This document shows positions 1 to 64,000 of a DNA stretch of 64,000 nucleotides, piece after piece. How positions within the stretch are numbered: the stretch's first letter is position 1; the number at the start of each line of letters is the position of its first letter. Source of the DNA: a virus. Lineage: Duplodnaviria; Heunggongvirae; Uroviricota; Caudoviricetes. The position numbers and the translations under genes were made by a program. The stretch is taken from IMG/VR virus record IMGVR_UViG_3300045836_000108, positions 1-64,000 of that record; one strand, given 5' to 3'. The notes under the pieces were generated by a model. The model had not been told where the DNA came from and ran no database searches. It was given only the letters and a program-made list of their open reading frames with translations.

Positions 1-44
1 CGTCCGGGCCATCACCCCGGACGCCCACCCCCGAAAGGAACACC

Positions 45-1340
45 TTGAACGACACTACCGCGCAGGAACGCGACCAGGCCGATGAGGCTCTGGAAGCGCT
101 CCGCGCCAAGCTCCGCGCCAAGCCCCGGGACGACGTCCGGCCCGAACCTGAACCGGCCCCGTCCCTGAAGGACGCCGGAGCGCTGCTCAAAGATCTCGGT
201 GGCATCATCGCCAACCTGGCCGAACAAAGCGCCGACAAGGCCGAAGACTTCCTGAACTCCGCCATGGAAGCCATCAACGACGCCAGAAACCAGGGCTCCT
301 TGGAGCCGCTGCGGAACCTTCTGAAGGGCCAGCCGGAACAGGAACAGGCGCACAGCGAGAAGCGGGACGAAGTCCTGGCCTACATCGACGAGCACAGCGA
401 CCAGATCGACGCAGAGGCGGAACGGGGAGACTTCGACACCCTCCTGGAGGGATCCAGCCTCGGCTCCGACCAGGCGCAGGCCATCCGGGAACGGACGCCG
501 CAGGAAGCGGGCGACAAGTTCCTGGCAAACGCCAAGGTCACCGGCTACGAGATCGCGTTCGACAGCGATGAGGCGCGCAAGAAGTTCTTCGCCGCCTTGG
601 ACGCCGGAGAACTTGACCACCTCGACGCCAAGGTCGTGGACGACTTCCTCGACAAGGCCGAACACGTTACCCAGGAAGACATGGACCGCGCCGACGCCGC
701 CTACAGCGCCCTGGACGACGACATCGAGGACGACTACGAACCCAACGAGCGCGTCCGGCAGGCCGTGCGTCGGCTGAAGGAGATCGGCGTGGACGTCCCG
801 GAGGACCGGCCGTACACCTGCGAACCCAACCGGGAGGCTCACGCCGCAGCTTGGGCCAAGATCAACGCCGACGCGGCAGCCGAGGAACAGGTCAGGGACC
901 GGCTGCGGACAAGCTACGAAAGGCGCTTCGGCGGCGACGAGAACCTGGCCGCACAGATCCGCGAAGGCGTCACCGAAGCCGAATCCGGCGTCACCAAGGA
1001 CCTCGGGTCCTTCACGCAGTTCTTGGACGACGACAACCTGGAGACGTGGGACCGTCAGCCGGTACCGATCCCGGAACCGGGACCGCATCAGGTCGCTGTC
1101 GGACCGGCCGGACCCCCGGAAGAGTGGGAAGACACCTACCTCAACCGGTACTGGCTGGTCTGGTCCAACAAGCACAACCTGTGGTGGATGCAGAACGGCA
1201 ACGGCTACACGGAGCACGTGGACAGCGCCGGACGCTTCACCTACGACCAGGCCGTGAATATCGTCAACAAGTCGTCCAACGGCTGGACCGCCAACAACAC
1301 CGGCGTGCCGCACACGACGATGCTGCCCGACCCGTTCTAA
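45..1340 (+). CDS. Highly acidic (Asp/Glu-rich) hypothetical protein, first gene of the rightward early operon
   Basis: TTG start with AAAGGAA RBS; 431 aa; long D/E-rich N-terminal two-thirds, Trp/Asn-rich C-terminus; high GC3. Confidence 0.6.
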   Translation: MNDTTAQERDQADEALEALRAKLRAKPRDDVRPEPEPAPSLKDAGALLKDLGGIIANLAEQSADKAEDFLNSAMEAINDARNQGSLEPLRNLLKGQPEQEQAHSEKRDEVLAYIDEHSDQIDAEAERGDFDTLLEGSSLGSDQAQAIRERTPQEAGDKFLANAKVTGYEIAFDSDEARKKFFAALDAGELDHLDAKVVDDFLDKAEHVTQEDMDRADAAYSALDDDIEDDYEPNERVRQAVRRLKEIGVDVPEDRPYTCEPNREAHAAAWAKINADAAAEEQVRDRLRTSYERRFGGDENLAAQIREGVTEAESGVTKDLGSFTQFLDDDNLETWDRQPVPIPEPGPHQVAVGPAGPPEEWEDTYLNRYWLVWSNKHNLWWMQNGNGYTEHVDSAGRFTYDQAVNIVNKSSNGWTANNTGVPHTTMLPDPF

Positions 1341-1374
1341 AATCGCCATGTCGCGTCGGTCTGGAGGGGAAGCT

Positions 1375-1518
1375 GTGAACCTGTATCAGGTGCTCATATG
1401 GAGCATCGCCAAGCAGCAGTGGAGGCCGGTACTGACGACAGGCGACAAGGAACGCGCCCGCGAGACCTACAGCCGTTACGTCAACAACGGGCTGTCGCCG
1501 CGCCTCATCCGCCTCTAA
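1375..1518 (+). CDS. Small hypothetical protein (47 aa)
   Basis: GTG start 5 nt after GGAGGGG RBS; very high third-position GC; too short for the ORF track. Confidence 0.4.
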   Translation: MNLYQVLIWSIAKQQWRPVLTTGDKERARETYSRYVNNGLSPRLIRL

Positions 1519-1619
1519 CTACACCCCTGGCCCTCCGGGGCCGTCTCCGTTGCTCCTACACCCCGTAGCGGGCACGCCTACCTAAGGCGTGCCCGTTCCC
1601 GTTTTGAAAGGATCCTGGT

Positions 1620-1808
1620 TTGAACTTCGCCAGGCGGCTGCTCACCGCCTTGTTTGTCCTGCTTGCCCTGTTCTTCTCTGTCCTAGCGTTCGGTTTGGCA
1701 GCCGACGGCCGCACCGCCGTCGGGCTGGCATGCGCCGCTGTTTCACTGCTCGAAACTGCCACGGCCTCACTGATCTGGATTGCTGCGCCTGTCGCTCCCC
1801 GCTGGTAA
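1620..1808 (+). CDS. Small hydrophobic membrane protein (62 aa)
   Basis: TTG start after AAAGGA; two predicted TM helices (LLTALFVLLALFFSVLAFGL, LIWIAAPVAP). Confidence 0.4.
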   Translation: MNFARRLLTALFVLLALFFSVLAFGLAADGRTAVGLACAAVSLLETATASLIWIAAPVAPRW

Positions 1809-1856
1809 GGTAAGCGGTAACGAACAGCAGCTCCCAGCTTCAGAGGAGACCCCCAA

Positions 1857-2912
1857 TTGAATGAGATGGTCCAGCAGCGCCCTGCCCCGCCAGCGGTCCC
1901 GGGAAGCTTCAACAACCCGGTCCCCAACACCCTGGCGGAACTCGCCAAAGTACCCATCGGCGAACCCCTGAAGACGCTGGAAGAGGTTGTACTCTTCGGA
2001 CGGGCCCTCGCATTTGCGGGTCTCCTGCCTGACTCCCTCATGGACAAGCGCACCGGCACCGTCAAGGTCGCCGACGTTGTCCTACTGCTCTGCATGGGGG
2101 CAGAGCTTGAACTGTCCCCCATGCAGGCCATCAGCGGCATCTACGTCGTGAAGGGCCGCCCCATGCTGTCGGCTCAGCTGTGGGGCACCCGCGTCCGCAA
2201 ATTCGGCCACAAGCTGGAGATCCGGCAGACCAAAAACAAGCACGGACGGCCGGAGTCCGCGATCTGCACCATCACCCGTGGCGATGACGGCACCGTCCAC
2301 GAGGAAGAGTTCACGATCTACGACGCACTCAACGCCGGACTGATCCAGCGGCTCGGCGACGAAGGCCAGGTTATCGCACGCGGGTACGACGGCAAGAACC
2401 CCACCCCGTGGGAGCAGTACACCAAAACCATGCTCCGCAACCGGGCCATCTCCCACTGCTCCCGGTTCGCCTGCCCGGAAGTCATCTACGGCACCATGGG
2501 CATCCAAGGCGAAGAGTACGACGAGCTGGCCGACGAGGAAGGGTTCGGACAGGACCGTTTCGTGGCCGGGAAGTCTATCGAGGGCACCCCGCAGCAGAAG
2601 GAAGACATGGCCGCCGAGCTGACTGCTTTGGCGGAACGCATGGCCGGGCAGGGCGGACCCAAGTCCATCGCAGAGGTTATGGAGCCTCTGCGCGGCGATG
2701 ACGCCGACGAGGCCAAAGCCTTCCTGGAGAAGCTGAACCGGGGCGCCACCGAGCAGCGGAACGGCGTGGACACCGTCGTGGAGCCGGGGCAGGCTGTCCG
2801 CGACCACACCAACACCCGCCTGTGCGACGTCTGCGGTTTCCGTTTCTTCCCCAACGAACACACCAACGACGACCACGAGCCGGTGTGGGTGACAGAGCCG
2901 GAGGACGCGTAA
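1857..2912 (+). CDS. recT: RecT-family single-strand annealing protein
   Basis: 351 aa; RecT-like core (ELSPMQAISGIYVVKGRPMLSAQLWGTRV); acidic C-terminal tail; sits next to an exonuclease partner. Confidence 0.65.
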   Translation: MNEMVQQRPAPPAVPGSFNNPVPNTLAELAKVPIGEPLKTLEEVVLFGRALAFAGLLPDSLMDKRTGTVKVADVVLLLCMGAELELSPMQAISGIYVVKGRPMLSAQLWGTRVRKFGHKLEIRQTKNKHGRPESAICTITRGDDGTVHEEEFTIYDALNAGLIQRLGDEGQVIARGYDGKNPTPWEQYTKTMLRNRAISHCSRFACPEVIYGTMGIQGEEYDELADEEGFGQDRFVAGKSIEGTPQQKEDMAAELTALAERMAGQGGPKSIAEVMEPLRGDDADEAKAFLEKLNRGATEQRNGVDTVVEPGQAVRDHTNTRLCDVCGFRFFPNEHTNDDHEPVWVTEPEDA

Positions 2913-3272
2913 GTGTTCCCCGCGCACTACGCGGTGCCTGACGGTCTGGACATCCGGCTGATAGGCACCGCGCGATGGAGGGCGTCCACAAAGTCCGGGG
3001 AGAACGTCCTGTCGTTGTGGCAGGGCCAAGACGGCACCGCCTACTACTGCATTGAGATCTGGCACCCCTCCTCCCCCAAGTTTTGGGAGACCACCTCAAT
3101 GTCGGACCTGATCGAGGTCACGTTCAGCCAGTTCCTTGACCTGACCGACACGATCTCGAAGGCCGCACCGTGGGAGCTGCCCGGCTTGTCGTACAGGTTC
3201 GCTGAGTTGGCGTACCTGTGGGGTTACGCCGAAGGCCGCATCAACTACGCCAGCTGGGAGGTGGAGCAGTGA
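2913..3272 (+). CDS. Hypothetical protein
   Basis: GTG start immediately after the recT stop; 119 aa; coupled operon context. Confidence 0.5.
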   Translation: MFPAHYAVPDGLDIRLIGTARWRASTKSGENVLSLWQGQDGTAYYCIEIWHPSSPKFWETTSMSDLIEVTFSQFLDLTDTISKAAPWELPGLSYRFAELAYLWGYAEGRINYASWEVEQ

Positions 3273-3430
3273 CCGACTGGACAGAGTTCAAGATCGGCGG
3301 TTGCCCGCCTGAGTTCCTGTGCGTACTCCATGAAAAGTGCGGCTGGTCCTGGGACACCTGGGACTGGGTCACGCTGACGCAGATTGTGGAGATCGTCAAC
3401 GCGCACGAGTGCGAGGAGGAGAAGAAATGA
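3269..3430 (+). CDS. Small Cys-containing hypothetical protein (53 aa)
   Basis: GTGA start-stop overlap with upstream gene; GGGAGGTGG RBS; Cys motifs GGCPPEFLC, EKCGW, HECEEE. Confidence 0.45.
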   Translation: MTDWTEFKIGGCPPEFLCVLHEKCGWSWDTWDWVTLTQIVEIVNAHECEEEKK

Positions 3431-4326
3431 CCTCCACGTCGGCGTTGATGCTGCTTCACAACCAGATCCACGTCCGGTCTCAGCAGCGTGAACTGGGCTG
3501 GTCCGACATCGGCGGATGCCGCCGCAGGGCCCGCTACGTCCTGGACGGTTACGAGCCGGTGAACCAGGTTTCGTCGGTGGTGGCGATGATCGGCACCGCC
3601 GTCCACAAGCAGATCCAGGCTGTCCTGGAGGCGTTGGGCCTGCCCGCCGAGTGGGAAGTCGAGTACGCAGGCATCAAAGGGCATTTTGACAGGTACGAGG
3701 AGGAGTTCCACCGACTGGTGGACACCAAGACCATCAGCTCGCGTTACCTGGAATCGCTCAAGTTACACGGTCCTCCGACGGCCAATCGTTGGCAGGTGTC
3801 CGGCTACGCAGCCGGGATGATCATCAACGGCTACAAGGTGAAGACCTGCCGCCTGGACTACCTCACCCGCGACACCGGGGAGGAGTGGCAGTACGAATGG
3901 TACTTCGACCCCCAGGACGTCAAAGACGCCTTGGAATGGCTGAAAGACGTCAAAGACGTCCCGTTTGACCTGGTGCCGCGCGACTACGAACCCGACTCCG
4001 CCTGGTGTCAGGGCTGCCCGTTTGGAGGCCGTGACGGCGGCATCTGCTGGCAGGGCGGCGTGCCGGACCGGGACCCGCGCTCAGTGATGCTGGCGGAGGG
4101 CGTGAAGGCTGCGGAAGCAGCGCAAGAGCTGTTCCTGCTGCGGAAGCAAATCAAGGACATGGACGCCAGAGCCAAGGAGTTGAAGGGGATTCTGGACGGG
4201 CTGCGGCCGGATGACCCGGGTGTGATCGTGAAGGCTGGCGACATGTTCTTGTCTTGGTCTCCGACGGGCCGGGGGGATTCCTATCAGCTCCGGTTCACGT
4301 CGCCTCCGCAGCCGAAGGTCGTTTAG
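3427..4326 (+). CDS. PD-(D/E)XK nuclease, Cas4/RecB-like exonuclease with Cys cluster (likely RecT partner)
   Basis: ATGA overlap start; N-terminal Cys (GGCRRRARY) plus C-terminal C-x2-C-x5..C cluster (CQGCPFGGRDGGIC), typical of Cas4-like Fe-S nucleases; adjacent to recT. Confidence 0.6.
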   Translation: MTSTSALMLLHNQIHVRSQQRELGWSDIGGCRRRARYVLDGYEPVNQVSSVVAMIGTAVHKQIQAVLEALGLPAEWEVEYAGIKGHFDRYEEEFHRLVDTKTISSRYLESLKLHGPPTANRWQVSGYAAGMIINGYKVKTCRLDYLTRDTGEEWQYEWYFDPQDVKDALEWLKDVKDVPFDLVPRDYEPDSAWCQGCPFGGRDGGICWQGGVPDRDPRSVMLAEGVKAAEAAQELFLLRKQIKDMDARAKELKGILDGLRPDDPGVIVKAGDMFLSWSPTGRGDSYQLRFTSPPQPKVV

Positions 4327-4378
4327 ACGCTCTGCGTAGTAACGCGGTATCGTAAAGCAAGCGATACCGGAGGACAAC

Positions 4379-4603
4379 ATGGGCAACTACAAGGTCAAAG
4401 CCGTGCCCTGGGAACACGGCTTTGACCTCCACATCACTGGACCGGACGACTTCACCGGCTGCACCCAAGCCCTCAGCAACGGCGACATCCTGCCGTTGGC
4501 CAAGGACTACATCAGCCTCAACACCGGTGAAGCCTCCGATGAGATCGGCGTCACCCTCTCCTACAACATGCAGCCGGAAACGGAGACCCCCGTTGCAGAC
4601 TGA
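4379..4603 (+). CDS. Hypothetical protein (74 aa)
   Basis: ATG after CCGGAGGA RBS; very high GC3; preceded by a TATCGT promoter-like element. Confidence 0.6.
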   Translation: MGNYKVKAVPWEHGFDLHITGPDDFTGCTQALSNGDILPLAKDYISLNTGEASDEIGVTLSYNMQPETETPVAD

Positions 4604-4997
4604 CATCATCGACGCCGCGATGGACCTCGCCATCGCCCTCCCCAACGGCTGGCTCCAGGACTCCACCAACTGGGCCACCCGCTACCACGGCAGCATCCGC
4701 ATCGGACTGGCCGGACACATCGCCGCCACCGCCGGATGCGTCCTCCACTGGGACAGCAACACCGCCGACGCCACCGAATGGGTGCGCCGCGACTCCCTGC
4801 CGGAGGAGCACCGCCAGGCCGCCGACAACAGGGCCAAGGAACTCGACTGGCCGGACGACGTCTGTTCCATCTTCTACGCGGCCTGTCTCCTCACCGGCAT
4901 CAACGAGGAAACCGGCCTGAAGCTGTTCTCCAAGGGCGGCAGCATCACCTACACCCTGGGCCTCATCGAGGGCTACAAGATCGGAGCCGAGCTGTGA
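4593..4997 (+). CDS. Hypothetical protein (start uncertain, TTG 4593 or ATG ~4619)
   Basis: Frame open from 4422 but overlaps the previous gene; TTG after GGAAACGGAGA; ends in GTGA overlap with next gene. Confidence 0.45.
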   Translation: MQTDIIDAAMDLAIALPNGWLQDSTNWATRYHGSIRIGLAGHIAATAGCVLHWDSNTADATEWVRRDSLPEEHRQAADNRAKELDWPDDVCSIFYAACLLTGINEETGLKLFSKGGSITYTLGLIEGYKIGAEL

Positions 4998-6127
4998 GCT
5001 CAAAGATCAACAACTACATCAACCACATCGTATTCGTCCTCGACGCCTCCAGCTCCATGAACCACCTGACCGAAAAAGTCATCACGGTCGTGGACAAGCA
5101 GGTCAAGTACTTCGCGCAGAGGTCCAAGGAACTGGACCAGGAAACCCGCATCACCATCTACGTGTTCGCCAACGACGTCCGCTGCCTGGTGTGGGACAAG
5201 GACGTGCTGCGGCTGCCGTCCATCCGCGCTTTCTACCGGCCCAACGGCAGCACCGCCCTCATCGACGGCACCCTGATGGCGCTGAACGACGCAGCGCTCA
5301 TCCCGGAGAAGTACGGCGACCACGCCCACCTGATCTATGTGTTCACCGACGGAGAAGAGAACGCCTCCACCCTCCACGGACGGCACTACCACCACGGCTT
5401 CGGCCCGGCGCCGGAAGTCATCGACCACCTGCGGAAGCGCCTCAACAGCCTGCCCGACAACGTCACCGTCGGCTGCCTGGTTCCCAACCAGCACGGCGTG
5501 TTCGAAGCCAAACGGTTCGGCTTCCCCGCAGGCAACATCTCCGTGTGGGACGCCACCACCGAACGCGGCATGGAGGAGGCAGGCGAGACCATGCGCGCCG
5601 CCACCGACTCCTACATGCAGGCCCGCACCACCGGCGTCCGCTCCACCACCAAGCTGTTCGACATCAGCTCCGCCAAGGTCAACGCCCAAGCGATCCTGGA
5701 CGCCGGTCTGAAGCCGCTGGACGAGGACAAGTACAACCTGGTGCAGATCGGCGTTTGGCCCGGCCAGGTTAAGCCCGACAACTACGACGAGAAGAAGCGC
5801 CGCAAGCCGTGGAAGGCGCACGGCGGACGCATCGACGAATTCGTGCAGAACGTCAACGGCGGCAAGTACTTCGCAGGGCAGGCCTACTACCAGCTGGTAG
5901 AGGGCAAGCGCGAACGCATCCAGGCCAGCAAGAAGATCGCCGTGGTCAACAAGAAGACCGACCGGGTGTACGTTGGCTCCGGCGCCCGGAAGCTGCTGGG
6001 CCTGCCCGACTACATGGAAGCGACTGTCACGCCGACGGCGTCCGACGAGTACCAGGTGTACGTGCAGTCGAAGTCGCCGAACCGTTTGCTGGTCCCCGGC
6101 TGCCGTCTGCTGATCCTCGACAAGTGA
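4994..6127 (+). CDS. von Willebrand factor A (vWA) domain protein
   Basis: GTG start overlapping previous stop; MIDAS-like DASSSMN motif, then TALIDG and VFTDGEEN motifs. Confidence 0.6.
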   Translation: MSSKINNYINHIVFVLDASSSMNHLTEKVITVVDKQVKYFAQRSKELDQETRITIYVFANDVRCLVWDKDVLRLPSIRAFYRPNGSTALIDGTLMALNDAALIPEKYGDHAHLIYVFTDGEENASTLHGRHYHHGFGPAPEVIDHLRKRLNSLPDNVTVGCLVPNQHGVFEAKRFGFPAGNISVWDATTERGMEEAGETMRAATDSYMQARTTGVRSTTKLFDISSAKVNAQAILDAGLKPLDEDKYNLVQIGVWPGQVKPDNYDEKKRRKPWKAHGGRIDEFVQNVNGGKYFAGQAYYQLVEGKRERIQASKKIAVVNKKTDRVYVGSGARKLLGLPDYMEATVTPTASDEYQVYVQSKSPNRLLVPGCRLLILDK

Positions 6128-6309
6128 CCGCCACCAAGGTGTTTGCGTACCGGGTTCGCTGGGACGCCAACACCGGACGCTACATCGCCGCAGTAGAGGG
6201 TACTAAACGGCTCCGCATGTCGGACCCTGACCCGGTAGTTGCCCTCACTAAGCTTGTGGCCCTTATAGGCGAAATCAGGGCTGACATCGAGGAGGAGAAG
6301 CGTGACTGA
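6124..6309 (+). CDS. Small hypothetical protein (61 aa)
   Basis: GTGA overlap start; in-frame tail of ORF 5809..6309. Confidence 0.4.
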   Translation: MTATKVFAYRVRWDANTGRYIAAVEGTKRLRMSDPDPVVALTKLVALIGEIRADIEEEKRD

Positions 6310-6643
6310 CGCCAGCTTCTTGGAAACCTACATCGAACAGGTAGGGGACAGCGTTCGCGAGATCTTCAAGAAGGCTCACGACGCCAACGCGGAGGCGCAG
6401 CAGAAGTCGGAGGCGTACCGGGAACTGGTTTCCCGCACCTCCGCCGCCCTGTACTACATGGACAAGGCGTTGGAGTCGGCGCGTCAGGCCGTCCAGGAGG
6501 AACAGCCGCGCCGCTCCAAGTGCCCGACGCCGTGCGACGACGACTGCGAGGCCGGGTGTCACGAGGTCCACCAGGTCGCCGCCAAACGGACGCACCTGGT
6601 AGCGGACTGCCCGCCCCGCAAGCGTCCCAAGGCCAAGCACTGA
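6302..6643 (+). CDS. Hypothetical protein with C-terminal Cys cluster
   Basis: GTGA overlap start; 113 aa; CPTPCDDDCEAGCHEVH motif. Confidence 0.5.
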   Translation: MTDASFLETYIEQVGDSVREIFKKAHDANAEAQQKSEAYRELVSRTSAALYYMDKALESARQAVQEEQPRRSKCPTPCDDDCEAGCHEVHQVAAKRTHLVADCPPRKRPKAKH

Positions 6644-6825
6644 TGGCCGTCGGCCAGCTCAAGGAAGGCGCTGACCGTGATGCAGCGGTCAGCGCCTTCT
6701 GGGAAGACCTCCACGCCCGTCTCAAAGAACCCATGTTCCGCAAAGCGTTCCTGGCGGCCATGAACCAGATCTTGAAGGAGGGGAACGGGCAGTGGAGCAA
6801 CTCAGAGGAGGGGACCGCGCGGTGA
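6643..6825 (+). CDS. Small hypothetical protein (60 aa)
   Basis: TGATG overlap start; tail of ORF 6520..6825. Confidence 0.4.
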   Translation: MAVGQLKEGADRDAAVSAFWEDLHARLKEPMFRKAFLAAMNQILKEGNGQWSNSEEGTAR

Positions 6826-7304
6826 GCAGGGTTGTAGCACCGTTCGCGCCGGACCAGGTACGTTCCCTCAACGCCTACCAAAGGTCATGGGCTTTTCACC
6901 CGTTTACCTGCGGTTCCTCGGCCCACGTAACACGGCAGCGGAACCTGGTGGCTTTCAAAGAGGGCTGGCATTGCTCCGACGAAGCCTGCAACTACTCGCA
7001 GAACTGGGCTTGGGAGTTCATGGCCAACTGGACGTGGACCAACATGAGCACGAAAGATTGGAGGCCACCTGTGTCTGGTTACAGTCGCATGTCCCGGCAC
7101 GTAGTTGTTGAATCGTGGATCGTGCCGGAAGGCAACCACGCCTCACTGATAGCCGCTCTCCAGGAAGCAAGGCAGGACTACGCCCGCAGCAACGGCGTCA
7201 AACCGGAAGCGATCTCCGATGATTCCCTGACGTTCCGCATCGCCGGTACCGGAGACGCCGTGATCATCTCCTACGAAAGGGACGTCAATGACCCGCCGTT
7301 CTAA
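6822..7304 (+). CDS. Hypothetical protein (160 aa), Trp-rich
   Basis: GTGA overlap start; Cys/His motifs FTCGSSAH, WHCSDEACNY. Confidence 0.5.
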   Translation: MSRVVAPFAPDQVRSLNAYQRSWAFHPFTCGSSAHVTRQRNLVAFKEGWHCSDEACNYSQNWAWEFMANWTWTNMSTKDWRPPVSGYSRMSRHVVVESWIVPEGNHASLIAALQEARQDYARSNGVKPEAISDDSLTFRIAGTGDAVIISYERDVNDPPF

Positions 7305-7611
7305 GGGCGTCTGGCGGCTCCGGAGGGCCCGTACGCAGCCGGAAACACCGGCCCCCACATTTCCCCGCCAGACGCCTCCGCTAGCCGGGGAGAAGCTGCC
7401 TCCGTACAGCGCGGCAACCGGCGTGTGCGCCAAGTGCGGCACCGACGTTCCGTACACCGAGTACCACGACACCCGACGCACCTGCGTCCACCGCAACGGA
7501 CCCGGACCTAGAGTGCGTTGGGGCCAGGAGCGGATGCACCGGACTTGCCGCCGCTGCGGCTTCGAATGGGACGAGGATGTGGCTACACGTGGGAAAGAAA
7601 CAACCGGCTAG
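7288..7611 (+). CDS. Zinc-ribbon-like hypothetical protein
   Basis: 107 aa; two CxxC pairs (CAKCG ... CRRCG). Confidence 0.5.
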   Translation: MTRRSKGVWRLRRARTQPETPAPTFPRQTPPLAGEKLPPYSAATGVCAKCGTDVPYTEYHDTRRTCVHRNGPGPRVRWGQERMHRTCRRCGFEWDEDVATRGKETTG

Positions 7612-7660
7612 TAATGTTCCGCGCGGCGACAAGGAGATAGGTCGCCGCGTTACCTACACG

Positions 7661-7834
7661 ATGGTGAGCCCGCTCCACGAGATCGACAGAGACTGGGCGT
7701 ACCACACCTACACCCCGGCCGAGATCAAGTCCCAGATCAAATTCTGGGACCTTGTCCACAAGGGCCACGAACTAGAAGGCACCGCCCGGATGGTCCGCGT
7801 CACCATCATCTACGAGGAGACTGGCGATGGCTGA
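7661..7834 (+). CDS. Small hypothetical protein (start uncertain)
   Basis: ATG in frame of ORF 7577..7834; AAGGAG 20 nt upstream. Confidence 0.35.
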   Translation: MVSPLHEIDRDWAYHTYTPAEIKSQIKFWDLVHKGHELEGTARMVRVTIIYEETGDG

Positions 7835-8033
7835 GCTGTGGGAGTGGGCGTACGAGGGCATGCAGGACAAGTACGGCGTGGCCGTGGTGAGGATGCCGGA
7901 GGAGACGCAGATAGCCACCTACGTCTACAAGGGGTACCGCGTCCACCTGATACGCCCCGACGGCACGGTGTTGAAGGGACGCGTGTTGGAACACAACAGG
8001 CACTACGCCAGGGTTCAGGTGGACAGGGAATGA
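7827..8033 (+). CDS. Small hypothetical protein (68 aa)
   Basis: ATG after GGAGACTGG; overlaps previous stop. Confidence 0.5.
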   Translation: MAELWEWAYEGMQDKYGVAVVRMPEETQIATYVYKGYRVHLIRPDGTVLKGRVLEHNRHYARVQVDRE

Positions 8034-8218
8034 AGCTTGGCCGTTTGTGGGGTCCGTTCTACCGTCTGACCCGCCCGGGTGGACCGCGCGTCGTGTTCCA
8101 CTGGCACAGGTGGGTTAAGGAGTCCTGGGTGGACGACGGGGGACAGGTCATTGCCAAGGTTCGGCATTGTTACGGCTGCGCGACGACGCGGGACGCCAAG
8201 GAAGGCGACGATGACTGA
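8030..8218 (+). CDS. Small hypothetical protein (62 aa)
   Basis: ATGA overlap start; CYGC motif. Confidence 0.4.
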   Translation: MKLGRLWGPFYRLTRPGGPRVVFHWHRWVKESWVDDGGQVIAKVRHCYGCATTRDAKEGDDD

Positions 8219-8402
8219 GCCGGACTACAAGGACTTCTGGGTCCACGCTAACTCCACCCCGCTCTATGACGTGTCGCAGAGTTGGGTGGAGGTGGTGCAT
8301 ACCCTTTGCGGCGCCACGATTTTCGGGGCCGACGTAGGCGAGGACGACTCTACGTTGGCCGAGTTGTTGTTTATTGTCCAGGCGCATCGCTGTTCCGAGT
8401 AA
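8211..8402 (+). CDS. Small hypothetical protein (63 aa)
   Basis: ATG overlapping upstream stop. Confidence 0.4.
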   Translation: MTEPDYKDFWVHANSTPLYDVSQSWVEVVHTLCGATIFGADVGEDDSTLAELLFIVQAHRCSE

Positions 8403-8466
8403 GGCGTCTTAGCCGCCCCTCTTTCGTAGTATCGTAAGGGAAACCGATACCACCAAGGGGGGGAAC

Positions 8467-8919
8467 ATGGAACAGCGCGGGCTGCCCGGAATCGACAAAT
8501 GGGAACTTCAGGTAGCCAACGCTCTAGCCACCGGCAAAGAAACGGAAGACGTCGCCGCCGCGTTGTTCATTGAGCCCCGCACCGTCAGGGCCCGCATGCG
8601 CCGCATCCAGACCAAAACCGGCGGACGGAACTCCGCGCATTCCCTGCATATCCTCATCAGCAACGGCCTCGTACACGTTGAGGACACACGGGAAAGCGTC
8701 AAGCTGGACTACGGACTGCTCACCATCCTCAGGGACATCTCCGACGGCCTCGAAAACCGGCACATCGCCGAAAAGCAGGACCTGACCCTGGACCAGGTGA
8801 AGTGGTACGTCAGGAAAATCTACATGGCGTTGCAGGCGCGTAACCGCGTCAACGCCATATACAGAGGTCACCAGACCGGGAACCTCACACCCAACAACCG
8901 GAGGAAAACAGATGGATAG
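8467..8919 (+). CDS. Tandem LuxR/GerE-type helix-turn-helix transcriptional regulator
   Basis: Two LuxR-C-like HTH units (ELQVANALATGKETEDVAAALFIEPRTVRARMRRI and LTILRDISDGLENRHIAEKQDLTLDQVKWYVRKI); G-rich RBS; preceded by a TATCGT promoter-like element. Confidence 0.6.
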   Translation: MEQRGLPGIDKWELQVANALATGKETEDVAAALFIEPRTVRARMRRIQTKTGGRNSAHSLHILISNGLVHVEDTRESVKLDYGLLTILRDISDGLENRHIAEKQDLTLDQVKWYVRKIYMALQARNRVNAIYRGHQTGNLTPNNRRKTDG

Positions 8920-9892
8920 CAACACCGGAAGAAACGTTGCCGTCGGAGGAATCGGCTGCCTCGTCGGGCTGGGAGTGCTGGGGGCCGCCGTCTACGGCAT
9001 CCCCATGGCCCTGTCCTACGAGTCCGTGTCCGCCGGACAGGTCGGCGTGGTCCGCCACACCGCGCCCTGGGACACCAAGAGCGTCAGCAAGATCCTGAAG
9101 CCCGGCAGCGGCTCCCAGTACGTCGGCGTCTGGAGCGACGTGCACATCTATCCGGCCACCCAGTCCAGCTACACCATCACCGACGACGCCAAGGAAGGCG
9201 ACGTGCCCGGCGTGGACGTCATCTCGGTGCCGTCGGCGGACGGCGTCCAGATGGGCATTCAGGGCACGTTGTACTTCACCCTGAATACCGACCCGGCCAC
9301 GATGAAGGAGTTCGACGACAAGTTCGGCACCCGCTCCTTCACCTACGGCGGTGAGTCCGGCAACGCCTACGGCGGCACCAAGGGCTTCGGGATCTTCGAG
9401 AACGCCATCGTCCGGCCCGTCATCAACAACGCCGTCCGGCAGGCCATCGCCACCAAGAAGTGCTCCGAGCTGCTGGCGTCGTGCGCCCTGGTGCAGAACA
9501 CCGGCCAGCAGGTGGACCTGACCAAGGTGCCCAACGGCAACGTCAACATCAACGACGTCCAGACGGCCATCGACACCGCCCTCCAGAACGACATCAACGC
9601 CACCCTCGGCGGCAACTACTTCAAGGACATCAAGTTCACCCTCACCAAGGTGGACGTGCCTCCGAACGTGCAGGACGCCATCAACCAGGCGCAGACCGCG
9701 TTCGCCAACGTCAGCAAGTCGCAGGCGGCCATCGCCGCCGCCCAGGCCGACGCCAAGGCCAACGAGACCCGGCAGCAGGGCTACAACGCCTGCCCCGTCT
9801 GCGGTCAGATCGACCTGCTGCACGCCCTGCCCCCAGGCGTCACCGTCTTCGCCCCCGGCTCCGGCACTGGCCTGCCGTTGACGGGGAAGTAG
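8912..9892 (+). CDS. SPFH/band-7 (stomatin/prohibitin/HflK-like) membrane protein
   Basis: N-terminal TM helix, QVGVV core, Ala/Gln-rich coiled region (QAAIAAAQADAKA). Confidence 0.55.
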   Translation: MDSNTGRNVAVGGIGCLVGLGVLGAAVYGIPMALSYESVSAGQVGVVRHTAPWDTKSVSKILKPGSGSQYVGVWSDVHIYPATQSSYTITDDAKEGDVPGVDVISVPSADGVQMGIQGTLYFTLNTDPATMKEFDDKFGTRSFTYGGESGNAYGGTKGFGIFENAIVRPVINNAVRQAIATKKCSELLASCALVQNTGQQVDLTKVPNGNVNINDVQTAIDTALQNDINATLGGNYFKDIKFTLTKVDVPPNVQDAINQAQTAFANVSKSQAAIAAAQADAKANETRQQGYNACPVCGQIDLLHALPPGVTVFAPGSGTGLPLTGK

Positions 9893-9898
9893 GCCGAC

Positions 9899-10003
9899 AT
9901 GCGCAAGTACATCCTGGGAGCTGTCGGCGCAGTGTTGCTGACGCTGGCAGCCGCTAGGTTCCGGCGGCAGGCCAGTGACCAGACGTGGGTCGGGGAGGAC
10001 TAG
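9899..10003 (+). CDS. Tiny membrane protein (34 aa)
   Basis: ATG 4 nt after the SPFH stop; single TM helix; high GC3. Confidence 0.35.
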   Translation: MRKYILGAVGAVLLTLAAARFRRQASDQTWVGED

Positions 10004-10006
10004 GCC

Positions 10007-10339
10007 GTGCAGGACGTCTTGATGCTCGGGCTGTTCATCAGCCTCCTTGTCATCATCATCATCGGGGTCTTCGTCATGATCCGTCTGGACGCCCGTGACG
10101 AGCTGAAGAAGATGCGTCTGAAGCAGCAGGCGCAGAGCACCGCAGGCGTCTGGAACATCGCAGACTACAGCCGGGATAACCGCACCGAGATCTGCCTGGT
10201 CCGGGTTGACGGCAACATCGAAACTGGCCGAATCCCGATTGGCGCGATCGCGGCGGACGACCCGAACTGGTCGGCGCAGTACGAAAGCCTGGTAGCGGAG
10301 GCGCGGCAGCGTATGGCCAGCCTCCAGGCCGAGAAGTAG
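10007..10339 (+). CDS. Membrane protein (110 aa)
   Basis: GTG start; N-terminal TM (LGLFISLLVIIIIGVFVMI). Confidence 0.5.
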   Translation: MQDVLMLGLFISLLVIIIIGVFVMIRLDARDELKKMRLKQQAQSTAGVWNIADYSRDNRTEICLVRVDGNIETGRIPIGAIAADDPNWSAQYESLVAEARQRMASLQAEK

Positions 10340-10351
10340 GAAAGGAACAGC

Positions 10352-10831
10352 ATGACTCCTCTGCCCGCCTTGGGTTGGAACCCCCCTCGGCTGCCGGACG
10401 ACTGTGAAGCCGTCGGGTACGACGCGCATTTGGAGCAGTGGGGGGACATCGTCGCGGCCTACGAGGCAGCGCCGGAGGAGTTGGACAACGCGTACCTGTA
10501 CCTGGCGCAGCACCCGATGTTCTGGGAGCTGCGCCAGGGCACAGACGTCGAGTGGTACCTAATGCCCGGTACCGCCTGGTACCGGGCCATCGAGATGGGC
10601 GTGTACCGGGACCAGAACACCGGCGAGATCCAGGTATGGATGGAAGCGACACCGCAGCGCTGGCATTCAGACCCCCAGCTGAACGACGAGACCGCCACGG
10701 GCGTGTCGGCTCAGCTGGGGGTATCGATGGACACGTTCGAGGACGCCGCAACAGTTCTGGCCCGGATGGTCCACGACACGTGGGGCAACGACCGGGAGAC
10801 GTTGATGCTTGAGGAGAGGTGGCGCGGGTAA
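10352..10831 (+). CDS. Hypothetical protein, paralog family A (copy 1)
   Basis: 159 aa; shares AQPE..NAW.YL..HP.FW and ARMVHDTWGNDRETL motifs with the next gene. Confidence 0.55.
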   Translation: MTPLPALGWNPPRLPDDCEAVGYDAHLEQWGDIVAAYEAAPEELDNAYLYLAQHPMFWELRQGTDVEWYLMPGTAWYRAIEMGVYRDQNTGEIQVWMEATPQRWHSDPQLNDETATGVSAQLGVSMDTFEDAATVLARMVHDTWGNDRETLMLEERWRG

Positions 10832-11478
10832 TGGAGCTGGAGCCATTGGATATCGAATTCCCGGACGTTCCGTGCGACGGCAATTTCGGCGTGGGTATGC
10901 TGGGCCGGACCGACCGTGGCTACAGCTACGCCTCCTACCTGAAGGACAAGCAGCTGGAGTGGCGGGTTGCCGCCCGCCGGTATGAGGCGCAGCCGGAAGA
11001 CTTCCACAACGCCTGGTGGTACCTCAACCTGCATCCCGCCTTCTGGAAGTTCTACGGACCCCCCGTGCCTAAGCTGGGACGTTTCCGCTGGCTCCGGCGG
11101 TCCGCCGCCAAGGAACACGCCAAGCGGTTCCACGTCAGGTATCTGGTGGAGGACCGGGGCGTAGAGTCCCGCATCGAGGTGTGGGTCGCCAAGGTCAACC
11201 CGGAGACGGGCCGGGTGGACGACGACGACGCATTGAACACCAAGACGGAGATCTGGCTGGAGACAGGCCCTTGGCGGTGGCCGTCCAAGTCGTTCGACGA
11301 GTACGAGGTCCCGTTCCACGACCACCGCCTGGATTGCGGCGGCGACACCTACGAGGAAGCCATCGTTGAGATGGCCCGCAAGGTCCACAACCTGTACGGC
11401 AACGACCGCATGGTCTGTGACGACCATCGGGAGACGCCCCGGAAGCTGGGAGCTGACAATGTCGATGCGTCCGCCTAG
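10831..11478 (+). CDS. Hypothetical protein, paralog family A (copy 2)
   Basis: TAATG overlap start; same motifs as copy 1 (ARKVHNLYGNDRMV). Confidence 0.55.
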   Translation: MELEPLDIEFPDVPCDGNFGVGMLGRTDRGYSYASYLKDKQLEWRVAARRYEAQPEDFHNAWWYLNLHPAFWKFYGPPVPKLGRFRWLRRSAAKEHAKRFHVRYLVEDRGVESRIEVWVAKVNPETGRVDDDDALNTKTEIWLETGPWRWPSKSFDEYEVPFHDHRLDCGGDTYEEAIVEMARKVHNLYGNDRMVCDDHRETPRKLGADNVDASA

Positions 11479-11626
11479 CTACGACAAAGACCCCGCAGCG
11501 CAACGCCGTATCTTGCGCCGTAAGAGCCGTAACCGGCCTGTTCTGCACCCGGACAAGGACCGGCACGGCTACACGCCCGTAGACATCTCTCCGGCCGTTC
11601 TAGAGGACACGGAGGACCGGCCGTGA
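11459..11626 (+). CDS. Small basic hypothetical protein (55 aa)
   Basis: ATG in frame of ORF 11366..11626. Confidence 0.35.
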   Translation: MSMRPPSYDKDPAAQRRILRRKSRNRPVLHPDKDRHGYTPVDISPAVLEDTEDRP

Positions 11627-12015
11627 AGAAGCCGTTCGCGGACCGCTGGTGGTACGCCCGACCCCAGAAGGCTTCCCGTCCCTGGGCTTTTGGGTGTCGG
11701 GTGTTCCCGCAGGGAGGTGACGAGTACTGCAATCCCACCATCTACATTGCCCTACCGTTCCTCGGCTCCTGGGTGGTGCGGTACAAGCCGGGGCCGCTCC
11801 GGACAGAGGCTTGTGCCGTCTGCCAAGCCGACGAGGGCCCGTGGTGCAAGAACTGCGTGAGCTGCCACTGGGGGCCGCGCTGCCACCCCTGCTCATGCCC
11901 GGAACAATACGAACATTGGGGTTATTGCCCCAGTTGCCGGGGGTACTATTGCCCGGTATGCACCCCCAATCCCGGGGGTGAACACAGCCCGCCGGAGGGG
12001 CAACATCATGGCTAG
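11623..12015 (+). CDS. Cys-rich (multi-CxxC) hypothetical protein
   Basis: GTGA overlap start; 130 aa with about 20 Cys (CAVCQ, CKNCVSC, CHPCSC, CPSCRGYYCPVC). Confidence 0.5.
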   Translation: MKKPFADRWWYARPQKASRPWAFGCRVFPQGGDEYCNPTIYIALPFLGSWVVRYKPGPLRTEACAVCQADEGPWCKNCVSCHWGPRCHPCSCPEQYEHWGYCPSCRGYYCPVCTPNPGGEHSPPEGQHHG

Positions 12016-12172
12016 GGTCTGGATCCAGCTTCCCAACAGTCGCCGCAAGCCGCGCGTCGGTGCCGCCGTACGCGTCGGCAAACACGCCTACGTCGGCGCC
12101 GCACGCTCCGTCGGCGCCGCCAAAAACGGCAAGCCTCGCAAGACCCGGACCTGGTTCGGGATCCGCCTTTAG
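12008..12172 (+). CDS. Small very basic protein (54 aa)
   Basis: ATG overlapping upstream stop; Arg/Lys-rich. Confidence 0.35.
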   Translation: MARVWIQLPNSRRKPRVGAAVRVGKHAYVGAARSVGAAKNGKPRKTRTWFGIRL

Positions 12173-12179
12173 GAGACAA

Positions 12180-12557
12180 GTGGTCAAGCTCGTCCGCGCC
12201 GTCTGCACTTCCTTCGCGTGCCCCTCACAGTGGGACGCCTGGGACTCAGACGGCAAGTACTACTACCTGCGGTTCCGGCACGGCGTTGGCCAAATCCGGC
12301 ACTACCCCGGAGGACCGAACTTCTGGGACCGCCTGGACGAAGAACCCGAACTGATCGCCCGCTTTGAGGTAGACGACGAATGGGCCGGTGTCATCGAGCT
12401 GGAAGAGTTCGCCCAGAAAGCCGGTATCGAGCTGGCCGACCCGCTCGACAGCACCGACTACAACGGATACCTCGCAGGCCACCTGGCGCAGGCCCTCAAG
12501 GAGACCTACCCGGAGGAATGGGCAGCCCGCTACGGCAACCGGGAACCGCAGACATGA
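12180..12557 (+). CDS. Hypothetical acidic protein (125 aa)
   Basis: GTG after AGGAGACAA RBS. Confidence 0.5.
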   Translation: MVKLVRAVCTSFACPSQWDAWDSDGKYYYLRFRHGVGQIRHYPGGPNFWDRLDEEPELIARFEVDDEWAGVIELEEFAQKAGIELADPLDSTDYNGYLAGHLAQALKETYPEEWAARYGNREPQT

Positions 12558-12706
12558 GGATGTTGGGGCGGTACCGGCTCTGGGCCTACCGTTTCGACGG
12601 CTCCCAATGGCGTTGGATCCGGTTGGACCGCTACCGCAGCGGCAAGTACCGGAAGCTGGCCGAGAAACGCCGATGGCGACGGGAATGGGACAAGGACAAC
12701 GAGTGA
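12554..12706 (+). CDS. Small Arg/Trp-rich protein (50 aa), last gene of early operon
   Basis: ATGA overlap start. Confidence 0.4.
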   Translation: MRMLGRYRLWAYRFDGSQWRWIRLDRYRSGKYRKLAEKRRWRREWDKDNE

Positions 12707-12766
12707 AAATATTGCTGGCCGACGCCCGCAAACAGTCGGAACCCCTCCAAGAACCTGCCTGAAACG

Positions 12767-12797
12767 CAAAAAAACCCCACCCCGACTGTCCCGGGGT
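12767..12797. terminator. Bidirectional intrinsic terminator between convergent early (+) and late (-) operons
   Basis: Perfect hairpin CCCCACCCCG-ACTGTC-CGGGGTGGGG flanked by A-run (5') and T-run (3'). Confidence 0.65.
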
Positions 12798-12807
12798 GGG
12801 GTTTTGC

Positions 12808-13152
12808 TTAGTGGCCGTGCATCAACAGCTCGCTGATGATGCCGATAGCTCCACCAATGGCGGTGGCTATGCCGGACATGAAGTACACCTTCGCCTTGAG
12901 GGCGTTGTGCTCCTTGTCGCGGACATCGATACGCCGGTTGTACTCCTTGTCGATGTTGTCGAGTCTGGTTTCGAAATGCTCCATTTTGGCGTCCCGCGCG
13001 GCAAGCTCGGCTGCTACCCGCTCCGCGCTCTCCCTGGCCCGCTGCTCCGCATAGTCCGACTTCTGAAGCAGAATCGCCAACTGGCCGTCGATCTTGGTGG
13101 TGGCAACATCAAGAGAACGGCGCAGCTCAAGCAACTGAAGATCCAAACTCAT
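12808..13152 (-). CDS. Coiled-coil protein with C-terminal TM anchor (lysis-associated?)
   Basis: ATG after GGAGGAG RBS at 13152 (ORF open to 13332); last gene of late operon; C-terminal helix VYFMSGIATAIGGAIGIISELLM. Confidence 0.45.
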   Translation of the reverse strand: MSLDLQLLELRRSLDVATTKIDGQLAILLQKSDYAEQRARESAERVAAELAARDAKMEHFETRLDNIDKEYNRRIDVRDKEHNALKAKVYFMSGIATAIGGAIGIISELLMHGH

Positions 13153-13222
13153 GTCGGCTCCTCCGGGCGACCCGTTCCGCCACGACTGCGGCGAGGGCGT
13201 CGAGCCATGGCGCGTGGGGTCC

Positions 13223-14215
13223 TCACCCGACGCCATGACCGCCCAATGCAGCCGCCAGTTGAGCCTGGACAGCGACGGCCACCGCCTGGGCATCGGCGTT
13301 GGTGGAGAGGTGCTGCTCAATGGCAGCAACAATCTGGTTAGCCAACGCGCCGACGTCCACCGCCGGACGCTTCAACAAAACGTCCAGTTTGGAGGAGACA
13401 TCCTCCAAAAGGTGCTCATTGTTGACGGCCCGCAAAGCGGCGCCCTCCAGCAACGTACCTACGCTGATCTGCGCTCCGGCAGTGAACCCGTCAGTGGGGT
13501 TCGCAGCCAGCGGGTAGCGCGCGGCGAACCCCGGGCTGACGGTAACAGTGTCGGTAAGGTTCACATCTCCTCCTACGGCAGAGCCGCCCAGGAGGGCAGC
13601 AAGCTGATCGATGGTTCCACGGAACGCGTTGAAGTCAAGAGACTGCTGCTCCAGACCCGAGTCGGTGTACTGCCACAGGACCGGGGTGATACCGCCGTAC
13701 GGCTCCCAACCGGCGCCGGTATCGCCACCAGCATCCCGATACCCGATAACCGGGGTTTCACCGGCGCGGCCGGTATAGGCCGAAGAAACCACTCCGACGC
13801 CCCGTAGACGCAACGGGGAGAGGTCCCCTGATCCCTGGCTGGCCCAGAACCAGCGGGGCACGTACGCAAGCCGTACGCGCATTCCCCGGGCGTTGATGGC
13901 GTCGATGAGGCTGTACAGCTGGCCCAGTGTCGGCTTGAACGAACCCTCCGGCTCCCAGTCGATCATCACCGGTACCTGCTTGTCGATGATGTGCTGTTCC
14001 AGGTGAGCCGCCTGCGCGCCGAAGTCCTCCCCGGAGATGAAGTGGTACGCCACGGCAAGCTTCCCCGCAGAGCGGGCCTGAGACAGCCACGTCGGATAGT
14101 CAGCGTCCACGTAGTACGTGCCCTCGGTGCACTTCATCATCACAAACGGGTCACTCAAAGCGGACACGTTCACGCCGTGCTGGAACGATGACAGATCCGG
14201 CCCAAAGATGGTCAT
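13223..14215 (-). CDS. Endolysin, GH25 muramidase-like catalytic domain plus C-terminal Ala-rich domain
   Basis: N-terminal GH25-like motifs (DLSSFQ, VMMKCTEG, MIDWE); 330 aa; lysis-cassette position. Confidence 0.65.
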   Translation of the reverse strand: MTIFGPDLSSFQHGVNVSALSDPFVMMKCTEGTYYVDADYPTWLSQARSAGKLAVAYHFISGEDFGAQAAHLEQHIIDKQVPVMIDWEPEGSFKPTLGQLYSLIDAINARGMRVRLAYVPRWFWASQGSGDLSPLRLRGVGVVSSAYTGRAGETPVIGYRDAGGDTGAGWEPYGGITPVLWQYTDSGLEQQSLDFNAFRGTIDQLAALLGGSAVGGDVNLTDTVTVSPGFAARYPLAANPTDGFTAGAQISVGTLLEGAALRAVNNEHLLEDVSSKLDVLLKRPAVDVGALANQIVAAIEQHLSTNADAQAVAVAVQAQLAAALGGHGVG

Positions 14216-14376
14216 GGCGTTTCCCTCCGGTCCCTCAACACCTGGCTCAGCAAAGCGGCCATAGCAGCATGATCGCTGCGCAGACGTCGCAAGTCCAACG
14301 CCACCTGAAGCAGAAGATCCCTAGACTCGGCCTCAAAGTCGCGCTGGACCGCCAGGGGACGTCTGCGCCGGATCAT
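14212..14376 (-). CDS. Small basic protein (54 aa) translationally coupled between holin-like gene and endolysin
   Basis: ATGA overlaps at both ends; moderate GC3; not in the ORF track. Confidence 0.3.
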   Translation of the reverse strand: MIRRRRPLAVQRDFEAESRDLLLQVALDLRRLRSDHAAMAALLSQVLRDRRETP

Positions 14377-14855
14377 GCCGTCGGTCCCGGAGGAGACGGG
14401 ATAGGCCCATACTTCGCCAAAATGGCCAACAGGGTCTGCGTCTGCTTCTCAAGCTCCGCGTCCTGAGTAAGCAGGTGCTCCTGGATCTGCTTGGAAGACT
14501 CCAAGATCGCCTCAGCGTCGTTGTACGTCTGCTCCGAACGCGCGTCGGCAGCTGCCGACTGCACTTTCTGCCCCACCATGATGATCGACAACAGAACCAA
14601 CTGGAGAAACGTCTGAGCCACCCAAGCGACCGTCGTAGACTTACCGCCCTTGATAGCGTCAGGAAGGCTCACCAAAGCCAACGCGGCAAACGCGTAGGCG
14701 CACCACATGGTGCCGACGCCGTCAGTGATGCTCACAGCCAAGCGCTTGTTAAACCGGGCAACGCCGGAACCAGCCGGAAGATGATCAGCAACCTTTACCG
14801 GCCCTTGCTGCTGCCGGGCGTGGATATGCGGATGCGGTATGTACCTGTACTTCAC
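14373..14855 (-). CDS. Holin-like membrane protein (2 TM helices)
   Basis: GTG after TAGGAGGGG RBS; two hydrophobic helices (WCAYAFAALALVSLP, FLQLVLLSIIMVG); C-terminal coiled/charged tail. Confidence 0.5.
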   Translation of the reverse strand: MKYRYIPHPHIHARQQQGPVKVADHLPAGSGVARFNKRLAVSITDGVGTMWCAYAFAALALVSLPDAIKGGKSTTVAWVAQTFLQLVLLSIIMVGQKVQSAAADARSEQTYNDAEAILESSKQIQEHLLTQDAELEKQTQTLLAILAKYGPIPSPPGPTA

Positions 14856-14867
14856 GAGCCCCTCCTA

Positions 14868-15107
14868 TCAGCGCCAGTGCGTAGCGATAGTGATGCCGAC
14901 GTTGAGGCACAGAGTGGCTACCGTCACCAGGATTGGTACTCCCCAACGGCGCACCGCAGACAAAGCCGTCTGCGCAGCCATCCACTGCTCCAACACCCCC
15001 ACACGCGTCTCCAACGGATCCAGATCCTGTTGAACAACGCGGTCTTCCTGCTCTACACGACGTTCCAGCTCCAGCTCCCACTCGGCGTCGGCCACGACAT
15101 CACCCAA
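14868..15107 (-). CDS. Small protein with C-terminal TM helix (lysis accessory?)
   Basis: 79 aa; acidic coiled N-terminus; helix VPILVTVATLCLNVGITIA. Confidence 0.4.
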   Translation of the reverse strand: MGDVVADAEWELELERRVEQEDRVVQQDLDPLETRVGVLEQWMAAQTALSAVRRWGVPILVTVATLCLNVGITIATHWR

Positions 15108-15525
15108 TCAGATGACGCACGTAGTGCTCGGCCTCGTAGTCGGCAGCCGCCGCCACGTGAATACCACCGGCGCCCCGGTGATGCCAGGCGCACAGAAAAA
15201 CCAGGTTCTCGGCCGTCTCCACCCAAGCGCCCACCTCATCCTTGTTGGATACGCCCGGGTAGTCCCGTTCAAGCAACTCCAGGTCCACGCCGTTCTGCAA
15301 CGAGAACTCGACATGAGAGTGGTGCAGCTCCAAGCCCCCGTGGCACTCAGACGTGTCGCCTCCGCGACGGCGGGCGAACTCGCACACCGCGTCGTGTACA
15401 TGCGTCTTACGGTAGTGCTCAAAGTCCTTGTAGTGAGGGTCGTCCTCCCGCGCCGGATGCTCCGGGTAGTGCATGACGTACACGTGCTTGGTGGACTGGT
15501 CGTGCGCAGCGGTCATCGCTGTCAC
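15100..15525 (-). CDS. HNH-endonuclease-like protein
   Basis: C..C...ELHHSH...N...LCAWHH pattern, consistent with a HNH zinc nuclease. Confidence 0.4.
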   Translation of the reverse strand: MTAMTAAHDQSTKHVYVMHYPEHPAREDDPHYKDFEHYRKTHVHDAVCEFARRRGGDTSECHGGLELHHSHVEFSLQNGVDLELLERDYPGVSNKDEVGAWVETAENLVFLCAWHHRGAGGIHVAAAADYEAEHYVRHLIG

Positions 15526-15528
15526 CTT

Positions 15529-16074
15529 TCACGAATGCAACCAAACCAGGTTGATACTGGGACACAGGTCAGTGTTGGGCGCCGTATTACAAACGCCAAT
15601 GACGATGGCGTACAGCTCCAAAACGTCACCAACGGCCATCTTCAACGTGCCCGACGCGCCCACAGCCGCGAAGTCGTTGGTCGCGTACAAGATCCTTGTT
15701 TGCAGACTTCTCACAATGTTGGGAGTGGAGGAACCGTTGGAGTTGAGAGAAGCCATGGCCCAGACAGTGTCAGTACCGGGAACGCCAGTCCAAGCCGCAA
15801 AGCCCTCCATCCAATACCAACCTGCCACCTGGCACACGTACCGGGAATTGTTGACGGTGTTGGAGTGACCGCCCTCAGTATCAACATCGGTGACGTCAAA
15901 CTTCAACGGGGTGTATTGACTGGCTGCGAAAGCCTGCGCCGTTGACTGGTGAGCACGGAAGATAGGAGGCGACAGATAGAAGTCGCCCATGGCCTTAGGC
16001 CCTGAGTTCCAGCCGGACGACTGGACGACGTTACCGGCAGTCTGAAAAACCGGAGCCGGAACGGTGCGGCTCAT
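15529..16074 (-). CDS. Minor tail/receptor-binding candidate, paralog 3 of a tandem triplet
   Basis: 181 aa; shares N-terminus M[SA]RTVP, W.WV.GYF/W...G motif, Gly/Asn-rich beta-type composition. Confidence 0.55.
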   Translation of the reverse strand: MSRTVPAPVFQTAGNVVQSSGWNSGPKAMGDFYLSPPIFRAHQSTAQAFAASQYTPLKFDVTDVDTEGGHSNTVNNSRYVCQVAGWYWMEGFAAWTGVPGTDTVWAMASLNSNGSSTPNIVRSLQTRILYATNDFAAVGASGTLKMAVGDVLELYAIVIGVCNTAPNTDLCPSINLVWLHS

Positions 16075-16083
16075 CTAACCTCC

Positions 16084-16617
16084 TCACGCATGCACCCAGA
16101 ACACGTTCATGCAGGGACACAGATCCGAGCCTCCGAACGTTGAAACAGTGGAACCGGTGTTTTGACGGCCCTGAAACCCCACGTAGTCGCCAACGTTCAG
16201 TTGGACCATGGTTCCGCCCCACAGAGACATCAAGTCCGTGTACATCAACGAGAACTGCGCCGAACCAGGGATGATGGTGCCGTTTTTGCTGGCCGCAACC
16301 TCATACCGTGCGTTGGCAGCCCCGCCAGCGTTCCATGCGAAATAGCCTTCAACCCAATACCAGCCAGGAACCTGCGCGGTGTAGCGCAGGAGGCTTACGC
16401 CGCTGTTGAAACCGTTGTCGGAGTCGTAGTCAACGGTGTCGAATTGGACGCCTACCCAAGAGCCGGACGGCGTGGACGCTCCACTAACCTGCCGCCCCCG
16501 GAAGTACGGAGGCGACAGAGCGAACTGACTTAAAGCGTAGGGGCCAGCGTTCCACAAAGCCCCTGTAATGAGCTGAGACGACGACTTAGAAGCCGTCTGA
16601 GGAACCGTACGAGCCAC
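16084..16617 (-). CDS. Minor tail/receptor-binding candidate, paralog 2
   Basis: 177 aa; MARTVPQ...SPPYFRGRQ...VPGWYWVEGYFAWNAGG. Confidence 0.55.
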   Translation of the reverse strand: MARTVPQTASKSSSQLITGALWNAGPYALSQFALSPPYFRGRQVSGASTPSGSWVGVQFDTVDYDSDNGFNSGVSLLRYTAQVPGWYWVEGYFAWNAGGAANARYEVAASKNGTIIPGSAQFSLMYTDLMSLWGGTMVQLNVGDYVGFQGRQNTGSTVSTFGGSDLCPCMNVFWVHA

Positions 16618-16626
16618 AGATACCCC

Positions 16627-17160
16627 TTACTGCGCAATCCAGGCGACAGTGAAGTCTGCGTACAGCGTGCTGTTGTCCAAGGACAAAGTGGAGCCGCTGC
16701 TCTGCCTCACCCAAATCTCCACGTAGTCCCCCACGTTCATCCGCACCAGACCCGACGTGCTGAAATGCGCAAAGTTGCTGGTCTGACGCTCCTGGAATGC
16801 GCCCGACCCTGACCAAGTAGAGCCGTTCTTAGCGATAGCCGTGTCGATACGGCAGGTAGGCGCCACGTTAACGGCCCAGCCAGCCGAACCTTTCACCCAG
16901 TACATTCCAGCAACCTGGCACGTGTACCGGCCATTGTTTCCAATGGAAGTGTGGCCGCCGTCCGTATCCAAACGACCCTGGTTGTACTGCACAACCGTCC
17001 AGGTGTTGTTGCTGACGGACTGCCCCAAAGTGGAAACCGCCTTGAACGTCGGCTTATTGGACAGGAAATCGTTGAGGGCTTTAACGCCGTTGTTCCACAC
17101 CTGAGCAGACAAAAGGTTCCCGGTCTGCTGCATAGGAACAGATGGAACAGTACGGGCCAT
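16627..17160 (-). CDS. Minor tail/receptor-binding candidate, paralog 1
   Basis: 177 aa; MARTVPSVPMQQTGN...YTCQVAGMYWVKGSAGWAVN. Confidence 0.55.
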   Translation of the reverse strand: MARTVPSVPMQQTGNLLSAQVWNNGVKALNDFLSNKPTFKAVSTLGQSVSNNTWTVVQYNQGRLDTDGGHTSIGNNGRYTCQVAGMYWVKGSAGWAVNVAPTCRIDTAIAKNGSTWSGSGAFQERQTSNFAHFSTSGLVRMNVGDYVEIWVRQSSGSTLSLDNSTLYADFTVAWIAQ

Positions 17161-17169
17161 GGAACCTCC

Positions 17170-19986
17170 TCAGTAAGAGAACAGCGACGTATCGAAGACC
17201 CCCAACGTGTCGTAGGACACGCCGTTGTACTCGATCACCTGCTCACCGGCCACATGGCTGTTGACAAGGTTCGCCATCAAAGTCAGCTGGGCTGTGGAGT
17301 AGCCTGCTGCCTGGTTCTGTACTCCGCCGGTAGCGATGGTTACCGTTTCCTGGGTAGCGCCTGATCCGATCATGAGTTGCTGTCCGCCGGTCAACTCTGA
17401 ACGCACCGGATTGGTGGCGGCGTCAGGCAACGCGTTGATGGTGATGACGTTGGTTCCGGAGGACGCTGCCGTGTTCAGCGTCGTCTTCAACGCCGTAAAC
17501 ACCGCATACGGCAACACCGGAACCGGCGATATCTGAAGATCAACTTTCCAGTTGGCCTGGTCGTCTCCGGTGTGAGTGATCTGTTCAATGAAGCCGTACG
17601 CCGTGATGGTGGACGCGCCGCTGACAGAGCGTCGGTTGATGGCCACATACTGGCCCAGTTCGAACTTCAAAACCGATGGAAACAAGGCCGGGTTAGATGC
17701 CACGTCAATTGTCAATGCGTTCACGCGCATTGATGGGTTCTTGTACCGCGACACCAGGAAGTACGCCTGCTGAAGCACCTCCGTGGAGTCCGCCGACTGG
17801 CTATTGCGCGTCAGGTTGCGCACGCCGTAGTTCTGCTCGCTGGCGGTGTCGAATGCCGTGTACACCAAACCGGAGGTGTTCTGCGTGACCTGCACCAGGT
17901 TGGAGATGTGCGTCGGGTCGTAGTCGAACGACAGGTCAACGTACGGGATCTCCCCGGCGGCCTGATTCTCCCCGAACGTCCACACCGGAGTCGTCACGGA
18001 GAAGCTACGGAACCGCGACTGGAACGTGATGACGCCGCTGGCGTCTACAAAGTGACGCCCGTACTCCGTGTTGACGATGTTTTGTAGACACGTCAGAGCG
18101 TCAATGCCGTTGATGTCGTTGCACGGGCCCATGTTGGTTGTTGAGCCCGTATCGACGTTCTGAGCACCCTGGTAGTTGGCGTACCTTAGAATCCGGGAGT
18201 ACCGCGCCCCCGAACTTTCCCCCTGTGCCGCATTCCGCCAAACGCTGTACAGGTTGCTGATGGTCCCGGCGCTGAGAACCGAGTTCCACTGCGCGTACAT
18301 GCCGAAGTCGCCGATGAAGTTGCTGGAATCGGCCGTGTTGCTGGCGGCGTAGTAGCCGCCGCCGACAGCGTCCGTAGTGTACGGAGGATTGAAGCGGTTG
18401 GCGGTGAACACGGTGCTGACCGTTGTGGAATCGACAGTCAAAGTTGCCGTCTTACCGTCCGACGCCAAAGTGAAAAACACCAGGTGCCAGTTGTTGTCGT
18501 TGACGGCTACGTTGCAGTTGAGAGTCATAGCTGGGTTAATGCCGTCGCTGACAGACGCAGTGACACCCGAGCCGCCCTGGTACAGGAACTCAATCAACGA
18601 CTCAGACGACGTGTCGAAAGCCAAAAGAATGTTGGGGTCCGCGTTGGTGCAGGCCGCAATGGTGGAGTTGGAACCGGCGTTGGAGCGGAACGCGAACATA
18701 CGCGTCCAGCCGGTACCCGCCGGAGGACCAACCGTTGTCAGGCCTGGCGTCAGATTGATGAAGGTCCCTTGACCGGCGGTGCTGTTGTTGAACGTCACCA
18801 CCGGGCCGTCGGCGCCCAAGAACTTACCGGCCGTTGTAGCCGCCGACATGCTGCTACCCGGACTGCAAGAACCGGTGCCAACCGAAGCAAGAACCGCACT
18901 TCCGGTACGTCCCGCCTGCTCAGCAAAGGTAGTGACGCCCGACGTCTCATTCAGCTGGTAAAACCACTGAGGAGACGTCTCCACAACCTCGTTCACAAAC
19001 GCCGTGCTCAACAACGTCTGCGACAGCAAAGCCATCGTGTCCACGCCGATAGGGCTGACAAGGCCGTAGGTGCCCGAGTATCCCCAGCTTTGCGGGTACC
19101 GCTCTACAGCCCCCGACATCATCGAATAGTTGGTGCCCGGGGTAGAGAACGCCGACGCCGCAGCGTTCTGCTCCCACTGGGATCCGTCCACCTGAAGGGT
19201 CCACGGCGACGCGGGCGGAGTCCCTTTCACGGCGACAGCCATCACCGCGTACGCAGAGTTGGCCGGGGGCGCCTGACTGACGTTGATCCGCGTCCACGTC
19301 GCAGTTGGGCTGCCCGTCAACGCGACGGTAGACCCCACGTACTCGCCCAGAAAGTTCTGGTTGATGTCGAAGAACTTGATAGCCGCAGCTACCGACGGGT
19401 TGATGCCGGAGGTGGCGCACCGGACATACGTGGACCAGGTGTACGTGACCGGGAACTGCCCCGACGGCGTCTGGACCTGCTGAAAACGGAACTTAATCAG
19501 GTAGAAGTTCACGGACACAGACGCTGGAACAGCCGCCTGAAGTACCTGGCTCCCCTGGAACGCCGTAGCGGAGGATGCGATAGTGAGCGTAGCCCCGACG
19601 TCGGTACCGATGTTCATCGCAGCCGGGATGGAACCGGGAGCAAAGGGCGTGCCCTCGCCCCCGGTGGCCTGGTCAGCGGTGAGAAGGTTCGCGGACGGCG
19701 GGTACTGCGCCCGCATCCGGTATCCCCGGTACGGCACGATGTTCGGGGAAAACGGAGACGACGTATTGGACGGATCCAGGAAACCGTCCGTGTTGACCCA
19801 CTGCCCCCGGAACTCGGCAGGCTGAACCTGATCCAGCTCAAACTGCTTACCGCGCCGGATAGACCACTGCTTGTACAAGCGCTTGGTCAGGTCTGTCCAC
19901 ACAACCGTGCCGGTGGAGTAGTACGGATTCACAGCAAACGCTGCTTCCGCAAACAGCGTCGGCCAGTTCGGGTTGGGCGTGGACAC
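17170..19986 (-). CDS. Large minor tail protein (938 aa) immediately downstream of tape measure
   Basis: Position after TMP; Thr/Ser/Gly/Asn-rich beta composition. Confidence 0.55.
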   Translation of the reverse strand: MSTPNPNWPTLFAEAAFAVNPYYSTGTVVWTDLTKRLYKQWSIRRGKQFELDQVQPAEFRGQWVNTDGFLDPSNTSSPFSPNIVPYRGYRMRAQYPPSANLLTADQATGGEGTPFAPGSIPAAMNIGTDVGATLTIASSATAFQGSQVLQAAVPASVSVNFYLIKFRFQQVQTPSGQFPVTYTWSTYVRCATSGINPSVAAAIKFFDINQNFLGEYVGSTVALTGSPTATWTRINVSQAPPANSAYAVMAVAVKGTPPASPWTLQVDGSQWEQNAAASAFSTPGTNYSMMSGAVERYPQSWGYSGTYGLVSPIGVDTMALLSQTLLSTAFVNEVVETSPQWFYQLNETSGVTTFAEQAGRTGSAVLASVGTGSCSPGSSMSAATTAGKFLGADGPVVTFNNSTAGQGTFINLTPGLTTVGPPAGTGWTRMFAFRSNAGSNSTIAACTNADPNILLAFDTSSESLIEFLYQGGSGVTASVSDGINPAMTLNCNVAVNDNNWHLVFFTLASDGKTATLTVDSTTVSTVFTANRFNPPYTTDAVGGGYYAASNTADSSNFIGDFGMYAQWNSVLSAGTISNLYSVWRNAAQGESSGARYSRILRYANYQGAQNVDTGSTTNMGPCNDINGIDALTCLQNIVNTEYGRHFVDASGVITFQSRFRSFSVTTPVWTFGENQAAGEIPYVDLSFDYDPTHISNLVQVTQNTSGLVYTAFDTASEQNYGVRNLTRNSQSADSTEVLQQAYFLVSRYKNPSMRVNALTIDVASNPALFPSVLKFELGQYVAINRRSVSGASTITAYGFIEQITHTGDDQANWKVDLQISPVPVLPYAVFTALKTTLNTAASSGTNVITINALPDAATNPVRSELTGGQQLMIGSGATQETVTIATGGVQNQAAGYSTAQLTLMANLVNSHVAGEQVIEYNGVSYDTLGVFDTSLFSY

Positions 19987-19995
19987 GGAGCCTCC

Positions 19996-22900
19996 TTAGC
20001 GCTTGTACGGGGTGTAGGACGTGGAGTACCGGGCGCCCAGCTGAAGCATCTGCGTCTGGATGACGTCCCGCAGGTCCCGCTCCGACAGAACAGAGCCTTG
20101 GACGTTGACGATGATCGTGGGGCCGCCTCCCAGTGTCAGATTGCCGGAGCCGCCCGGAGACGCACCGAAACCGCGCTGCTCATCCAGGGACACCACGTAC
20201 TCTCCGCCGTGCACGATAGCCAGCTGCGGAGCCCCCGGAGGGCCATCCACAAACCCGCCCATGGCGTACGCCTTCAAGTGGCCGCCAGAGCCGTTAGCTC
20301 CGTTAGCCTGCGACGCCACAGACACGGCAGTGTTGGTTTCGTTGCTCATGTCAAGCAGACGACGCATTTTGCCGGTCAGAGTGTCCACGTTGCTGGAAGC
20401 AGCAGCCGTGTTGGCGGTGATGTTGGTGTTGATGTCCTTGGGGATGATGTCCAGCTGATCAATGTAGTCCCGAATGGACTTCCGGGTGGCGTCGGACTGG
20501 CTGGACTGGTTCACCAGCTGGTCAATCTGCTTCTTCAGCTTGTCCGTTGCGTCCTGCGTCGAACCGCTCAACTGCACGTTGGCGTTGTAGTTGTCCAACA
20601 TGGCCTGCACCGCAGCGCGGATAGCGTCACGGTTTGCCATAGCAGCGTCGGAGTCCCCCTTGATGGAGGTGCCGTTGTCCTGAAGAGCTTTGGTGACGTC
20701 CTTGATGCTTTTCTTGAACTCATCCAGGGAACGGTCCGCCGTCAAACCAGCCGACATATCCTGCTGCTGCTGCATCGTGTCGGAGATGCTGTTAGACAAC
20801 CCGGTCATGGCGTCCGTGGTGCTCTGAACCTGCGTCTGCTGGTTAGCCAACGAGTTGGTGGCGTCGTTGGTGGTGCCGATACCCAGCATCTGCTCGGCCT
20901 GCATTTTGTCCAACTCGGCAAAGTACTGCGGGAAGTCCCTAGCCGTGTTGATCAGCGCTTTGCCGTGGTCGTCCGTCACGGACGTGATCTGAGCCATCAG
21001 GTCCTTGGCGCGGTCCAGCTGGCCGTTAGCCGCCAGGTTAGCCAAGCCAGCGTCGTAGTTGGCTAGGGACGCTTTGGCTTTGCCGGTGACCTGGTTAACC
21101 TTGCCCAACTCAACACCCAGCTGAGCCATAGGCTCGATGTTCCTCACGGAGGACCCAGCCAGGTCGTCAAACGACCTTTGCAGGTTAATGACCTCTGTGC
21201 CTTCAAACTTGGTGTTGTCCGCCAACTTCCCGGCCAACGCCTTGTTCAACACGTCCAAGTCTTCAGCGGCATGCCCGAACGCCATAGCGGCATCCTTGGA
21301 GCCGTTCCTAGACCGGATCATCGCCGTGGTGAACTGGTCAACGCTGGCCGTCGCCGAAGCAGCTTTGTCTCCGCTGCTGGAGAACGCTGAGCCCAACAGA
21401 GACACGCCGATAGCCGCCGCTCCCACAAGAGGCACAGCGGCGCCCAGCTTACCCATGAAGCCGCCCAGACCGGAGGCGCCGGTTGCCCCGGCCATTTCCT
21501 CCTGAAGGGTCAACTCCTCCTTGCCCAGGTTCTTCACCGAGTCGGCTGCGTACATCGCCTTCAGCCGGAGCGTGTCGAACATGGTTCCGGATGCGATGGT
21601 TTTGCCGAGGGTCTGGAACATGGTCAATACCGTGCCCAAACCGTTCATCAAGCCGGTGAAGACTTCCAGCGACTTCAGGATGATCAACCGGCCGATCAGG
21701 GCAGGTAGAATCACCTCAGCCAGGAGCTTGATGGTGCCGGAGTGGTCCTTCAGGAAACCGGTCACTGCCTCCACGGCTGGGCCAACAACGTTGGCCATGA
21801 CGATACCGACGGCTTGGAGAGCCAGGAAGAAAGCCCCCGCCAGCAGACCGGCCAGAGGTTGGACAGCGCCCCACAAGTTGGTGACCGATACCCAAGCTTC
21901 CTTCAACACCCGTCCAAAGTTTTGAAGGAACTGGACGATGACGCCCTCAGCCTGGTGAACCGCGTCGGAGTCCAACGCGTCGTGGATGTCGCGTCCCAAG
22001 TCATGCAGTAGAGGACCGGCGGTGCGCTGCACGTAGTCCATGAACTCCATCAGTTTCGGCAGCAGCATCGTGCCGAGCTTGATTGCAGTGGTTTCAATGA
22101 ACTGCCGCGCCTGGTCAATCTTGAAGTTGAAGCCCTGGGTGATAACACCCCAGGTCTCGATGTTGTCCCCGGCGGTTTTGGCGCCGTCGGAGATGTTCTG
22201 CTCATTGGCGGCGAACGTCGCCAGGTTCACGCCGCCGATTTGCAACGCCGTGTTGGTGTCCACGGTGTCGCCCAACACCTTACGCAGAGCGCCAGCGAAC
22301 GTGTCCGCTCCCGGCACGCCGTTGCGCAAAGACTGGTTGAAGCTGTTGGCGTTCTTGTACAACGTCAAGAACTCAGAGCCTTGCGCCTTCAGGTTCTCCG
22401 GCAGCAGGTTCAAGGCGGCTGCGTAGTCCTTGGAGGAGATGGTGCCGTTCATCACCTCATCGGCAAGGTGACGCACCTCAGGCGCCATGTTAGACATCAT
22501 CTGGCTGAGGTTTTGCGACGCCACCTTGGAGGTGTTGAACGTGTTAGCCAGGTAGGTGTTGTCCGGGCCCAGGTGGTTCATGATGGCCTGGTCGATCTCG
22601 CCCATGGTCCCCAGCAGGCCGCGCTGTCCCAGGTGTTCCTTCAGGTCCATCGTGGACAAGCCGAAGGTGGCCATAGCCTTCACAGCCGTAGCGTTCGGAG
22701 ACTGCAACGACGCGATGGTGTGACCAAGCATCTGAGCTGAGTTCTGCGCGGTGTTACCGGCCACGGTCATGTTGGCCTCAGCGGCGGCGACGTCTGCGAA
22801 GCTGATACCGGCCTGAGCTGCCTGCGGCAGGACGGCGCTTAGGGAACCAGCGAAGTCCTCCATCGACATCTTGCCGGAGCCGACGGCCCGGATCATCATG

Positions 22901-23430
22901 TTCATCATCGGCACGGAATACTCCGCGCCCTTGCCCATGTCGTGCAGGGCAGTGGTCAACGCGTCAGCAACGGTGGTGACGTTGGCGCCTTCAGCACGGG
23001 CACCTTCTGCCGCGATCTTCATGACCTTCAGGCCGTTAGCGCCGTGGAAACCCGCAGACTCCACGTAGTACATGGCGTCCGCGAGGGCTTTGCTGGAGGT
23101 GCCGGTCTGAACGGACATGTTCAACAGTCCGTCGGAGACCTGCTTGATGGGTCCGGTCAGCTTCCCGTTAACGACGTTGCCGGTTTCTCCAGCAGACGTC
23201 ACCAGCTTGATCATCGACGCCTGCCAGTCACCGGCCATTTTCACCGAGACAGCAGTGATACCAACAGCGGCCAGGGAAACGATCTTCGCGGCCTTGGTGA
23301 CCGCCTCGCCGATCTTGTCGGCTTTGGCAGAGAAACCCTCCGCCTCGGCACCAGCCTTAGACAAACCCTCCGTGAAGCCCTGCGACACCAACCCGAGCTT
23401 GATGAAAAGGTCGGCAACTTCCGACGCCAC
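19996..23430 (-). CDS. Tape measure protein
   Basis: 1144 aa; Ala/Gly/Leu/Met-rich helical composition; position after chaperone pair. Confidence 0.8.
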   Translation of the reverse strand: MASEVADLFIKLGLVSQGFTEGLSKAGAEAEGFSAKADKIGEAVTKAAKIVSLAAVGITAVSVKMAGDWQASMIKLVTSAGETGNVVNGKLTGPIKQVSDGLLNMSVQTGTSSKALADAMYYVESAGFHGANGLKVMKIAAEGARAEGANVTTVADALTTALHDMGKGAEYSVPMMNMMIRAVGSGKMSMEDFAGSLSAVLPQAAQAGISFADVAAAEANMTVAGNTAQNSAQMLGHTIASLQSPNATAVKAMATFGLSTMDLKEHLGQRGLLGTMGEIDQAIMNHLGPDNTYLANTFNTSKVASQNLSQMMSNMAPEVRHLADEVMNGTISSKDYAAALNLLPENLKAQGSEFLTLYKNANSFNQSLRNGVPGADTFAGALRKVLGDTVDTNTALQIGGVNLATFAANEQNISDGAKTAGDNIETWGVITQGFNFKIDQARQFIETTAIKLGTMLLPKLMEFMDYVQRTAGPLLHDLGRDIHDALDSDAVHQAEGVIVQFLQNFGRVLKEAWVSVTNLWGAVQPLAGLLAGAFFLALQAVGIVMANVVGPAVEAVTGFLKDHSGTIKLLAEVILPALIGRLIILKSLEVFTGLMNGLGTVLTMFQTLGKTIASGTMFDTLRLKAMYAADSVKNLGKEELTLQEEMAGATGASGLGGFMGKLGAAVPLVGAAAIGVSLLGSAFSSSGDKAASATASVDQFTTAMIRSRNGSKDAAMAFGHAAEDLDVLNKALAGKLADNTKFEGTEVINLQRSFDDLAGSSVRNIEPMAQLGVELGKVNQVTGKAKASLANYDAGLANLAANGQLDRAKDLMAQITSVTDDHGKALINTARDFPQYFAELDKMQAEQMLGIGTTNDATNSLANQQTQVQSTTDAMTGLSNSISDTMQQQQDMSAGLTADRSLDEFKKSIKDVTKALQDNGTSIKGDSDAAMANRDAIRAAVQAMLDNYNANVQLSGSTQDATDKLKKQIDQLVNQSSQSDATRKSIRDYIDQLDIIPKDINTNITANTAAASSNVDTLTGKMRRLLDMSNETNTAVSVASQANGANGSGGHLKAYAMGGFVDGPPGAPQLAIVHGGEYVVSLDEQRGFGASPGGSGNLTLGGGPTIIVNVQGSVLSERDLRDVIQTQMLQLGARYSTSYTPYKR

Positions 23431-23439
23431 AGCCGCCTC

Positions 23440-23916
23440 CTACATAATCACGCGCCAGCGGGAGCCGAACGCCTCTTGATAGATGAGCCTTGCGGGAACG
23501 CCCATGGCGAACTTGAACGCAGGGATCAGAAACGGGTACCTGACGCCGTTACGCAACCCGGTCTTCTCCAGGTACATCGCGTACTTGTTGGCTGGTGTCT
23601 TGCTTTTCATGCCGCCGTACGACGGGTAGAAGCCAGTTCCCATGCCGACGTAGCAGGAGAACTCCCCGCCGACAAACTTCACGGGGGTGTGGGTGATAGC
23701 ACGCCGGAGCGTGCCGGAGATGACAGCCGGGCCGGTACCGGGCTTGGCTGGCGTTTTGGTGCCGTACTTGTGGGCGCCGGAGGAGGCGTTGATCTTGGCT
23801 TGTTTCTCCACGACCAACGCCAACTCCGCCAACGCGGCCTTGGCCCGTATCTTCGTTTCCTCGTCCAACTGGACAAAGAGCTTGGCGAACGTTCCCCTAC
23901 GGACCTCAGTGGCCAC
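23440..23916 (-). CDS. Hypothetical tail-module protein between chaperone pair and TMP
   Basis: GTG after AGGAGG RBS; 158 aa. Confidence 0.5.
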   Translation of the reverse strand: MATEVRRGTFAKLFVQLDEETKIRAKAALAELALVVEKQAKINASSGAHKYGTKTPAKPGTGPAVISGTLRRAITHTPVKFVGGEFSCYVGMGTGFYPSYGGMKSKTPANKYAMYLEKTGLRNGVRYPFLIPAFKFAMGVPARLIYQEAFGSRWRVIM

Positions 23917-23921
23917 GGCTA

Positions 23922-24320
23922 CCTCCTGACGCGCGTAACCCCCGGAGCCGCAGTAACATCCGCCCTGGCGTTACGCTCAATACGACGCTTGCGCATGATG
24001 AAGTCCCAGCAGAACTGGCGCACAAACAAAGGCGTGGCCTCGTAGTCCAGCCACGTCCAATGCATCTCCCTCATCAGCTCAAAACACATCCACTCTTCCG
24101 GAGCAGCCCCAGATCCCCAGGTCCCGTCCAGGATCGACTCAACCTCGATCAGGACTTCGGAGAATCCGGGGTCGTCGTAGGGGAATCGGCAACGCGGCCC
24201 ATCTCCTCCATGATCCGGGTGTTCACCATCATCGGCAGATGGGACACCTTCTCCGCCGTCATCGGCAGAGTCAGCAGAGCCTGGTCCTCGGAGACGTCCT
24301 CCGCGTCGTACATCCGCAGG
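23922..24320 (-). other. -1 frame ORF overlapping the 3' third of the chaperone gene and extending ~76 codons beyond its stop (candidate G-T frameshift extension)
   Basis: Manual translation: the -1 frame is open from 24320 to the stop at 23919-23921 (coordinate 23922 is inside the stop; the open frame starts at 23922), with no start codon near its beginning; classic G/T arrangement. Confidence 0.4.
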
Positions 24321-24532
24321 TCAGTAATGAGACGCGCGACACGCTCATAGCTTTCCTGCATCGCCGCATCCTCGTCCAGAGGACGTCCGTCCGGGCCGGT
24401 AGCCAGCCGGGACCGCAGCCACTCCAGAGGGACCAGTTTGGGGTTGCGGAAAGTGACGTACAGCTCCGGCTCGCCCTCCTCCGTCAGCTCCGGGAACGTG
24501 ACCGTGATGAAACGGTCTTTGAGACCAGCCAT
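24149..24532 (-). CDS. Tail assembly chaperone (G-like)
   Basis: ATG 5 nt after GGAGGA RBS at 24532; 127 aa, acidic; between major tail protein and TMP. Confidence 0.55.
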   Translation of the reverse strand: MAGLKDRFITVTFPELTEEGEPELYVTFRNPKLVPLEWLRSRLATGPDGRPLDEDAAMQESYERVARLITDLRMYDAEDVSEDQALLTLPMTAEKVSHLPMMVNTRIMEEMGRVADSPTTTPDSPKS

Positions 24533-24656
24533 TGAGTCCTCCGATGTGAGGTTGATGTTCAACGGCCAGGTTAGATCCAAAAAGGGGCCCCCCGCCAACA
24601 TCTGGCTGTGCAAATGCTGACGGGGGGCACGACCGTTGTAGCCGCAGCGCACGGGC

Positions 24657-25835
24657 TTAGTAGGCGGTAGACACGTAGTTCGTGACAGTGGCGGAGATTG
24701 CCCCACCGTCGGTGGAGTTGTAGATACCCGACAGGGAGAAGTCCGCCGACACGTACACCGTGGACAAGTCCACCTTGCCCTTGTACCAGCCCGACTTGTT
24801 GGTGGTGAGGGTGATCACCGAGCCTCCGGACGTCACCGGCTGCGTAATGGTTGCTGTTGCCGGAAGCTGCGTGTAGTTCAGGTACAGGTTCAGGTCGGTG
24901 TCGTTCTCAAAGATTGCCTTGTACGTGCCGTCCGCCTCCAAGACACCCTGGAACACCTCGCGAGGGTTCTGGGTGCCGTTGGAGGCGTGGATAGCATCGG
25001 CCGGACGCTTGATCGTCAAGTCGTACGTCAGGCCGCGCGTGGACGACGCACCCGCGTTGGTCATCGTCCACTGCCAGCCCAAACCGGGGATGGCGGAGGA
25101 GAACGCGGGCACCGGGTCAGTCTGTTCAGCGGACAGCCAGCCGGTGTACTTGACCGAGAAAGTCATCACGGCCTTGGGGTCGATCTTGATGGCGCACTCG
25201 GAGATCTTGCAACCCGGGAAGCCGCGCGTATGGCTGGAAGTGGCGTTAGTAGCCACGTCGTACTTGGTCAAACTCCACGACGTCTGCGGCGCCGTGGGGT
25301 TCTGCTTGAACGTGTGCGTTGACTGGGACGTCACCGAACCGCCAGCGGCGGTGTGCGCGTACAACGTGCCGGTGGACGGGGTGGTAATCGGAGCCGTGTA
25401 CGGGCCGGTACCAGTGACGGTGCCGACCTGCACATACTCAGTGTTGGCTCCAGCAGCGTCCTGGAGCCGGATTACCGAGTTGGAAGGCACCGACGCCGTC
25501 AACGACAGCGACGTCGCACCCTGGGAGCAGTTTGACGCCAACGTGGTGCTGACACCGACGGTGGTTACAGTGTCCGGGCCGATGATCCCCCGCAGCAGGT
25601 AAGGGATAGCGTCCGGGTACGCCATGACGTCAATGGAGAACGTGGAATCACCCGGACCCTGGTACAGGCCCTGTACCAGGGTGTCGTTGTTGCGGTACGA
25701 CTCGTCACGCAACTCAACGTACACGTCCTCCGCATCGATCTTGGTGCACGGGATGTAAAACGCAGGCGTGACGTAGGTTCCCTGCGTCACCTCCTTGGCG
25801 ATGCCCACATACCCGAGCTTCGCAAGAGAAGTCAC
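24657..25835 (-). CDS. Major tail protein candidate
   Basis: 392 aa Thr/Ser/Gly-rich; immediately upstream of chaperone pair. Confidence 0.5.
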   Translation of the reverse strand: MTSLAKLGYVGIAKEVTQGTYVTPAFYIPCTKIDAEDVYVELRDESYRNNDTLVQGLYQGPGDSTFSIDVMAYPDAIPYLLRGIIGPDTVTTVGVSTTLASNCSQGATSLSLTASVPSNSVIRLQDAAGANTEYVQVGTVTGTGPYTAPITTPSTGTLYAHTAAGGSVTSQSTHTFKQNPTAPQTSWSLTKYDVATNATSSHTRGFPGCKISECAIKIDPKAVMTFSVKYTGWLSAEQTDPVPAFSSAIPGLGWQWTMTNAGASSTRGLTYDLTIKRPADAIHASNGTQNPREVFQGVLEADGTYKAIFENDTDLNLYLNYTQLPATATITQPVTSGGSVITLTTNKSGWYKGKVDLSTVYVSADFSLSGIYNSTDGGAISATVTNYVSTAY

Positions 25836-26062
25836 TGCGGCTCACCTTCCTTCTTGTCAGCCGCCACAGCGGCGATCTTGCGCTTGGACTTGGAAGGCTC
25901 CGCCTCCTCCGGGGATTCGTCCTCCGGAACAGGCGTGAAACCGCCAATGAGGGTGGGATAGTCAATCTCCTCGCCTACGCCCACCGTGCGGGGCTCCAGG
26001 TCCGGATACATTTCGGTACGAGGAATGTTCTGCTCATAGCCGGTGTCGTTGCGCTGCCACAC
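25832..26062 (-). CDS. Small acidic hypothetical protein (76 aa)
   Basis: Coupled ORF; acidic C-terminal half. Confidence 0.4.
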   Translation of the reverse strand: MWQRNDTGYEQNIPRTEMYPDLEPRTVGVGEEIDYPTLIGGFTPVPEDESPEEAEPSKSKRKIAAVAADKKEGEPQ

Positions 26063-26073
26063 AGGTAACCCCT

Positions 26074-26619
26074 TTAGTCAGTGAAGTCACGGTCATCTGC
26101 CGCGTACAGGACCGTTGCCTGAAAGTCCAAGCCAGCCGTGATCGTCGTGTCCGCCTCCACAAACTCCACGCGGATACCGCCCCGGGTACCAGTCACCGAC
26201 GAGCCCTCAGCAGCCTGAAGGAACGCTCCGCCATGGGTCTTGTCAGCCCCGCCAGGCTGGTTCATACCGACACCACGGATACGCATCAGAAGCGCGTTGA
26301 TGGCCACATCAAAGGCGCGCTGGTCGTTTTCCGCGTTACCCGACTGGTTAGACATCGGCCAACGCAACCTCAACGCAAAGTCGTAGGCGGCGATGGTGCG
26401 GTTGAACCCGTACCGCTCCACGTTGATGCCCTGACGGGTCACGTAGATCTGGCTTTTCCGCTGAGCCGGAGTACGCGGCAGGTACGCCTGCACAATGTCC
26501 CAAGGTCCGCCGTCCGCTGTCAGCAGAGACGGCAGACCGTCAGTGGAGGTACCGGGAGCGGCTAGCCACCGGGCTTCCCGGTCACAAGCATCAGCAGTCG
26601 TCTGAAACGTACCCGGCAT
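26074..26619 (-). CDS. Hypothetical head-tail joining/tail terminator candidate
   Basis: 181 aa; position between connector genes and major tail protein. Confidence 0.45.
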   Translation of the reverse strand: MPGTFQTTADACDREARWLAAPGTSTDGLPSLLTADGGPWDIVQAYLPRTPAQRKSQIYVTRQGINVERYGFNRTIAAYDFALRLRWPMSNQSGNAENDQRAFDVAINALLMRIRGVGMNQPGGADKTHGGAFLQAAEGSSVTGTRGGIRVEFVEADTTITAGLDFQATVLYAADDRDFTD

Positions 26620-26628
26620 ATGTCCTCC

Positions 26629-27426
26629 CTAGTGGCGTCTCCTCCGGCCGCCCGAGTGACGCCGGACCGTGTAATGCTGAGAGTGGTGCGCACTGCTGCG
26701 GGAAGCCTGCCTAGAAGACGTTCTAGACGCCTTCTTGGCCGTGGCGTGATGCGGATGAGCCGCCCGGGAAGCAGCCATCTTCGCCTTCCGCGCTGCCTTC
26801 TGCGCAGGCGTCATCCTGGCGTTGGCCGCCTTGATGGCGGCGCTCATCTTCACCCGCCTAGCAGCCTTCTGCGCAGCAGTCATGTTGGCGTTGCGGCGTT
26901 TGATAGCGGCGGACAACTTCTGTCGCCGCGCCAGCTTCTGAGCCGCCGTCATGTTGGCGTTGTGCCGCCGAATAGCCGCCACCAGCTTTGCCTTACGCAT
27001 CGCCCTCTGCGCTGCGGTCATGTTGTGGGCGCGTTTCTTGGCAGCGGCCGACAGTTTCGCCTTCCGGGCCGCTCTCTGCTGCGGGGTCAGCTTCGCAAAT
27101 GCTGCCTTGCGTTTAGCGGAGATCTTGGCTTTCCGGGCAGACCTCTGTGCAGGCGTCATCGCAGCCAGCTTCTTGCGCATAGAAGCCGTCCGCTTGACAG
27201 CTAGGGCATGCCTTTGGGCCGAGGTGAGCTTAGCCATGCGCGCCTTCAGAGCGGCCTTCAGGTGCGCCTTCTGCGCCGCCGTCATCTTGTGGCCCTTGTG
27301 ATGACGGCCCTTCATACGGGCCCGGAGCTTGGCTCTGGCCGCCGACGACATGGGGTGACCTTTGTGGTGTCGTCCCTTGCCGTGATGCGGGTGGTTTCGG
27401 TTGTAAGCTGCCCAGCCACCCGCCAT
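26629..27426 (-). CDS. Lys/Ala/Arg-rich repeat protein with ~10 tandem ~22-aa repeats (MTAAQKAARKAKxSAAIKxxNA)
   Basis: 265 aa; His-rich termini; strong internal periodicity at DNA and protein level. Confidence 0.6.
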   Translation of the reverse strand: MAGGWAAYNRNHPHHGKGRHHKGHPMSSAARAKLRARMKGRHHKGHKMTAAQKAHLKAALKARMAKLTSAQRHALAVKRTASMRKKLAAMTPAQRSARKAKISAKRKAAFAKLTPQQRAARKAKLSAAAKKRAHNMTAAQRAMRKAKLVAAIRRHNANMTAAQKLARRQKLSAAIKRRNANMTAAQKAARRVKMSAAIKAANARMTPAQKAARKAKMAASRAAHPHHATAKKASRTSSRQASRSSAHHSQHYTVRRHSGGRRRRH

Positions 27427-27429
27427 CAG

Positions 27430-28089
27430 TTACCTCCGGGTGTACGCCGTCAAGATCTCCAACGCGTCCAGCCGGAGCGCGTCAGGGTCGTGGCCGTGCA
27501 TGGACTGTGCTGGGTCCAGCTGCTTCAACACGATGGAAGCCGCCATGAACTCGCACGCCTGCTCCAGGTCCAGCGGAACCGTGGAGTAGCCGCCGGAGTA
27601 CTGCACGACGATGGTGGTGCCCACCGGCACGTACGTTCCCAGCTGGAACCGGCAGTGACCGGTATCGGATTCGTATTGTGTCGTGTTGGGAACCACGGCC
27701 TGGGTACCCGAGTAGGACCGCAGCAGGCTGATGCTGCTGATGCTGCCGGTCCAGTACTCGGGGAACTTGGGAGGGTACTCCCGCACCCAGAAGTGGCGCA
27801 CAAGCTGGGAGGTGCCCAAAGACTGGGCGCGGGAGAAACCGATCTGCGCCGACGGCTCCATGGGGCCGGGGATCTCGGTGATGTCGTCCACATCAAGAGC
27901 TTGAGCGCGTTGAGTCTCGGTGAGGTTGGTGAACGGGGCCAGGCGCCGGTCCGCTGCGGATTCCAGCATGCGGGTGGCCCGCATCATGATCCGATCCAGG
28001 GCGGGTAGGGAGTAGTCGCGCACCAGGTCAGCGAACGCCCCCTGCTGCATGGTTGCGGAGGTGCACAGCGGAGTGGGGGTGTCGGACAC
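27430..28089 (-). CDS. Hypothetical structural protein (219 aa)
   Basis: Late-operon position. Confidence 0.5.
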   Translation of the reverse strand: MSDTPTPLCTSATMQQGAFADLVRDYSLPALDRIMMRATRMLESAADRRLAPFTNLTETQRAQALDVDDITEIPGPMEPSAQIGFSRAQSLGTSQLVRHFWVREYPPKFPEYWTGSISSISLLRSYSGTQAVVPNTTQYESDTGHCRFQLGTYVPVGTTIVVQYSGGYSTVPLDLEQACEFMAASIVLKQLDPAQSMHGHDPDALRLDALEILTAYTRR

Positions 28090-28101
28090 GGTGCCCTCCT
28101 G

Positions 28102-28383
28102 TTACTCGGCGATCTCAGTTTTCTTGGCGAGCTTGCCGTTTTCGTCCCTCACCAGGCGACCTTTGTCGTCGCGCGGACGCCGGAGCTTCGGGGTGGGTTC
28201 TTTGTCCTCAGGAGACTCCTTGGGAGTCTGTTCTTTCGGCTCGGGCGCGGAGGCTTCGCTGAAGCCGCCCTGGGGGATGTTGAGGAGTTCGGTGGCCAGT
28301 TCGTCCTCAACCCAGAGGACCTGTCCGTCTTCGTCCCACGTGTGACCCGGGGCACTTCCGGCCTTGTCTTTCTTGAGGTACAT
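28102..28383 (-). CDS. Hypothetical protein (93 aa), Lys/Glu/Pro-rich
   Basis: First late gene after the opposite-strand island. Confidence 0.45.
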   Translation of the reverse strand: MYLKKDKAGSAPGHTWDEDGQVLWVEDELATELLNIPQGGFSEASAPEPKEQTPKESPEDKEPTPKLRRPRDDKGRLVRDENGKLAKKTEIAE

Positions 28384-28388
28384 GATCC

Positions 28389-28440
28389 GCCTTTACTTCA
28401 CCTTTACGACGCTTACATTTATGCGGTAACGTAAGGGACC
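28389..28440 (+). promoter_or_regulatory. Variant copy of the conserved promoter module (CTTTAC..GCTTAC..TAACGT..GTAAGGGA) heading the + strand island
   Basis: Sequence similarity to the 55-64 kb modules; followed by GGAGG and the GTG of gene 28501. Confidence 0.4.
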
Positions 28441-28500
28441 CGTTACCCCGTGAGCCAGGCTAAGGCCCACGAGGACTCACGCTAACTCCGGAGGCACCAC

Positions 28501-28767
28501 GTGGACTACCTGCTGACCCTCACACTGGCATACCGGGAGGGCACGACCATGCGTTACGCCGACGCGCGTTACATCGTCAGTATCGCGCCCGGCCAGCAGA
28601 CCTCCGACATCCTCACGGAGGCGTACGCCAAGCTGGTGGCCGAAAAGGAGATCGACGACACCCCCGGCAAGTGCGCCGTCGTCGCCTGGAACCTGGTCCC
28701 CAACGTTCTGGTTCCGGAGCCGGTGAACCAGCTCATGACCGCCCGCCCCTCCGCGCGTAAGAGGTAG
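28501..28767 (+). CDS. Hypothetical protein (88 aa), island gene 1
   Basis: GTG after CCGGAGG. Confidence 0.45.
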   Translation: MDYLLTLTLAYREGTTMRYADARYIVSIAPGQQTSDILTEAYAKLVAEKEIDDTPGKCAVVAWNLVPNVLVPEPVNQLMTARPSARKR

Positions 28768-28769
28768 GA

Positions 28770-29381
28770 GTGCCCCAAGGCCACGGACGCCGGTCCATCC
28801 CAAGCGCCAGACTCCGCAAGGAAATCCTGGAACGGCAGGGACACGTCCTGCGCATAGACGCCAGCGAAGAACAAGCCACCGTTGGTGTCGTACGCAAAGA
28901 CGGCAGAACCACCACCGTCACCGTCACGCCGGACGACCTCACCGACGCCCGACGGCGCGGACCCGTATTCAAACAACAACCGCAGGCTCTCCTCACCGCA
29001 ATGGCGCTGCACGCCGCAGCCGACTGGAGCGCTGAGGAAGACCGGCTGGACCGGCTCCGGGACGCTTTGGCCGTGGACGCGCCTTACTGCGTATGCGCGA
29101 TGTGCCTGGAAGGAAAGCACGTACCGCTTCACACCGCTGAACCGGTCAACATCGCCTACCTCATCCTCGGCAAACAACGCAACAACACAGGAGAACCCGT
29201 TGAGCTGAGCGTGGAGTACGTCATTGCCTCCAACGGACGGCTGGAGCTGAGCAAACCGCCGTACTACATCGAGGCCAGGATCTTCGACAGAGACGCGGCC
29301 ACCTACCGGCGGTACGACGTCAAGCCCTGGTGGGGAGAGTTCGTGAAAAACAAGCGCGGAGAGTGGTGGGGTACACGGTGA
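28770..29381 (+). CDS. Hypothetical protein (203 aa), Cys motif CVCAMC
   Basis: GTG after TAGGAG. Confidence 0.5.
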   Translation: MPQGHGRRSIPSARLRKEILERQGHVLRIDASEEQATVGVVRKDGRTTTVTVTPDDLTDARRRGPVFKQQPQALLTAMALHAAADWSAEEDRLDRLRDALAVDAPYCVCAMCLEGKHVPLHTAEPVNIAYLILGKQRNNTGEPVELSVEYVIASNGRLELSKPPYYIEARIFDRDAATYRRYDVKPWWGEFVKNKRGEWWGTR

Positions 29382-29590
29382 AGATCTACAGATGGACGGC
29401 GGTGATGAACTTCATCATCGCCGCGACATGGCTGTTTGAAGCTTGCGTCAACGGCAGCTTCCTGGACCTGTTCGACAGCGTCCTGTGGTTGATCATCGGC
29501 GTCGCCAACATGGCCGTGTACGTCGGAAAGAAGCGCATTGCCGAGCTGAAGGAGGAGTTAGCCGTTGAGCGCGCCCGAAACAACCTCTAA
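29378..29590 (+). CDS. Small membrane protein (70 aa, 2 TM)
   Basis: GTGA overlap start. Confidence 0.4.
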   Translation: MKIYRWTAVMNFIIAATWLFEACVNGSFLDLFDSVLWLIIGVANMAVYVGKKRIAELKEELAVERARNNL

Positions 29591-29999
29591 GACGCTCCGG
29601 CAGTCTCCCCTGACCGACGCCCTGGGTCTGCCCCTGGAAGGCCCGGAGAAGCCCGCTCCGGCCGTCCTGACCCTGCCTATGCAGTACACCGTGTCCGTGT
29701 TCCCGCTGGATGACCCCCGCCACAACCGCTACGCCTGCAAAGTCATCCGCTCCACCGACGTCGGAGAACGGCACCCCGGGGACAACTTCTACATCGTGAG
29801 GTTAGGCTCGTACCTGGCCGCCGACGGCTGGTGGGAACGGCCCACGCCGCAAGTCCTGGAAGACCCTGGACTCACCGTCGAGTGGATTGAAAACCACTCA
29901 TTCCCCCGAGAACAAGCCCTGCGCATGGCCCGCAAAGCCGCGCCCTACATTGAGTACAAGGGCATCACAGCGCTTCAAGCTAAGGACGCGACGTGCTGA
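29565..29999 (+). CDS. Hypothetical protein (144 aa)
   Basis: TTG after AAGGAGGAG. Confidence 0.45.
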   Translation: MSAPETTSKTLRQSPLTDALGLPLEGPEKPAPAVLTLPMQYTVSVFPLDDPRHNRYACKVIRSTDVGERHPGDNFYIVRLGSYLAADGWWERPTPQVLEDPGLTVEWIENHSFPREQALRMARKAAPYIEYKGITALQAKDATC

Positions 30000-30280
30000 T
30001 CGAGTTTGTCCTGGGCTACCTGCTGGTAGGCATGCTGTACGCCCTCGGGTACCACGCCATCATCCGCCACATCCGGCGCCACGCCCGCGACGGCGTTGCC
30101 AACCGGGAAGAAAACAACATCCTCAAGGAGGCAGACTCCCCCGGGGCGGCATGGCGCTACACGATCGCCATCGTTTTCCTGTGGGTCTACTTCATCGCCA
30201 GGTTCACCCGTGACTACCTCGCAGGTCTCGGCGATGATGACGACGACCCGCAGGACCGAGTACCGCCCAGGTTCCGGTGA
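29993..30280 (+). CDS. Membrane protein (95 aa)
   Basis: GTG start; two hydrophobic helices. Confidence 0.45.
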   Translation: MLIEFVLGYLLVGMLYALGYHAIIRHIRRHARDGVANREENNILKEADSPGAAWRYTIAIVFLWVYFIARFTRDYLAGLGDDDDDPQDRVPPRFR

Positions 30281-30612
30281 CCGCGTCCATTTACGCCGTC
30301 GCCTTGTCCCTAGCCTTCATCGGCTGGGGTCTGACAACTCCGCTGTGGGACCTGTGGAACTGGATCAAAAGGAGACAAGAGGTGGAGGCTAAATACACCA
30401 ACAACCTCCAGCTGCGCACGCTCGCCGCCCGCGACACCGTCGCTCAAGACGGCTGCTGCGACGTCAAGCTGGAGAAACCCGACGGTGAACGGTGGAAGCT
30501 GTGCCGTCTTCCCGCAGGACATACCGACCATCGCGTCACCGTGGAGGCGTACAACCCGGGCGACCGTAAGTACGTCGTCATGGAAATCTACCGGGACAAG
30601 GAGCAGAACTGA
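30277..30612 (+). CDS. Membrane-anchored hypothetical protein (111 aa)
   Basis: GTGA overlap; N-terminal TM. Confidence 0.45.
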   Translation: MTASIYAVALSLAFIGWGLTTPLWDLWNWIKRRQEVEAKYTNNLQLRTLAARDTVAQDGCCDVKLEKPDGERWKLCRLPAGHTDHRVTVEAYNPGDRKYVVMEIYRDKEQN

Positions 30613-30857
30613 TGTCCTCACAGTACGTGCCGGTTGCGCCCCCCGACCCCAAGTTGGACCACAGGTTCGCACCCCGCGCCGAGTACCTGGTGATCCGCTG
30701 GGACCCCATCATGCAGCAGTGGCTGCCGCCCCGCCCCGCCGTCACCGACAAGAACGTGGCCCAGGACCGGCTGCGTACCTGGCGCAGGCAGCACCCCCGT
30801 CGCCACTTCCGCATGGTGGTCGTCGAAACCACCTACAAATTGGTGGAGGACGCGTGA
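30612..30857 (+). CDS. Hypothetical protein (81 aa)
   Basis: ATGA overlap. Confidence 0.45.
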   Translation: MSSQYVPVAPPDPKLDHRFAPRAEYLVIRWDPIMQQWLPPRPAVTDKNVAQDRLRTWRRQHPRRHFRMVVVETTYKLVEDA

Positions 30858-31069
30858 AAAACCGGGCCCTCATCATGCGGCTGTTGAAGTATCCCTGGGA
30901 TGCCGAGATCGTTATCCCCGCCCCCAACAACAAGCCCTGCGCTGTCCAACCCGTCAACGACGTCACCGCCGGAACCTACCAGCAGCACCACGCCGACATG
31001 GGCGAGTTCCGCGAGGACGAGCTGCCCGGAGACGGCGGAGTGGCCGCCATCCGGCTGGACCGGCTCTGA
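30854..31069 (+). CDS. Hypothetical protein (71 aa)
   Basis: GTGA overlap. Confidence 0.4.
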   Translation: MKNRALIMRLLKYPWDAEIVIPAPNNKPCAVQPVNDVTAGTYQQHHADMGEFREDELPGDGGVAAIRLDRL

Positions 31070-31206
31070 TGACCCGGCGTCTCTGGGGGTCCGCCATCAT
31101 CGCGCTCATCGTCGGCGCCGCCGTCGGATGGCTCATCACCGACGTCATCCTCGGGCCGTCCAAACCCGCCCCAGTCACCCACGGCGCCCCGTTCCCGGGC
31201 GCATGA
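31069..31206 (+). CDS. Tiny membrane protein (45 aa)
   Basis: TGATG overlap; single TM helix. Confidence 0.35.
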   Translation: MTRRLWGSAIIALIVGAAVGWLITDVILGPSKPAPVTHGAPFPGA

Positions 31207-31244
31207 ACCAACCCGCACAACAGCGCAACGCTTCAAGGAGATTC

Positions 31245-31466
31245 ATGGAGGAGATCTCAGGCGGCTTTCCCGTCTGTTCCCTCGCGACCGGCTGGATCAT
31301 CGACGCCAACGGCGTCAAGTATCCGGCGTTGCGCTTCTGCGTGGAAGGCCAGCCTACCGATGAAGATCTGGTGGTGCCGTTGAACGTCGGCGCCATCGTG
31401 GAGCTTCAGGACGCGCTCCAGTCCATCCTGGATCAAGCCTTGGAGGAGGATGCCCGTGGCCAGTAA
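31245..31466 (+). CDS. Hypothetical protein (73 aa; alt start 31203)
   Basis: ATG 5 nt after AAGGAG. Confidence 0.4.
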   Translation: MEEISGGFPVCSLATGWIIDANGVKYPALRFCVEGQPTDEDLVVPLNVGAIVELQDALQSILDQALEEDARGQ

Positions 31467-31677
31467 CGACTACCCGGGCCAGACGCCGCTGGAAGAGAAC
31501 TCGGTCTGGAAAATCCAGGTTAAAACCAACGGCAACTGGAAGCTGTTCGAGACCGACTACCACCCGCTGCGCGGTATGGCGTTGGACCGGATTGAGTTCC
31601 TGCGGGACGCCTACCGCAGCTACGAGTTCCGCCTCATCCGCATCACCACCGGCATCTACGTAGACGGAGAACCCTAA
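31450..31677 (+). CDS. Hypothetical protein (75 aa)
   Basis: Overlapping start. Confidence 0.4.
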   Translation: MPVASNDYPGQTPLEENSVWKIQVKTNGNWKLFETDYHPLRGMALDRIEFLRDAYRSYEFRLIRITTGIYVDGEP

Positions 31678-31928
31678 TGGCCCGCACATGGGTGTACGAG
31701 TACGCCTCTGATCCCGACTCCGGCGAATCCGTGGAGGACATCACGTTCGAGTACCGGCCTAACGGCACCGTCAACATCGTCGCCCACGACGCCACGATGG
31801 GGACCGTGGAACTGGTAGGCATGCCGTTGGCCGCTCTGATGGAGGGCGCCGCCGCCATGGCTACGTACGCTACGGCCAACATCAAGGCCGCAGCCGTAGC
31901 CCTTGAACAGCTGAAGGCTCACCTGTGA
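31677..31928 (+). CDS. Hypothetical protein (83 aa)
   Basis: TAATG overlap. Confidence 0.45.
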   Translation: MARTWVYEYASDPDSGESVEDITFEYRPNGTVNIVAHDATMGTVELVGMPLAALMEGAAAMATYATANIKAAAVALEQLKAHL

Positions 31929-32308
31929 CCGCGCCGGAGCGGCTGCGGCCCAAAGAGCCTGACCAGTGGGCCACCAACATCCCGGGACGGCGTCCGGAGT
32001 TCAAAACCCATCGGATCCTGGCCCACGCCAAGAACGCCATCAACAACTTCCAGGGGCCGTTGAGCCGGGGCGTCTTCACCTGCGACATGATCCTGTACAA
32101 GCTGGTGGACGGGCAGTACGAACCTCACCTGAAGATCGCCCGGGGTACCAGGCGGGAGGACTATCCGCTGCTGGCTCCCAAGCCTGACCCGCCGTCGCAT
32201 AAGCGCGCTGAACTTGGCCGCCTGGAAAGCTCTCTGCGGTACCACGAGAAATCCGTGGAGGAACTCAAGGCCAAGATCGCGGCGCTGCGGAAGGAACTCG
32301 GTCCGTGA
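31925..32308 (+). CDS. Hypothetical protein (127 aa), coiled-coil C-terminus
   Basis: GTGA overlap. Confidence 0.45.
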   Translation: MTAPERLRPKEPDQWATNIPGRRPEFKTHRILAHAKNAINNFQGPLSRGVFTCDMILYKLVDGQYEPHLKIARGTRREDYPLLAPKPDPPSHKRAELGRLESSLRYHEKSVEELKAKIAALRKELGP

Positions 32309-32742
32309 TGGACAACTATTACGAGGCCAACAACCTGCTGGCAATTGCGGCCCCGTTCCGTCCGGGGCCGCAGCGGGACTCGCTCGTTCAGGAAGCCCTG
32401 ACGCATGCGATTCTGGCTCTGGTTTCCGAGCTTCGTAAGGGACGCCGCGCCGACATGGACAAAGGCGCCGTTACGCTGCACCGGCTCGTTACGACGTTAG
32501 CCCGATCGGGTGGCGTTTTGACCCGCGAGGTTTGGGTCGAGGGTTACCCGCACGGCGAAACGGGAAAAGTCATCATCGGCTCTCCCTCCAACCCTGAGAC
32601 AGCGCCCTTCTGGGCTGTTGAAGGCGACGGCCCGTACAGGCTCTTGCTGGGGTACAGCAACGAGGATCCCTACTACCTGGATCGCGGCCATCACCGGGGA
32701 GACCCCGTGGAGATCGTCGTCAACAACCGGAGGAACACATGA
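32305..32742 (+). CDS. Hypothetical protein (145 aa)
   Basis: GTGATG overlap. Confidence 0.45.
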   Translation: MMDNYYEANNLLAIAAPFRPGPQRDSLVQEALTHAILALVSELRKGRRADMDKGAVTLHRLVTTLARSGGVLTREVWVEGYPHGETGKVIIGSPSNPETAPFWAVEGDGPYRLLLGYSNEDPYYLDRGHHRGDPVEIVVNNRRNT

Positions 32743-33005
32743 AGGACCGCGTCCGTCACCGTCGGCGCATCTGCGCTGTGCCGCCGCCGACTATCCCCAG
32801 GGACCCCAAGCCGGGCAAGCCTCCGGGCCCGCATTCACCGCAGCCGGACCCGACTCCTACCGGTCCGCCCCCGGCTCCGCGTAGGGAGATCCCGGAGCAG
32901 CGTCGCGACAAGTACCGGCAGTCCGAAATGTATCCGACGCTGATTTCGGTGTGGCCGGACGAGACCTGCGCGCATGGCCTGCACGGGGCGGTGACGGCTG
33001 CGTAG
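32739..33005 (+). CDS. Pro-rich hypothetical protein (88 aa)
   Basis: ATGA overlap. Confidence 0.4.
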   Translation: MKDRVRHRRRICAVPPPTIPRDPKPGKPPGPHSPQPDPTPTGPPPAPRREIPEQRRDKYRQSEMYPTLISVWPDETCAHGLHGAVTAA

Positions 33006-33028
33006 GTTAGCTGAGTATCGAGCTTGTT

Positions 33029-33090
33029 CAGCCCTTCCGGCGCATGTCGGAAGGGCTTTACTTTGCTTACCGACTTCGGTAACGTTGACC
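33029..33090 (+). promoter_or_regulatory. Terminator hairpin + conserved promoter module inside the island
   Basis: Hairpin GCCCTTCCGGC-GCATGT-CGGAAGGGC, then CTTTACTTTGCTTAC, 17-nt spacer to TAACGT. Confidence 0.5.
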
Positions 33091-33131
33091 CTGCAAACAC
33101 CGACCAGGCCACACCAGAGGAGAAGCTGGAA

Positions 33132-33599
33132 ATGACCACCTACCGCCGGTTCACCACCGCCACCGTCGAGGACACCTTCGTCATCACCGAACTCACCCCC
33201 ACTGAGAACCACCCCAACAACTGGTGGCTCGACAAGATCGACGGCGTGTTCACCACCCTCGACACCCTCCAGGGCGCCTGGGACAAGGCCCGCGCCCAGG
33301 AACTGCCGGTGACCGTCCACACCCTCAACGGCGCCACCAAGAACCTCGGCGTGGTGTTCAACCCCGAGGTGTTCGAGCGCCGCGCCTACTCCGGCTACGT
33401 CGGCTACGGCCTATCCATGACGGACGGCTGGTACAGCCCCATCGACTTCGACGCCTGGGTCAAGGCCTTCCGCCGCTTCCCCGCCGAGGAACTGGCCCGC
33501 GAGAACGACTTCCACACCAACGCCCTCCCGCTGTACCTGGAGGCGCTGAAGCTCCGCAACGAGTACAACGAGGCCCTGGCCGCCGCCAACGCCTCCTGA
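33132..33599 (+). CDS. Hypothetical protein (155 aa)
   Basis: ATG after GAGGAGAAG; own promoter module. Confidence 0.5.
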   Translation: MTTYRRFTTATVEDTFVITELTPTENHPNNWWLDKIDGVFTTLDTLQGAWDKARAQELPVTVHTLNGATKNLGVVFNPEVFERRAYSGYVGYGLSMTDGWYSPIDFDAWVKAFRRFPAEELARENDFHTNALPLYLEALKLRNEYNEALAAANAS

Positions 33600-33675
33600 G
33601 CCAGCCTGAGGGTTCCCGGAGCCACCCCGGGGGCGCCTCAAGTCCGCTCAGGACACGCCTACCGGAGGAGACAGC

Positions 33676-34191
33676 GTGGAAAAGCCCAGAATCGGCGACG
33701 TCGCCAAAGACGCCAACGGCAACCTGTGGATGGTGAACGGCGGAGACGCTAACGGCCCATCCATCACCCTCATGCCGCTGGACAACAACGAATTCGGGAT
33801 CTTCCCCTACACGGCGCAACGCGACGACAACGGCTATTTCTTGTCGCTGCCCCCGCGCGGCCTGGACAACGACCAGCTCACCTTCACCGGCGTCAACGTC
33901 TGCGAACTCTGCACCGGCCTGGACAACGGCTCCCTCATCGTCAAGGACGTCAGCTTGAACGCCGAGGCCGAGGAACAGAAGATCTACGCCAAGGCCTCCC
34001 GCATGGACCGGCTCAAGGATTGGACGCTGGAGCGTTACATCGAGGCCGTGAACGCCCAAGGCGACCGTGAAGCCGCCATCTTCGAACACGCCAGCAACCT
34101 GTTCTTCATCGAGACCGGCATGTTCCCCACCTCCAGCCCGCAGGCGTACATCCGGTACGTAAAAGACCTGAACAGAACCGTCAAGAAGTGA
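33676..34191 (+). CDS. Hypothetical protein (171 aa)
   Basis: GTG after CCGGAGGAGA. Confidence 0.5.
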   Translation: MEKPRIGDVAKDANGNLWMVNGGDANGPSITLMPLDNNEFGIFPYTAQRDDNGYFLSLPPRGLDNDQLTFTGVNVCELCTGLDNGSLIVKDVSLNAEAEEQKIYAKASRMDRLKDWTLERYIEAVNAQGDREAAIFEHASNLFFIETGMFPTSSPQAYIRYVKDLNRTVKK

Positions 34192-34271
34192 GCGCCGAAA
34201 CGCCGGGAGGCGTCGTTGTGGGATGGCAGCCCACGGCCCGAACGAGGCAGGCCGCAACCAGAGGAGAAGAC

Positions 34272-34571
34272 ATGAGCGACAACACGCTGGGCGTCAGCGC
34301 CCTGGACGCGTACGTGGACAGCATCGATGACGGCGCCCCGCTCTCCGACAGCGAGAAGCACCTCCAGCAGGCCCTGAAGGCCGCGCGCCTGGAGGAGGTC
34401 CACGCGTGGCTGAAGGACCGGTTCAAGACGGCGTACGAGCAGGGCGACTACATCAACGAGGCCGCCGCCGTCGAGACGCTGTACCTGATCGAGACCGGCA
34501 AGCAGCCGGAGAACGACAACCGGGAGGACGTGGAGACGTTCCGCCGCCATCTCCTCGACGAACTGCTCTGA
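34272..34571 (+). CDS. Hypothetical acidic protein (99 aa)
   Basis: ATG after AGAGGAGAAG. Confidence 0.45.
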   Translation: MSDNTLGVSALDAYVDSIDDGAPLSDSEKHLQQALKAARLEEVHAWLKDRFKTAYEQGDYINEAAAVETLYLIETGKQPENDNREDVETFRRHLLDELL

Positions 34572-34639
34572 CCGACCCGCTTCAGCGCTCCTGGGCCGCC
34601 CGGGGGTTGCTGTGGGGGCCTGTCCATCTAGGAGGAGAC

Positions 34640-34927
34640 GTGAAGTTCAAAGGTGACCGCCGACACGTGAACGCGGTGGAGGCGTTGATGAAGGAGGAGA
34701 TCCAGCATGGCCGGATAGCGGTCACTGCCACCACTGTCCAGTTCCTGCCGGAAAGGGAAGCTCTGGTAATGGTGGAACGTGCCTTGGACCGGGCCCAACC
34801 CGGCTGGCGCAACTCCCCTCTGGAACACCTGCACAGCTTCCCGCAACCCCGCCCCCGATACATGCTCCTGCTGTCCATCCGCGATTGGATCTGCAAACAG
34901 CAGGGCCTCAACCCCCGCAACACCTGA
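34640..34927 (+). CDS. Hypothetical protein (95 aa)
   Basis: GTG after TAGGAGGAG. Confidence 0.45.
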   Translation: MKFKGDRRHVNAVEALMKEEIQHGRIAVTATTVQFLPEREALVMVERALDRAQPGWRNSPLEHLHSFPQPRPRYMLLLSIRDWICKQQGLNPRNT

Positions 34928-34940
34928 GAGGAGAAGACCG

Positions 34941-35501
34941 GTGGAGTTCAGCAGCTTATCGCCGGAGATTCAGCGCAGCCTCATGTCTGGCTGCAAACTG
35001 ATCACCCACGCGTCCGCGCCCCACGACATGCACATCAGCACCGCCGTGGAGATCCAGATCTACCGCACCCCGGACGAGCCGGTGGTGAAGATGCTGTGCC
35101 ACGCCTGCGCAGAATTCGCGGACGACGGCACCTATCACCTCATCCCCGTCAAACCGCCGTCGGTGGAGATTCCCTCCGCCAGCATGCGGCTGGAATTGGC
35201 AGCAATGCTGGCCCGACGCAACTACGCCAGCGTCCTGCGCGGCAACCGGGAAACCAATCAGTGGCGCTCCGGCGTCGAGTGGGCCGAGATGCTGTTTGCC
35301 ATTGAACACGGCTACGAGCGGCGCATGGCCGACCCGGAAGAGTGGGACGCCTTTGAGGAGGAGCTGCACAGCTCCACCCAGGCGTTCCTGGTGGCGGAGC
35401 ACGAGAAGTCGTTCGCGGACGTTGCCGCCGAGCAGGCCCTGATCGACACCGGCCACCACCCCATCAAGTGGGGTATCGGAGCGCCGGAGAGTGTGCAGTA
35501 G
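34941..35501 (+). CDS. Hypothetical protein (186 aa), last island gene
   Basis: GTG after GAGGAGAAG. Confidence 0.5.
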   Translation: MEFSSLSPEIQRSLMSGCKLITHASAPHDMHISTAVEIQIYRTPDEPVVKMLCHACAEFADDGTYHLIPVKPPSVEIPSASMRLELAAMLARRNYASVLRGNRETNQWRSGVEWAEMLFAIEHGYERRMADPEEWDAFEEELHSSTQAFLVAEHEKSFADVAAEQALIDTGHHPIKWGIGAPESVQ

Positions 35502-35560
35502 GAGCAAACCTCCGGGACCCGGAGCCTGCCCCATGCGTCTCTGGCCAACCTTGAACAGAA

Positions 35561-35634
35561 AGCCCCCTACGGACAACCGTAGGGGGCTTCTGCGTGGGTC
35601 TAAAAAGCCCCGGCAATCCCGTGGGACGCCGGGG
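35561..35634. terminator. Two hairpin terminators between the + island and the capsid gene
   Basis: GCCCCCTACGG-ACAAC-CGTAGGGGGC followed by T-rich tract, then GCCCCGGCAATCCCGTGGGACGCCGGGG. Confidence 0.55.
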
Positions 35635-35843
35635 AACAATCCGGGCTACACCTCACCCGTCCCCTGGCAGGTACCGCAAGGACCGGCCTCATAACACCAC
35701 ACGGGGACACCGTTCTGGGACCCGTTCTCGTGGCTGAACTTCTGTCCATGCCTGCAAGGGATACGGCCGGAGCCGCTACAAGTCGTACAAGTTGACATCA
35801 GTCAACCCTACCAACCGCAACGGCCCGGCCAAGCCAAGCATCA

Positions 35844-37223
35844 TCAGATGTTGGCAACAACCCGCGACAGACGACCAGCGTACTTCGGCGCCCGGAGCGC
35901 CAGCGTCGTGTCCGTCAGGACCGCGAACGGCAGCGTGTCCGGAGCCGTCACCGTCGGCGCCAGCGGCAGAATCTGCATGTTCCGGGTGTAAGGCCGGACC
36001 ATGAAGTTCGGGTCCATCGGCAGCAAGTAGATGTCCTCGTACGCGTTCTGCCCCACCGCAACCGGACGCGGCTTAGCGCCGGTGTTGGTGCCCACGTACG
36101 CCGTCGTGCCCGTGTTACCCGACGAGTTGGTGAGCAGGTTGGTGCCGGTGTCGATGATCGACGTGGTCGCGACACCGGTGGTGTCGAACGCGTCCACGAC
36201 GCCGATCAGCGTCTCAGCGCCGGTGGACGTGCCCCGGTACACCTTGTACAGGATCGGAGCCGCGCCGTCCGGCAGACCCGTCGGAGTCGAGAACGACAGC
36301 GTCACCGTGGAGGTGGAGCCGGTGGTGGTCTGGCTGACCTCCACCGAGCCTGCAATCTCACCGAAGCGGGCCACAACAGCCGACACGTTGTAGTAGTACG
36401 TGGCCGCCGCCAGCGTGCCGCCCGTGGTGGACGTCGCCGTGGTGACCGTACCCATCTGGAACGTGCGCGGCGACAAGAAGCTGGACTTCACCAGCGGGAT
36501 GCCACGGTACGTCGGCACGTTCAGACCGCCACCCAGGTTCGTGGTCGGCGCGGCGAAACGCTGCTGCGACACGAACAGCTGGGAGATAGCCGACACCATA
36601 CGGCCGGACATCAGCATCATCCACGGAGAACCGTCGATAGGCATGGCCGCGTTGGACTCGACCAGGTCAATCAGCTCGTCCAGCTTAGCCAGCGTAACGT
36701 TGCCATTGACGTCCTGCGCGTTCACAAACGCGTTGGAGCCGGTACCAGCAGTCCAGTTGGACACCAGGTAGTCCAGGCCGGTAGCCATCGGCTGCGTGCC
36801 GTTGGCCGTCGCCGGGTCGTTGCCCCAGACGAACGAGTTCTCCACGGTCCACAGCATCGACTGCACAGTGCCGTCCAGCTCCAGCTGGCGCAGGTCACCC
36901 ACGATGTCGCGGGTAACGGTCTGCGCGAAGCCGGTCACCGAACCAACAGCCTGGTACAGGCGGATGTTGTAGACAGACTGCTCGTACGTCGAGTTGCTGA
37001 TCGGACGCGCACCACCGTCGATGACGGCACCCGAGTCCGGCCGGTTCACCCGACGGTTGAAGAAGTACTGCGTGGAGTTCCACTGCTTGGTCGGGATAGC
37101 CGCCAGCATCGGAGAGTACCGGCGCTGGTACTCAAGCAGAACAGTGTCGATCGCCTTGGGAATGAGGGGGGTCACGGTCCCAGCCGTGGTCACCGCCTCT
37201 TCCAGCAGGGTCAGGTTAGGCAT
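35844..37223 (-). CDS. Major capsid protein (HK97-fold candidate)
   Basis: 459 aa; directly downstream of the protease/scaffold gene; typical MCP composition. Confidence 0.65.
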   Translation of the reverse strand: MPNLTLLEEAVTTAGTVTPLIPKAIDTVLLEYQRRYSPMLAAIPTKQWNSTQYFFNRRVNRPDSGAVIDGGARPISNSTYEQSVYNIRLYQAVGSVTGFAQTVTRDIVGDLRQLELDGTVQSMLWTVENSFVWGNDPATANGTQPMATGLDYLVSNWTAGTGSNAFVNAQDVNGNVTLAKLDELIDLVESNAAMPIDGSPWMMLMSGRMVSAISQLFVSQQRFAAPTTNLGGGLNVPTYRGIPLVKSSFLSPRTFQMGTVTTATSTTGGTLAAATYYYNVSAVVARFGEIAGSVEVSQTTTGSTSTVTLSFSTPTGLPDGAAPILYKVYRGTSTGAETLIGVVDAFDTTGVATTSIIDTGTNLLTNSSGNTGTTAYVGTNTGAKPRPVAVGQNAYEDIYLLPMDPNFMVRPYTRNMQILPLAPTVTAPDTLPFAVLTDTTLALRAPKYAGRLSRVVANI

Positions 37224-37257
37224 AACTGACTAGTCCTCTCTAGGTCTCAGGGGCTGA

Positions 37258-39360
37258 TCAGGCCGACGCCGGAGCGTCCGGAGCCTTCAGGCCGTAGCCG
37301 CCCAGGAGGATGTCCACGCGGTTGTTGTTGAACAGCTCCGCGTCAGTCATCTGCACCTCCTCCTCGGCGTTCTCCGACAGGCGGTAACCGCGACGCGGCG
37401 GCAGCCCGTTCTCCTTCAGGAGTTCGTTACGAAGCTCGTCACGAATCTCCTTCCGCAGCTCCTTGGCCAGGGACTCCTTCAGTGCCGTGAGGTCTTCAGC
37501 CTTCGGGGTGCCGTCCTCAACTGGGGCGGCCTCAGCGACAGACTCTTCAGCAACCTGCTCGGTGGTCTCCTGCGCGGGGGCAGCGTGCTTTGCGTTCTTG
37601 TTGTCTTCCGGCGCCACAGCCTTCAGGGCCGCAGCAACCGACTCGCCGATGATCAAACGCAGGTCATCAGCGGTCAGAGCAATAGTCGGAGCCGCCTCGG
37701 TAGCGGCCGTGTTCTGGGTCTCGCCCATGGCGGACTCCTCCTCGTTGTCAGGGGTGTTGCTCGACTCCGCCGTTGCCGACGGAGAAGTCACGTGTACGTG
37801 GTTGTGTCCGTGCTGGTGGGACTCGTTGTCCGACGATGCGTGGACGTGCGCGTGAGTGTGGGAGTGGCTGTACGGCTTCCCGCCGTTCTCCGACATAGCG
37901 TGATCGTGCATGTGGGAGTGGGTGTGGTTCTCGCCGTCCAAGTCGTGGGTGTGCGAGTGGCCGTCGGCGTCCGGCGCCATCGTCATCTCCTGCGTTTCCG
38001 CGCTGTCAGCGGAACGCTCAGCGGCACGAGCCAACAAGGCGTCTATCTTGGCGTTCAGAGCTTCCTGAGTCTGGCGCAGCTGTTCCAACTCCGGGAAGTC
38101 GGCAGAGACCTCCAGACGACGGTAATGAGTCACTTGGGAAGTCTGCTCCCCAGCGGAATCGCCCTGCGGCGCAGACTCCCCGTAGTTGTCCAGCATGTTG
38201 TCGTCCGGGATGACGCCGCCAACAGCTGCGGTGCCCTGTTCCATAGGGCCTTCGCCCTCAGCGCCAACGTCAATGTCGGCATCGTCGTCGGGGTCCATGA
38301 CGTTGATGGCGTTCATCGCCGCTACCGCAGCAGCCTGAGCAGCAGCCCGCAGCTGATCCGGCGTCACGCAACCCCGGATAGTCACCGACAGAGGACCCGA
38401 GTAGGCGTCGATGCAGAAACCCGACACGTTGGAGGTGTCACCGTAGTACTCGGTGACATCTCCCACCCGCACCTCCGACTCCTTCATAGAGCCGTCGCTG
38501 GCCCAGTTGTCGGGGATCAGATCAGAGGCACCTAGAGCCTTGGCCCGCTTGATGATGTGCCGCCGGATAGCGTCATGGTCGGCTCCGCCCCGGCCAACAG
38601 CCTTGATGGCTTTCTTCAGGTCAGAAACGTCCTTGATCGGGTACGACGGGTCACCGTTGTCGTTCTTCATCGCCTGACCCTTGGACGCCATGTCCTTCAT
38701 GTCGTCGGCGCTGTACTTGGCCTCCGACACCCAGTAAGGCGTGAGGTCACCCTCAAACTGAACACCGCGCGTCACGGTCCACTCCTTGGTCTCCTGGGTG
38801 ATGTCGGCCCAGCCGGAGTCCTCCTCGGAGAGGGTGACGTTCGCCTCCATCGCCTCGCTGATAGGCGTCCGGAGGACACCGCCGGACTCGGTTGCCTTGC
38901 TGGATCCCGAGTCGATGAGTGCGCCGTCCACCCCCGGGCTGGCGGTGAAGTCGATAGCGTCAATCTCAAGATCGTCAGCGGAGGTGGCCAAGCCCTCCGC
39001 TGTCTGCACCTGCTTGGTGTCACCCACCCAGTAGCCGTGAATCGACACAGAACGCAGCGCAGGCGCCTTCCCCGTCACCAAGGCGGCAATGTCCTGGCCG
39101 TGGGACGTGTTGTACAAGTCCGCCTTGTACCGCAGCGACTTGTCCTCGCCGATACTCACCGCCGTGACCCGGCCAACAATCCGCGCGGAGTCATCCCCAG
39201 CCTCATGGTGGGTCCGCATCACGATAGGCAACCCGTTGGGGTCCGCCAGACGTTCCTGCATACGGGCAGCTGCCTTAGCAATCAGCTCCGGCGTGTACAG
39301 GCGCCGGTTACGGCTGACACCCGGAGCCAAGGCGACACCGCTGATCTTGGCTAGTGCCAT
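37258..39360 (-). CDS. Prohead protease (HK97 family) fused to a scaffold-like domain with a His-rich insert
   Basis: N-terminal region (ISGVALAPGVSRNRRLYTPELIAK...PIVMRTHHEAGDD) resembles caudoviral prohead protease; C-terminal acidic coiled region; His-rich tract HSHTHDLDGENHTHSHMHDHA..HSHTHAHVHAS..HQHGHNHVH. Confidence 0.6.
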   Translation of the reverse strand: MALAKISGVALAPGVSRNRRLYTPELIAKAAARMQERLADPNGLPIVMRTHHEAGDDSARIVGRVTAVSIGEDKSLRYKADLYNTSHGQDIAALVTGKAPALRSVSIHGYWVGDTKQVQTAEGLATSADDLEIDAIDFTASPGVDGALIDSGSSKATESGGVLRTPISEAMEANVTLSEEDSGWADITQETKEWTVTRGVQFEGDLTPYWVSEAKYSADDMKDMASKGQAMKNDNGDPSYPIKDVSDLKKAIKAVGRGGADHDAIRRHIIKRAKALGASDLIPDNWASDGSMKESEVRVGDVTEYYGDTSNVSGFCIDAYSGPLSVTIRGCVTPDQLRAAAQAAAVAAMNAINVMDPDDDADIDVGAEGEGPMEQGTAAVGGVIPDDNMLDNYGESAPQGDSAGEQTSQVTHYRRLEVSADFPELEQLRQTQEALNAKIDALLARAAERSADSAETQEMTMAPDADGHSHTHDLDGENHTHSHMHDHAMSENGGKPYSHSHTHAHVHASSDNESHQHGHNHVHVTSPSATAESSNTPDNEEESAMGETQNTAATEAAPTIALTADDLRLIIGESVAAALKAVAPEDNKNAKHAAPAQETTEQVAEESVAEAAPVEDGTPKAEDLTALKESLAKELRKEIRDELRNELLKENGLPPRRGYRLSENAEEEVQMTDAELFNNNRVDILLGGYGLKAPDAPASA

Positions 39361-39370
39361 GGGTAACCCC

Positions 39371-39691
39371 TTAGTGGTAGCTGATGGTGAGGGCTCCGTT
39401 GGTGGCAGCGCCAGCGACGGTCAGCCCGTTCTCAAACGGCATCCCCAGGTTGTAGATGCTGCCGACAGCAGCAGAAGCCGGAACAACGCCGATGATGACG
39501 CCGGTCACAGCGCCGGAGGCCGGTCCGTTGGCGTCGTAGATGTTGATTGCGGCAGCGCCGTTGGTGGACGTCACCAAGATCTTGGCTAGCGCGCCAGAGC
39601 CGGTTTTGACGACGGTGTTGCTTGTGGTTCCGGCGGCCACGGTCGCAGTGGAGTCGCCATCGTCGGTGGTGTTGACCAGCGGAGCAGTCAC
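39371..39691 (-). CDS. Small Gly/Ala/Thr-rich head-module protein (106 aa)
   Basis: GTG 3 nt after GGAGGG RBS, directly after the MuF stop; ORF track frame 39371..39829. Confidence 0.45.
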   Translation of the reverse strand: MTAPLVNTTDDGDSTATVAAGTTSNTVVKTGSGALAKILVTSTNGAAAINIYDANGPASGAVTGVIIGVVPASAAVGSIYNLGMPFENGLTVAGAATNGALTISYH

Positions 39692-39699
39692 GTGCCCTC

Positions 39700-40695
39700 C
39701 TAGTTGAAGAATCCGCTGTACGCGGAGATGTCGAACTCTGCGGAGGACACGCAACGGCAGCGGGGGTGCGCAGGCATTGACGGAAAGTCCATGATCGGAA
39801 AAGGGCTGTCCTCGCCGTACTTCTCGCAAATGGCGCAGACCCTACCGTCCCCGGCAGTCATCCACGTCACCTTCTGCACGCCCTCCGACTTGTACAGGTC
39901 CAGGGCGCCACGGGACATACCGAACGAGGCGGCCCAGTCCACGATGAACGCAACCGTGTCCTCCTCCGGGGACAGGGCCCCCAGAACGTCCACACCGGCC
40001 CGCACCATCTGGCTGTACTCGGCGCCGGAAGCGGCAAGGTCCCCCATCGTGTGCATGAACTCGTCCGCTGCCCGCCCCAGCATGCGGTGCAGCCAGCTGT
40101 CCGCTTCTGCCCAGGTGGCGCCGTCGTTGGCCAGGGCGTCATAGGCGTGCTGGAACGCAATGTCGAAGTCAAAACCCAGCTTGTGCTCAGCAGAGGCCGC
40201 CACCGCCAAAGCGTCGGCAAAGCCCTCCGCCCGGGACGCCGTGATCAGGTCACGCATGATGTCCCGGAGTTCCTGCCACGAATTGGTGCCCGGGACCCAG
40301 GCTAGGAGGCGCATAGCCGCATCCCTAGCCTCCCGCTTGACCCGACGTAGCCAATCAGGGTCCGGGGCCGCCTCCGACAGTCCTACGGCGTTTCTGAACA
40401 ACTCCACGGCCCCGGCAACATCCAGAGCCGCTGTCGCCTGCCGCCACACCGGCAACAGCTTGGCCGTGAAGTCATCCATCAACTTGAACCGGCGGGCAAA
40501 CACCGACGCCCACACGCCTTCAAGCTTCCCCAGATGGATAGCAACCTCAAGGATGCCCGGCTGATCCCAGTTCTCAGCACACAAGTCCATCGCAGCGATA
40601 CAGCCCGCGTGGACCCGCTCCGTCATCGGACCGCCCGACATGGCCCAACCCTGCGCATACGCCGTACGGGCATACGGCCGGATGGCGTCGTTCAA
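39700..40695 (-). CDS. MuF-like minor capsid / head morphogenesis protein
   Basis: 331 aa; C-terminal CAICE...PAHPRCRC motif, characteristic of the Phage_Mu_F/SPP1 gp7 family. Confidence 0.6.
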   Translation of the reverse strand: MNDAIRPYARTAYAQGWAMSGGPMTERVHAGCIAAMDLCAENWDQPGILEVAIHLGKLEGVWASVFARRFKLMDDFTAKLLPVWRQATAALDVAGAVELFRNAVGLSEAAPDPDWLRRVKREARDAAMRLLAWVPGTNSWQELRDIMRDLITASRAEGFADALAVAASAEHKLGFDFDIAFQHAYDALANDGATWAEADSWLHRMLGRAADEFMHTMGDLAASGAEYSQMVRAGVDVLGALSPEEDTVAFIVDWAASFGMSRGALDLYKSEGVQKVTWMTAGDGRVCAICEKYGEDSPFPIMDFPSMPAHPRCRCVSSAEFDISAYSGFFN

Positions 40696-40716
40696 TGAAC
40701 CCTCCTACAGTGAGGC

Positions 40717-40951
40717 CATGAGCGAGCCTTACATCAGCGGCATGGGCGAATTCCCGGAGATCCTGCACCGGATGCGGCACGTCATGGCCGGAACCGCCAT
40801 GCCCCCCCAGTTCACAGCCAACTTCATCCGCACCCTGGTGGAGGAACTTTGGGTAGCGCACAACGTCATCAAAGACTTGGAGAAACGCGTCACCGAGCTA
40901 GAAGACCGCACCCCCGACTGGCAGATACGGACCACCTCCCCGCTGCTCTAA
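40717..40951 (+). CDS. Small coiled-coil protein (77 aa) on the opposite strand, wedged between MuF and the beta-helix gene
   Basis: Very high GC3; ATG in frame of ORF 40640..40951. Confidence 0.4.
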
Positions 40952-42885
40952 CAGCCAATGGCCTTCTGCGTCGCCAACGTCGCCGTAGTAGCAGACCACT
41001 TCACCCACCAACCAGCAGGCAACCGGAAAGACATCAGCTCGCCAGCTGTAGCCGTCGCCGAGCTGATGATCGTGTTGGCCGGAGTAGACGTGGGACCGAT
41101 AGCCAACGTGTTAGCTGTACCGGCCGTACCAATCGTCAAATACACCATGTAGTCACGGGTGGTGTCGGACAGCTGCGCGGCGGTGCCGTTGGCGAATGTC
41201 GGTGTCAAAACTGGTGCGCCGTTTGCGGTGGTGGTCCCACCGCTCGGGGACCACACCCCCGTTGTCTGCGCCAACACGCCAGCGGACAAGCGCGCAATGG
41301 AGACATCGGAGCTGCCAGTACCGGGACCCCAGAACATGCCGCCGTCAGCGGTCAGCTGATACCGCTTGAACGTGTCGGTCCCCACGATGGAACCCAAGAT
41401 CGTGTTGCCGCTTGAGGTAGGAGACAACGTCAGCATGCCGGTCAACGGAGCCGGTGCCGACACGTTGGAGTTGCAGTTATCCAGCAGGAAACCTCCAGTG
41501 GAGGTTCCCAAGTTGATGTGCTTACCTGTCGGGGTGCCGATGTAGATGGCGGTAACGTTGCGGGCTGCAACGTTCTGCCCCGCTACCGTCGAGTTCAACG
41601 TCACGCCATTAGCAACCGTCTGCGGAGTGCCGGTGGCGATGAACACGTTGCTGAGGTCCGAGTCCTGCGACGACCAGGTAATCACGTCCTGGGGCGTCGA
41701 GTAGCCGGTATAGAAACCACCCGAGTAGCAGTACAGGTTGTTCACGTACACGCCCCGGGTGTTGGCGTCCACCAGCAGGTGCGGACCGCCGTTGATCACA
41801 GCGGTTTCCATCTTGCAGTCCACCAAGTAAATGCTGTTGCAACCGGAGGAACTGCCGGTGCCCTGCTGAATCCACATAGCGCCGGTGTGGAACGACTCAA
41901 ACCGGCACCCCACAAAGTGGATCTGGTTGGTGGTGTCGGTGGACGAACCGAAGCCGGACGCAGCAGCTGAGCACTGCAACAGGACGTTAGGGGTGGCAGC
42001 GTTGAACGTCGTGCTCCCCGACAGCTCAATCACCATGTTGTAGAACCGGGAATCCCAAAACTCCACGCCCGCGACACACACGTCAGGGTTGTTGACAATC
42101 CGGATGTTCTGAAAGTACAGGTTGTCGGCGTAATAGGCCTGAACAACCTGCCCGGTGAAGCCGTTCCCGGACAGATGAATGTTCTCGATCGAGCAGGTTT
42201 TGCAGTGGGTAGCACCTGTCGGGTCCGACGACACCCCCGACATGGAAATCAGCGTGCCGTTACCCAGCTTCTTGATCTGGGTGGAGCCGATAGAGTCCCC
42301 TACCAGACGGATGCCCGTGTAGGCGTTGGTGCCGTTGTTCAGCGTAATCGCAGCGGAGGAGCCTCCAGGCGTGACCGCGTACACCCCGGCAGGAAAGTAC
42401 ACAACGCAACCGTTAGCCGGTGACACCGCCGCAGCAGCGTTAACTGCTGCCTGAATAGCGGCGGTGTCGTCGGTGACGCCGTCCCCCGCAGCGCCGTACG
42501 ACTTCACCGAGATCCAGTCCGGTGTGCCAACGACAGTGCTACTTGGCGTCACAGGCGACAACGTTGAGATGTCTACCGTCGAACCCAGAGAGTGCGGCAA
42601 GTTCACGTTGTAGCTGCGCGGAGACAAACCCGTGATGGTTTCCGTGACCTTCCACGTCCAGTTTCCCGGCAGAAGCTGCCCCGTACAAGGCAGAACCACA
42701 GAGAAAGCGCCGGAGGTGTTCAGCGCCACCGTCACCCCGGTACCGCCCAACACAACCTGCCCCGTGGTGTCCACCAAGACCGGGGTAGAGGGCGTGAACG
42801 TCACCGTGCCCTGCATACCGGAACCTGTCGGGTTCAGGTAGGTGCCGGTCACCGTGATCGTGTTGATGTCCCCTGGCAGCGGCAC
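40948..42885 (-). CDS. Right-handed beta-helix (pectate-lyase-like) protein; depolymerase/tailspike candidate
   Basis: SVKSYGAAGDGVTDDTAAIQAAVNAA...VYFPAGVYAV signature of the pectate lyase fold; N-terminal domain MPLPGDINTITVTGT. Confidence 0.6.
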   Translation of the reverse strand: MPLPGDINTITVTGTYLNPTGSGMQGTVTFTPSTPVLVDTTGQVVLGGTGVTVALNTSGAFSVVLPCTGQLLPGNWTWKVTETITGLSPRSYNVNLPHSLGSTVDISTLSPVTPSSTVVGTPDWISVKSYGAAGDGVTDDTAAIQAAVNAAAAVSPANGCVVYFPAGVYAVTPGGSSAAITLNNGTNAYTGIRLVGDSIGSTQIKKLGNGTLISMSGVSSDPTGATHCKTCSIENIHLSGNGFTGQVVQAYYADNLYFQNIRIVNNPDVCVAGVEFWDSRFYNMVIELSGSTTFNAATPNVLLQCSAAASGFGSSTDTTNQIHFVGCRFESFHTGAMWIQQGTGSSSGCNSIYLVDCKMETAVINGGPHLLVDANTRGVYVNNLYCYSGGFYTGYSTPQDVITWSSQDSDLSNVFIATGTPQTVANGVTLNSTVAGQNVAARNVTAIYIGTPTGKHINLGTSTGGFLLDNCNSNVSAPAPLTGMLTLSPTSSGNTILGSIVGTDTFKRYQLTADGGMFWGPGTGSSDVSIARLSAGVLAQTTGVWSPSGGTTTANGAPVLTPTFANGTAAQLSDTTRDYMVYLTIGTAGTANTLAIGPTSTPANTIISSATATAGELMSFRLPAGWWVKWSATTATLATQKAIGC

Positions 42886-42899
42886 AGCCGACTCCTCAT

Positions 42900-43235
42900 C
42901 TACGGCAGTAAAGCCGTCAAATCCACCGTTGTTCCAAGCGTGTGAGGAATCGACTTCCCCGGGTACTGCGCCGCCGCTGCCCCGTTCAACGCCACACTGA
43001 TCGTGTACGTGAAAGCAGGCAGGTTAGCGTTGTCGGTGCACACCAACACCACCGACATGTTGTTGACGCCATCCAAAGCGGCCGACGTCGGACCCTCGAT
43101 AGTGACGTGACCCACCGAGTCATTCAACGGCAACACGGAAGGGGTGAACGTTACCGTGCCGGTTGCCTTCACCCCCAATACGTTTAACAAGGTCCCCGTG
43201 ACCGTGATCGTGTTCAAGTCCCCCGGCAACGGCAT
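42900..43235 (-). CDS. Stand-alone copy of the N-terminal domain of the beta-helix protein (111 aa)
   Basis: MPLPGDLNTITVTGT...GTVTFTPS shared with 40948..42885. Confidence 0.5.
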   Translation of the reverse strand: MPLPGDLNTITVTGTLLNVLGVKATGTVTFTPSVLPLNDSVGHVTIEGPTSAALDGVNNMSVVLVCTDNANLPAFTYTISVALNGAAAAQYPGKSIPHTLGTTVDLTALLP

Positions 43236-43244
43236 CTGCTGCTC

Positions 43245-43409
43245 CTATCAACGTCTAAGCCAAGACTCCACAGGCAGAAGGTGCAGAGCCAGAAAAGCCG
43301 CCGCCAGAGCCAGCAGCGCCTCCGGGGAGAACCACGTGTTGGTGTGGGCTCCCAAACCAATCAGGATGAAGTCCAAGACGGCCGCGATTACGGCCAGAAC
43401 AGCGAACAT
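43245..43409 (-). CDS. Small membrane protein (54 aa, 2 TM)
   Basis: ATG after GGAGGT overlapping the dcd stop; hydrophobic; not in the ORF track; coordinates approximate. Confidence 0.35.
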
Positions 43410-43987
43410 CAGCGCACCTCCGTGCGGTGAAAGTTGATCCAGCCCCGGGACGGGGTCGGACCGCGCTGTCCCTGATACCTGCTGCCGTTGGCTTTATTCC
43501 CGTACGGCTCCTCCGCTGGGGAGGACAGCTGAAAGAAACACAGCTGCCCGATCTTCATCCCCGGCCACAGCTTCACCGGCAACGACGCGACATTGGACAA
43601 CTCCAACGTGACGTGGCCTGTGAACCCGGGATCGATGAAACCAGCGGTGGAGTGGACCAGAAGCCCCAGGCGCCCCAGAGAAGACTTCCCCTCCAGCCGC
43701 GCCGCAACATCGTCCGGGAGAGACACTGCCTCCAGTGTCGAACCCAGGACGAACTCCCCGGGGTGGAGGATGAACGGCTCACCGCCCTCTGGCTCCACCA
43801 TCCGGGTCAGCCCCGGCTGCTCCACAGACGGGTCAATAACTGCGTAGCGGTGGTTCTCAAACACCCGGAAGAACCGGTCCAGCCGGACGTCCACGGAGGA
43901 CGGCTGCACCATGGAGAAGTCCAGCGGGTCCAGACCGATGTGTCCCTTGGCGATGCTTGCGCGGATGTCCCTGTCGGAGAGCAGCAT
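43409..43987 (-). CDS. dcd: dCTP deaminase
   Basis: 192 aa; full-length match in character to Dcd ([21 protein letters not shown]...[17 protein letters not shown]...). Confidence 0.75.
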
Positions 43988-44006
43988 CCAAGCAGCCTAG
44001 CCTGTG

Positions 44007-44089
44007 CGGAAGACGAGGGAATCGAACCCCCAACGGTGTTACCCGCCACGGTTTTCGGGACCGCTTGACTCTCCAATGTCGGGTCTTCC
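44007..44089 (-). tRNA. Type II tRNA-like gene, anticodon CGA (Ser?) with C33
   Basis: 83 nt; acceptor GGAAGAC/GTCTTCC, T-arm GGGGGTTCGATTCCCTC, anticodon arm GCGGT-CCCGAAA-ACCGT, long variable arm; coordinates +/-2. Confidence 0.5.
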
Positions 44090-44185
44090 TTGCGCCTGGT
44101 TTGGGTTTCCAACCCATCCGGGAGCACGGCGTTGCGCAAACCAGGCAAGACCTGCCGTTCTCGACGCGGCAGGTGCTCCATCAGT

Positions 44186-44256
44186 GGGCGGCCGTGGGAT
44201 TCGAACCCACACGCACGGAAACGGGTCCGCTGTCCTACCTGTTAGACCAGACCGCC
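44186..44256 (-). tRNA. Atypical tRNA-like gene (6-nt anticodon loop; possible pseudo-tRNA)
   Basis: Acceptor GGCGGTC/GGCCGCC, D-arm GTCT..AGAC-like, T-arm GTGGGTTCGAATCCCAC are canonical but the anticodon arm folds only as GCGGA-CCCGTT-TCCGT. Confidence 0.35.
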
Positions 44257-44378
44257 CATGACACGGAGTCGTAAGACCCTTGGCTGTCAAGCAGCGCAGG
44301 CGACGTGTCTCGCCCCAGTACCCCACTGGCCAGGTGGAGCGCTTGCGGTTTGTAGTGACCGATACCGCCAAACGGTCG

Positions 44379-44484
44379 CGGAGAGAGTAGGGATTGAACC
44401 TACGCCAAGGGGATTACGTCCCTTTGGGCACCGGCCGCCTGATCAGGGCCCAGACCGGTCCCATTGCCACTCTGGCACCTCTCC
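44379..44484 (-). tRNA. Aberrant 106-nt tRNA-like element (Ser-like arms with ~11-nt insertion in the anticodon loop and oversized variable region)
   Basis: Acceptor GGAGAGG/TCTCTCC, T-arm GTAGGTTCAATCCCTAC, D region GTGCCAGAGTGGCAATGG, Ser-like anticodon stem CCGGT...GCCGG enclosing 18 nt. Confidence 0.3.
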
Positions 44485-44489
44485 AACGT

Positions 44490-44564
44490 CGGGATAGCAG
44501 GATTCGAACCTGCGCTCTCCTGATCCCAAATCAGGCGCCCTCGTCCAAGCTAGGCCACATCCCG
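44490..44564 (-). tRNA. tRNA-Pro (anticodon TGG), slightly atypical D-arm
   Basis: Acceptor CGGGATG/TATCCCG, anticodon arm CCTGA-TTTGGGA-TCAGG (U33, G37), T-arm GCAGGTTCGAATCCTGC. Confidence 0.55.
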
Positions 44565-44625
44565 TTGGCTGGGTGACCGGACAGCGCGCGTGCCCGTGAA
44601 GTACCGTGCGCCGTCCGGACCCCCA

Positions 44626-44698
44626 GTGGAGCAGGTGGGACTCGAACCCACATCCGCCTGCTTGCAAAGCAGGTGCTCAGCCATTGAGCTACAACCCC
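44626..44698 (-). tRNA. tRNA-Ala (anticodon TGC) with encoded CCA
   Basis: G3-U70 wobble, D-arm GCTC-AATGGCT-GAGC, anticodon arm CCTGC-TTTGCAA-GCAGG, T-arm GTGGGTTCGAGTCCCAC, 3' CCA. Confidence 0.65.
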
Positions 44699-44785
44699 AT
44701 GCGCGGGCCCGAGAACCGGACCTTGGCCGCCGTGGCGGTTTGGGCGTTCGCGCCATGCCCTACAAGCACATTACCGTGTTACCGG

Positions 44786-45127
44786 TTACTCGTCACGGCC
44801 AAAAGCGGAATCCCGCGCCCTACGCAACACACGGATCAGCCGGTTCAGCTCATCCCTGGACAACGGCGGCAGGAACCGCTCCGTGGCCGTGTTGTTGGGA
44901 GGCCAACAATCCGCACCCTCATAGTCCTCCCACGGCTGCGGCTCATGCGACACCACTGTCAGCTGCACGTAGCCCTTAACCTGGGAGCCGTCGTGCCAGC
45001 GCACATACAAGATGTCGTCCATCTCAGCCGTGGCACCCTCATCCGAGCCCCGCAGACCGGGCAGGCCGGGCAGGCCGTGCAGCATTTTCCGCCAATGCGC
45101 AAAGTTGATCTGTTCCTTCGGCATCAC
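44786..45127 (-). CDS. Hypothetical protein (113 aa)
   Basis: GTG/ATG after GGAGGTGGC RBS. Confidence 0.5.
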   Translation of the reverse strand: MMPKEQINFAHWRKMLHGLPGLPGLRGSDEGATAEMDDILYVRWHDGSQVKGYVQLTVVSHEPQPWEDYEGADCWPPNNTATERFLPPLSRDELNRLIRVLRRARDSAFGRDE

Positions 45128-45183
45128 GCCACCTCCATCACGGAGAACACTCCCCTCACGGGAGCACTAGCGGGATGCTAGCA

Positions 45184-45208
45184 GGCAGCCCCCGCATCCC
45201 GGGGGCTG
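45184..45208. terminator. Palindromic hairpin GCAGCCCCCG-CATCC-CGGGGGCTGC
   Basis: Perfect 10-bp stem between two leftward genes. Confidence 0.45.
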
Positions 45209-45218
45209 CCTTGCGCTG

Positions 45219-45479
45219 CTACTTCTTGTGCTTCGGTTCCGGCTTGTCCGCCGTCTCCTCCGCCTGCTTCTGCTGCGGCGTGTACTGCTCCCAGTCCTGA
45301 GCTGCCTGATCCTCGTCGTTCGGAGCCCAATCAGTGGCGTCCGGAGCGTCCGGGGAGTGCAGCTTCAGCTTTGACTGAGACTCCTCCACGTGGTGCCGCA
45401 GATGCTGGTCCTGCGGCCAGCCCTGCCGACGTACCGCGTGCTGTTCCGTTGCGAGCTTGTGAGCGTCCATGAAGTTCAT
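45219..45479 (-). CDS. Hypothetical protein (86 aa)
   Basis: ORF track; acidic/Gln-rich C-terminus. Confidence 0.45.
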   Translation of the reverse strand: MNFMDAHKLATEQHAVRRQGWPQDQHLRHHVEESQSKLKLHSPDAPDATDWAPNDEDQAAQDWEQYTPQQKQAEETADKPEPKHKK

Positions 45480-45508
45480 GCCGCCCCGGCTACCCCCATC
45501 CGCCGGAG

Positions 45509-45757
45509 CTACACGCCCAATTCCGAACTCAACGCCCCGTCCATCGACAACAGCGTGGCCCGCACAAAACAGTCCTTGGCCTCCAGCAGCTTCCGCAGCC
45601 CCGCCGTCAGCTCTATGCCGTCCGGCAACGACAGCGCAAGCTCCTGCGCCAAGATGGAGAACTTCATGGACACGTCAGCTAGAGCCTGCGGCAGGTGCCC
45701 GTACTCAAACAGCCGCAGCATATGCTGAGTAGCGGGATGGCGGTTAGAGAACGGCAT
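45509..45757 (-). CDS. Hypothetical protein (82 aa)
   Basis: ORF track. Confidence 0.45.
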   Translation of the reverse strand: MPFSNRHPATQHMLRLFEYGHLPQALADVSMKFSILAQELALSLPDGIELTAGLRKLLEAKDCFVRATLLSMDGALSSELGV

Positions 45758-45777
45758 CGGTTCCTCCAGTGGCGGGC

Positions 45778-46047
45778 TCAGGGCCGGACCTTAATACGCT
45801 GCACAATCAGGATGTGCCAGTCAGTGGCTTCCTTGTCGTCCCGCGCAGGCCGGTACGGTACAAACCCAACCCCAGGCAGATGCAACACCAACTCGCCATC
45901 ATCTGCCTCTACCCACCAAGTAATAGACCAACCAGACCGCTTCACCGGCTGAACACCCCAGCGGGTGCCGTCCTCCCGGGGCTCGCCGTTGAAGAGGCAG
46001 TCCATAGCCTCCTCAAACGACATGCCGGTTTTCACTCCAACCACCAC
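45778..46047 (-). CDS. Hypothetical protein (89 aa)
   Basis: ORF track; overlaps stop of upstream gene. Confidence 0.45.
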   Translation of the reverse strand: MVVGVKTGMSFEEAMDCLFNGEPREDGTRWGVQPVKRSGWSITWWVEADDGELVLHLPGVGFVPYRPARDDKEATDWHILIVQRIKVRP

Positions 46048-47813
46048 GTAGCTGTTGGAGCAGTGGTCCCGTTGATCTGGAACCAGCCCTGAGGACCCAC
46101 CCGCAGCTGATACAGCGTCAACGCCCCAGCAGCCTGCGTGTACACCGTCGTCATCGACGGAGCCGACGCCCCGCCCATCAACGCCGACAGCTGGATCGTG
46201 GTGATACCTGTACCGCCGGTCAGGTTAATGGTGACCCAACGGCCATACGGGTTCATGATCGCCGTGTTAACCGACAACGATGGAGGGCTGGAAGCAGGAC
46301 CGGGGAACTGGAAATCGCAGATCACCTGCATGGGGGTGGCTGAGCCAAGCGTCGGCGCAGCGGCGCCGTTGCCCTTGAAATGCAGCACGCCGCAGGCGGC
46401 TACCATCCCGGAGGAGTTGTCGCGGATGGTTTGAGTGCCTTCCGTGTCTACCGCCCCAGAGATCATCGGTCCAACACCGGACTGCCCGGGACCGATGATC
46501 TCCAGCATGTTGTTGCAGCCCTCAATGGAGATCTGCGACAAGTTCATGCCGTGGGAAGCGCCCACGCCCGGGTTGGAGTGCCCTGACCCGGCATCGTCGT
46601 AGTTCCCTACCGGGCAGATACCGGACCAGCAATACAACATCACCCCACCAAGCCAGTCGGTGTGCTCCGTCATGAACAGGCCGCGCGTGTACCCGCCATG
46701 GCAGATCACGTTCCGGAGCTGGTTGTTGTCGTTGTTGCCAGCAGACGGCAGCAGGACGCCGATGGACAAGCCCGCGCTGAAACCATTCGGATTGTTGAAG
46801 TCCGCCGCCGCGTACGTGCCGGTAGTGCCGTAGCCAAAGTTCTCCAAGACGCAAGCGGCCACCCCGTGCATGTTCAGGGCGCCGTACGTCCAGCCGTTAG
46901 CCGAGTGCGTGGTGTAGACCTGCATATTCTGCAACCGCACCAGCGCGTTGTTGTACAGCAGGGAGTTGCCGCCGTAGCCGTACGCTCCGGTCTGCCCGGA
47001 GATCACAGCAGGGTTGCCGGACGCCGTCAGAGAGTTGGTTTGAGCTGTGGCGTTGGGGAACACCCCGAACGACACCAGAGTGGAACCGGACAGCTGCGGA
47101 GTCTTCTGATGCCAGTGCCGGGTGGTTCCGCCGTCGGTGGCGCCGAGAATGATCAGCTCCACCTTGTTGCCGGTGTCCGGCTGCACCGGGATAGTCAACT
47201 GCCCGTTGCAGCCGTTGACGCCCGGCTGGAGTGCCCCGGCAACGCCGTAAAACAGCCCGTTACCTGGTGGGATCCACACAAGGCCCATGCCGTACTTCTG
47301 GCCGTAGGCGAAAGCCGCGTTGATGGTGGCCTGTATCGCAGCCGTGTCGTCGGTTGCCCACAGCACCAGGAGACTGGACGCGGTGGCCGTAGCCGCAGCG
47401 GAGAGGGTCACCGTGGACGCGGACGTGTAGCCGGTGATCGTGGCCACTAGGGATGTCGCTCCGGACGTCAGAGCGCCCTTGACCTGAATGGCTTTGCCAA
47501 CGTCAGCCCGGGTGAACGGCGCCGACGGGCACGTAAGCACATTAGAGCTGGCGGTAACGGAACCGTCTGTTGCCGCCTGCCCGTCTCCCTTAGCGCCGTA
47601 GGTGCGGACGTCAAACACCCAAGAACCGGCATTGACTACCGACTGGTAGCTGCCGGTGTTGCCGGTTGTCGAGACCGGAACTTGCCCTACCTGTGCGACA
47701 GACGGGGCGTTGAAGCCGTTGACGGACGCCCCGCCGACGGTGAGCTGATCCAGGTACACGGGCCCCGGGATGAACCGCTCAGTGGTAACCACATATGGCT
47801 CGGTGGCAGTCAC
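46032..47813 (-). CDS. Second right-handed beta-helix protein (depolymerase/tailspike candidate)
   Basis: GTG after AGGAAA RBS at 47813; VRTYGAKGDGQAATDG pectate-lyase-like signature; N-terminal domain shared with 47873..48547. Confidence 0.55.
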   Translation of the reverse strand: MTATEPYVVTTERFIPGPVYLDQLTVGGASVNGFNAPSVAQVGQVPVSTTGNTGSYQSVVNAGSWVFDVRTYGAKGDGQAATDGSVTASSNVLTCPSAPFTRADVGKAIQVKGALTSGATSLVATITGYTSASTVTLSAAATATASSLLVLWATDDTAAIQATINAAFAYGQKYGMGLVWIPPGNGLFYGVAGALQPGVNGCNGQLTIPVQPDTGNKVELIILGATDGGTTRHWHQKTPQLSGSTLVSFGVFPNATAQTNSLTASGNPAVISGQTGAYGYGGNSLLYNNALVRLQNMQVYTTHSANGWTYGALNMHGVAACVLENFGYGTTGTYAAADFNNPNGFSAGLSIGVLLPSAGNNDNNQLRNVICHGGYTRGLFMTEHTDWLGGVMLYCWSGICPVGNYDDAGSGHSNPGVGASHGMNLSQISIEGCNNMLEIIGPGQSGVGPMISGAVDTEGTQTIRDNSSGMVAACGVLHFKGNGAAAPTLGSATPMQVICDFQFPGPASSPPSLSVNTAIMNPYGRWVTINLTGGTGITTIQLSALMGGASAPSMTTVYTQAAGALTLYQLRVGPQGWFQINGTTAPTATWWLE

Positions 47814-47872
47814 GGGTTTCCTCCCGGACGGTGAAGCTACAGCGCCCCCAGGCGGACCTGGGGACAGGGGTA

Positions 47873-48547
47873 TCAGCTGAAGTAGCCGTAGATCTGGTGA
47901 CCGGCCGTCGGCGTGATCGTGCCCAGGCTGGACCCGGCAGCTACCGGCGTGGTCTGCGACGTCAGCGACGTACCGCACCAGATAGGCGCTGCCGTGGCCA
48001 GTCCGGCGTGGGTGAATGCCGGTGCGCTGGCGAACGTTGGCATCGTACCTGCCACTACACACACAAACAGGTAGTAGTAGCCGGTGTAGGTGGTGGTGAA
48101 CGACGGGATGGCCGTGGTCGTGAGGGTGTTGGCGGCGAAGTACGCTGCGCCGGTGTTGTCGGCGGACACGGTCAACACCTTGTTGGTGTTGTCGGCCAGG
48201 CCAACCCAGGCGTGGGTGCCGGTAGCCTCCGCTGCGACGGAGAACAGAGTCAGGTTCGACAGGGTCAGACCTGCCTCGATAGGCAGCAGCGTCTCATACA
48301 CGGTGCCGGACGTCAGCGCAGCGGAGGTGGAGGTGGCCGACATGCGGCCATCCACCGACGCGGCCTTGGCACCGGACGGCTCCAGGTACTGGTACATCCA
48401 GGCCTTGGAGCCGGTGATACCGCCGGAGGCGACGATGGGGCCGTTGAAGGCGTTGTTGCCGGTGCCCTGGAGGGTCAGCTGGTCAATAGCGACGGTGCCG
48501 GGGGTGTACTGCCCGGTCACTACGACGTTGGGTGCGACGGCGTTCAT
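47873..48547 (-). CDS. Structural protein (224 aa) sharing its N-terminal domain with the downstream beta-helix protein
   Basis: P.VVT..PG.V.IDQLTLQG..N.FNGP.VA motif common to both N-termini. Confidence 0.5.
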   Translation of the reverse strand: MNAVAPNVVVTGQYTPGTVAIDQLTLQGTGNNAFNGPIVASGGITGSKAWMYQYLEPSGAKAASVDGRMSATSTSAALTSGTVYETLLPIEAGLTLSNLTLFSVAAEATGTHAWVGLADNTNKVLTVSADNTGAAYFAANTLTTTAIPSFTTTYTGYYYLFVCVVAGTMPTFASAPAFTHAGLATAAPIWCGTSLTSQTTPVAAGSSLGTITPTAGHQIYGYFS

Positions 48548-48611
48548 CTGTGTTTACCCGATCTGCTTGGGGATGAGTGCCGGGACGTCCTGCGCCCTCA
48601 GCGGGTGACCA

Positions 48612-50288
48612 CTAGGCATCGTTGCTCCTTCCCGGCCCGGGAAGCTGCTTCAGAGCTTCTTTCCGGCGGGCCCTGTACGCGCGGTCCCACGATGCCGTCA
48701 GAGCGCGCCTATCGGCCTCTGAGGCTGTTTCCCGGGGCGGCTTGCCCTGAGTGGCGTCCTTAGGAAGTCCCGGACCAACAAGCGGCGACATCTTGGCGTT
48801 GGGATGCATGTCCGGGACTGGAGCGACCTTCCCGCCTGACACCGCAGCAGCATTAGCAGCCAAAGCAGCCGGAGGCTCCGGAACCTCAGCGTCCGGCAGT
48901 CCCGGCACGTAGCCGTTGACACCGGCAGCGGTCAGAGGGGCAGCGTTCTTGCCGACGCTGGCCTTGGACATCGCTTCCATGTCGTCCCACGCCACGATGC
49001 CGGTGCGGGTGTCCACGATGTTGATGTCTCCGCCGTCGATAGGCGGCTTGCCCAGTTCCGCACGCCAGTCGTTGACGGAGTACGCACCGTACTTGAGCCG
49101 CAGCTCACGCACCTGCTCCACCGTGAGACTGTCACGGAAGTCCACCTCGGCGAACTCCAGATGCCAGCCTTTGATGCCGAATCCCTGCTGAACGATGTGG
49201 TAGTTCAGCTTCTCCAGCAGAAGGTTGGCGATCGGGATGACCGTGTTCACCTGGAACGACTTGTTTTGTGCCTCGCCGGAGCCGCCGCCGATGTTGCCGG
49301 TCTCGATGATCCCCACCTTGGACGGGGGAACGCCGAACGCTGCGATAATCTGGTCCCGCAGCACCCGCTCCGTGTCCAGGTAGTCGGAGACCTTACGCGG
49401 GTCCAGCACCTGCACAGCGCCGCCGCCGGAGGTAATGACGGGGTTGCCGACGGCTTTGGGCCCCAGGTTGAACACCTGGTACTGCTCCCGCCAGCGTTGG
49501 ATGTCGGTGTCTTCGTAGTGGGCCAGGTCCACGTGGATGCGGGGCGGGTCTCCGCGCCGGAAGCATTCCTGGATGGTGGCCATGGTGAAGATCCAGGCGG
49601 TAACCGGAAGCAGGGCTAGCTGCGCCGGGGACACGCCGTACAGGCCTCCGCGCGGGGAGTCCAGGGAGATGTGCACCACCTCGTGGATCTTGAACTCTGC
49701 CTGCCGTAGCCCATCCACGTCCTGCCGGTAGCCGGTCACTTCCCCATGGGAGTCCGCAATCACGGTCATGGTGGTGGCGTCCAGCAGGTATAGAGCAACC
49801 GGCTGCCCCAGAAGCCAGATCACCTCAATGTAGGCGTCGCCAAAGAGCTGCAAGGACGTGATGACCATCCGCAGCAGCTGGATGATGTCCTGGGTTTCGT
49901 TGGTGAACTTCATCAGACGGCGCAGGTTAAGCACCTCTGGTGGCTCTTCCGGGACTTCATCCTCGGGTACGTCATCGTCTGGGACTATCTGGAGCCCTCC
50001 GGCGGTGACGGTGCGGGCGATAACGCCGATAGCGCTGCTCATCCAGCCGCAGGTGTTGTAGGCGTCGTGGAGGTGTTGGAGCAGTTGTTGACGCTCTGCC
50101 GATGCTGCCATCTGCTGGGACGGCATGTCGGAGGTGAGGGGGACGCCGAATTCAAAGCCGCGTCGGCGGATCTGCGCTGCGGTCCATTCGGGCATGAGCG
50201 CTTGGGCGGATGGTGCGTTTTGTTTGGCTTCTTGGGACTGCTCGGTGCGGAAGCCGAGGAGGCGTGCGAGGCCGTTGCCGACACCCAT
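48612..50288 (-). CDS. Portal protein
   Basis: 558 aa; after terminase in transcription order; typical portal size/composition. Confidence 0.65.
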   Translation of the reverse strand: MGVGNGLARLLGFRTEQSQEAKQNAPSAQALMPEWTAAQIRRRGFEFGVPLTSDMPSQQMAASAERQQLLQHLHDAYNTCGWMSSAIGVIARTVTAGGLQIVPDDDVPEDEVPEEPPEVLNLRRLMKFTNETQDIIQLLRMVITSLQLFGDAYIEVIWLLGQPVALYLLDATTMTVIADSHGEVTGYRQDVDGLRQAEFKIHEVVHISLDSPRGGLYGVSPAQLALLPVTAWIFTMATIQECFRRGDPPRIHVDLAHYEDTDIQRWREQYQVFNLGPKAVGNPVITSGGGAVQVLDPRKVSDYLDTERVLRDQIIAAFGVPPSKVGIIETGNIGGGSGEAQNKSFQVNTVIPIANLLLEKLNYHIVQQGFGIKGWHLEFAEVDFRDSLTVEQVRELRLKYGAYSVNDWRAELGKPPIDGGDINIVDTRTGIVAWDDMEAMSKASVGKNAAPLTAAGVNGYVPGLPDAEVPEPPAALAANAAAVSGGKVAPVPDMHPNAKMSPLVGPGLPKDATQGKPPRETASEADRRALTASWDRAYRARRKEALKQLPGPGRSNDA

Positions 50289-50313
50289 TCAGTGCCTCCT
50301 TCACAGGTTAAAC

Positions 50314-50361
50314 GGGCTTTACTTTGTTTAGGGGGTCAGCTAGGGTTGGACTCGTAAGCCA
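50314..50361 (+). promoter_or_regulatory. Conserved promoter module copy (GGGCTTTACTTTGTTTAG..TAGGGT..CGTAAGCCA)
   Basis: Matches the 13-copy consensus; followed by GAGGAGA and ATG 50383. Confidence 0.55.
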
Positions 50362-50382
50362 ACCAACCCAGAGGAGAACCTG

Positions 50383-50823
50383 ATGGCCCACAGCAACGCC
50401 ACCCTCATCACCTACTTCAACGAGGACGGCAGCATCAGCTCCAGCGAGATCGTCACCGACGCCGAGCTGACCGACGACAACGTCACCATGCGGGAACTCC
50501 GCCAGGACGTCCAGGACATCGCCAACAGCGGAGGCCTGACCGTCTACGTCTGCCGCGTCGTCTCCGCCGAGGACGAGATCTGGGACTCGGAAAAGGTTCT
50601 GGCTGCCATCCGCGCCGACAAGTTTGCCAAGCTGTACAAGGCTGAGGAACTGGTGAAGATGAACACGGCGTTGGCCGAAGCCGGGATGGACTCCGCCACC
50701 CGCGAGCGGGGTGCCCGGCAGCTGGAGAAGAACAAGAAGGCGCTGCGGAAGGGCATTGACGCCCTGTCGCAGGACGAACTGAAGCTGTACGGCGACTACC
50801 GGCAGCGGATGCTGGGCTACTAA
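50383..50823 (+). CDS. Hypothetical acidic protein (146 aa) on the opposite strand between portal and terminase
   Basis: Own promoter module and own terminator. Confidence 0.55.
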   Translation: MAHSNATLITYFNEDGSISSSEIVTDAELTDDNVTMRELRQDVQDIANSGGLTVYVCRVVSAEDEIWDSEKVLAAIRADKFAKLYKAEELVKMNTALAEAGMDSATRERGARQLEKNKKALRKGIDALSQDELKLYGDYRQRMLGY

Positions 50824-50840
50824 GCCCAAGCCGCTAGAAA

Positions 50841-50867
50841 GCCCCCAGGAGCACCCTGGGGGCTTTC
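50841..50867 (+). terminator. Intrinsic terminator GCCCCCAGGAGCACCCTGGGGGC + TTTCCC
   Basis: Hairpin directly after stop of 50383..50823. Confidence 0.5.
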
Positions 50868-50915
50868 CCGTGTCCAGGAACCACCCAGACGGCTACGGGG
50901 CCGGGAGGATTGCTC

Positions 50916-51104
50916 CTAGGCAGTCTCCCGCTGCATTCCCGGGCAGTCGCAGAGGCGGCACCGGTACGGGCAGTCCCGGTCCGGCCAAGACCTCCACGCC
51001 CACTCCGGGCACTCGTGGCTGTCATCATGGGAGTGGTGGACGTCGGCGTGGCCGCACCCCGTACACGCCGCTACTACACGTAGAACCTGTAGACCGGTGT
51101 TCAT
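50916..51104 (-). CDS. Small Cys/His-rich protein (62 aa; CTGCGH..HHSH..HEC..C..C.C.C)
   Basis: High GC3 after the first 12 codons; weak start context. Confidence 0.3.
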   Translation of the reverse strand: MNTGLQVLRVVAACTGCGHADVHHSHDDSHECPEWAWRSWPDRDCPYRCRLCDCPGMQRETA

Positions 51105-51131
51105 CAGGGCCCTTTCAGTAGGCTTGGAGGC

Positions 51132-51431
51132 GTGCCCAAAGCTACCTGCCTCAAGTGCTCCAACACCGCCACAATCGCCATGCTCTGCGGCAAGTGCTAT
51201 CGCAACAGCCAGACGGAAGTGCCGGTTGCCCACCGGCCGGAACCGCGCGTTACGAAAATCCCCACGGCTGCCGGACCTGCGGTTTCTTACGAAACTCCAC
51301 CAGCTGGAGTGCAGCAGACCCGCTGTGAAGCCCCGGGCTGCGAGACTTTCGTAAGCCAACAGCCGACTGGCCGCCGCAAGCGGTTCTGCTCCGCGCGCTG
51401 CCGGGTGCGCTTCAACGCCGCCAAGGACTAG
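51132..51431 (+). CDS. Zinc-finger protein with N-terminal CxxC..CxxC and C-terminal RKRFCSARCR (FCS-like) motif
   Basis: 99 aa; + strand, converging on the large terminase gene. Confidence 0.45.
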   Translation: MPKATCLKCSNTATIAMLCGKCYRNSQTEVPVAHRPEPRVTKIPTAAGPAVSYETPPAGVQQTRCEAPGCETFVSQQPTGRRKRFCSARCRVRFNAAKD

Positions 51432-52984
51432 ATCCCCCACGGGTTCCCTGACGGGTGCAGCACCGGGAAGCCCCCGATGACCTCTCCCTTGTAGGCCGGG
51501 GTGAACTCTCCCCGCTGCTTCGGGTCCAACACGACGTCGCCGCCCGTAGGGACCGGCTCCGGCCAGTGGAACCGCACCTCGTTGCCCAGGTTCACCAGCA
51601 TGTACCGGAGCGCGTCTGCGGCATGGTCTGGGGCTTTAGGGTCTGAGTCCTCCGGGTTGCCGGTCTTGGCGTACGGCAAGTCCGCAAGCTCACTGAACAG
51701 CTTCATGCACGGGGAGAAAATGTGCAGCCTCGGGCAGGTTTCCCAACCCTCCGCCGCGTGCATCCGGCAAGCCGGAGCCTCAGCAAGGAACGAGTGGACA
51801 CGCTGCCAGCCCGCTACCCGGCTGCCCGGTCCCTTCCCTGCCTTCTCCAGATGCACGCCGTTCTCCGCGTACACCTGCGCGATGGGCTTAGCGTCACCGT
51901 TAACAGCCCACATTGCGTCGTCTGCGTACCGGGCTGTGATGGACTCTCCCGGCTGCTCTGCGGCCAAAATAGACCGTGCCTGTTCTGTCTCCCCGATACC
52001 GGTCTGGTAGATCTCCCGATAGATCCACAACCGCTTGTCCTCGTCCAAAGCACCCCACAGGACAGCCCACGGCGCTGCGAAACCCCAGTCCACAGACATG
52101 TACCGGCGCCACGTCTCCGGCAACGTCAAAGGCTGCACCACATGCCGGTCGTACGACAGCTCCGGGAACACCTGGCCCTCAAAGACGTCCCAGTTGCCGT
52201 CCACGTAGGCCTTGCGGAGCTGTTCCGGCAGACCCATCAAGTCCGCGCGGTACTCCTCATTCAGGTGCGGGTTGTCCGACAGCTTCGACGGGATGAAACG
52301 CACTGTCCGCTTGCGTTTCTCATCCAACACGACTTCCTGGCCGTACTTGGTGGGCTTGATGTACCGGTCCTTGGTGGCCGAGTGCGACGGGCCACCAGGG
52401 TTGGAACCAGACCGGATACCCAACACCGGAATGTTGTTGCCGGACCGCAGCCGCGACTCCAGGAACGTCAACACGTCCGACGGCGTCAGCGTCCGCTCAT
52501 CAAACAGCAACAGCTGAAACTCGGAGCCCTGACGGCGGGAAGCGTCCACCATGTTCTCGGCGTACCGGAACATCATGATCGAGCCGTTCGGGAACCTCAG
52601 CTCGTAGTCCCCACCAGCCCACTTAGCGCCAAGGACGTTAGCAAACCCGTAGGATGCCAACTCCTTAATCAGCGACTCCTTCAGCTCCGGGTACGTCCTC
52701 CGGAACGCACCCACCCGGATACCCGGGTACCGCACACACGCCCGGATACCCTCCATCAGCAGGGCAACAGTCTTCCCGCCGCCAACAGCACCGCCGTACA
52801 ACACGTCATACTCGGTGGCGTCGTGGAACATCTGCTGACGCGGCGTCGGAACGTAGCCCAGAGCAGCGAAAACGTCCGTACGCCGCATCTTCTCAAGCTG
52901 GATCTTGTTGTACTGCTCCTGAAGCCTCTTCAGCTCCTCCAGCCGGGAGAGCTTGTACGCTGCCAGGCTCATCTCCCCAGCCAT
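51428..52984 (-). CDS. Terminase large subunit (start uncertain; frame open to 53086)
   Basis: Walker A-like GGAVGGGKT near the N-terminus; ~520-550 aa; ATG 52984 has a GGAGGGA RBS. Confidence 0.7.
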   Translation of the reverse strand: MAGEMSLAAYKLSRLEELKRLQEQYNKIQLEKMRRTDVFAALGYVPTPRQQMFHDATEYDVLYGGAVGGGKTVALLMEGIRACVRYPGIRVGAFRRTYPELKESLIKELASYGFANVLGAKWAGGDYELRFPNGSIMMFRYAENMVDASRRQGSEFQLLLFDERTLTPSDVLTFLESRLRSGNNIPVLGIRSGSNPGGPSHSATKDRYIKPTKYGQEVVLDEKRKRTVRFIPSKLSDNPHLNEEYRADLMGLPEQLRKAYVDGNWDVFEGQVFPELSYDRHVVQPLTLPETWRRYMSVDWGFAAPWAVLWGALDEDKRLWIYREIYQTGIGETEQARSILAAEQPGESITARYADDAMWAVNGDAKPIAQVYAENGVHLEKAGKGPGSRVAGWQRVHSFLAEAPACRMHAAEGWETCPRLHIFSPCMKLFSELADLPYAKTGNPEDSDPKAPDHAADALRYMLVNLGNEVRFHWPEPVPTGGDVVLDPKQRGEFTPAYKGEVIGGFPVLHPSGNPWGI

Positions 52985-53408
52985 ACTCGGATCCCTCCAG
53001 ACGGAGCTGCTTACCCAACTCTTCAATCTGCCTGTCGATAGCGTCCACGGACGTGATCTCCAGGTTGACCTGGAGCGTCGGGTCAAGCTTCAACAGCTTG
53101 CAGATACGGTCCGTGACCTTCAAGACCATGTCGCCTGCGCCCTTGTCGCCCTTTACCGCGTCACCCCAGAAGGCCCGCCGCATCCGCAGCAGCACCAGCA
53201 GCTGTTCCTCGATGAGGAGGTCCACGTTGCGGGTGCGTTCCATGACGTGCTGCTCAAGAGCACGGTCGATGTCTACCGCTGCTGCGGAGCGTCCGGCGTA
53301 GCCCAGCTGGTCGGCAATCTGCTGGTAGGTGAGGCCTGCCAGTTTCAGCTCGACAGCTTGCGCTCGACGCTTGGCTGTAACGATCTGCTGCGCTTTGGAT
53401 GCCGCCAC
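52893..53408 (-). CDS. Terminase small subunit candidate (HTH-containing)
   Basis: GTG start; HTH LTYQQIADQLGY; immediately upstream of the large terminase. Confidence 0.5.
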   Translation of the reverse strand: MAASKAQQIVTAKRRAQAVELKLAGLTYQQIADQLGYAGRSAAAVDIDRALEQHVMERTRNVDLLIEEQLLVLLRMRRAFWGDAVKGDKGAGDMVLKVTDRICKLLKLDPTLQVNLEITSVDAIDRQIEELGKQLRLEGSEYGWGDEPGSVQALPAGGAEEASGAVQQDPA

Positions 53409-53472
53409 TGTTAGCCCAACTTTTGTGTTAGCGAGTACGTGCTTTCACGGTAAGGCAGGTAAGCCAGCTGGT

Positions 53473-53802
53473 CTAGCTGTGGGTTTTGTCTGTGGGGGTG
53501 TTTCCGCAGTGGCAGCCGGGATCGGGCATTGGGCAGTCCGCTTTGTGTTGTTTTGCCATTGCGTCGAGGTTGAGGCCGGTGCCGTCGTTGTGTTGGGGGG
53601 CGTGGGTGTTGCAGCTGAAGACGGCTATGGTGTGGGGGCCTGGGGGGTGGTGGAGGTCTCCGTAGGGGCCTTGCCGGTTGAGGTAGGTGTCTTCTTCTTG
53701 GGGGGTCATGGCGCGTTGCCATTGCCAGGTGGCGGGACCGTTGCAGTTTGTGTGTTGGCAGCCGTGTTGGCCGTCGGGGAGGCGCCAGTGGGGTTTAGCC
53801 AC
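53473..53802 (-). CDS. Cys/His-rich HNH-like protein upstream of terminase
   Basis: C..C..HH..HND..NLD..C...CHC pattern; position typical of terminase-associated HNH. Confidence 0.35.
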   Translation of the reverse strand: MAKPHWRLPDGQHGCQHTNCNGPATWQWQRAMTPQEEDTYLNRQGPYGDLHHPPGPHTIAVFSCNTHAPQHNDGTGLNLDAMAKQHKADCPMPDPGCHCGNTPTDKTHS

Positions 53803-54058
53803 GGGGGGTCTCCTCGGCTTGGGGGGTGTGGAGGTCGATGATCTCCTGGGTGGCTTTGGCTGCTAGTGGGGCGTAGCGGGTCTGGTAGTCGAGGAGCGCT
53901 TGTTCGGCGTAGTACCGCTGCCAGTCTTGGGCGGTGCCGTCCGGCGGGGTGGCCTTGGAGTGTTTTTTCACGGTGTCCTCCGGAGGCATTCGTAACAGTG
54001 GCGGATGTTGGGTGGGGTGTGTTTTTTTGTGAGGCTGTTTCGGGGGTCGGCTAGACAC
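53795..54058 (-). CDS. Hypothetical basic/Pro-rich protein (87 aa)
   Basis: ORF track; atypical-composition segment. Confidence 0.4.
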   Translation of the reverse strand: MSSRPPKQPHKKTHPTQHPPLLRMPPEDTVKKHSKATPPDGTAQDWQRYYAEQALLDYQTRYAPLAAKATQEIIDLHTPQAEETPRG

Positions 54059-54069
54059 ACGAGGCGGTG

Positions 54070-61848: not shown

Positions 61849-62331
61849 ATGCGCAACCGCACCGCACGCCTGGCCGTAGTCGCAATCAGCGCTCTGGCCT
61901 TCACCCTCACCTCCGTGCCAGCCCATGCCTCCTCTGGCGTCGGCGTTGGAGGCTTCAACTACACGTTCCGCTCCGACCACCACCCCAAGTACTGGCTCCA
62001 CGGCATCAGCTCCGACGCCGCAGACGGGTACTTCAACGACGGCACGTTCAGCGGCGAAGCCGACGTCATCGTGGACGGCAATGACGCCTACTACCTCCAC
62101 GGCCCCGTGGAGCGCTGCCAGGTCCAGCTGAACCGGGTCGTCGGCCACCGCGCCTACCCGATACCGGGCCACACCAACACCAACATCAGCTACGACGGAG
62201 GCCGCTCCTGCTATGCCTGGGACTCGTGGGACGTCCCGGCAGGCCGGTACAACGTCACCGTGTCCTATGAGGCCAACGGCCATTGGTACAACACGGTTCA
62301 GGGACCGGTGGTGAAGTACCTGGGCAACTAG
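61849..62331 (+). CDS. Secreted protein with Sec-type signal peptide (160 aa)
   Basis: MRNRTARLAVVAISALAFTLTSVPAHA/SSG signal; Tyr/Asn/Gly-rich mature part; two Cys. Confidence 0.55.
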   Translation: MRNRTARLAVVAISALAFTLTSVPAHASSGVGVGGFNYTFRSDHHPKYWLHGISSDAADGYFNDGTFSGEADVIVDGNDAYYLHGPVERCQVQLNRVVGHRAYPIPGHTNTNISYDGGRSCYAWDSWDVPAGRYNVTVSYEANGHWYNTVQGPVVKYLGN

Positions 62332-62459
62332 CGCCAGGGTTTACAGTTCCTTACACGTCCGGACAGCCCCCTCAGGAAACCCTGCGGGGGCTTCCGCTTG
62401 CCCTGACGTCGGCTGCCGGAGCATATTGAGGTCAAAAGATCTCTCACCGGAGGACGTCT

Positions 62460-63092
62460 GTGCCCTTTGCCTGCCCTGGCTCTTGCAGCCCTACGGCTGA
62501 CGGAGAACCCATCTGGTGCTCCTCGTGTGCGCAAGTGATCCGGAGCGCACTACGGGCCATTCCTGATGCGTATACGGCCCTGGATTCAGTCAAGTTCTAC
62601 AGCCGTCAGGCGCCTGCCGACGCCGTCCGGGTTTCCGGCTCGCGGGAACGTCCGTCCACCGCCCCAGGAGTGGACATGCGCGATGAGATTTTTCAGACAA
62701 TCCGCTGCTGGGAAGACGACATCAGGCAGCACCTCCGGCACCGTGCCGCACGCGACGGCCGGAGCCGGGAGGAAACCCTGGCGTTGGCGGTGCGGTACCT
62801 GAATCGCAACTTTGTGGCTGCGATGAAGCGGGACCCTGGCGGCTTGGAGTTCGGGGAAGAGGTGCGGGCTTTGTTCTCCTCCGCTCTCCGGCTGGTGAAG
62901 AACGGACCGATACGCAGCCGTCTGACTATCGCCTGTCCCCGGTGCTCCCGACGTTCTCTGGTGCAGCAGGAAGGGTTGGCGGGCAAGGCTTGGTTCACGG
63001 TGTGCGATGAGCGTCTGGCCGGGTGTGGGACGTCGTACACGGAGGTGGAGATGACCTGGATGGTTGAGGTTCGTAAGGCGGTGGCGGCTTGA
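62460..63092 (+). CDS. Cys-rich hypothetical protein (210 aa; CPGSC, CSSC, CPRC, C..C)
   Basis: GTG after CCGGAGGACG; preceded by a degenerate module. Confidence 0.5.
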   Translation: MPFACPGSCSPTADGEPIWCSSCAQVIRSALRAIPDAYTALDSVKFYSRQAPADAVRVSGSRERPSTAPGVDMRDEIFQTIRCWEDDIRQHLRHRAARDGRSREETLALAVRYLNRNFVAAMKRDPGGLEFGEEVRALFSSALRLVKNGPIRSRLTIACPRCSRRSLVQQEGLAGKAWFTVCDERLAGCGTSYTEVEMTWMVEVRKAVAA

Positions 63093-63286
63093 CCCGGACG
63101 TTCGCGCCACTGCCGGACGTGGCGTTGTTTCTAGGGAAGTCCGAACGGACGCTGCGGCGGTGGGTGGCGGAGGGTTTGCTGCCGGAGCGGACGGCGTCCG
63201 GCCGCCGGACGGTTTGCGTGCAGGACGCTATCCGCGTGGATTCTCTGGTGCGTACGCGGTCTAGGGCGCGTCCCCCGGTTATCTAG
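63089..63286 (+). CDS. Small HTH DNA-binding protein (MerR/excisionase-like), last rightward gene
   Basis: LGKSERTLRRWVAEGLLPE helix-turn-helix; 65 aa. Confidence 0.5.
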   Translation: MTRTFAPLPDVALFLGKSERTLRRWVAEGLLPERTASGRRTVCVQDAIRVDSLVRTRSRARPPVI

Positions 63287-63294
63287 ACACGGAA

Positions 63295-63321
63295 GAGCCC
63301 CGGAGGTGTTCTCCGGGGCTC
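63295..63321. terminator. Bidirectional terminator GAGCCCCGGAG-GTGTT-CTCCGGGGCTC between convergent genes
   Basis: Perfect 11-bp stem. Confidence 0.55.
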
Positions 63322-63342
63322 TCCGTGGGTTTCGGCCGGGCG

Positions 63343-63642
63343 CTACGCGTTCCAGGCCGTCAGCAGGTCCGCCGTGAGGCTGGCGGCGGCGTGAGCTGCC
63401 TTCCTGGCGCCGTCGGTCTGGTAGGCCTCGTTCCACCAGACGCCGGTGCCGATGGTGAGCACCGTCTGCTCGGTGTCGTCCAGCTTGATGTTGGTGTGCA
63501 GGTACGACTGGGCCTCGTCGTTGTGGCGGTACACCTCCACCAGGATGTGGTGGCCGTCGGCGCTGAAGTCGGTCTCGATGCGGTAGCCCTGGTTGTCGTC
63601 CAGGTCGGTGACGTACTCGTGCAGAAATTCGATGTCTGCCAC
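63343..63642 (-). CDS. Hypothetical protein (99 aa) driven by a leftward copy of the promoter module
   Basis: GTG after CCGGAGGAGAAAAC; module at 63681-63730 on the - strand. Confidence 0.5.
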   Translation of the reverse strand: MADIEFLHEYVTDLDDNQGYRIETDFSADGHHILVEVYRHNDEAQSYLHTNIKLDDTEQTVLTIGTGVWWNEAYQTDGARKAAHAAASLTADLLTAWNA

Positions 63643-63680
63643 GTTTTCTCCTCCGGTTGGCGGGGGCTTGTTCCCCCAGG

Positions 63681-63730
63681 GGAAGGCTAGTACCGTCGCT
63701 AAGCAAAGTAAAGCCCCCACGGCCTGTAAG
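63681..63730 (-). promoter_or_regulatory. Promoter module copy on the minus strand
   Basis: Reverse complement reads GGGGGCTTTACTTTGCTTAG..TAGCCT, with an upstream hairpin containing TCCTTACAGG. Confidence 0.55.
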
Positions 63731-63757
63731 GACGCAGGGGCTTTAACCGGCCGAGCG

Positions 63758-64000
63758 CTAGTCGTCGGGCTGCTCAGCATCCGGCAGGTTAGCCGTCGTA
63801 GCCAAGAACTTCCGCACCGCCTTGGCCTCATTACGCAGGCACTGACCGCCCTCCAGCCGGTACTTCCACGCGTCCCGGACTTCCCGCAGCGCCCCGGGCC
63901 AGTCTTCGCTGGAGGAACCGGTGCGGGCCACCTCCTGGACGATCGACGAATAGCGCGTGGACGTCTCCAACAGGTCCAGGTACTGCGGTTCCAGGCCGAA
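63758..64000 (-). CDS. Partial CDS running off the right edge of the window (C-terminal >80 aa)
   Basis: Frame open to the window end; stop at 63758. Confidence 0.4.
   Translation of the reverse strand, partial: FGLEPQYLDLLETSTRYSSIVQEVARTGSSSEDWPGALREVRDAWKYRLEGGQCLRNEAKAVRKFLATTANLPDAEQPDD

Follow-up and report, generated by a model that had tools for sequence, protein, structure and literature searches.

The window analysed here, a 64-kb stretch of DNA, belongs to an uncultured siphovirus-type phage of about 100 kb with high-GC Actinobacteria of soil as hosts. Its capsid gene (35844-37223, minus strand) is of the SU10_MCP/HK97 type (Pfam, 4e-9) and is transcribed in the same direction as the portal, terminase and GH25 lysin genes, the tail tube gene (24657-25835) and the tape measure gene (19996-23430). 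Between the capsid gene and the first head-tail gene (28102-28383, minus strand), which borders the locus on the side away from the capsid gene, the structural operon is interrupted by a block of 20 plus-strand genes (i01-i20, 28501-35501) with a coding density of 96% and products of 45 to 203 aa. This confirms the earlier note, which had described about 20 small opposite-strand ORFs inside the structural operon. The block is predicted to consist of two transcription units, unit A with i01-i15 and unit B with i16-i20, with promoter modules at their heads.

Unit A starts with i01 (28501-28767, 88 aa, GC3 0.90), an exact database protein with a 47% identical homologue at the same position in the related genome L027/L048. 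It is followed by i02 (28770-29381, 203 aa), which we regard as the anchor gene of the island and which combines an N-terminal domain (residues 7-97) with a C-terminal domain (97-197) containing the cysteine motif CxCxxC. An AF2 model built from an alignment of 20 sequences (pLDDT 91) suggests a dsRBD-like fold of the N-terminal domain, with alpha-beta-beta-beta-alpha topology and significant structural similarity; an HTH, looked for in this domain as the mark of an Aca-like regulator, is not found in the model. The protein is rare, with only 21 relatives in a HMMER search over 1.8 billion representatives, and its N-terminal domain is present in five of the six island heads seen. The remaining genes of unit A are i03 (29366-29590, 70-74 aa, start at 29366 or 29378), which weakly matches PHROG 8695, a family without assigned function; i04 (29565-29999, 144 aa) with a 33% homologue in the L044 island; i05 (29993-30280, 95 aa); i06 (30277-30612, 111 aa) with 46-48% homologues in the L002 and L044 islands; the basic i07 (30612-30857, 81 aa); i08 (30854-31069, 71 aa); i09 (31069-31206, 45 aa); i10 (31245-31466, 73 aa, or 87 aa from an alternative start at 31203); i11 (31450-31677, 73-75 aa); the acidic i12 (31677-31928, 83 aa); i13 (31925-32308, 127 aa); i14 (32305-32742, 144-145 aa); and finally the proline-rich, basic i15 (32739-33005, 88 aa). 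Several membrane proteins had been noted in the block, and TM-like segments are indeed present in four products, namely i03 (one segment), i05 and i06 (both at the N-terminus) and i09 (a single segment). The most widely shared island gene among relatives is i13, with homologues in the L001 island (50%), L048 (47%) and L003 (35%), and a word-indexed search retrieved only two database clusters for it.

Unit B comprises i16 (33132-33599, 155 aa), i17 (33676-34191, 171 aa), the acidic i18 (34272-34571, 99 aa, or 127 aa from an alternative start at 34188), i19 (34640-34927, 95 aa) and, as last gene, i20 (34941-35501, 186 aa). A 33% homologue of i18 is encoded in L001, and i20 has a 23% tblastn match there at the equivalent relative position; a single-sequence AF2 model of i20 gave no usable fold.

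The coding character of the block was analyzed using GC-by-codon-position periodicity, which turns to the plus strand at about 28.45 kb and returns to the minus strand at about 35.8 kb, and all 20 ORFs carry the plus-strand signature (GC3 0.75-0.96 versus GC2 0.34-0.61). The ORFs have strong SD sequences and coupled start/stop overlaps, and as the earlier note had seen, many of them overlap: depending on which start codons are chosen, neighbouring genes share 4 nt or 1 nt at 8-10 of the 14 junctions within i01-i15. Independent pipeline calls on three near-identical contigs from other samples yielded exactly 20 plus-strand genes flanked by minus-strand genes of 93 and 459 aa, and nine of ten island ORFs correspond to exact database proteins. 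The same arrangement recurs in independent assemblies of different samples (SRR23978791, SRR35486024, SRR23978796 and JGI) as well as in six related genomes, and the island proteins are conserved at the amino-acid level in diverged relatives (E 1e-21 to 1e-56). The GC content is 0.62-0.65 both within the island and across the window, and the island genes resemble the capsid, tube and portal genes in GC3. Therefore, there is no compositional hint of a recent foreign origin; a distinct base composition is frequent in morons, the accessory gene cassettes of phages, but not obligatory.

The expression signals of the block were predicted from the sequence. At the island head, a putative promoter (28391-28432) carries a duplicated -35 element CTTTAC (28391-28396 and 28402-28407), a spacer element GCTTAC (28411-28416) and the -10 element TAACGT (28427-28432), followed by a leader (28433-28500) with a conserved element CCCGTGAGCCAGG at about 28446-28458, as placed by alignment, and the SD sequence GGAGG (28490-28494). 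The element at 28402-28432 bears out the proposal that the block starts with a variant of the cassette promoter module, and the same variant heads the islands of L027, L026, L044 and L046, which makes five genomes including the window. The motif CTTTAC-N18/19-TAACGT is found both at 28402-28432 and at 33056-33085, and a search with the pattern GCTTAC-N-GGTAACGT gave two matches with none expected. A second full module with a terminator hairpin had also been noted inside the block and corresponds to a fused terminator-promoter at 33030-33085. Its terminator part, a predicted intrinsic terminator of unit A (33030-33057) with a 12-bp stem, the T-rich tail TTTACTTTGCTT and about -27 kcal/mol, is the best plus-strand terminator in the scan and runs into the following -35 element. 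The predicted internal promoter at the head of unit B (33056-33131; -35 CTTTAC at 33056-33061, -10 TAACGT at 33080-33085) contains a conserved leader and the SD sequence GAGGAGAAG and aligns over its full length with the canonical cassette heads. A simple sigma-70 scan did not flag the island promoters. Each of the two units is thus headed by a TTTAC-N17/18-TAAsGT element of the cassette type of the phage itself, with at least 11 further copies of this module in the window, and to judge from these motifs the expression signals are not foreign but follow the repeated cassette grammar of the phage.

At the capsid-side end, hairpin 1 (35556-35593) is predicted at about -30 kcal/mol on either strand and is common to both convergent units, with the tails TTTCTGTTC on the minus and CTTCTGCG on the plus strand, whereas hairpin 2 (35602-35634, -20 kcal/mol) has a TTTTT tail on the minus strand only. 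The earlier note had read both as terminators of the block. Both hairpins hold up, but the second one is not an island terminator and would terminate the capsid-side transcript, because its T-run is found only on the minus strand. Both hairpins are conserved in L001, hairpin 1 even at the nucleotide level, and with their T-runs on the capsid strand the boundary hairpins (35556-35634) probably serve mainly to stop the capsid transcript. The post-capsid hairpins of island-less relatives mostly lack T-runs, and 20 of 25 have no more than two T among the 8 nt that follow. The tandem hairpin/T-run terminators set the island apart from the capsid unit, and at sequence level the island has a promoter of its own upstream and a terminator of its own downstream.

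A comparison with related phages revealed that the block is not ancestral, as it is missing from at least 25 relatives and present only in the closest clade, with differing size and content. For the island-less relatives, the comparison covered the roughly 10 kb surrounding the capsid gene. About 20 distinct relatives, with capsids 53-79% identical, have a gap of only 59-131 bp between the capsid gene and the homologue of the head-tail gene, and about five others have 0.3-0.8 kb of same-strand sequence or ORFs at this junction and no opposite-strand block. An opposite-strand island between the same flanking genes was found in seven close genomes (the window, L001, L002/L026, L003/L025, L027/L048, L044 and L046), with sizes of 4.1, 7.2 and 11.3 kb where both ends were seen. 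The flanking structural proteins of these genomes are 85-90% identical, whereas shared island genes reach just 23-50% and the content is mosaic: L002 has only the i02 N-terminal domain and i06 in common with the window island, and L003 only i13. A partly conserved backbone of i01, i02, i13, i18 and i20 is kept in order among the island-bearing genomes, with variable cargo in between at a fixed position between core genes. We conclude that the ancestor of one tight subclade acquired the island.

Apart from the weak PHROG hit of i03, searches of Pfam, PHROGs, PADLOC, NCBIfam and the PDB matched none of the 20 island proteins, in agreement with the earlier observation that recognisable domains are missing. 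PADLOC defence models matched no family among these proteins and two neighbouring ORFs, no island gene matches a known Acr or other experimentally known anti-defence family, and Pfam and PHROG structural families were not matched. As the genes are also missing from most relatives, a membership in virion structure or assembly is not supported. The only direct hint to function comes from the same site in L003, where the cargo includes a PNKP (1.6e-49), a RlaP nucleotidyltransferase (1e-16) and a Rnl1-type RNA ligase (7e-16), which we take to be a tRNA-repair counter-defence set comparable to T4 Pnk/Rnl1 versus PrrC.

Taken together, we consider it likely that the block is an accessory island which evolves fast, is restricted to one lineage and occupies a hotspot at the junction of the capsid gene with the first head-tail gene, with transcription predicted to start from its own signals. 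Of the two readings offered in the earlier note, convergent transcription through the structural genes or a moron island with its own expression signals, the second gains support from the presence/absence pattern, the predicted own promoters, the internal terminator-promoter and the boundary terminators. Judging from their sequence, both promoter elements may be of the sigma-A type and used by unmodified host RNA polymerase, which would uncouple expression of the island from the late structural transcript and place it early in infection or in a prophage. The terminators would halt the capsid transcript before it collides with island transcription, and the former capsid-to-tail operon would thus be split in two. 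The host or competing phages are the most likely targets of the small soluble and membrane proteins, which would have no part in virion assembly. A role in counter-defence, host takeover or superinfection exclusion seems most likely by analogy and from the cargo of one relative, since the searches assigned no function to any of the 20 proteins, and the island can be regarded as a source of candidate genes for counter-defence or exclusion.

A rather unlikely variant of this architecture is a lysogenic-conversion cassette, whose promoters would fire from the repressed prophage and whose small membrane and soluble proteins would shield the lysogen from other phages by superinfection exclusion or defence, instead of serving the infecting phage. 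The opposite orientation with own promoters and terminators is the classic moron layout known from lambda bor/lom and the HK97 morons, four of the products are small and TM-like, and a family relative located inside the Amycolatopsis halotolerans chromosome at 4.68 Mb implies likely temperate members. Defence hotspots at fixed sites also occur in P2-like phages (PMC9122126). However, no integrase or repressor was found within the window, the PADLOC result is negative for all 20 proteins, and the one recognisable cargo, the RNA-repair set of L003, would serve the infecting phage. In addition, the same promoter family appears to drive about ten other genes at 55-62 kb, which are unlikely to be all prophage-expressed.

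It is still less probable, and in our opinion quite improbable, that the block represents relocated essential early or middle genes, the functions of which are encoded elsewhere in the genomes of island-less relatives. The use of the phage's own promoter grammar, the identical composition, the ordered backbone and the inspection of only about 10 kb of flanks are in line with such a relocation, but the strong divergence of content in L002 and L003 despite the highly conserved structural proteins argues against it, as do the rarity of i02 and the lack of paralogues elsewhere in the window and of island homologues in some 20 kb of sequence at each of more than 40 related loci outside the island clade. 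Although high-GC DNA gives many long spurious ORFs on both strands, shadow ORFs or an assembly or inversion artefact are ruled out by the codon-position order of all 20 ORFs, their strong SD sequences and start/stop coupling, the protein-level conservation, the i02 model and the identical arrangement in independent assemblies and related genomes.

Moron-type accessory islands are an already known kind of feature. Morons in the definition of Juhala and Hendrix (HK97, HK022, lambda) are extra DNA that some genomes have between two conserved structural genes and related genomes lack at that place. They have their own promoter and terminator and often lie on the strand opposite to the late operon or are transcribed separately from it. 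The island resembles the lambdoid morons in its presence or absence between the same two structural genes, its own predicted signals and its opposite strand, but classic morons consist of one or few genes, often with differing base composition, whereas the island comprises 7.2 kb with 20 genes in two units and shows no such difference. Unlike morons with foreign signals, it uses the repeated cassette module of the phage. Anti-CRISPR/aca loci of Mu-like Pseudomonas phages are located within the head-gene region. These are likewise accessory operons in the head morphogenesis region with a promoter of their own (predicted in our case) and small, variable ORFans as cargo beside a conserved marker gene. 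In contrast, acr loci contain one to three genes on the structural-gene strand, and their marker, the HTH repressor Aca, is encoded at the 3' end, whereas the N-terminal domain of i02 marks the 5' end and has a dsRBD-like fold in the model and no HTH.

The statement that late structural operons are normally uninterrupted is too strong, as non-structural genes interrupt them in actinobacteriophages, e.g. Arthrobacter Cluster AL (PMC5513430), and P2-like phages and P4-like satellites possess hotspots of fixed position and variable content (Rousset et al., 2022, PMC9122126). Like the island phage, Cluster AL phages are siphoviruses of actinobacteria with non-structural genes breaking up the canonical order from terminase to tail, but they show no sequence relationship to it (none of 50,697 phage records matches its capsid protein at more than 24% identity), and the size, antisense orientation and terminator-promoter grammar of the island are not reported for such operons in the literature checked. 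The P2 hotspots share with the island the fixed position bounded by conserved core genes, the highly variable cargo between close relatives and the usefulness for guilt-by-association discovery. They differ in host phylum, phage lineage and cargo, which consists of anti-phage defence systems of temperate phages, whereas the island has no PADLOC matches and the only recognisable cargo at its site is the counter-defence set of L003.

With the former operon split, the head-tail/tail half may regain its supply by divergent initiation from the island-head module, the quasi-symmetric -10 of which (GGTAAsGTA) can be read as TANNNT on either strand. Bidirectional promoters based on -10 element symmetry, with divergent start sites 18 bp apart, have been described (Warman et al., 2021, as summarised in PMC10268837 and PMC12825309). 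As far as these summaries go, the island-head -10 (TAACGTA or TAAGGTA) is similar, being TANNNT whichever strand is read, with a reciprocal pairing of -11A and -7T, but in contrast to the mapped examples it is deduced from sequence, and any TANNNT hexamer has this property in part automatically. Together with A28433, the -10 of the window reads TACGTT on the minus strand, and a minus-strand TANNNT is located 32-44 nt upstream of the head-tail start codon in all six island heads. We regard the idea as weak, because both strands of any TANNNT have -11A and -7T, homology links five of the six heads and the minus strand has no evident -35.

Among the 40 remaining ORFs of the window, Pfam matches comprise Band_7, GerE, Tad2-like, Peptidase_C92, HTH_30, RHH and PD-(D/E)XK. 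Furthermore, a 50-aa minus-strand ORF with two CxxCxGxG (DnaJ-type zinc-finger) motifs is located at 35646-35798, between the capsid gene and the hairpins. It lies downstream of the capsid gene as a boundary neighbour outside the plus-strand block and is not a pipeline gene call, and a counterpart of about 58% identity is found at the same place in L003.

The structural region of the phage is interrupted by an autonomous-looking two-unit block of opposite-strand genes, which is lineage-specific at a fixed junction and whose content is mosaic and fast-diverging. Annotation of the flanks bears out its position between the SU10/HK97-type major capsid gene (35844-37223, minus strand) and the head-tail genes, as an earlier note had placed it. 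The genes for the tail tube protein (24657-25835), the tape measure (19996-23430), the portal (48612-50288) and the large terminase (51428-53086) as well as those for the LamG tail protein and the GH25 lysin are encoded on the same minus strand as the capsid gene. GC content of the window is about 63% all along, and GC periodicity by codon position places the coding strand on minus up to 28383, on plus from about 28.45 to 35.5 kb and on minus again from 35.8 kb. With gene starts refined by reading frame, Shine-Dalgarno sequence and upstream stop, the block comprises 20 plus-strand genes (i01 to i20, 45-203 aa) with a coding share of 96% over 28501-35501, and GC3 (0.75-0.96) is far above GC2 (0.34-0.61) in every one of them. 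The same 20 genes, flanked by minus-strand genes of 93 and 459 aa, were called by an independent pipeline on three contigs that are near-identical and stem from other sequencing runs. Furthermore, nine of ten looked-up ORFs are exact protein-collection entries; their clusters have only 2-6 members, and the contigs that carry them are 78-103 kb long. We conclude that the phage is uncultured, with a genome of about 100 kb, and that the arrangement is no accident of the assembly.

These data confirm the roughly 20 small genes described in the note, and its coupled, overlapping ORFs and several membrane proteins were also recovered. In detail, unit A (i01-i15, 28501-33005) is tightly packed with 4-nt or 1-nt overlaps at 8-10 of its 14 junctions, depending on the start set used, and TM-like segments were found in four proteins (i03, i05, i06 and i09). 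In unit B (i16-i20, 33132-35501) the spacers measure 13-80 nt, each gene is preceded by a strong GAGGAGA-type Shine-Dalgarno sequence, and some spacers carry GC-rich hairpins without T-runs.

Both units are headed by the element CTTTAC-N18/19-TAACGT, located at 28402-28432 for unit A and at 33056-33085 for unit B. A pattern search gave two occurrences of GCTTAC-N-GGTAACGT and no others, where chance predicts none. Judged from its sequence, the element reads as a putative -35 box TTTACN, a spacer of 17-18 nt and a -10 box of the actinobacterial TANNNT type. Both heads are variants of the module CTTTAC-N3-GCTTAG-N9/10-TAGGCT, for which a relaxed search identified 11 more copies in the window, ten on the plus strand (at 50317, 55025, 56521, 57227, 57944, 58566, 58964, 60051, 61078 and 61774) and one on the minus strand (63684-63713). 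Alignment revealed a full "cassette head" in which the promoter is followed by a conserved leader (...CCCGTAAGCCA...ACCG, about 35 nt), GAGGAGA and ATG; together with the terminator hairpin in front of it, the repeated unit measures about 85 nt. A strong hairpin (-27 to -35 kcal/mol) ending in GGGGGC abuts TTTAC in the internal copy of the island and in several canonical copies, so that the T-tract of the terminator coincides with the following -35. Thus, the promoter module that had been proposed for the island head and the full module with terminator hairpin inside the island are both real according to pattern search, alignment and hairpin energies. Almost every gene between 55 and 62 kb has its own copy of the cassette head, and Pfam domains were found in none of the genes driven by such heads. 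An Rfam search of 27.5-37.5 kb yielded no known RNAs.

In the intergenic region at the island head, the promoter variant is shared by the window (CCTTTACGACGCTTAC..GGTAACGTA) and the related loci L027 (CCTTTACGTCGTTTAC..GGTAACGTA), L026 (CCTTTACTGTGCTTAC..GGTAAGGTA), L044 (CCTTTGAGTCACTTAG..GGTAAGGTA) and L046 (CCTTCGAGCCGCTTAC..GGTAAGGTA). Read on the opposite strand, its -35 region CCTTTAC (28384-28400) is probably the Shine-Dalgarno sequence (GTAAAGG) that serves the adjacent head-tail gene (28102-28383, minus strand), so that the same bases are constrained on both strands; the start codon lies 8-12 nt from GTAAAGG, and the arrangement is kept in L026, L027, L044 and L046. An operator-like dyad (GCTTAC...GTAA) was considered as a distinct repressor site of the island promoters and is kept as a mere remark, since it is not consistent: the sequence in L044 is CTTAG, and symmetry is only partial in the canonical modules.

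At the capsid side, the two hairpins that had been described as terminators of the block are both real, but their T-runs face the capsid unit. Hairpin 1 (35556-35593, about -30 kcal/mol) is able to fold on either strand and is followed by TTTCTGTTC on the minus strand and by only CTTCTGCG on the plus strand, whereas hairpin 2 (35607-35634, about -20 kcal/mol) has TTTTT after its stem on the minus strand only. Both are kept at the nucleotide level in the relative L001. From the strand of the T-runs and this conservation, the hairpins look mainly like a tandem terminator of the capsid-side transcript, and hairpin 1 would also close the island unit. A hairpin after the capsid gene is universal in the phage family, but without an island the T-run is mostly missing (20 of 25 show no more than two T among the 8 nt that follow). 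In the window, L001, L002 and L003, the final hairpins ahead of the island do have T-runs. This distribution is consistent with boundary terminators that would prevent head-on collisions and would thereby split the old capsid-to-tail operon. A 50-aa ORF (35646-35798, minus strand) with two CxxCxGxG (DnaJ-type zinc-finger) motifs, which the pipeline did not call, is situated between the hairpins and the capsid gene; an ORF of about 58% identity occupies the same place in L003, and it is absent in L001 and L002.

We collected more than 45 related loci from IMG/VR, GTDB genomes, a metagenome scan and exact-protein look-ups. Among cultured phages, a megablast of 28000-36000 found no close relative and capsid tblastn matched only Leptospira phages (23.5% identity). 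In about 20 distinct relatives (capsid identity 53-79%), including a Catenulispora MAG and a locus inside the Amycolatopsis halotolerans chromosome, only 59-131 bp separate the capsid gene from the homologue of 28102-28383, which is followed by the same series of head-tail, tube and tape-measure genes. Five or so others have 0.3-0.8 kb of same-strand sequence or ORFs between capsid and head-tail gene, and none of these approximately 25 relatives has an opposite-strand block. At this junction, such an island is found only in the closest clade (capsid 88-90%, g27430, a structural-region gene, 85-87%, tube 81-90%), which makes a gain in the ancestor of this subclade the parsimonious reading. Its size is 7.2 kb in the window, 4.1 kb in L002/L026, 11.3 kb by contig coordinates in L003/L025, at least 3.8 kb in L001, at least 4.8 kb in L027/L048 and at least 5.3 kb with at least 18 genes in L044; in L046 only the head is seen. 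Relatives of the structural module with 67% capsid identity occur in actinobacterial genomes, namely L024 (Amycolatopsis halotolerans JCM 13279) and L023 (Catenulispora MAG). L024 lies at 4.68 Mb inside a 10.2-Mb chromosome contig, a location suggesting that temperate members may exist and that the host phylum is probably actinobacterial.

The island content is mosaic across the relatives. L027/L048 and L001 have an ordered backbone in common with the window (i01, i02 ... i13 ... i18, i20) at only 23-50% amino-acid identity, whereas L044 has the N-domain of i02, i04 and i06 in common with it, L002 only the N-domain of i02 and i06, and L003 only i13. Shared island genes are 23-50% identical versus 85-90% for the flanking structural proteins, and most of the cargo is unique. 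The island of L003, whose capsid is 89% identical, contains an RNA-repair cassette (L003 17068-20843, minus strand) with a PNKP polynucleotide kinase-phosphatase (PF25109, 1.6e-49), an RlaP nucleotidyltransferase (1e-16) and a T4 Rnl1-type RNA ligase (7e-16), which we take, by T4 biology, to be a tRNA-repair set against host anticodon nucleases. A Pfam search of the other cargo (21 further island ORFs from relatives) yielded no domains.

For the window itself, the statement that no island protein has a recognisable domain remained valid: i01-i20 gave nothing meaningful in Pfam, PHROGs, PADLOC and NCBIfam, the only PHROGs matches being two weak ones to families of unknown function. PDB sequence searches of the four largest proteins tested (i02, i16, i17 and i20) and IMG/VR pattern scans with i02, i17 and i20 found no match, word-indexed homologue searches with i13 and i02 returned near-identical copies only, and a single-sequence AF2 model of i20 (pLDDT 39) was too poor for use. 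No paralogues of island genes were found elsewhere in the window. A paralogous family i16-i20 based on a shared "IETG" motif was rejected, as BLASTP gave no alignment at E below 7.

A full HMMER search against 1.8 billion representatives found 21 relatives of i02 (28770-29381, plus strand, 203 aa), which is a fusion in which an N-domain (residues 7-97) precedes a C-domain with a Cys motif (97-197); small proteins made of just one of the two domains also occur. An origin of i02 by joining of two neighbouring genes was dismissed, because in L044 and L046 the genes that follow the anchor show no relationship to the C-domain. Two large repeat proteins that matched i02 (P0046, P0049) were set aside as low-complexity noise. 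The N-domain family provides the first or second island gene in the window, L027, L026, L044 and L046 and is, by this position, an apparent conserved "anchor" next to variable cargo. The N-domain is dsRBD-like and often carries a putative zinc-ribbon tail; HPF was named in the fold comparison, the best Foldseek match in the PDB is a weak one to Acb4 (E 0.03, TM 0.43), and matches in the viral library are uncharacterised proteins and ERF/RecT proteins. As the fold is generic, we draw no functional conclusion beyond the likely binding of a nucleic acid or a small ligand.

The island most likely encodes host-interaction functions, whether for exclusion, host takeover or counter-defence. This reading draws on where the island sits, how variable it is and how fast it diverges, as well as on its small membrane proteins and the RNA-repair set in L003. 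It is in hotspot islands like this one that phages house the host-interaction genes that evolve fastest. At the sequence level, the island resembles the morons of lambdoid phages in its presence or absence among relatives and in its own predicted promoter and terminator, but a distinct base composition is not seen. Further close systems are the acr/aca loci, which lie inside the head region of Mu-like phages, the fixed variable hotspots of P2-like phages (PMC9122126) and the interrupted structural operons of actinophages (PMC5513430). Since no cargo of the window matches a known defence or anti-defence family, the island does not qualify as a known defence hotspot or a known anti-defence locus. 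With morons, P2-type hotspots and acr loci as precedents, the concept is not new and would not surprise a phage genomicist; the island is new as a case in a lineage without cultured representative. To our knowledge, few counter-defence, host-takeover or exclusion genes have been described in Actinobacteria. The locus offers a well-delimited pool of about 20 ORFans per genome, with comparable sets in at least six relatives and a usable anchor-and-promoter signature, that can be screened for such activities in this phylum. It is also a clean natural example of an insertion splitting a late operon and poses the question of how transcription of the downstream head-tail and tail genes is re-supplied.

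The TTTAC/TAAsGT elements would be sigma-A-type promoters that unmodified host polymerase can read, in which case the island would be expressed independently of late transcription. For the head-tail genes, a module search of the window found no cassette-type promoter upstream on the minus strand, and inspection of the late-region gaps by eye did not reveal a shared minus-strand motif. The -10 is quasi-palindromic in all six island heads (GGTAAsGTA in five, GGTATCGTA in L025) and a minus-strand TANNNT is located 32-44 nt upstream of the head-tail start codon in all six. The internal module of the window (TAACGTT) has no minus-strand TANNNT. The same geometry has been reported for bidirectional promoters with -10 symmetry (PMC10268837, PMC12825309). 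We raise, tentatively, the possibility that the head-tail and tail genes are transcribed on the minus strand from a -10-symmetric bidirectional promoter at the island head; -11A and -7T are present on both strands of any TANNNT, and homology links five of the six heads. The combined view, in which the island is an anchor-marked counter-defence or host-takeover operon, the i02 N-domain marks or regulates it, and the bidirectional head drives accessory genes one way and the head-tail/tail half the other, seems rather improbable to us. In this view, the head module would give back a promoter to the part of the late operon that the insertion cut off, and, as RNA polymerase can bind in only one orientation at a time, it would switch expression between accessory and structural genes. 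If true, anchor and promoter signature could help to find new anti-defence genes in phages of Actinobacteria.

The structural region contains a second opposite-strand insertion (50305-50823), located between the portal and terminase genes. It is a single plus-strand gene of 146 aa (50383-50823, GC3 0.91) headed by the canonical cassette module 50317-50346, and searches in Pfam, PADLOC and NCBIfam gave no match. A lone pipeline-called ORF of 103 aa (40640-40951, plus strand) lies between the gene for a 645-aa pectate-lyase-like protein (g40948, 40948-42885, minus strand) and the MuF-like gene (g39700) downstream of it. The homologues of these two genes are separated by 1.2-4.4 kb in relatives (L003 2179-6562, L001 1430-2680), and some genomes (L010, L013 and L014 versus L012) carry about 1.4 kb extra between the homologues of two head-tail genes, g27430 and g26629.

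Non-structural genes on the "late" strand include a dCTP deaminase (43409-43987, 5.5e-47). The minus-strand region also harbours tRNA-Pro(TGG) and tRNA-Ala(TGC) within 44184-44698; ARAGORN reports an odd two-base anticodon at 44184-44257 (minus strand), and the 800-bp gap around these genes looks richer in tRNA-like sequence than called. A tRNA-Met(CAT) is located at 56333-56408 (minus strand). Within the 64-kb window no integrase was found, and the left arm encodes a weak RecT-like protein (1857-2912), a VWA-domain protein (4736-6127) and a probable GerE/LuxR-type regulator (about 8467-8916), all on the plus strand. Among the 40 remaining ORFs of the window, Band_7, Peptidase_C92, HTH_30, RHH and PD-(D/E)XK domains were detected, and one ORF has a Tad2-like (Thoeris anti-defence 2) Pfam domain (7e-8) with no match in a PDB sequence search. 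By its N-terminal motif MNFMDAHKLATEQHAVRRQGW alone, this is probably the 86-aa ORF at 45219-45479 (minus strand).

Follow-up and report, generated by a model that had tools for sequence, protein, structure and literature searches.

The window, by which we mean the whole stretch of 64,000 nucleotides that was analysed, carries a pair of adjacent open reading frames on its minus strand, which encode proteins of 111 and 645 amino acids. Their features are as follows.

43246–43242, minus strand: AGGAG, Shine–Dalgarno-like site of the 111-aa gene
42900–43235, minus strand: 111-aa ORF with an ATG start, a stand-alone (S-type) anchor-domain gene
42892–42897, minus strand: GAGGAG, ribosome-binding site of the 645-aa gene, inside the 13-nt gap 3' of the 111-aa stop codon
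40948–42885, minus strand: 645-aa ORF with a GTG start

Both start codons are thus preceded by a Shine–Dalgarno-like site. The pair, with the second gene encoding 644 or 645 residues, recurs together with the 13-nt gap in the related metagenome contigs L001–L005. A scan of 39500–45000 for promoters and terminators gave results no better than those for shuffled sequence. Joining of the two ORFs by programmed frameshifting or readthrough was considered and rejected, since the second ORF repeats the domain of the first instead of continuing it and has its own ribosome-binding site and start codon.

On one side the pair is flanked by a dCTP deaminase (dcd) gene (43409–43987; PF22769, E = 5.5e-47), beyond which lie tRNAs at 44184–44698. 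On the other side is a weakly MuF-like gene (39700–40695) that matches PHROG 115, 'minor head protein', with E = 1e-8 and PF04233 with E = 0.007, the latter falling under the Pfam cut-off. These domain and tRNA searches bear out the flanks given in the initial annotation of this DNA. The surroundings of the pair are mosaic, with dcd, tRNAs and small ORFs. From its position between dcd/tRNAs and the MuF-like gene it follows that the 645-aa gene is not encoded in the tail module, which comprises the tube (24657–25835), tape-measure (19996–23430) and 938-aa tip-protein (17170–19986) genes. The module lies from ∼15 kb (tube gene) out to ∼24 kb from the 645-aa gene, with the tape measure at ∼17–20 kb, and is separated from the pair by the capsid genes and a 7-kb block on the opposite strand.

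With a tube protein, a tape measure and no sheath, the phage is a siphovirus. A search for near-identical DNA with positions 40000–44000 against 50,697 phage genomes returned no match and the sole matches to the major capsid protein are from Leptospira phages, with 23% identity. Annotation thus cannot be borrowed from a cultured relative of this lineage. The phage is an uncultured one of the Streptomyces type and its host is probably a Streptomyces-like actinomycete.

The 645-aa protein is divided into four segments, all on the minus strand.

42565–42885, minus strand: residues 1–107, fused (F-type) anchor domain, a β-sandwich (HMM E = 3e-43, AlphaFold2)
42520–42564, minus strand: residues 108–122, linker rich in Pro, Ser and Thr (low confidence, pLDDT < 50)
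41452–42519, minus strand: residues ∼123–478, right-handed parallel β-helix, putative glycanase module (PF12708, E = 4e-17)
40948–41418, minus strand: residues 490–645, C-terminal β-sandwich ending in AIGC, with the stop codon (AlphaFold2)

The pectate-lyase-like β-helix was proposed at the outset from the motif SVKSYGAAGDGVTDDTAAIQAAVNAA...VYFPAGVYAV, which is found at residues 126–171, and this assignment is confirmed by three lines of evidence. PF12708 (Pect-lyase_RHGA_epim) matches residues 124–245 with 63.1 bits (cut-off 27) and is also recorded in precomputed form for nearly all homologues of the protein. The AlphaFold2 model has a pLDDT of 83 overall and mostly above 90 within the β-helix (residues ∼130–470). 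A Foldseek search of the PDB gives 92 matches with E ≤ 0.001, and all of the 50 listed are β-helix proteins, including AlgE4/6, GH87 and GH28 enzymes, phi29 gp12 and the tailspikes of Sf6 and Klebsiella phages; the CBA120 tailspike is of like fold. The best match is the 'putative pectin lyase' ORF18 of Geobacillus virus E2 (PDB entry 7chu), both by Foldseek (E = 3e-12) and by profile search (E = 2e-16). It shares the β-helix and a PF12708-type cap (GDGxTDDTxAIQ) with the 645-aa protein, but at 18% identity and with different N- and C-terminal modules its substrate and catalytic residues are not transferable.

The residues His227, Glu275, Trp277, Asp278, Glu330, Lys358, Glu360 and His456 are invariant in 62 homologues, cellular ones included. 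All of them except Trp277 would fit a putative active site. Membership of GH28 is not indicated: the Pfam scan contains no Glyco_hydro_28 match at E ≤ 0.1, and the GH28 enzymes of the PDB match via the N-terminal cap or the general fold only. The C-terminal module is modelled as strands within residues 495–644 with a pLDDT of 85–92 from residue ∼560 onwards. It is common to the '80% coverage' homologues, whose N-termini are different, and our guess is that it serves in carbohydrate binding or trimerization.

The closest cellular relatives are Tat-secreted proteins of ∼450 residues from Kitasatospora, Streptosporangium and Nonomuraea, termed 'glycosyl hydrolase family 28-related', which is a database name only. 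They align over the whole β-helix with ∼50% identity and contain the invariant VEFWDSRFYN, GCRxE and CK(F/M)ET motifs, but a twin-arginine signal peptide replaces the anchor domain and the C-terminus is short and different. Together with the mosaic region, this similarity could be taken to mean that the 645-aa protein is a soluble enzyme freed at lysis, either a free depolymerase or the product of a host-derived auxiliary gene. We consider this quite improbable, since the protein has no signal peptide but starts with a domain that elsewhere belongs to tail-fibre genes and is folded like a fibre anchor, and since homologues with other N-termini are encoded inside tail modules. One of these, in L016, has the same β-helix and C-terminal domain (58% identity) behind a different N-terminus. 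The 645-aa protein has the architecture of virion-attached tailspikes, with a distinct N-terminal module joined by a linker to the enzymatic module. It would accordingly be read as a virion-attached, polysaccharide-degrading spike of which the β-helix and C-terminal β-sandwich are predicted to bind and cleave a glycan on the surface of the actinomycete host.

The N-terminal domain belongs to a family of 321 cluster representatives at 50% identity, with protein lengths from 109 to 1670 residues. In almost all of these the domain occupies residues 1 to ∼111, and what follows it varies: β-helices, K1-lyase_C, the phage RBD propeller (Phage_RBD_prop) and a deacetylase are all found. The C-terminal modules are exchanged at the anchor-domain boundary, in agreement with the initial annotation, which had pictured a common N-terminal anchor carrying interchangeable C-termini. 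Annotated tail fibres have N-termini homologous to the domain, and solved fibre anchors share its fold. Homologous domains starting at residue 1 (33–39% identity, HMM E = 1e-28 to 1e-33) are found in gp49 of PhiC31 and phiBT1, in TG1, and in Samy gp28 and RemusLoopin gp18. In these PhiC31-type Streptomyces phages the gene is the last of the tail module and, unlike in the window, encodes other C-terminal parts and, with a single match in each record, lacks an S-type partner gene. The labels 'tail fiber' and 'minor tail protein' come from annotation only, and the Samy paper contains no virion proteomics on gp28. The ∼100-aa genes upstream of the Samy and RemusLoopin fibre genes (gp27 and gp17, respectively) were examined as candidate partners and rejected: they are membrane- or coiled-coil-like and do not duplicate the anchor.

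The 111-aa protein aligns with residues 1–111 of the 645-aa protein with 46% identity (BLASTP, E = 9e-22), and the motif MPLPGD[IL]NTITVTGT...GTVTFTPS is present in both. It is therefore indeed a duplicate of the N-terminal domain without the enzymatic part, as was first noted. It stops exactly at the domain boundary (...TVDLTALLP*), and a third copy of the domain was not found within the 64-kb window. Stand-alone copies form 36 clusters of 109–143 residues, 33 of them within 109–114 residues, which diverge down to 39% identity and have a common end point; in 49 family members the stand-alone protein ends 0–4 residues from the end of the domain. BRock gp79, at only 110 residues, is called a 'tail fiber protein', which is a mis-annotation.

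The small gene is functional and under purifying selection, with dN/dS values of 0.16–0.24. For the N-terminal domain of the 645-aa protein the value is 0.16, from the window and L001 alone, as an indel shifts the ungapped codon comparison wherever L003 is involved and makes those values invalid. Stand-alone S-type and fused F-type domains form separate lineages; the F-type domain of the window is nearest to the N-terminal domains that long fibre genes of L009 and L012 encode (59–61% identity). The S-type lineage predates the divergence of its carrier phages. The suggestion that the 111-aa ORF is a degenerating relic of module exchange is thus already contradicted by its dN/dS, its ribosome-binding site, the near-constant length and shared end point in 36 clusters and the age of its separate lineage, and we regard it as very improbable even though boundary-exact truncation does occur. 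An example is found in the relative L014, where a 110-aa F-type N-terminal domain alone stands at the place of the 645-aa gene; this is a true remnant.

In each of the five independent contexts that were examined (the window lineage, L009, L012, L013 and L014), an S-type gene lies directly upstream of an F-type one, while the flanking genes differ among these phages. In L009 the two genes follow the tape measure inside the tail module. Such an arrangement, kept across differing flanks, is hard to maintain without functional coupling, and the S-then-F pair behaves as a portable cassette. A stand-alone copy also occurs without a long fused gene beside it. In BRock-like phages the only copy is a stand-alone one flanked by a RecA-like and an RNA-ligase gene, and the structural module contains no fused partner; the stand-alone copy of L010 lacks a fused neighbour; and L014 has two stand-alone copies with no long fused gene within 6 kb. 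The 111-aa protein might then work independently of the spike, as a fibreless collar or decoration ring or in a non-structural role, and the adjacency would reflect only descent by duplication. The BRock-like phages do weaken a reading in which the small protein is a spacer between spikes. Nevertheless, we think an independent role improbable given the conserved gene order in five of five contexts. The copies of BRock, GiJojo, L008 and L010 moreover belong to other stand-alone lineages, distinct from the S-type, and for those of BRock, GiJojo and L010 no fused partner was detected. Finally, a paralogue of this kind works as a spacer in mycobacteriophage Bxb1.

In Bxb1, according to PDB chain names and counts and the GenBank annotation, gp6 (86 residues) is a paralogue of residues 3–84 of the fibre protein gp4 (E = 4e-21), and the tail-collar structure (PDB entry 9d93) contains nine gp4 fibre chains and three gp6 'tail collar spacer' chains. 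The gp4 N-terminal domain is present in exactly two copies in 272 of the 272 phages that have it. In both systems a stand-alone paralogue of the fibre N-terminal domain ends at the domain boundary, and the N-terminal domain of the window has the same fold as gp6 and the N-terminal domain of gp4. This likeness does not extend to sequence: hhalign comparisons with gp6 and gp4 give non-significant probabilities of 0.9% and 0.2%, and the N-domain HMM has no match at E < 1 in nucleotides 1–12000 of Bxb1. Searched against the database, gp6 yielded a single near-identical cluster, and members of the Bxb1 family vary too little to support a stronger profile (≥90% identity in 271 of 272 phages by tblastn). 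The systems also differ in that gp4 is a 356-aa non-enzymatic fibre whereas the partner in the window is a predicted 645-aa β-helix enzyme, and in that the Bxb1 spacer gene lies downstream, separated from the fibre gene by gene 5, whereas that of the window is immediately upstream. The 9 + 3 stoichiometry is that of the Bxb1 structure, and a mixed ring in the phage of the window is a prediction. By analogy, the gene pair has its precedent in the Bxb1 collar. The initial annotation had offered 'adaptor' as a second role for the small protein, which is close but imprecise, the best analogue being a ring-filling collar spacer such as gp6.

A ring can also be built from fused chains only. The N-terminal domain of Ur-lambda Stf (PDB entries 9e7m and 9mgh) is present as 12 fused chains per entry, with no stand-alone paralogue and no sequence similarity to the domain in the window. 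PhiC31-type phages, with one fused copy and no S-type gene, may be the equivalent of lambda.

The location of the ring on the particle can be weighed in a similar way. The pair lies between portal and head genes, and its 645-aa protein might decorate the neck as an appendage or collar spike, in the manner of XM1 gp40, A-1(L) gp82 or phi29 gp12. XM1 gp40 (Vibrio phage, PDB entry 7kjk), of which six trimers decorate the neck, and A-1(L) gp82 (cyanophage, PDB entry 8keg) are neck collar spikes or fibres of contractile-tailed phages, for which no stand-alone spacer is described and which have no sequence similarity to the domain in the window. The phage studied here is a siphovirus, the siphoviral analogues Bxb1 and lambda have their ring at the tail tip, and homologues of the N-terminal domain are encoded at the end of the tail module or directly after the tape measure. 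Where the genes lie tells little, as genes 4–6 of Bxb1 are also outside the tail module. The remark that the 645-aa gene is far from the tail module hence holds for its position, but not as an argument against tail attachment. We infer that the ring is located near the distal tail and consider a neck site possible but rather unlikely.

Taken together, a virion-attached depolymerase spike accompanied by a ring-filling spacer is the best reading of the locus, to which we assign a probability of about 0.5. In this model the first ∼107 residues of the spike form a small β-sandwich anchor, and such anchors would pack side by side into a ring or 'collar' around the tail or neck, as in solved phages. 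The S-type 111-aa protein would most likely co-assemble with the F-type anchor domains and fill those places in the ring that spike trimers leave vacant. Bxb1 provides the arithmetic for such a mixed ring, three spacers and 3 × 3 gp4 chains adding up to 12.

A wider view, which we put forward only tentatively and hold to be unlikely as it stands, is that the S-then-F pair is a 'socket and plug' cassette of actinophages, in which the mixed ring sets the number and kind of displayed modules. A conserved S subunit would then assemble with F-anchored spikes or fibres, which could be swapped for one another, into one collar ring, usable on siphoviral and myoviral particles alike. Three types of ring could be envisaged: S only, in BRock-like myoviruses; F only, in PhiC31; and S with one or two types of F, in the phage of the window, L008, L009 and L012. 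If this is true, ring composition would be a general, tunable host-range device and not a peculiarity of Bxb1.

The analysis connects a large unannotated family, in which 'hypothetical proteins' of ∼110 aa make up at least 36 clusters, with a structural role only recently solved in Bxb1. It also gives the exact domain boundary at which distal modules are exchanged in actinophage spikes, which is of practical use where the host range of Streptomyces phages is to be engineered. In addition, it flags an uncharacterized family of β-helix enzymes that phages have in common with proteins secreted by filamentous actinomycetes; the substrate of this family may be a glycan that serves as a phage receptor.

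The 645-residue β-helix spike candidate and the 111-residue protein are encoded side by side, and both open reading frames are present as the initial annotation described them. Their third-position GC content is high, as in other genes of the window, and Shine–Dalgarno-like sites are found ahead of the 111-residue gene (AGGAG, 43246-43242) and inside the 13 nt gap that separates the two genes (GAGGAG, 42897-42892). Over its whole length the 111-residue protein can be aligned to residues 1–111 of its neighbour (46% identity, E = 9e-22), in agreement with the proposed duplication of the N-terminal domain. No third copy of this anchor domain was found in the 64 kb window using tblastn and a domain HMM. 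In the related contigs L001–L005 a 111-residue gene and one of 644 or 645 residues occupy the same place with the same 13 nt gap, and the large proteins are 82–87% identical to that of the window. The gene order, on the minus strand and read from right to left, is as follows.

51428-53086 (-), large terminase
48612-50288 (-), portal
47873-48547 (-), 224-residue gene
46032-~47840 (-), ~602-residue gene
44184-44698 (-), tRNAs, with small ORFs
43409-43987 (-), dCTP deaminase (dcd)
43248-43409 (-), 53-residue membrane protein gene, between dcd and the 111-residue gene
42900-43235 (-), 111-residue gene
40948-42885 (-), 645-residue gene
39700-40695 (-), weakly MuF-like gene, after the 645-residue gene
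~102-residue gene (-), between the MuF-like and 700-residue genes
37258-39360 (-), 700-residue gene
35844-37223 (-), major capsid protein
7 kb opposite-strand block, between the capsid gene and the tail module
24657-25835, tail tube (tail module)
19996-23430, tape measure (tail module)
17170-19986, 938-residue PHROG-5313 protein (tail module)
15529-16074, 16084-16617 and 16627-17160 (-), three tandem paralogues of ~180 residues (181, 177 and 177), after the 938-residue gene and followed by the endolysin

The pair was correctly placed between the MuF-like gene and dcd/tRNAs, with the tail module beyond the capsid gene and the 7 kb block. As the window contains no sheath gene, the phage is a siphovirus. 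A protein identical to that of the window occurs on a 102,929 bp JGI contig, and the window is part of an ∼103 kb metagenomic phage contig. No cultured relative was found (megablast against 50,697 phage genomes gave no match), and the capsid protein matches Leptospira phages only, with 23% identity.

The 53-residue ORF contains two hydrophobic segments, and its start codon shares bases with the stop of dcd (ATGA). The ORF is kept at 53–57 residues in L001 and L004 and is not called in L003. At 44184-44257 (-) ARAGORN places a tRNA-like gene with a two-base anticodon, 'cg', adjoining tRNA-Pro(TGG) and tRNA-Ala(TGC). An insertion of ∼260 nt (∼40687-40950) lies between the 645-residue and MuF-like genes; neither L001 nor L002 has it, and in them these genes are 13 nt apart. 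Mostly inside it is a 103-residue ORF (40640-40951, plus strand, high GC3 of 0.81) that matches no PHROG and may be a small inserted gene. The 700-residue protein, encoded between the MuF-like and capsid genes, has no Pfam or PHROG match and contains a strikingly His-rich stretch (HSHTHDLDGENHTHSHMHDH...HSHSHTHAHVH...HQHGHNHVH); its location would suit a scaffold or a protease.

The depolymerase-like β-helix fold proposed for the 645-residue protein is borne out, including by the Foldseek comparison suggested at the time. PF12708 (pectate-lyase-like) scores 63 bits over residues 124–245, where the cut-off is 27, and the PHROG matches are to tail-fibre, tailspike and EPS-depolymerase families. 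The AlphaFold2 model (62 homologues as input, mean pLDDT of 83) consists of a β-sandwich (residues 1–107), a disordered linker (108–122), a β-helix (∼123 to ∼478, pLDDT mostly above 90) and a second β-sandwich (490–645). Foldseek returns 92 PDB matches at E ≤ 0.001, headed by Geobacillus virus E2 ORF18 (PDB entry 7chu, E = 3e-12) and followed by alginate epimerases, GH87 and GH28 enzymes, phi29 gp12 and the Sf6, CBA120 and Klebsiella phage tailspikes; profile searching of the PDB sequences points the same way. Pfam gives no GH28 match and the protein should therefore not be called a GH28 enzyme. Residues His227, Glu275, Trp277, Asp278, Glu330, Lys358, Glu360 and His456 are invariant in the 62-sequence alignment, which takes in ∼450-residue cellular proteins of Kitasatospora, Streptosporangium and Nonomuraea that bear twin-arginine signal peptides and are ∼50% identical across the helix. 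Because these residues span phage and secreted cellular homologues, the helix module is probably an active enzyme common to phages and secreted actinomycete proteins. Spikes of this β-helix kind are ordinary among phage proteins; the genomic place of this one is unusual.

Homologues of the 645-residue protein are either full length (82–89% identity), share the helix and C-terminal domain on another N-terminus (∼80% coverage, 55–66% identity) or share the helix alone. One of the second kind (P0016, 58% identity) is encoded inside a tail module, flanked by a 932-residue protein and by a member of PHROG-5313, the family to which the 938-residue tail protein of the window belongs. An exhaustive HMMER search with the 111-residue protein yielded 321 cluster representatives of 109–1670 residues, nearly all with the anchor domain at residues 1 to ∼111. 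Most C-terminal parts of the 82 long members have no Pfam match; the others include PF12708 (8), Beta_helix (2), K1-lyase_C (2), DUF5907 (4), a phage RBD propeller (1) and a polysaccharide deacetylase (1). The anchor thus precedes diverse C-terminal parts, supporting the earlier idea of a shared anchor with exchangeable distal parts. Cultured phages with the domain are Streptomyces phages only (17 of 17 records), which suggests a Streptomyces-like host; in PhiC31 (gp49), phiBT1 (gp49), TG1, Samy (gp28) and RemusLoopin (gp18) the gene is the last of the tail module. The AlphaFold2 model of the 111-residue protein is a seven/eight-strand β-sandwich (pLDDT of 76.5), for which the PDB yields no match by sequence profile and none at E ≤ 0.001 by Foldseek.

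The stand-alone gene had been considered a possible remnant of module exchange, and its dN/dS of 0.16–0.24 (window, L001 and L003) argues against this. So do the 36 stand-alone clusters retrieved by a word-indexed search, 33 of 109–114 and three of 128–143 residues, with identity down to 39%. Nearly all have the ...DL(T/S)ALLP motif as a common end point, and 49 family proteins end 0–4 residues from the domain end. A bit-score matrix splits the anchor domains into a stand-alone lineage (S-type: the 111-residue protein, L009_S, L012_S, L013_S and L014_S1) and domains fused to a spike or fibre (F-type: the N-domains of the 645-residue protein and of the long L009, L012 and L013 proteins). The N-domain of the 645-residue protein is 59–61% identical to the L009 F-types but only 46% to the adjoining 111-residue protein. 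In all five contexts with a true S-type its gene directly precedes an F-type gene; the L009 pair lies in the tail module past the tape measure, with a second F-type gene further along. For 41 of 51 stand-alone sequences the closest neighbour in a neighbour-joining tree is itself stand-alone, a weak indication given the query-biased sampling. Selection, end points, the S/F split and adjacency taken together identify the S-then-F pair as an old, mobile and conserved unit and not a remnant.

A genuine remnant occurs in L014, from a relative whose terminase–portal–...–RNA-ligase/MuF order matches that of the window. Here, a 110-residue ORF that stops at the domain boundary occupies the place of the 645-residue gene. 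It is F-type (126 bits to the N-domain of the 645-residue protein versus 65 bits to the 111-residue protein) and is a spike stripped of its distal modules, marking the site at which exchange or loss occurs. The tandem stand-alone anchor genes of L014 are at 6442-6774 (S-type) and 6001-6432 (boundary-cut F-type). On L008, a 109 kb contig, anchor genes for a 114-residue stand-alone protein, a 722-residue protein and a 756-residue β-helix protein stand in a row (10001-14847); their N-domains resemble one another more closely than they do the S- or F-types of other loci, suggesting duplication or homogenization within the genome.

Some evidence also speaks against an obligatory S–F partnership, namely stand-alone copies of the BRock type and in L010, where there is no fused neighbour. 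BRock, GiJojo, pSt2308, LuckySocke and Alone3, Streptomyces phages of ∼113–116 kb, have one stand-alone copy each. In the two loci examined among these five, the 110–111-residue anchor is encoded between RecA-like and RNA-ligase genes (BRock gp79, L018 6995-7327; GiJojo gp139, L017 7022-7357). BRock at least, for which sheath and baseplate genes are annotated, is a myovirus; the scanned 64 kb, which covers its entire structural module, contains no fused copy. Its gp79 is annotated 'tail fiber protein' although it is the anchor domain alone. The BRock, GiJojo and L010 copies belong to other stand-alone lineages than the S-type, and in these phages the domain may form a ring by itself or have another role. 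The MuF-position gene encodes 331 residues in the window and L001, and 493–497 residues with a 2',5' RNA ligase domain (PF13563/LigT) in L003 (11953-13446) and L014 (9276-10757). An RNA ligase gene also lies two genes past the stand-alone anchor gene in BRock and GiJojo, which hints at old synteny.

A second short/long pair, the 224- and ∼602-residue genes, lies between the portal and the tRNAs. The two proteins share an N-terminal stretch of ∼70–90 residues (33% identity, E = 2e-6) that is unrelated to the 111-residue domain, and the 224-residue gene is duplicated in L003 and L004. A GDG..TDDTAAIQ cap motif and a match to PHROG 32881 ('pectin lyase activity') suggest that the ∼602-residue protein may be another β-helix spike, mounted on a second anchor type. 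The three tandem paralogues directly downstream of the 938-residue tail-tip protein are 30–37% identical (E = 1e-26 to 1e-30). One paralogue resembles the C-terminal end of long tail and virion proteins (PHROG 13989 and 11660), and the three could serve as small receptor-binding heads.

For the stand-alone anchor, mycobacteriophage Bxb1 offers a precedent of solved structure. The collar spacer gp6 (86 residues) is a sequence paralogue of residues 3–84 of the collar fibre gp4 (E = 4e-21), and PDB entry 9d93 contains nine gp4 and three gp6 chains. The Bxb1 ring thus comprises twelve anchor domains, nine from three trimers and three from the spacer. The gp4 N-domain is present in exactly two copies per genome in 272 mycobacteriophage genomes. 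Genes 4–6 lie upstream of the lysin and terminase genes and not within the tail module, so that Bxb1, like the window, encodes a spike or fibre and a stand-alone anchor copy away from the tail genes. For the lambda Stf N-domain two entries hold 24 chains, twelve in each model, and the fused protein supplies them all; PhiC31-type phages, like lambda, have the fused copy only. Since sequence homology between the window anchor and Bxb1 is not detectable, their relationship is one of fold and organization and not of demonstrated common descent.

The analysis shows folds, paralogy, selection, modularity and synteny, whereas whatever concerns assembly, stoichiometry, location and enzymatic activity is inferred. 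We propose that the three F-type N-domains of each spike trimer would spread out to build a ring, with S subunits taking up the positions that trimers are unable to provide for. This ring would encircle the tail as a clamp and display the β-helix modules towards the host surface glycan. What is new is the recognition of a large unannotated S-type family, a conserved S-then-F cassette across uncultured actinophages and the definition of the exact module boundary.

Follow-up and report, generated by a model that had tools for sequence, protein, structure and literature searches.

A tRNA island in a soil actinophage lineage contains three tRNA genes and two tRNA-shaped genes with deformed anticodon arms

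In the window, the stretch of 64,000 nucleotides of phage DNA analysed here, the minus strand carries five tRNA-shaped genes at positions 44006-44698, with a dCTP deaminase gene directly downstream. By their appearance, three of them (tRNA-Ala, tRNA-Pro and a tRNA-Ser with C33) are capable of decoding, and two have tRNA folds with anticodon arms that preclude normal decoding. The source belongs to a lineage of soil actinophages whose genomes measure about 100 kb, and the island is located within its late (structural) operon. The reading that we favour, with a little less than even confidence, is that this is a fast-evolving island which helps the translation of late genes and acts against host defence, and that its odd members are non-decoding tRNA mimics. 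The features of the locus are collected in Table 1.

Table 1. Features of the tRNA island and its neighbourhood (positions in the window)
Feature	Position	Strand	Basis or remarks
dCTP deaminase gene	43409..43987	-	Pfam DCD 160 bits; PHROG 1663; directly downstream of island
tRNA-Ser(CGA), class II (element 5)	44006..44089	-	ARAGORN -ps92; RF01852 37.1 bits
sp94, spacer with two strong hairpins	44090..44183	-	fold z = -2.6
Element 4, class I tRNA-shaped	44184..44257	-	ARAGORN 'tRNA-??? (cg)'; RF00005 47.4 bits
sp120, 121-nt structured RNA element	44258..44378	-	conservation and compensatory pairs
Element 3, class II tRNA-Ser(GCU) derivative, 106 nt	44379..44484	-	RF00005 35.4 bits
tRNA-Pro(UGG)	44488..44564	-	ARAGORN; RF00005 62.3 bits; orthologues in relatives
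tRNA-Ala(UGC)	44626..44698	-	ARAGORN; RF00005 66 bits; orthologues in L089, L098, L090, L138, L150
113-aa protein, phrog_10659	44786..45127	-	directly upstream of island
Tad2-like (Thoeris anti-defence 2) protein, 86 aa	45219..45479	-	PF11195 33.3 bits, cut-off 25

The initial annotation had placed five tRNA-like elements here by hand folding, and all five were recovered with ARAGORN and Rfam. These tools did not call all five as canonical tRNAs, and the odd genes were called as well; the hand folds were essentially right. Scores above the gathering score of the general tRNA model (RF00005, 29 bits) were obtained for tRNA-Ala, tRNA-Pro, element 4 and element 3. U33 together with a purine at position 37 in a 7-nt loop was present in tRNA-Ala and tRNA-Pro, and absent from elements 5, 4 and 3. 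tRNA-Ala(UGC) has the canonical loop UUUGCAA and A73, as well as the G3.U70 pair annotated at the outset. The 'encoded CCA' that had been ascribed to it is C71-C72-A73, positions 74-76 reading CUG, and in fact all five genes lack an encoded CCA. tRNA-Pro(UGG), previously described as near-canonical, is canonical, with the loop UUUGGGA, C1-G72 and A73. tRNA-Ala(UGC) and tRNA-Pro(UGG) are thus ordinary tRNAs. Neither ARAGORN nor Rfam detected a tmRNA in the window. An ARAGORN tmRNA call in the close relative L089 overlaps tRNA-Ala, has no counterpart in the window and was rejected, as was a tRNA-Phe at 49438-49517, which lies inside the portal gene and was called at a relaxed threshold only.

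Element 5 is a class II tRNA-Ser(CGA) with the loop CCCGAAA (that is, C33), G73, and C8 in place of U8. ARAGORN called it only at a relaxed threshold (-ps92), and its best match in Rfam was the tRNA-Sec model RF01852, which belongs to the same clan as RF00005. We rejected a tRNA-Sec assignment, the score being below the gathering threshold of 47 bits, the acceptor stem 7 bp, the T stem 5 bp and the anticodon CGA. The initial annotation was correct as to the Ser-like type II gene, its anticodon and C33. L110 and L113 have this loop in their Ser(CGA) genes as well, and L086 has CCGGAAA in its Ser(GGA) gene. U33 was lacking in 15 of 283 phage tRNAs, CCCGAAA occurring in this phage and two other contigs, and an IMG/VR pattern scan for the C33 arm of Ser(CGA) matched only L110. 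Compensatory changes were found at 15 of the 25 pairs in the cloverleaf of the class II Ser(NGA) family. Since the identical loop recurs in two other phage contigs with covarying stems, C33 is a conserved variant and neither a defect nor an aberration. The Ser(NGA) tRNAs of this lineage score higher on the tRNA-Sec than on the general tRNA model, though below the tRNA-Sec gathering threshold. With tRNA-Sec, allo-tRNA and other natural non-canonical tRNAs (reviewed in PMC7609411) the class II genes share their overall shape and long variable arm. They differ in the acceptor and T stems (7/5 bp, against 8/5, 9/4, 8/4 or 9/3 in the tRNA-Sec/allo-tRNA group), in the anticodons (CGA, UGA and GGA, against UCA in tRNA-Sec) and, for element 3, in the size of the anticodon arm: the anticodon stems of that group are lengthened too, but to 6 bp, far short of the arm of about 10 bp with a bulge seen here.

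Element 3 is the lineage's tRNA-Ser(GCU) with its anticodon loop rebuilt as a double-length arm. Aligned with the Ser(GCU) genes found in four relatives, it proved to be a derivative of these in which 20 nt (UCUGGGCCCUGAUCAGGCGG) stand in place of the 7-nt loop UUGCUAG. The fold predicted for the 20 nt comprises 7 bp, a 3-nt bulge, another 3 bp and the loop CUGAUCA, and the resulting anticodon arm of about 10 bp is predicted from this fold to be unable to reach the decoding site. The acceptor stem, with G1-C72 and G2-C71, is retained, as are the D arm, G73 and the long variable arm, which is 8 nt longer than in the relatives. The oversized variable region reported for this element was therefore borne out; the extra length of its anticodon loop was also real, though it amounts to 13 nt and not to about 11. 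Bacterial SerRS recognises a long variable arm, G73, G1-C72 and G2-C71, and does not need the anticodon. Judged by sequence, both element 5 and element 3 carry this identity set. The Rfam match to element 3 appeared only with permissive filters, and the ARAGORN match only in intron mode, with an arbitrary position for the 'intron'. Group I introns in the anticodon loop of bacterial tRNAs are self-splicing, have a group I core and run to hundreds of nucleotides; a spliceable intron was rejected here, as the insertion is 13 nt long and a permissive Rfam scan gave no Intron_gpI match. The inserted sequence, CCUGAUCAGG, corresponds to both halves of the anticodon stem of the adjacent tRNA-Pro.

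Element 3 is present only in the window and in L089, and the Ser(GCU) loop is invariant in eight other islands. The two copies are 96% identical, with 4 substitutions in 106 positions that are all structure-neutral and break no pair. This divergence is no greater than that of tRNA-Ala, and is less than that of the spacer beside it, which differs at 10 of 61 positions (84% identity; Fisher p = 0.0075). With no differences at all in sp94 (0/94), the window and L089 have diverged in a patchy manner, which weakens the argument that element 3 is under selection. An IMG/VR scan with the 5' pattern of Ser(GCU) proved generic to phage Ser(GCU) genes, and a match in L123 was a coding sequence, hit by chance.

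Element 4 (71-74 nt) carries G-1 and C73; its D arm is Glu-like and its variable loop 4 nt long. ARAGORN reports a 2-nt anticodon for it and the loop, CCCGUU, is therefore 6 nt long, as had been annotated. The homologous loops are GUCGAUA, CGAGAAG and CGCGAAG. All four loops share G35, and only the window copy lacks A36, a 1-nt deletion relative to the three homologues. In the three members with 7-nt loops, positions 34-36 form serine-type triplets (AGA, CGA and CGA), and the loops of L084 and L140 differ solely at the wobble position. As the NGA triplet common to its homologues has been lost, the window copy looks like an inactivation. The loops of this family do not have the normal U33/R37 frame, position 33 being G, C or A in most. 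When the family was tested for a common fold, 96.8% of cells were paired and compensatory double changes were seen at 7 of 21 pairs. Such values were not attained in any of 500 shuffles, and slid controls collapsed. The alignment thus shows the family to hold its predicted tRNA fold through compensatory changes. An A1xG72 mismatch was found in three members; such a mismatch disfavours EF-Tu delivery, as established for initiator tRNA. G-1 and C73 occur together in element 4 and in L082, and L084 and L140 have C at -1. In tRNA-His, G-1 pairs with C73 and the anticodon is GUG; no GUG anticodon was seen in this family. BLAST of element 4 against annotated phage tRNAs gave no isotype, and an IMG/VR pattern scan returned only members of the group and an unrelated tRNA/tmRNA fragment (L105).

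To see how the odd genes are distributed, we compared 12 related islands. Nine of them have an odd gene, frequently located immediately 5' of Ser(GCU), and the bodies of these genes are not homologous from island to island; in L089 a different odd gene has been swapped in at the same site. Non-canonical loops were found in 13 of the 50 tRNA-like genes of the 12 islands, compared with 20 of 284 at other phage loci (p = 2.5e-4). An 8-nt anticodon loop, UUCGAAGG, was found in L102 only. Ser(UGA) and Ser(GGA), present in related islands, have been lost from the window.

The spacers between the genes are also structured. sp120 forms five hairpins, the second of which resembles an anticodon arm with a 7-nt loop (CUGGCCA, or CUGAUCA in relatives). 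It is 86% identical in L098 and L082, between tRNA genes in both, and has six compensatory pairs across the three sequences. It had no match in Rfam, and the one hit of an IMG/VR pattern scan was a duplicate of L098. The gaps in L150 and L151 that are about 120 nt long were rejected as homologues, their sequences being unrelated. sp94, where long inverted repeats had been noted between the genes, folds into two strong hairpins, and these may plausibly act as processing hairpins, as initially suggested. sp94 is a patchwork of pieces that resemble the D arm and anticodon stem of tRNA-Ala and, in sense and antisense, the anticodon arm of tRNA-Pro, with the repeats D3, I3 and I4. It is 100% identical in L089 and absent from the other relatives. 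Such obvious tRNA fragments indicate that rearrangement debris accumulates in the island. In all relatives, inverted repeats of about 10 bp at the two ends close the spacers, whose sequences are otherwise unrelated.

Homologues of the phrog_10659 protein adjoin the islands of L102, L110, L136-L138, L140, L150 and L151. The Tad2-like gene is located two genes upstream of the island, an arrangement shared with L134, L140 and L153, and a weaker Tad2-like match (20.5 bits, cut-off 25) was obtained at 45778-46047. As the Tad2-like domain is common in phages, the argument from neighbourhood is weak. Next to the island, relatives encode a 2H phosphoesterase and an RNA-repair domain of the HAD_SAK_2 type; no RNA-repair or tRNA enzymes were recognisable among the approximately 45 proteins scanned in the window. 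Promoter- and terminator-like sites around the island did not exceed chance level, the island being inside a co-directional late operon.

We propose that tRNA-Ala, tRNA-Pro and tRNA-Ser(CGA) would support translation of the late genes, as these are richer in serine and in A/U-ending alanine, proline and serine codons. Serine accounts for 7.4% in late genes and 4.8% in the genes of the other strand, GCU and GCA for 37% and 19% of alanine codons, and CCU and CCA for 24% and 13% of proline codons, respectively. With its many serine genes, the island might in addition make up for host serine tRNAs destroyed by actinobacterial anticodon nucleases, and the recurrence of odd genes in related phages may stem from a conflict about such cleavage. 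Elements 3 and 4, predicted to be unable to decode normally, would most likely be non-decoding mimics that are processed like tRNAs and engage tRNA-directed host factors, and element 3 may remain a substrate for recognition by seryl-tRNA synthetase. Their aberrant loops could have arisen from indels or template switching between tandem tRNA genes, and the structured spacers would act as processing modules.

Phage tRNAs are now viewed as weapons against tRNA-cutting defences, the known cases being working decoders with point changes in their loops. The M. tuberculosis toxins VapC28 and VapC30 cut tRNA-Ser(UGA/CGA); the mapped cut of VapC28 in the anticodon loop of tRNA-Ser(UGA) falls between G and A (PMC5175351). 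Evasion of such nucleases by loop mutations has been proposed for the tRNAs of cluster C1 mycobacteriophages, which are reported to avoid Ser(NGA) tRNAs (PMC10264068). Phage tRNAs also escape defence effectors, those of retrons among them (PMC11555353), and a virally encoded tRNA neutralises PARIS (PMC11464382). The island resembles these systems in its tandem genes, its counter-defence setting, its anticodon-loop changes (C33 in Ser(CGA)) and its actinobacterial context, in which VapC toxins cut tRNA-Ser(UGA/CGA) (PMC5175351). It differs from the C1 mycobacteriophages in that this lineage stockpiles serine tRNAs, up to four isoacceptors, and from nuclease-evading phage tRNAs, which are decoders with 7-nt loops, in its 6-nt loop and doubled anticodon arm. 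The fixed C33 of Ser(CGA) and the recurrence of a tRNA-shaped gene with a non-decoding arm also set the lineage apart. If the odd genes are functional mimics, phage counter-defence would extend to RNA decoys, and natural tRNA bodies with deformed anticodon arms would be available for studies of nuclease and synthetase recognition. Bacterial Y RNAs (YrlA) contain a tRNA-mimicking module in which the anticodon arm is replaced by a protein-binding helix. The odd genes share with YrlA a tRNA-like acceptor/T/D core, an altered anticodon arm and a presumed lack of decoding. They differ in that there is no Rfam Y-RNA match and no Rsr/Ro gene was seen, and in that element 3 retains seryl identity elements along with the variable arm of a class II tRNA.

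Plain decay is the strongest competing explanation and a real, if lesser, possibility. Element 3 would then be a Ser(GCU) gene with a 13-nt insertion and element 4 a class I gene short of 1 nt, both of them functionless by-products of recombination or replication slippage in a tandem array, tolerated because host tRNAs suffice. The deletion of A36 in the window copy alone is consistent with this, as are the replacement in element 3 of an otherwise invariant loop, the Pro-like halves of CCUGAUCAGG, the Ala- and Pro-like fragments of sp94 and the loss of two serine isoacceptors. Loop indels, tRNA-derived spacer fragments and isoacceptor loss are likewise features of tRNA pseudogenes in tandem arrays. 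The stems of elements 3 and 4 are, however, all intact, with damage only in the anticodon loop; between the window and L089, element 3 has changed less than the spacer next to it and to no greater extent than tRNA-Ala; and compensatory evolution in the element 4 family is strong. Retention in diverged genomes and the recurrence of odd genes with unrelated bodies, often at the same site 5' of Ser(GCU), also distinguish them from pseudogenes. The initial suggestion of decaying pseudo-tRNAs therefore holds for the loss of A36 and the replaced Ser(GCU) loop, and fits poorly with the compensatory pairs (7/21), the 96% conservation of element 3 and the distribution over 9 of the 12 islands. If the odd genes are only debris, the locus shows the breakage and reshuffling of a tandem tRNA array.

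It is unlikely that the odd slot encodes RNA decoys, with serine-type or deformed anticodon arms, that act on tRNA-directed defence nucleases of the host, for instance PIN/VapC-type enzymes specific for tRNA-Ser. Decoys of this kind would be processed like tRNAs and would bind and titrate the nucleases or resist and block them, an RNA-based form of anti-defence distinct from the supply of replacement tRNAs.

We consider it improbable that the cloverleaves and hairpins are processing punctuation only, that is, signals for RNase P, Z or III or stabilisers of mRNA ends, with the loop free to drift. The position of the island within a co-directional operon without promoter- or terminator-like sites would suit such a role, and so would the terminal inverted repeats of the spacers and the conservation of the fold but not of the loops. 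The canonical tRNAs already there would do as well, though, and punctuation leaves both the excess of NGA(A) in the odd loops and the usual adjacency to Ser(GCU) unexplained.

Recoding is more improbable still. The odd genes would cause -1 or +1 frameshifts or read doublets or quadruplets, or class I NGA tRNAs, charged with an amino acid other than serine, would misread serine codons to the benefit of the phage. The serine-type triplets in three of the four members of the element 4 family, with L084 and L140 differing at the wobble position only as in a decoding family, point in this direction, as do the 8-nt loop of L102 and the presence of C73, with G-1 in two members, which recalls histidine identity. 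Bacterial suf-type +1 suppressors have 8-nt anticodon loops and a 4-nt anticodon. An 8-nt anticodon loop is also found in yeast mitochondrial tRNA-Thr1 (PMC4267643). The odd genes resemble these enlarged-loop tRNAs in having an otherwise intact cloverleaf and an anticodon loop of a length other than 7 nt. In the enlarged-loop tRNAs, however, the loop is 8 nt (9 in some engineered forms) with U33 and a readable anticodon; here it is 6 or 20 nt, the latter forming an extra helix, so that the frameshift-suppressor or decoding-altering role first envisaged was not upheld. A 6-nt loop without the U-turn base and an anticodon arm of about 10 bp fit no known suppressor, U33 is replaced in most of the element 4 family, and the A1xG72 mismatch disfavours delivery by EF-Tu. 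No candidate site for recoding turned up, nor is one needed, and proteome-wide misreading of serine codons would be costly. An assembly or sequencing artefact behind the indels, for which only the general risk of metagenomic assembly speaks, is refuted, as 1301 nt including the island are 100% identical in two independent assemblies (JGI and Logan) from different samples, and element 3 recurs with substitutions in L089.

Matches to the dCTP deaminase were mostly to unrelated or host-like loci beside tRNA-Gly(CCC), only L006 being useful. No close relatives were found among cultured phages at the DNA level, portal identity being at most 26%. Relatives of the portal protein were found in genomes of Streptomyces, Streptacidiphilus, Amycolatopsis and Actinomycetospora.

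The five tRNA-like elements described in the initial annotation are all present, on the minus strand, flanked by a 113-aa ORF and the dCTP deaminase gene. The 106-nt element (#3) was recovered with the Rfam tRNA model (RF00005; gathering score 29) only in a permissive scan, and by ARAGORN only in intron mode, with arbitrary placement of the 'intron'. ARAGORN reported #4 as 'tRNA-???' with a 2-nt anticodon, in agreement with the 6-nt anticodon loop proposed for it, and saw the Ser(CGA) gene (#5) only at a relaxed threshold. The G3·U70 identity pair of tRNA-Ala was confirmed. Its supposed encoded CCA is really C71-C72-A73, followed by CUG at positions 74–76, and none of the five island genes encodes CCA. 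An ARAGORN tmRNA prediction overlapping tRNA-Ala in the related contig L089 (3984–4398), where the upstream sequence is unlike that of the window, is probably false.

Features of the tRNA island, its surroundings and related loci (window unless a contig is named; bits for tRNA genes from the Rfam tRNA model unless stated)
Feature	Location	Strand	Details
Tape measure protein	19996-23430	minus	
Major capsid protein	35844-37223	minus	
dCTP deaminase	43409-43987	minus	Pfam DCD, 160 bits
#5, Ser(CGA)	44006-44089	minus	tRNA-Sec model (same clan), 37.1 bits; loop CCCGAAA (C33)
sp94, spacer	44090-44183	minus	two strong hairpins, z = -2.6
#4	44184-44257	minus	47.4 bits; 6-nt loop CCCG-UU
sp120, spacer	44258-44378	minus	121-nt conserved structured RNA; 86% identity in L098 and L082
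#3	44379-44484	minus	35.4 bits; 20-nt loop
tRNA-Pro(UGG)	44488-44564	minus	62.3 bits; loop UUUGGGA
tRNA-Ala(UGC)	44626-44698	minus	66 bits; loop UUUGCAA
113-aa ORF	44786-45127	minus	phrog_10659; adjoins island
Tad2-like (Thoeris anti-defence 2, PF11195) domain protein	45219-45479	minus	33.3 bits; upstream of island
Second, weaker Tad2-like protein	45778-46047	minus	20.5 bits; upstream of island
Portal protein	48612-50288	minus	
Large terminase subunit	51428-53086	minus	
Tail fibres		minus	
#4 homologue	L082 9479-9552		loop GUCGAUA
#4 homologue	L084 8198-8269		loop CGAGAAG
#4 homologue	L140 3263-3334		loop CGCGAAG
Two island-side genes	L137 5060-5464, 5723-7210	minus, plus	
Two island-side genes	L138 5460-5879, 6170-7657		

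From the acceptor stem through the D arm to the 5′ anticodon stem, #3 aligns with Ser(GCU) tRNAs in related contigs, whose anticodon loop, UUGCUAG, is invariant in eight islands. Element #3 carries UCUGGGCCCUGAUCAGGCGG in place of this loop, which adds 13 nt net; it also has 8 nt more in the variable arm and a diverged T arm. In the predicted fold the acceptor, T and variable arms survive, and the anticodon arm comprises 7 bp, a 3-nt bulge, 3 bp and a 7-nt loop, CUGAUCA, about twice the normal length. By established tRNA geometry, an arm as long as that modelled cannot present an anticodon at the ribosomal decoding site. Charging by seryl-tRNA synthetase is conceivable, since #3 retains the elements which that enzyme uses, namely G1-C72, G2-C71, G73 and a long variable arm. 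A 10-nt palindrome in the insertion, CCUGAUCAGG, corresponds to the anticodon stem of the adjacent tRNA-Pro, with its two strands (CCUGA and UCAGG) joined without the loop. This points to template switching, or to recombination inside the array, as its source. Contig L089, which is from the same metagenome as assembly L135 and shares 98% portal identity with the window, has a copy of #3 that is substituted at four positions: two D-loop sites, one site preceding the variable stem and one in the G7·U66 pair, which becomes G-C. These 4 differences in 106 nt, compared with 10 in 61 in the Ala–Pro spacer (Fisher p = 0.0075), point to retention of #3 under constraint, an argument weakened by the patchiness of divergence along the island (0 of 94 in sp94).

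Three homologues of #4 were found. On the cloverleaf, 96.8% of cells in the family are paired, with compensatory double changes in 7 of 21 pairs, including two anticodon-stem pairs; the observed values were not attained in any of 500 shuffles, and slid controls collapsed. In the family body the D arm is Glu-like, with U11-A24, the variable loop is 4 nt long and position 73 is C; an A1×G72 mismatch occurs in three members. G35 is invariant, A36 is absent from the window copy only, and position 34 is the sole difference between the L084 and L140 loops (AGA versus CGA). The family thus combines a class I body with an NGA triplet of serine type, set in a loop that lacks the normal U33/R37 frame. 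The window copy lacks one nucleotide of the triplet and may be an inactivated member, a point in favour of plain decay as the explanation of the odd genes. BLAST against annotated phage tRNAs gave no isotype for it.

Non-canonical loops were present in 13 of 50 tRNA-like genes from 12 distinct related islands, whereas the count in unrelated phage loci was 20 of 284 (p = 2.5e-4). An odd gene is present in nine of these 12 islands, and the bodies share no homology: the Glu-like family of #4, a class I type with a GCUC/GAGC D arm (loops CGGAAG in L098, UAAGAAU in L089, UUCAGG in L150 and UUCGAAGG in L102), and, in L151, a class II gene that is Tyr-like and has GUGCAC as its loop. NGAA, which Ser(NGA) tRNAs also have, occurs in several of the odd loops. 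The odd gene lies 0–62 nt upstream of Ser(GCU) in L084, L140, L150 and L151, and at a shared junction the window and L089 carry different odd genes, one having been exchanged for another. Such recurrence, intact stems and cassette turnover would be expected of a selected, fast-evolving component and not of random decay, which we regard as a possible, if somewhat doubtful, account of these genes.

Palindromic hexamers resembling restriction sites were seen in several anticodon-like loops: CUGAUCA, CUGGCCA, CUGUACA, GUGCAC and UUCGAA, the first three sharing the pattern C32-U33-G34-N-N-C37-A38. In the window they lie at 44440–44446 (#3) and, as read from the predicted fold, at 44322–44328 (sp120 hairpin 2); further loci are L138 5274–5370, L151 998–1089 and L102 1764–1842. 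They could reflect quasi-palindrome template switching or loop–loop pairing. An unrelated 100-kb viral contig (L119, 4591–4677, minus strand) encodes a class II tRNA that matches the lineage's Ser(GCU) genes over its first 28 nt; its loop is UUCAGUC, with anticodon CAG (a leucine codon reader) and U37, and a U follows the acceptor stem.

The related contigs carry a family of class II Ser(CGA/UGA/GGA) tRNAs that share the architecture of #5, with a short D arm and C8 in place of U8, which is near-universal in tRNAs. These genes score higher with the tRNA-Sec model (RF01852) than with the general tRNA model, despite their 7/5 stems and serine anticodons. RNAalifold on ten members (alignment A6) gave a 7/5 class II cloverleaf with compensatory changes in 15 of 25 pairs. 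Apart from C33, #5 is an ordinary member of this family. The Ser-like body, CGA anticodon and C33 first assigned to it all stand, and C33 is not a private defect: the loop CCCGAAA recurs in Ser(CGA) of L110 and L113, and Ser(GGA) of L086 has CCGGAAA. The L110 gene is 83% identical to #5 overall, the anticodon and variable arms being identical over 34 nt and the T and acceptor stems covarying. In unrelated phage loci U33 is absent from 15 of 283 tRNAs, nearly always through C33. From these comparisons we conclude that #5 is probably a functional Ser(CGA) tRNA with a recurrent, conserved loop variant; C33 may lower decoding efficiency or guard against a nuclease. VapC28 and VapC30 of M. tuberculosis cleave tRNA-Ser(UGA/CGA), the VapC28 cut in tRNA-Ser(UGA) being mapped between G and A of the anticodon loop (PMC5175351), and loop mutations have been proposed to let phage tRNAs escape such nucleases (PMC10264068).

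Homologues of sp120 lie between tRNA genes in both L098 (12788–12907) and L082 (10218–10337). The three sequences give six compensatory pairs over five hairpins, with no match in Rfam. The 7-nt loop of hairpin 2 is CUGAUCA in the relatives, the same as the loop at the tip of the #3 anticodon arm, and CUGGCCA in the window; the change from UGAUCA to UGGCCA keeps self-complementarity. The spacer sp94, identical in L089, is made up of segments similar to the D arm and anticodon stem of tRNA-Ala, and also contains a tRNA-Pro anticodon arm in sense and antisense. Spacers of other relatives are unrelated in sequence, yet all are closed by terminal inverted repeats of ~10 bp, and processing hairpins are for this reason a reasonable reading of the island spacers. 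Processing punctuation as the whole explanation is improbable. No promoter-like or terminator-like sites stand out around the island.

The arrangement of Tad2-like gene and island recurs in L134, L140 and L153. Homologues of the 113-aa ORF, found in 22 metagenomic protein clusters, repeatedly adjoin tRNA islands (L102, L110, L136–L138, L140, L150, L151) in varying orientation. In L136, L137 and L138 the island is followed by a HAD_SAK_2 ('Swiss Army Knife' RNA-repair) domain protein (30 bits) and a protein of 495 aa. At its N-terminus the latter has a 2H phosphoesterase (2′-5′ RNA ligase superfamily; 56 bits, weak Acb1 similarity), and in its C-terminal part it shows homology to a window ORF that lacks the 2H domain (39700–40695, minus strand). 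In the window, dCTP deaminase occupies the place of these genes. Serine accounts for 7.4% of codons in late minus-strand genes and 4.8% in plus-strand genes; the late genes are also richer in GCU/GCA, CCU/CCA, UCG and ACG, and they use Ala, Pro and Ser codons ending in U or A markedly more often. The higher use of serine, GCU/GCA, CCU/CCA and UCG is consistent with Ala(UGC), Pro(UGG) and Ser(CGA) having a supply role.

We tentatively favour, with appreciable doubt, a role of the island in translation support and counter-defence, with #3 and #4 as non-decoding tRNA mimics. The serine-heavy, fast-changing island, beside anti-defence and RNA-repair genes, would form a module for both functions, and #3 and #4 would have been born of rearrangement within the array. 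We infer that a conserved RNA of tRNA shape that does not decode would be a mimic with host factors as its targets. Retron and PARIS effectors are known to be overcome by phage tRNAs (PMC11555353, PMC11464382). That the odd genes are RNA decoys is unlikely; if true, the locus gains in interest. Recoding or frameshift suppression is very improbable. The JGI (L135) and Logan (L134) assemblies show 100% identity across 1301 nt around the island; the odd features are therefore real, and an artefact is effectively excluded. Phage tRNA islands, loop-variant phage tRNAs and tRNA pseudogenes are already known. What is new is a lineage that stockpiles serine isoacceptors, in contrast to C1 mycobacteriophages, which are reported to avoid Ser(NGA) tRNAs (PMC10264068), together with a Ser(CGA) in which C33 is conserved, a slot that repeatedly houses tRNA-shaped genes whose anticodon arms are deformed, and a derivative of Ser(GCU) in which the anticodon arm is doubled.

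The window has a G+C content of 63%. Among cultured phages there was no DNA-level match to it, and portal identity was at most 26%; related metagenomic contigs of ~100 kb have portal identities of 61–98%. A soil actinobacterium is the most likely host, because remoter portal homologues (46–59%) sit in Streptomyces, Streptacidiphilus, Amycolatopsis and Actinomycetospora genomes. Weak to moderate Pfam matches were obtained for a RecT-like protein, a PD-(D/E)XK nuclease, a LuxR-type regulator, an SPFH/Band 7 protein and a C92 papain-like amidase (1857–2912, 3337–4326, 8467–8919, 8912–9892 and 54474–55001). A separate tRNA-Met(CAU) at 56333–56408 (minus strand) has a C1×U72 mismatch at the top of the acceptor stem, kept in L090 (3180–3255) and L098 (2874–2951); this is initiator-like, yet the anticodon stem is without the three G-C pairs of initiators.

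Follow-up and report, generated by a model that had tools for sequence, protein, structure and literature searches.

Short conserved N-terminal anchors followed by a right-handed beta-helix are known from the tailspikes of phages P22, Sf6 and HK620 and from the multi-depolymerase Klebsiella phages K64-1 and KP32, where several receptor-binding proteins occur per genome and a given body recurs in other phages behind a different anchor. The locus described here is alike in these respects. It belongs to an uncultivated high-GC phage, of which a stretch of 64,000 nucleotides (the window) was analysed, and it centers on two genes, A and B, that adjoin the portal gene. Compared to the above systems, the anchor is unannotated, lineage-specific, approximately 20-45 aa long and predicted to be unstructured rather than a folded domain. 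Furthermore, one of the two partners (A) is a core lectin-like protein of 224 aa, and the genes are located between portal and MuF and not in the tail module.

By structure, A matches both the tail spike gp29 of mycobacteriophage Bxb1 (PDB 9d93; identity 11%) and gp25 of cyanopodophage A4 (PDB 9jwb), and it superposes on the C-terminal domains of the BRock, Issmi, Sentinel, FlowerPower and Schmidt proteins. Unlike gp29 and the collagen-like and minor tail proteins, A consists of the terminal domain and a 45-aa arm, without shaft, collagen repeats or PPII bundles, and unlike gp29 it is encoded in the head block. A4 gp25 is an auxiliary cement protein that forms a trimer on the capsid three-fold axes of A4, a podophage of a cyanobacterium (PMC12002296). 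It is the closest to A in overall size (201 vs 224 aa) and architecture, both having an extended N-terminal anchor and a CBM-like sandwich, with A known from a predicted structure. However, it has no detectable sequence homology to A, the gene neighbourhood of A is compatible with a capsid role but not specific to it, and the 593-aa beta-helix that bears the same anchor has no counterpart in A4. The PhiC31 gp49-type fibres Samy gp28 and RemusLoopin gp18 have an N-terminal domain of ~110 aa, homologous to two further genes of our locus (BH2 and g111), and then a variable body. Although the Samy and RemusLoopin fibre gene closes the tail module beside the endolysin, BH2 is located between dcd and MuF, and here a stand-alone anchor copy (g111) precedes it. 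Bodies that are exchanged behind a common anchor are textbook modularity in phages, and the locus is unusual mainly in gene location. The features are as follows.

48612-50288, minus strand: portal, upstream limit of the variable interval (Pfam Phage_portal E=6e-31; phrog_12, phrog_2662)
47873-48547, minus strand: gene A, 224 aa, ATG start
48413-48547, minus strand: residues 1-45 of A, shared N-terminal anchor (BLASTP, AF2, motif alignment, HMM)
47876-48385, minus strand: residues 55-224 of A, predicted CBM-like beta-sandwich, 'fibre/spike C-terminal domain'
46032-47813, minus strand: gene B, 593 aa, GTG start at 47813
47685-47813, minus strand: residues 1-43 of B, shared N-terminal anchor
43409-46047, minus strand: non-structural cargo of the portal-MuF interval (Tad2-like, small ORFs, tRNAs, dcd)
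45219-45479 and 45778-46047, minus strand: two Tad2-like ORFs (Pfam Tad2-like E=7e-8 and 7e-4)
44184-44698, minus strand: three tRNAs (ARAGORN)
43409-43987, minus strand: dCTP deaminase, dcd (Pfam DCD E=6e-47)
42900-43235, minus strand: g111, stand-alone BH2-type N-terminal domain (45% identity to the BH2 N-terminus; phrog_14726)
40948-42885, minus strand: BH2, 645 aa (PF12708; N-domain homologous to tail fibres)
39700-40695, minus strand: MuF-like minor head protein, downstream limit of the variable interval (phrog_115 E=1e-8)

The GTG start of gene B is preceded by GGGAGGAAACCC. The MuF-like protein also matches positions 515-710 of phrog_2662, and its match to Pfam Phage_Mu_F is weak. The MCP is at 35844-37223 and is followed by connector candidates at 26000-35700. 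An earlier note on this DNA had placed portal, MuF, dcd and tRNAs around A and B, and the Pfam and PHROG matches together with the three tRNA predictions bear this out. It had also described two pairs of anchor and beta-helix within the head half of the late operon; both pairs are there, with the correction that 40948-43235 comprises two ORFs and not one. Genes A and B are in the head-morphogenesis block and not in the tail block. The latter carries its own candidates, namely a LamG protein of 938 aa (17170-19986) and, at 15529-17160, three paralogues with lengths of 177-181 aa, and we found no similarity of A to these three paralogues.

The N-termini of A and B are homologous, as previously claimed, over about 43 aa and not ~60 aa. 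BLASTP aligns residues 1-43 with 21 of 43 identical (E=7e-8), and the alignment beyond residue 45 is gapped and weak. When either N-terminus was used as a phmmer query against the ORFs of the window, its partner was recovered and no third anchor-bearing protein was found. The anchor core PY.V.T..Y.PG....D is kept in the A and B families across 13 metagenomic relatives. An HMM of the anchor matched all A and B homologues in these 13 related loci at E <=1e-10; among 8,567 ORF segments, the only other matches were two extra proteins of one relative (L015), a selectivity that is far beyond chance. The two extra proteins have lengths of 157 aa and 299 aa, the longer one with a divergent A-like domain, and both are placed between portal and MuF. 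Since the anchor HMM matches them, one anchor bears at least three types of cargo. Within the single genome of the window, A and B carry a homologous N-terminal segment on unrelated bodies. In the AF2 monomer, residues 1-45 of A are extended with no secondary structure (pLDDT 51-76), and residues 1-32 of B have pLDDT <50. Searching 5.8 billion proteins with the anchor profile resulted in 266 word-sharing candidates, none of them significant, the peptide being too short for a database that large.

The body of A is predicted to be a CBM-like beta-sandwich at the C-terminal end of the disordered arm. Pfam and PHROG scans of A matched no family, a sequence search against the PDB matched no chain even at E <=10, and tblastn against isolate phage genomes gave no match. 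The 87 homologues of A are all metagenomic. A genome-collection scan for A-like genes confirmed none and hence assigned no host, and the sole named entry among NCBI-sourced homologues in the cluster look-up is one Streptomyces hypothetical protein. BFVD matches of the sandwich itself, to E ~1e-8, come from Streptomyces and Gordonia phages and are collagen-like and minor tail proteins. Using tblastn and HMM searches, we found an A-like domain as the C-terminus of tail-spike (phrog_7458/2234) and collagen-like fibre proteins of distant phages. It is present in 2,585 cluster representatives (clusters at 50% identity), and in all of the best 150 of these 2,585 it is at or near the C-terminus; proteins having the domain, in the same best 150, range from 150 to 1252 aa and approximately one third are longer than 400 aa. 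Judged from these searches, residues 55-224 of A are homologous to the C-termini of annotated tail spikes and fibres. Identity of A among the relatives is 57-82%, and within A the anchor is more variable than the cargo domain. A evolves in the manner of a core structural gene, unlike a hypervariable receptor-binding tip.

That B continues into a beta-helix, as proposed in the earlier note, is supported from several sides. A VRTYGAKGDGQAATDG motif was found at residues 69-84, residues 68-166 match phrog_32881 'pectin lyase activity' (E=1e-13), and the AF2 model (pLDDT 86) has serial short strands over residues 66-520. The match to Pfam PF12708 has 16.3 bits and is under the curated gathering cutoff of 27. 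Foldseek of the model against the PDB gave LKA1 gp49, K64-1 S2-4, Kp32gp38, AP22 gp54 and the Sf6/HK620 tailspikes as best matches, in addition to GH87 and GH55 glucanases. Although the Foldseek probability is 0.9-1.0 for LKA1 gp49, K64-1 S2-4, Kp32gp38, AP22 gp54, GH87 and GH55, the TM-scores are only 0.2-0.3. The model predicts the body of B as a right-handed parallel beta-helix followed by a small C-terminal beta-sandwich. No fewer than six unrelated N-termini can precede this body, among them collagen repeats and an anchor of the g111/BH2 type. Cultured phages yielded a single match to B, gp167 of Streptomyces phage Frankenweenie, which is annotated 'minor tail protein' and is 44% identical. 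Five residues, E383, H384, E431, D456 and E458, all acidic or His, are invariant in 41 homologues of B and are compatible with a putative active site. Both the structural and the sequence matches agree with the earlier impression of host-recognition or glycanase modules.

The second pair has an anchor that differs from that of A and B. g111 is 45% identical to residues 1-111 of BH2 (E=2e-19) and matches the N-terminus of phrog_14726 'tail fiber protein'. The N-terminal domain of BH2 is homologous to the tail fibres of the Streptomyces phages Samy (gp28) and RemusLoopin (gp18), with E=1e-14 to 1e-16, and its body matches PF12708 above the cutoff (E=4e-17, 63 bits). Together, these matches characterize BH2 as a PhiC31 gp49-type tail-fibre N-domain joined to a pectate-lyase-like beta-helix. 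The small ORFs that precede Samy gp28 and RemusLoopin gp18 were considered as g111 homologues, which would make the pair a known cassette, and were rejected as not homologous.

A megablast search of 40000-53000 against 50,697 phage genomes gave no match, and no isolate shares more than 26% identity in portal or MCP. As there are no close isolates, synteny was drawn from metagenomic contigs, namely the 13 relatives, 12 of which cover the A region. Related contigs L011-L015 are ~100 kb long. All 12 relatives that cover the region carry A, without exception in the portal-MuF interval and immediately after the portal region. B is present in 8 of the 12, and four (L006, L007, L008 and L015) have A without B. 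BH2-type genes were found in approximately 6 of 12, and dcd in three relatives (L003, L013 and L014). Presence and absence among close relatives is therefore polymorphic for B, BH2-type genes and dcd, and not for A: A is a core gene of the lineage, B is accessory, and B, BH2, dcd, the tRNAs and the Tad2-like genes are variable cargo. Conservation of the block as a core in related genomes, which the earlier note had set as grounds against its own interpretation, is seen for A and not for B or BH2. This also bears on the proposed insertion between a normally adjacent portal and MuF. The profile of phrog_2662 is that of a single protein in which portal takes up positions 42-501 and MuF 515-710, L006 and L008 have a portal-MuF spacing of only 1.3-1.5 kb with A as the sole homologue of a window gene in the gap, and the content of the gap differs among the 13 relatives, all of which supports an interval expanded from a junction that is otherwise tight. 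Its size was overestimated (7.9 kb in the window instead of ~9 kb), and A, being in 12 of 12 relatives, is not part of the variable insertion.

We consider it fairly probable that A and B are interchangeable host-recognition proteins that dock on one kind of virion site through their shared peptide. Both would be on the virion surface of one phage, held by the same N-terminal peptide of ~20-45 aa, and attachment would be to the tail rather than to head or neck. A, as a small lectin/CBM-like sandwich, would probably bind a cell-wall glycan reversibly. B, as a beta-helix of the trimeric-tailspike type with a small C-terminal sandwich, would form trimers and probably act as a glycan hydrolase or lyase. 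g111 and BH2 would constitute a second, independent cassette of the PhiC31 gp49 tail-fibre type on a different anchor. Both cargo domains and both anchors are spread in a modular manner, and the arrangement may have arisen when a recombination-tolerant gap opened between portal and MuF. The lineage would retain A in this gap and swap the rest, that is, additional proteins with the anchor, BH2-type spikes, anti-defence genes, dcd and tRNAs. The peptide would then be a previously unannotated short docking peptide with at least three kinds of cargo in a lineage without a cultured member. The C-terminal beta-sandwich of fibres and spikes is very widespread, with ~2,600 clusters at the 50% identity level, and scanning A gives neither a Pfam nor a PHROG match. 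It also follows that host-recognition genes can occupy the head block, and pipelines that seek receptor-binding proteins only after the tape measure would miss such genes.

Instead of the tail, the peptide may be an N-terminal anchor on the capsid surface, as in A4 gp25, or on the portal or neck. A would then be a decoration or auxiliary cement protein having a glycan-binding module, and B a trimeric beta-helix enzyme that occupies the same sites on head or collar. This is unlikely in our view, with an appreciable chance nonetheless. It agrees with the position of the genes between portal and MuF in every relative, with the conservation of A like that of core head genes, and with the weak match of BH2 to the phi29-type pre-neck appendage phrog_17212 (E=0.008). 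L018, the nearest outgroup locus, has its A-like gene directly after MCP-like genes, and in another lineage (L060) a B homologue is between MCP and connector genes. However, the A-like domain is far more common as the C-terminus of spikes and fibres of the tail, L019 has its A-like gene between the tape measure gene and a phrog_5313 tail protein, cultured phages have the BH2 anchor as a true N-domain of tail fibres, and A has no sequence-level relationship to A4 gp25. The interval also contains clearly non-structural morons, so that gene position tells little. We hold it doubtful, in particular, that the shared peptide is a capsid or neck docking tag by which a ~100-kb actinophage lineage decorates its head or collar with modules that are exchangeable and are encoded beside the portal gene, a lectin-like one as standard and a trimeric beta-helix glycanase or other as an option. 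If this were true, the locus would be a head-borne display system of depolymerase and adhesin, and an anchor that docks on capsid or neck would lend itself naturally to displaying enzymes on phage heads.

Several observations count against the tail-docking explanation that we favour. These are the head-block location, A4 gp25 being closest in size and architecture, and the placements in L018 and L060. The tail block's own candidates, the core-like conservation of A, and the sub-cutoff Pfam match and low TM-scores of B belong to the same list.

The earlier note suggested a mobile host-range or depolymerase island, in which the whole block including A would have been inserted between portal and MuF and would move between phages as a unit. 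We find this improbable. B, BH2, dcd and the small ORFs are polymorphic for presence among the relatives, elsewhere portal and MuF adjoin or form one protein (phrog_2662), and in L015 a g111-type cassette is present on the opposite side of A, all of which is in favour of an island. However, A is universal with a fixed position, which already partly refutes this reading for A, and the cargo varies gene by gene and not as a block: L014 has B and dcd without BH2, and L015 has the g111-type cassette without B. No integrase, transposase or homing endonuclease came up when the ORFs at 40948-48547 were scanned with Pfam and PHROG. There is no GC step at the interval (0.60-0.65 inside vs 0.63-0.65 outside) and no skew discontinuity. 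With no mobility gene or compositional break, the interval is a plasticity hotspot and not a demonstrated mobile island. Identity to the relatives is 63-81% for B and follows that of portal (61-82%), which suggests vertical descent with loss and gain and not recent transfer. Nor is the island specifically one of depolymerases, its cargo being mixed (Tad2-like anti-defence genes, dcd and tRNAs).

A and B are adjacent and probably co-transcribed, with nothing above shuffled expectation in a promoter and terminator scan of 40500-50500 and a GC-rich hairpin between them that is not significant (z=-1.6). For chaperones of the Tfa type, the usual gene position is downstream of the fibre gene. It is very improbable that A is a tail-fibre-assembly-like chaperone or adaptor for B, or that B is soluble off the virion, with the N-terminal likeness serving A-B hetero-oligomerisation and not a common docking site, since A is kept in the four genomes without B, is tandemly duplicated in L003, L005 and L013, has the distal domain of many spikes and fibres, and has a gene order unlike that of Tfa-type chaperones, and since L015 has three anchor-bearing proteins in total and no B, even if the missing terminator-like site and N-termini predicted to be disordered as monomers, as in segments that fold on partner binding, would suit such a role. 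A split-gene or frameshift origin of A and B was also considered and rejected: the two genes have separate starts, are 60 nt apart and are both intact in the relatives.

The late operon of this phage genome segment lies on the minus strand in the order terminase, portal, gene A, gene B and, after several further genes, MuF and major capsid protein (MCP). The GC content of the window is about 63%, and we found no DNA-level relative of it among 50,697 deposited phage genomes.

Features of the window, all on the minus strand.
51428-53086, minus: large terminase
48612-50288, minus: portal (Pfam Phage_portal, 6e-31)
47873-48547, minus: gene A, 224 aa
46032-47813, minus: gene B, 593 aa; GTG start at 47813, GGGAGGAAACCC just upstream
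between B and the tRNAs, minus: four small ORFs
44184-44698, minus: three tRNAs
43409-43987, minus: dCTP deaminase (dcd)
between dcd and g111, minus: g53
42900-43235, minus: g111
40948-42885, minus: BH2, 645 aa (Pfam Pect-lyase_RHGA_epim, 4e-17)
39700-40695, minus: MuF-like protein
between the MuF-like gene and the MCP gene, minus: g152 and g700
35844-37223, minus: MCP
19996-23430, minus: tape measure gene, further downstream

According to the earlier note, A and B share homologous N-terminal segments of about 60 residues. The homology was confirmed (BLASTP E=7e-8, 21/43 identical), but the strong similarity extends over about 43 residues only. Since the two copies of this anchor are 49% identical, the sequences point to an old divergence and not to recent gene conversion. 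No third ORF of the window carries the segment. An alignment of N-terminal sequences from homologues of A and of B in the relatives gave PY.V.T..Y.PG....D as the anchor core across the lineage, with G17 and D22 invariant. The anchor HMM, searched against 8,567 ORF segments from all loci, matched all A and B homologues at E of 1e-10 or better and just two other proteins, both in the related locus L015 (6968-7471 and 9043-9951), which has no B. One, of 157 aa, has a different, novel C-terminal domain of about 100 aa, and the other, of 299 aa, has a divergent A-like domain. Both are located between portal and A, so that, counting A, this locus encodes three proteins with the anchor in the portal-MuF interval. 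The anchor peptide is short, seems to be unfolded and is specific to the lineage of the window.

Gene A has no Pfam or PHROG family, and all of its 87 close homologues come from metagenomes. In its AF2 model (pLDDT 88) residues 1-50 are extended without secondary structure and are followed by a confident beta-sandwich. Among predicted viral structures, the model is best matched by C-terminal domains of Streptomyces and Gordonia phage proteins of the collagen-like or 'minor tail' kind. By sequence, the same domain stands at the C-terminal end of 489-1067-aa proteins from distant IMG/VR phages, whose bodies are tail-spike (phrog_7458/2234) or collagen-like fibre. An exhaustive profile search with the domain returned 2,585 cluster representatives (1,530 at E of 1e-10 or better), and in all 150 of those listed, proteins of 150-1252 aa, it stands at or near the C-terminus. 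As the domain ends so many spikes and fibres, A represents a common design in minimal form, with an anchor joined to a distal fibre or spike domain, and its modelled fold suggests a small lectin-like protein. This very large uncurated domain family and the hitherto undescribed anchor motif are useful by-products of the analysis.

The AF2 model of B (41-sequence alignment, pLDDT 86) starts with a disordered stretch (residues 1-32), continues as a long beta-helix and ends in a sandwich. Its top solved-structure matches by Foldseek are tailspikes and capsule depolymerases of phages, namely LKA1 gp49, K64-1 S2-4, Kp32gp38, AP22 gp54 and the tailspikes of Sf6 and HK620, with GH87 and GH55 glucanases also among the matches, at high probabilities but low TM-scores. 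The Pfam pectate-lyase match was under the cutoff; phrog_32881 matched residues 68-166 (1e-13). The sole cultured-phage match (44% identity) is gp167 of Streptomyces phage Frankenweenie, which is annotated as a 'minor tail protein'. In the 120 homologues listed, out of 275, the B body follows at least six unrelated N-termini, including collagen repeats and the g111/BH2-type anchor (P0097, P0126, P0146, P0163 and others). The contig L060, of about 110 kb and from an unrelated lineage with a ClpP protease and an HK97-type MCP, encodes a 66% identical body with a different N-terminus (10001-11836). The 60-nt spacer between A and B (47814-47872) contains a 9-bp GC-rich hairpin without a T-tract, whose folding energy is not significantly better than that of shuffled sequence (z=-1.6).

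A second anchor and beta-helix pair had also been claimed, and it is real, g111 being 45% identical to BH2 residues 1-111 (E=2e-19), although 40948-43235 comprises two ORFs and not one. This different anchor shows homology to the N-terminal domain of tail fibres of the PhiC31 gp49 type (E=1e-14 to 1e-16). The genes of two such fibres, Samy gp28 and RemusLoopin gp18, stand last in the tail module, adjoining the endolysin, whereas g111 and BH2 lie near MuF.

In order to assess the portal-MuF interval, we compared 13 related contigs with portals 61-98% identical. That portal and MuF are normally adjacent, as the earlier note supposed, is borne out by the phrog_2662 profile of a single protein, which has portal at positions 42-501 and MuF at 515-710, so that the junction is tight or fused elsewhere. 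A occurs in 12 of the 12 relatives covering the region, always between portal and MuF, and is duplicated in tandem in three (L003, L005, L013). In L006 and L008 the gap is 1.3-1.5 kb and A is the sole homologue of any window gene there. B is present in 8/12, BH2-type cassettes in about 6 of 12 and dcd in three (L003, L013, L014); L015 has a g111-type cassette between portal and A. We therefore read A as core, and not as part of the variable insertion to which it had been assigned, and the rest of the interval as variable cargo. The suggested mobile island is not supported, as the interval showed neither a recombinase or endonuclease nor a compositional step. The gap acts as a hotspot in which various kinds of accessory genes are found. 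A Tad2-like ORF (Thoeris anti-defence 2; 45219-45479, minus) scored 33.3 bits against a Pfam cutoff of 25 (E=7e-8), and a second (45778-46047, minus) matched weakly (E=7e-4); relatives encode Tad2-like and BubE-like genes at the matching place between portal and MuF.

These results agree with the usual modular way in which phages build host-recognition proteins, and the A/B design belongs with the known multi-RBP phages whose proteins share an anchor. A conserved element at the N-terminus would dock interchangeable bodies on one particle site. What sets this case apart is the short anchor peptide, the pairing of a constant partner, the small lectin-like A, with an optional one, the predicted beta-helix enzyme B, and the location of the genes in the portal-MuF gap. 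We consider it probable that the anchor docks on the tail, because both cargo domains and the BH2 anchor are overwhelmingly used in tail spikes and fibres, and because in L019 an A-like gene stands between the genes for the tape measure and a phrog_5313 tail protein. Several points suggest display on the head or neck, a reading that seems rather doubtful. The genes have a fixed position adjoining the portal, the A-like gene of the nearest outgroup locus, L018, comes after MCP-like genes, and the L060 homologue of B, in its different lineage, occupies the head-proximal part of the module, with the MCP and three small genes on one side and the connector and tail-tube genes on the other; a precedent is cyanophage A4 gp25, a 201-aa auxiliary cement protein of the capsid with an N-terminal anchor and a CBM-like sandwich. 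However, gene position is weak evidence, since the interval also carries clearly non-structural genes. If confirmed, head display would deserve considerably more attention. We consider it unlikely that A is a chaperone or B a soluble enzyme, since A is also found in genomes lacking B and its own domain is one that terminates fibres.

The long tape measure gene and the absence of a sheath gene among the tail ORFs scanned in the window suggest a siphophage. For one tRNA (44184-44257, minus), which adjoins tRNA-Pro(tgg) and tRNA-Ala(tgc), ARAGORN read a two-base 'cg' anticodon and assigned no identity. In L012 (12633-14093), L013 (18143-19636) and L015 (12852-14339) the MuF-like proteins are 486-497 aa long and carry a 2H phosphoesterase / 2'-5' RNA ligase domain (PF13563) at the N-terminus; the window ORF is 331 aa, and the space upstream is too small for this domain. 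A 700-aa ORF between MuF/g152 and MCP (37258-39360, minus), in the position expected of a scaffold or protease, matches no family in Pfam or PHROG; both its ends are kept in relatives (L007, L006, L008), and its middle is variable or absent. The 938-aa phrog_5313/LamG protein directly follows the tape measure (17170-23430, minus), and the slot usual for a distal tail protein has no gene of its own. In L019 that position holds the 183-aa A-like gene, and the phrog_5313 protein that comes after it, of 1506 aa, contains in addition a region resembling a phosphodiesterase. After the 938-aa protein, and with an endolysin also beyond the tape measure gene, come three tandem paralogues of 181, 177 and 177 aa (15529-17160, minus; 30-37% identical), which match PHROGs labelled 'virion structural/tail' at their C-terminal ends and may form the tail-tip receptor-binding set.
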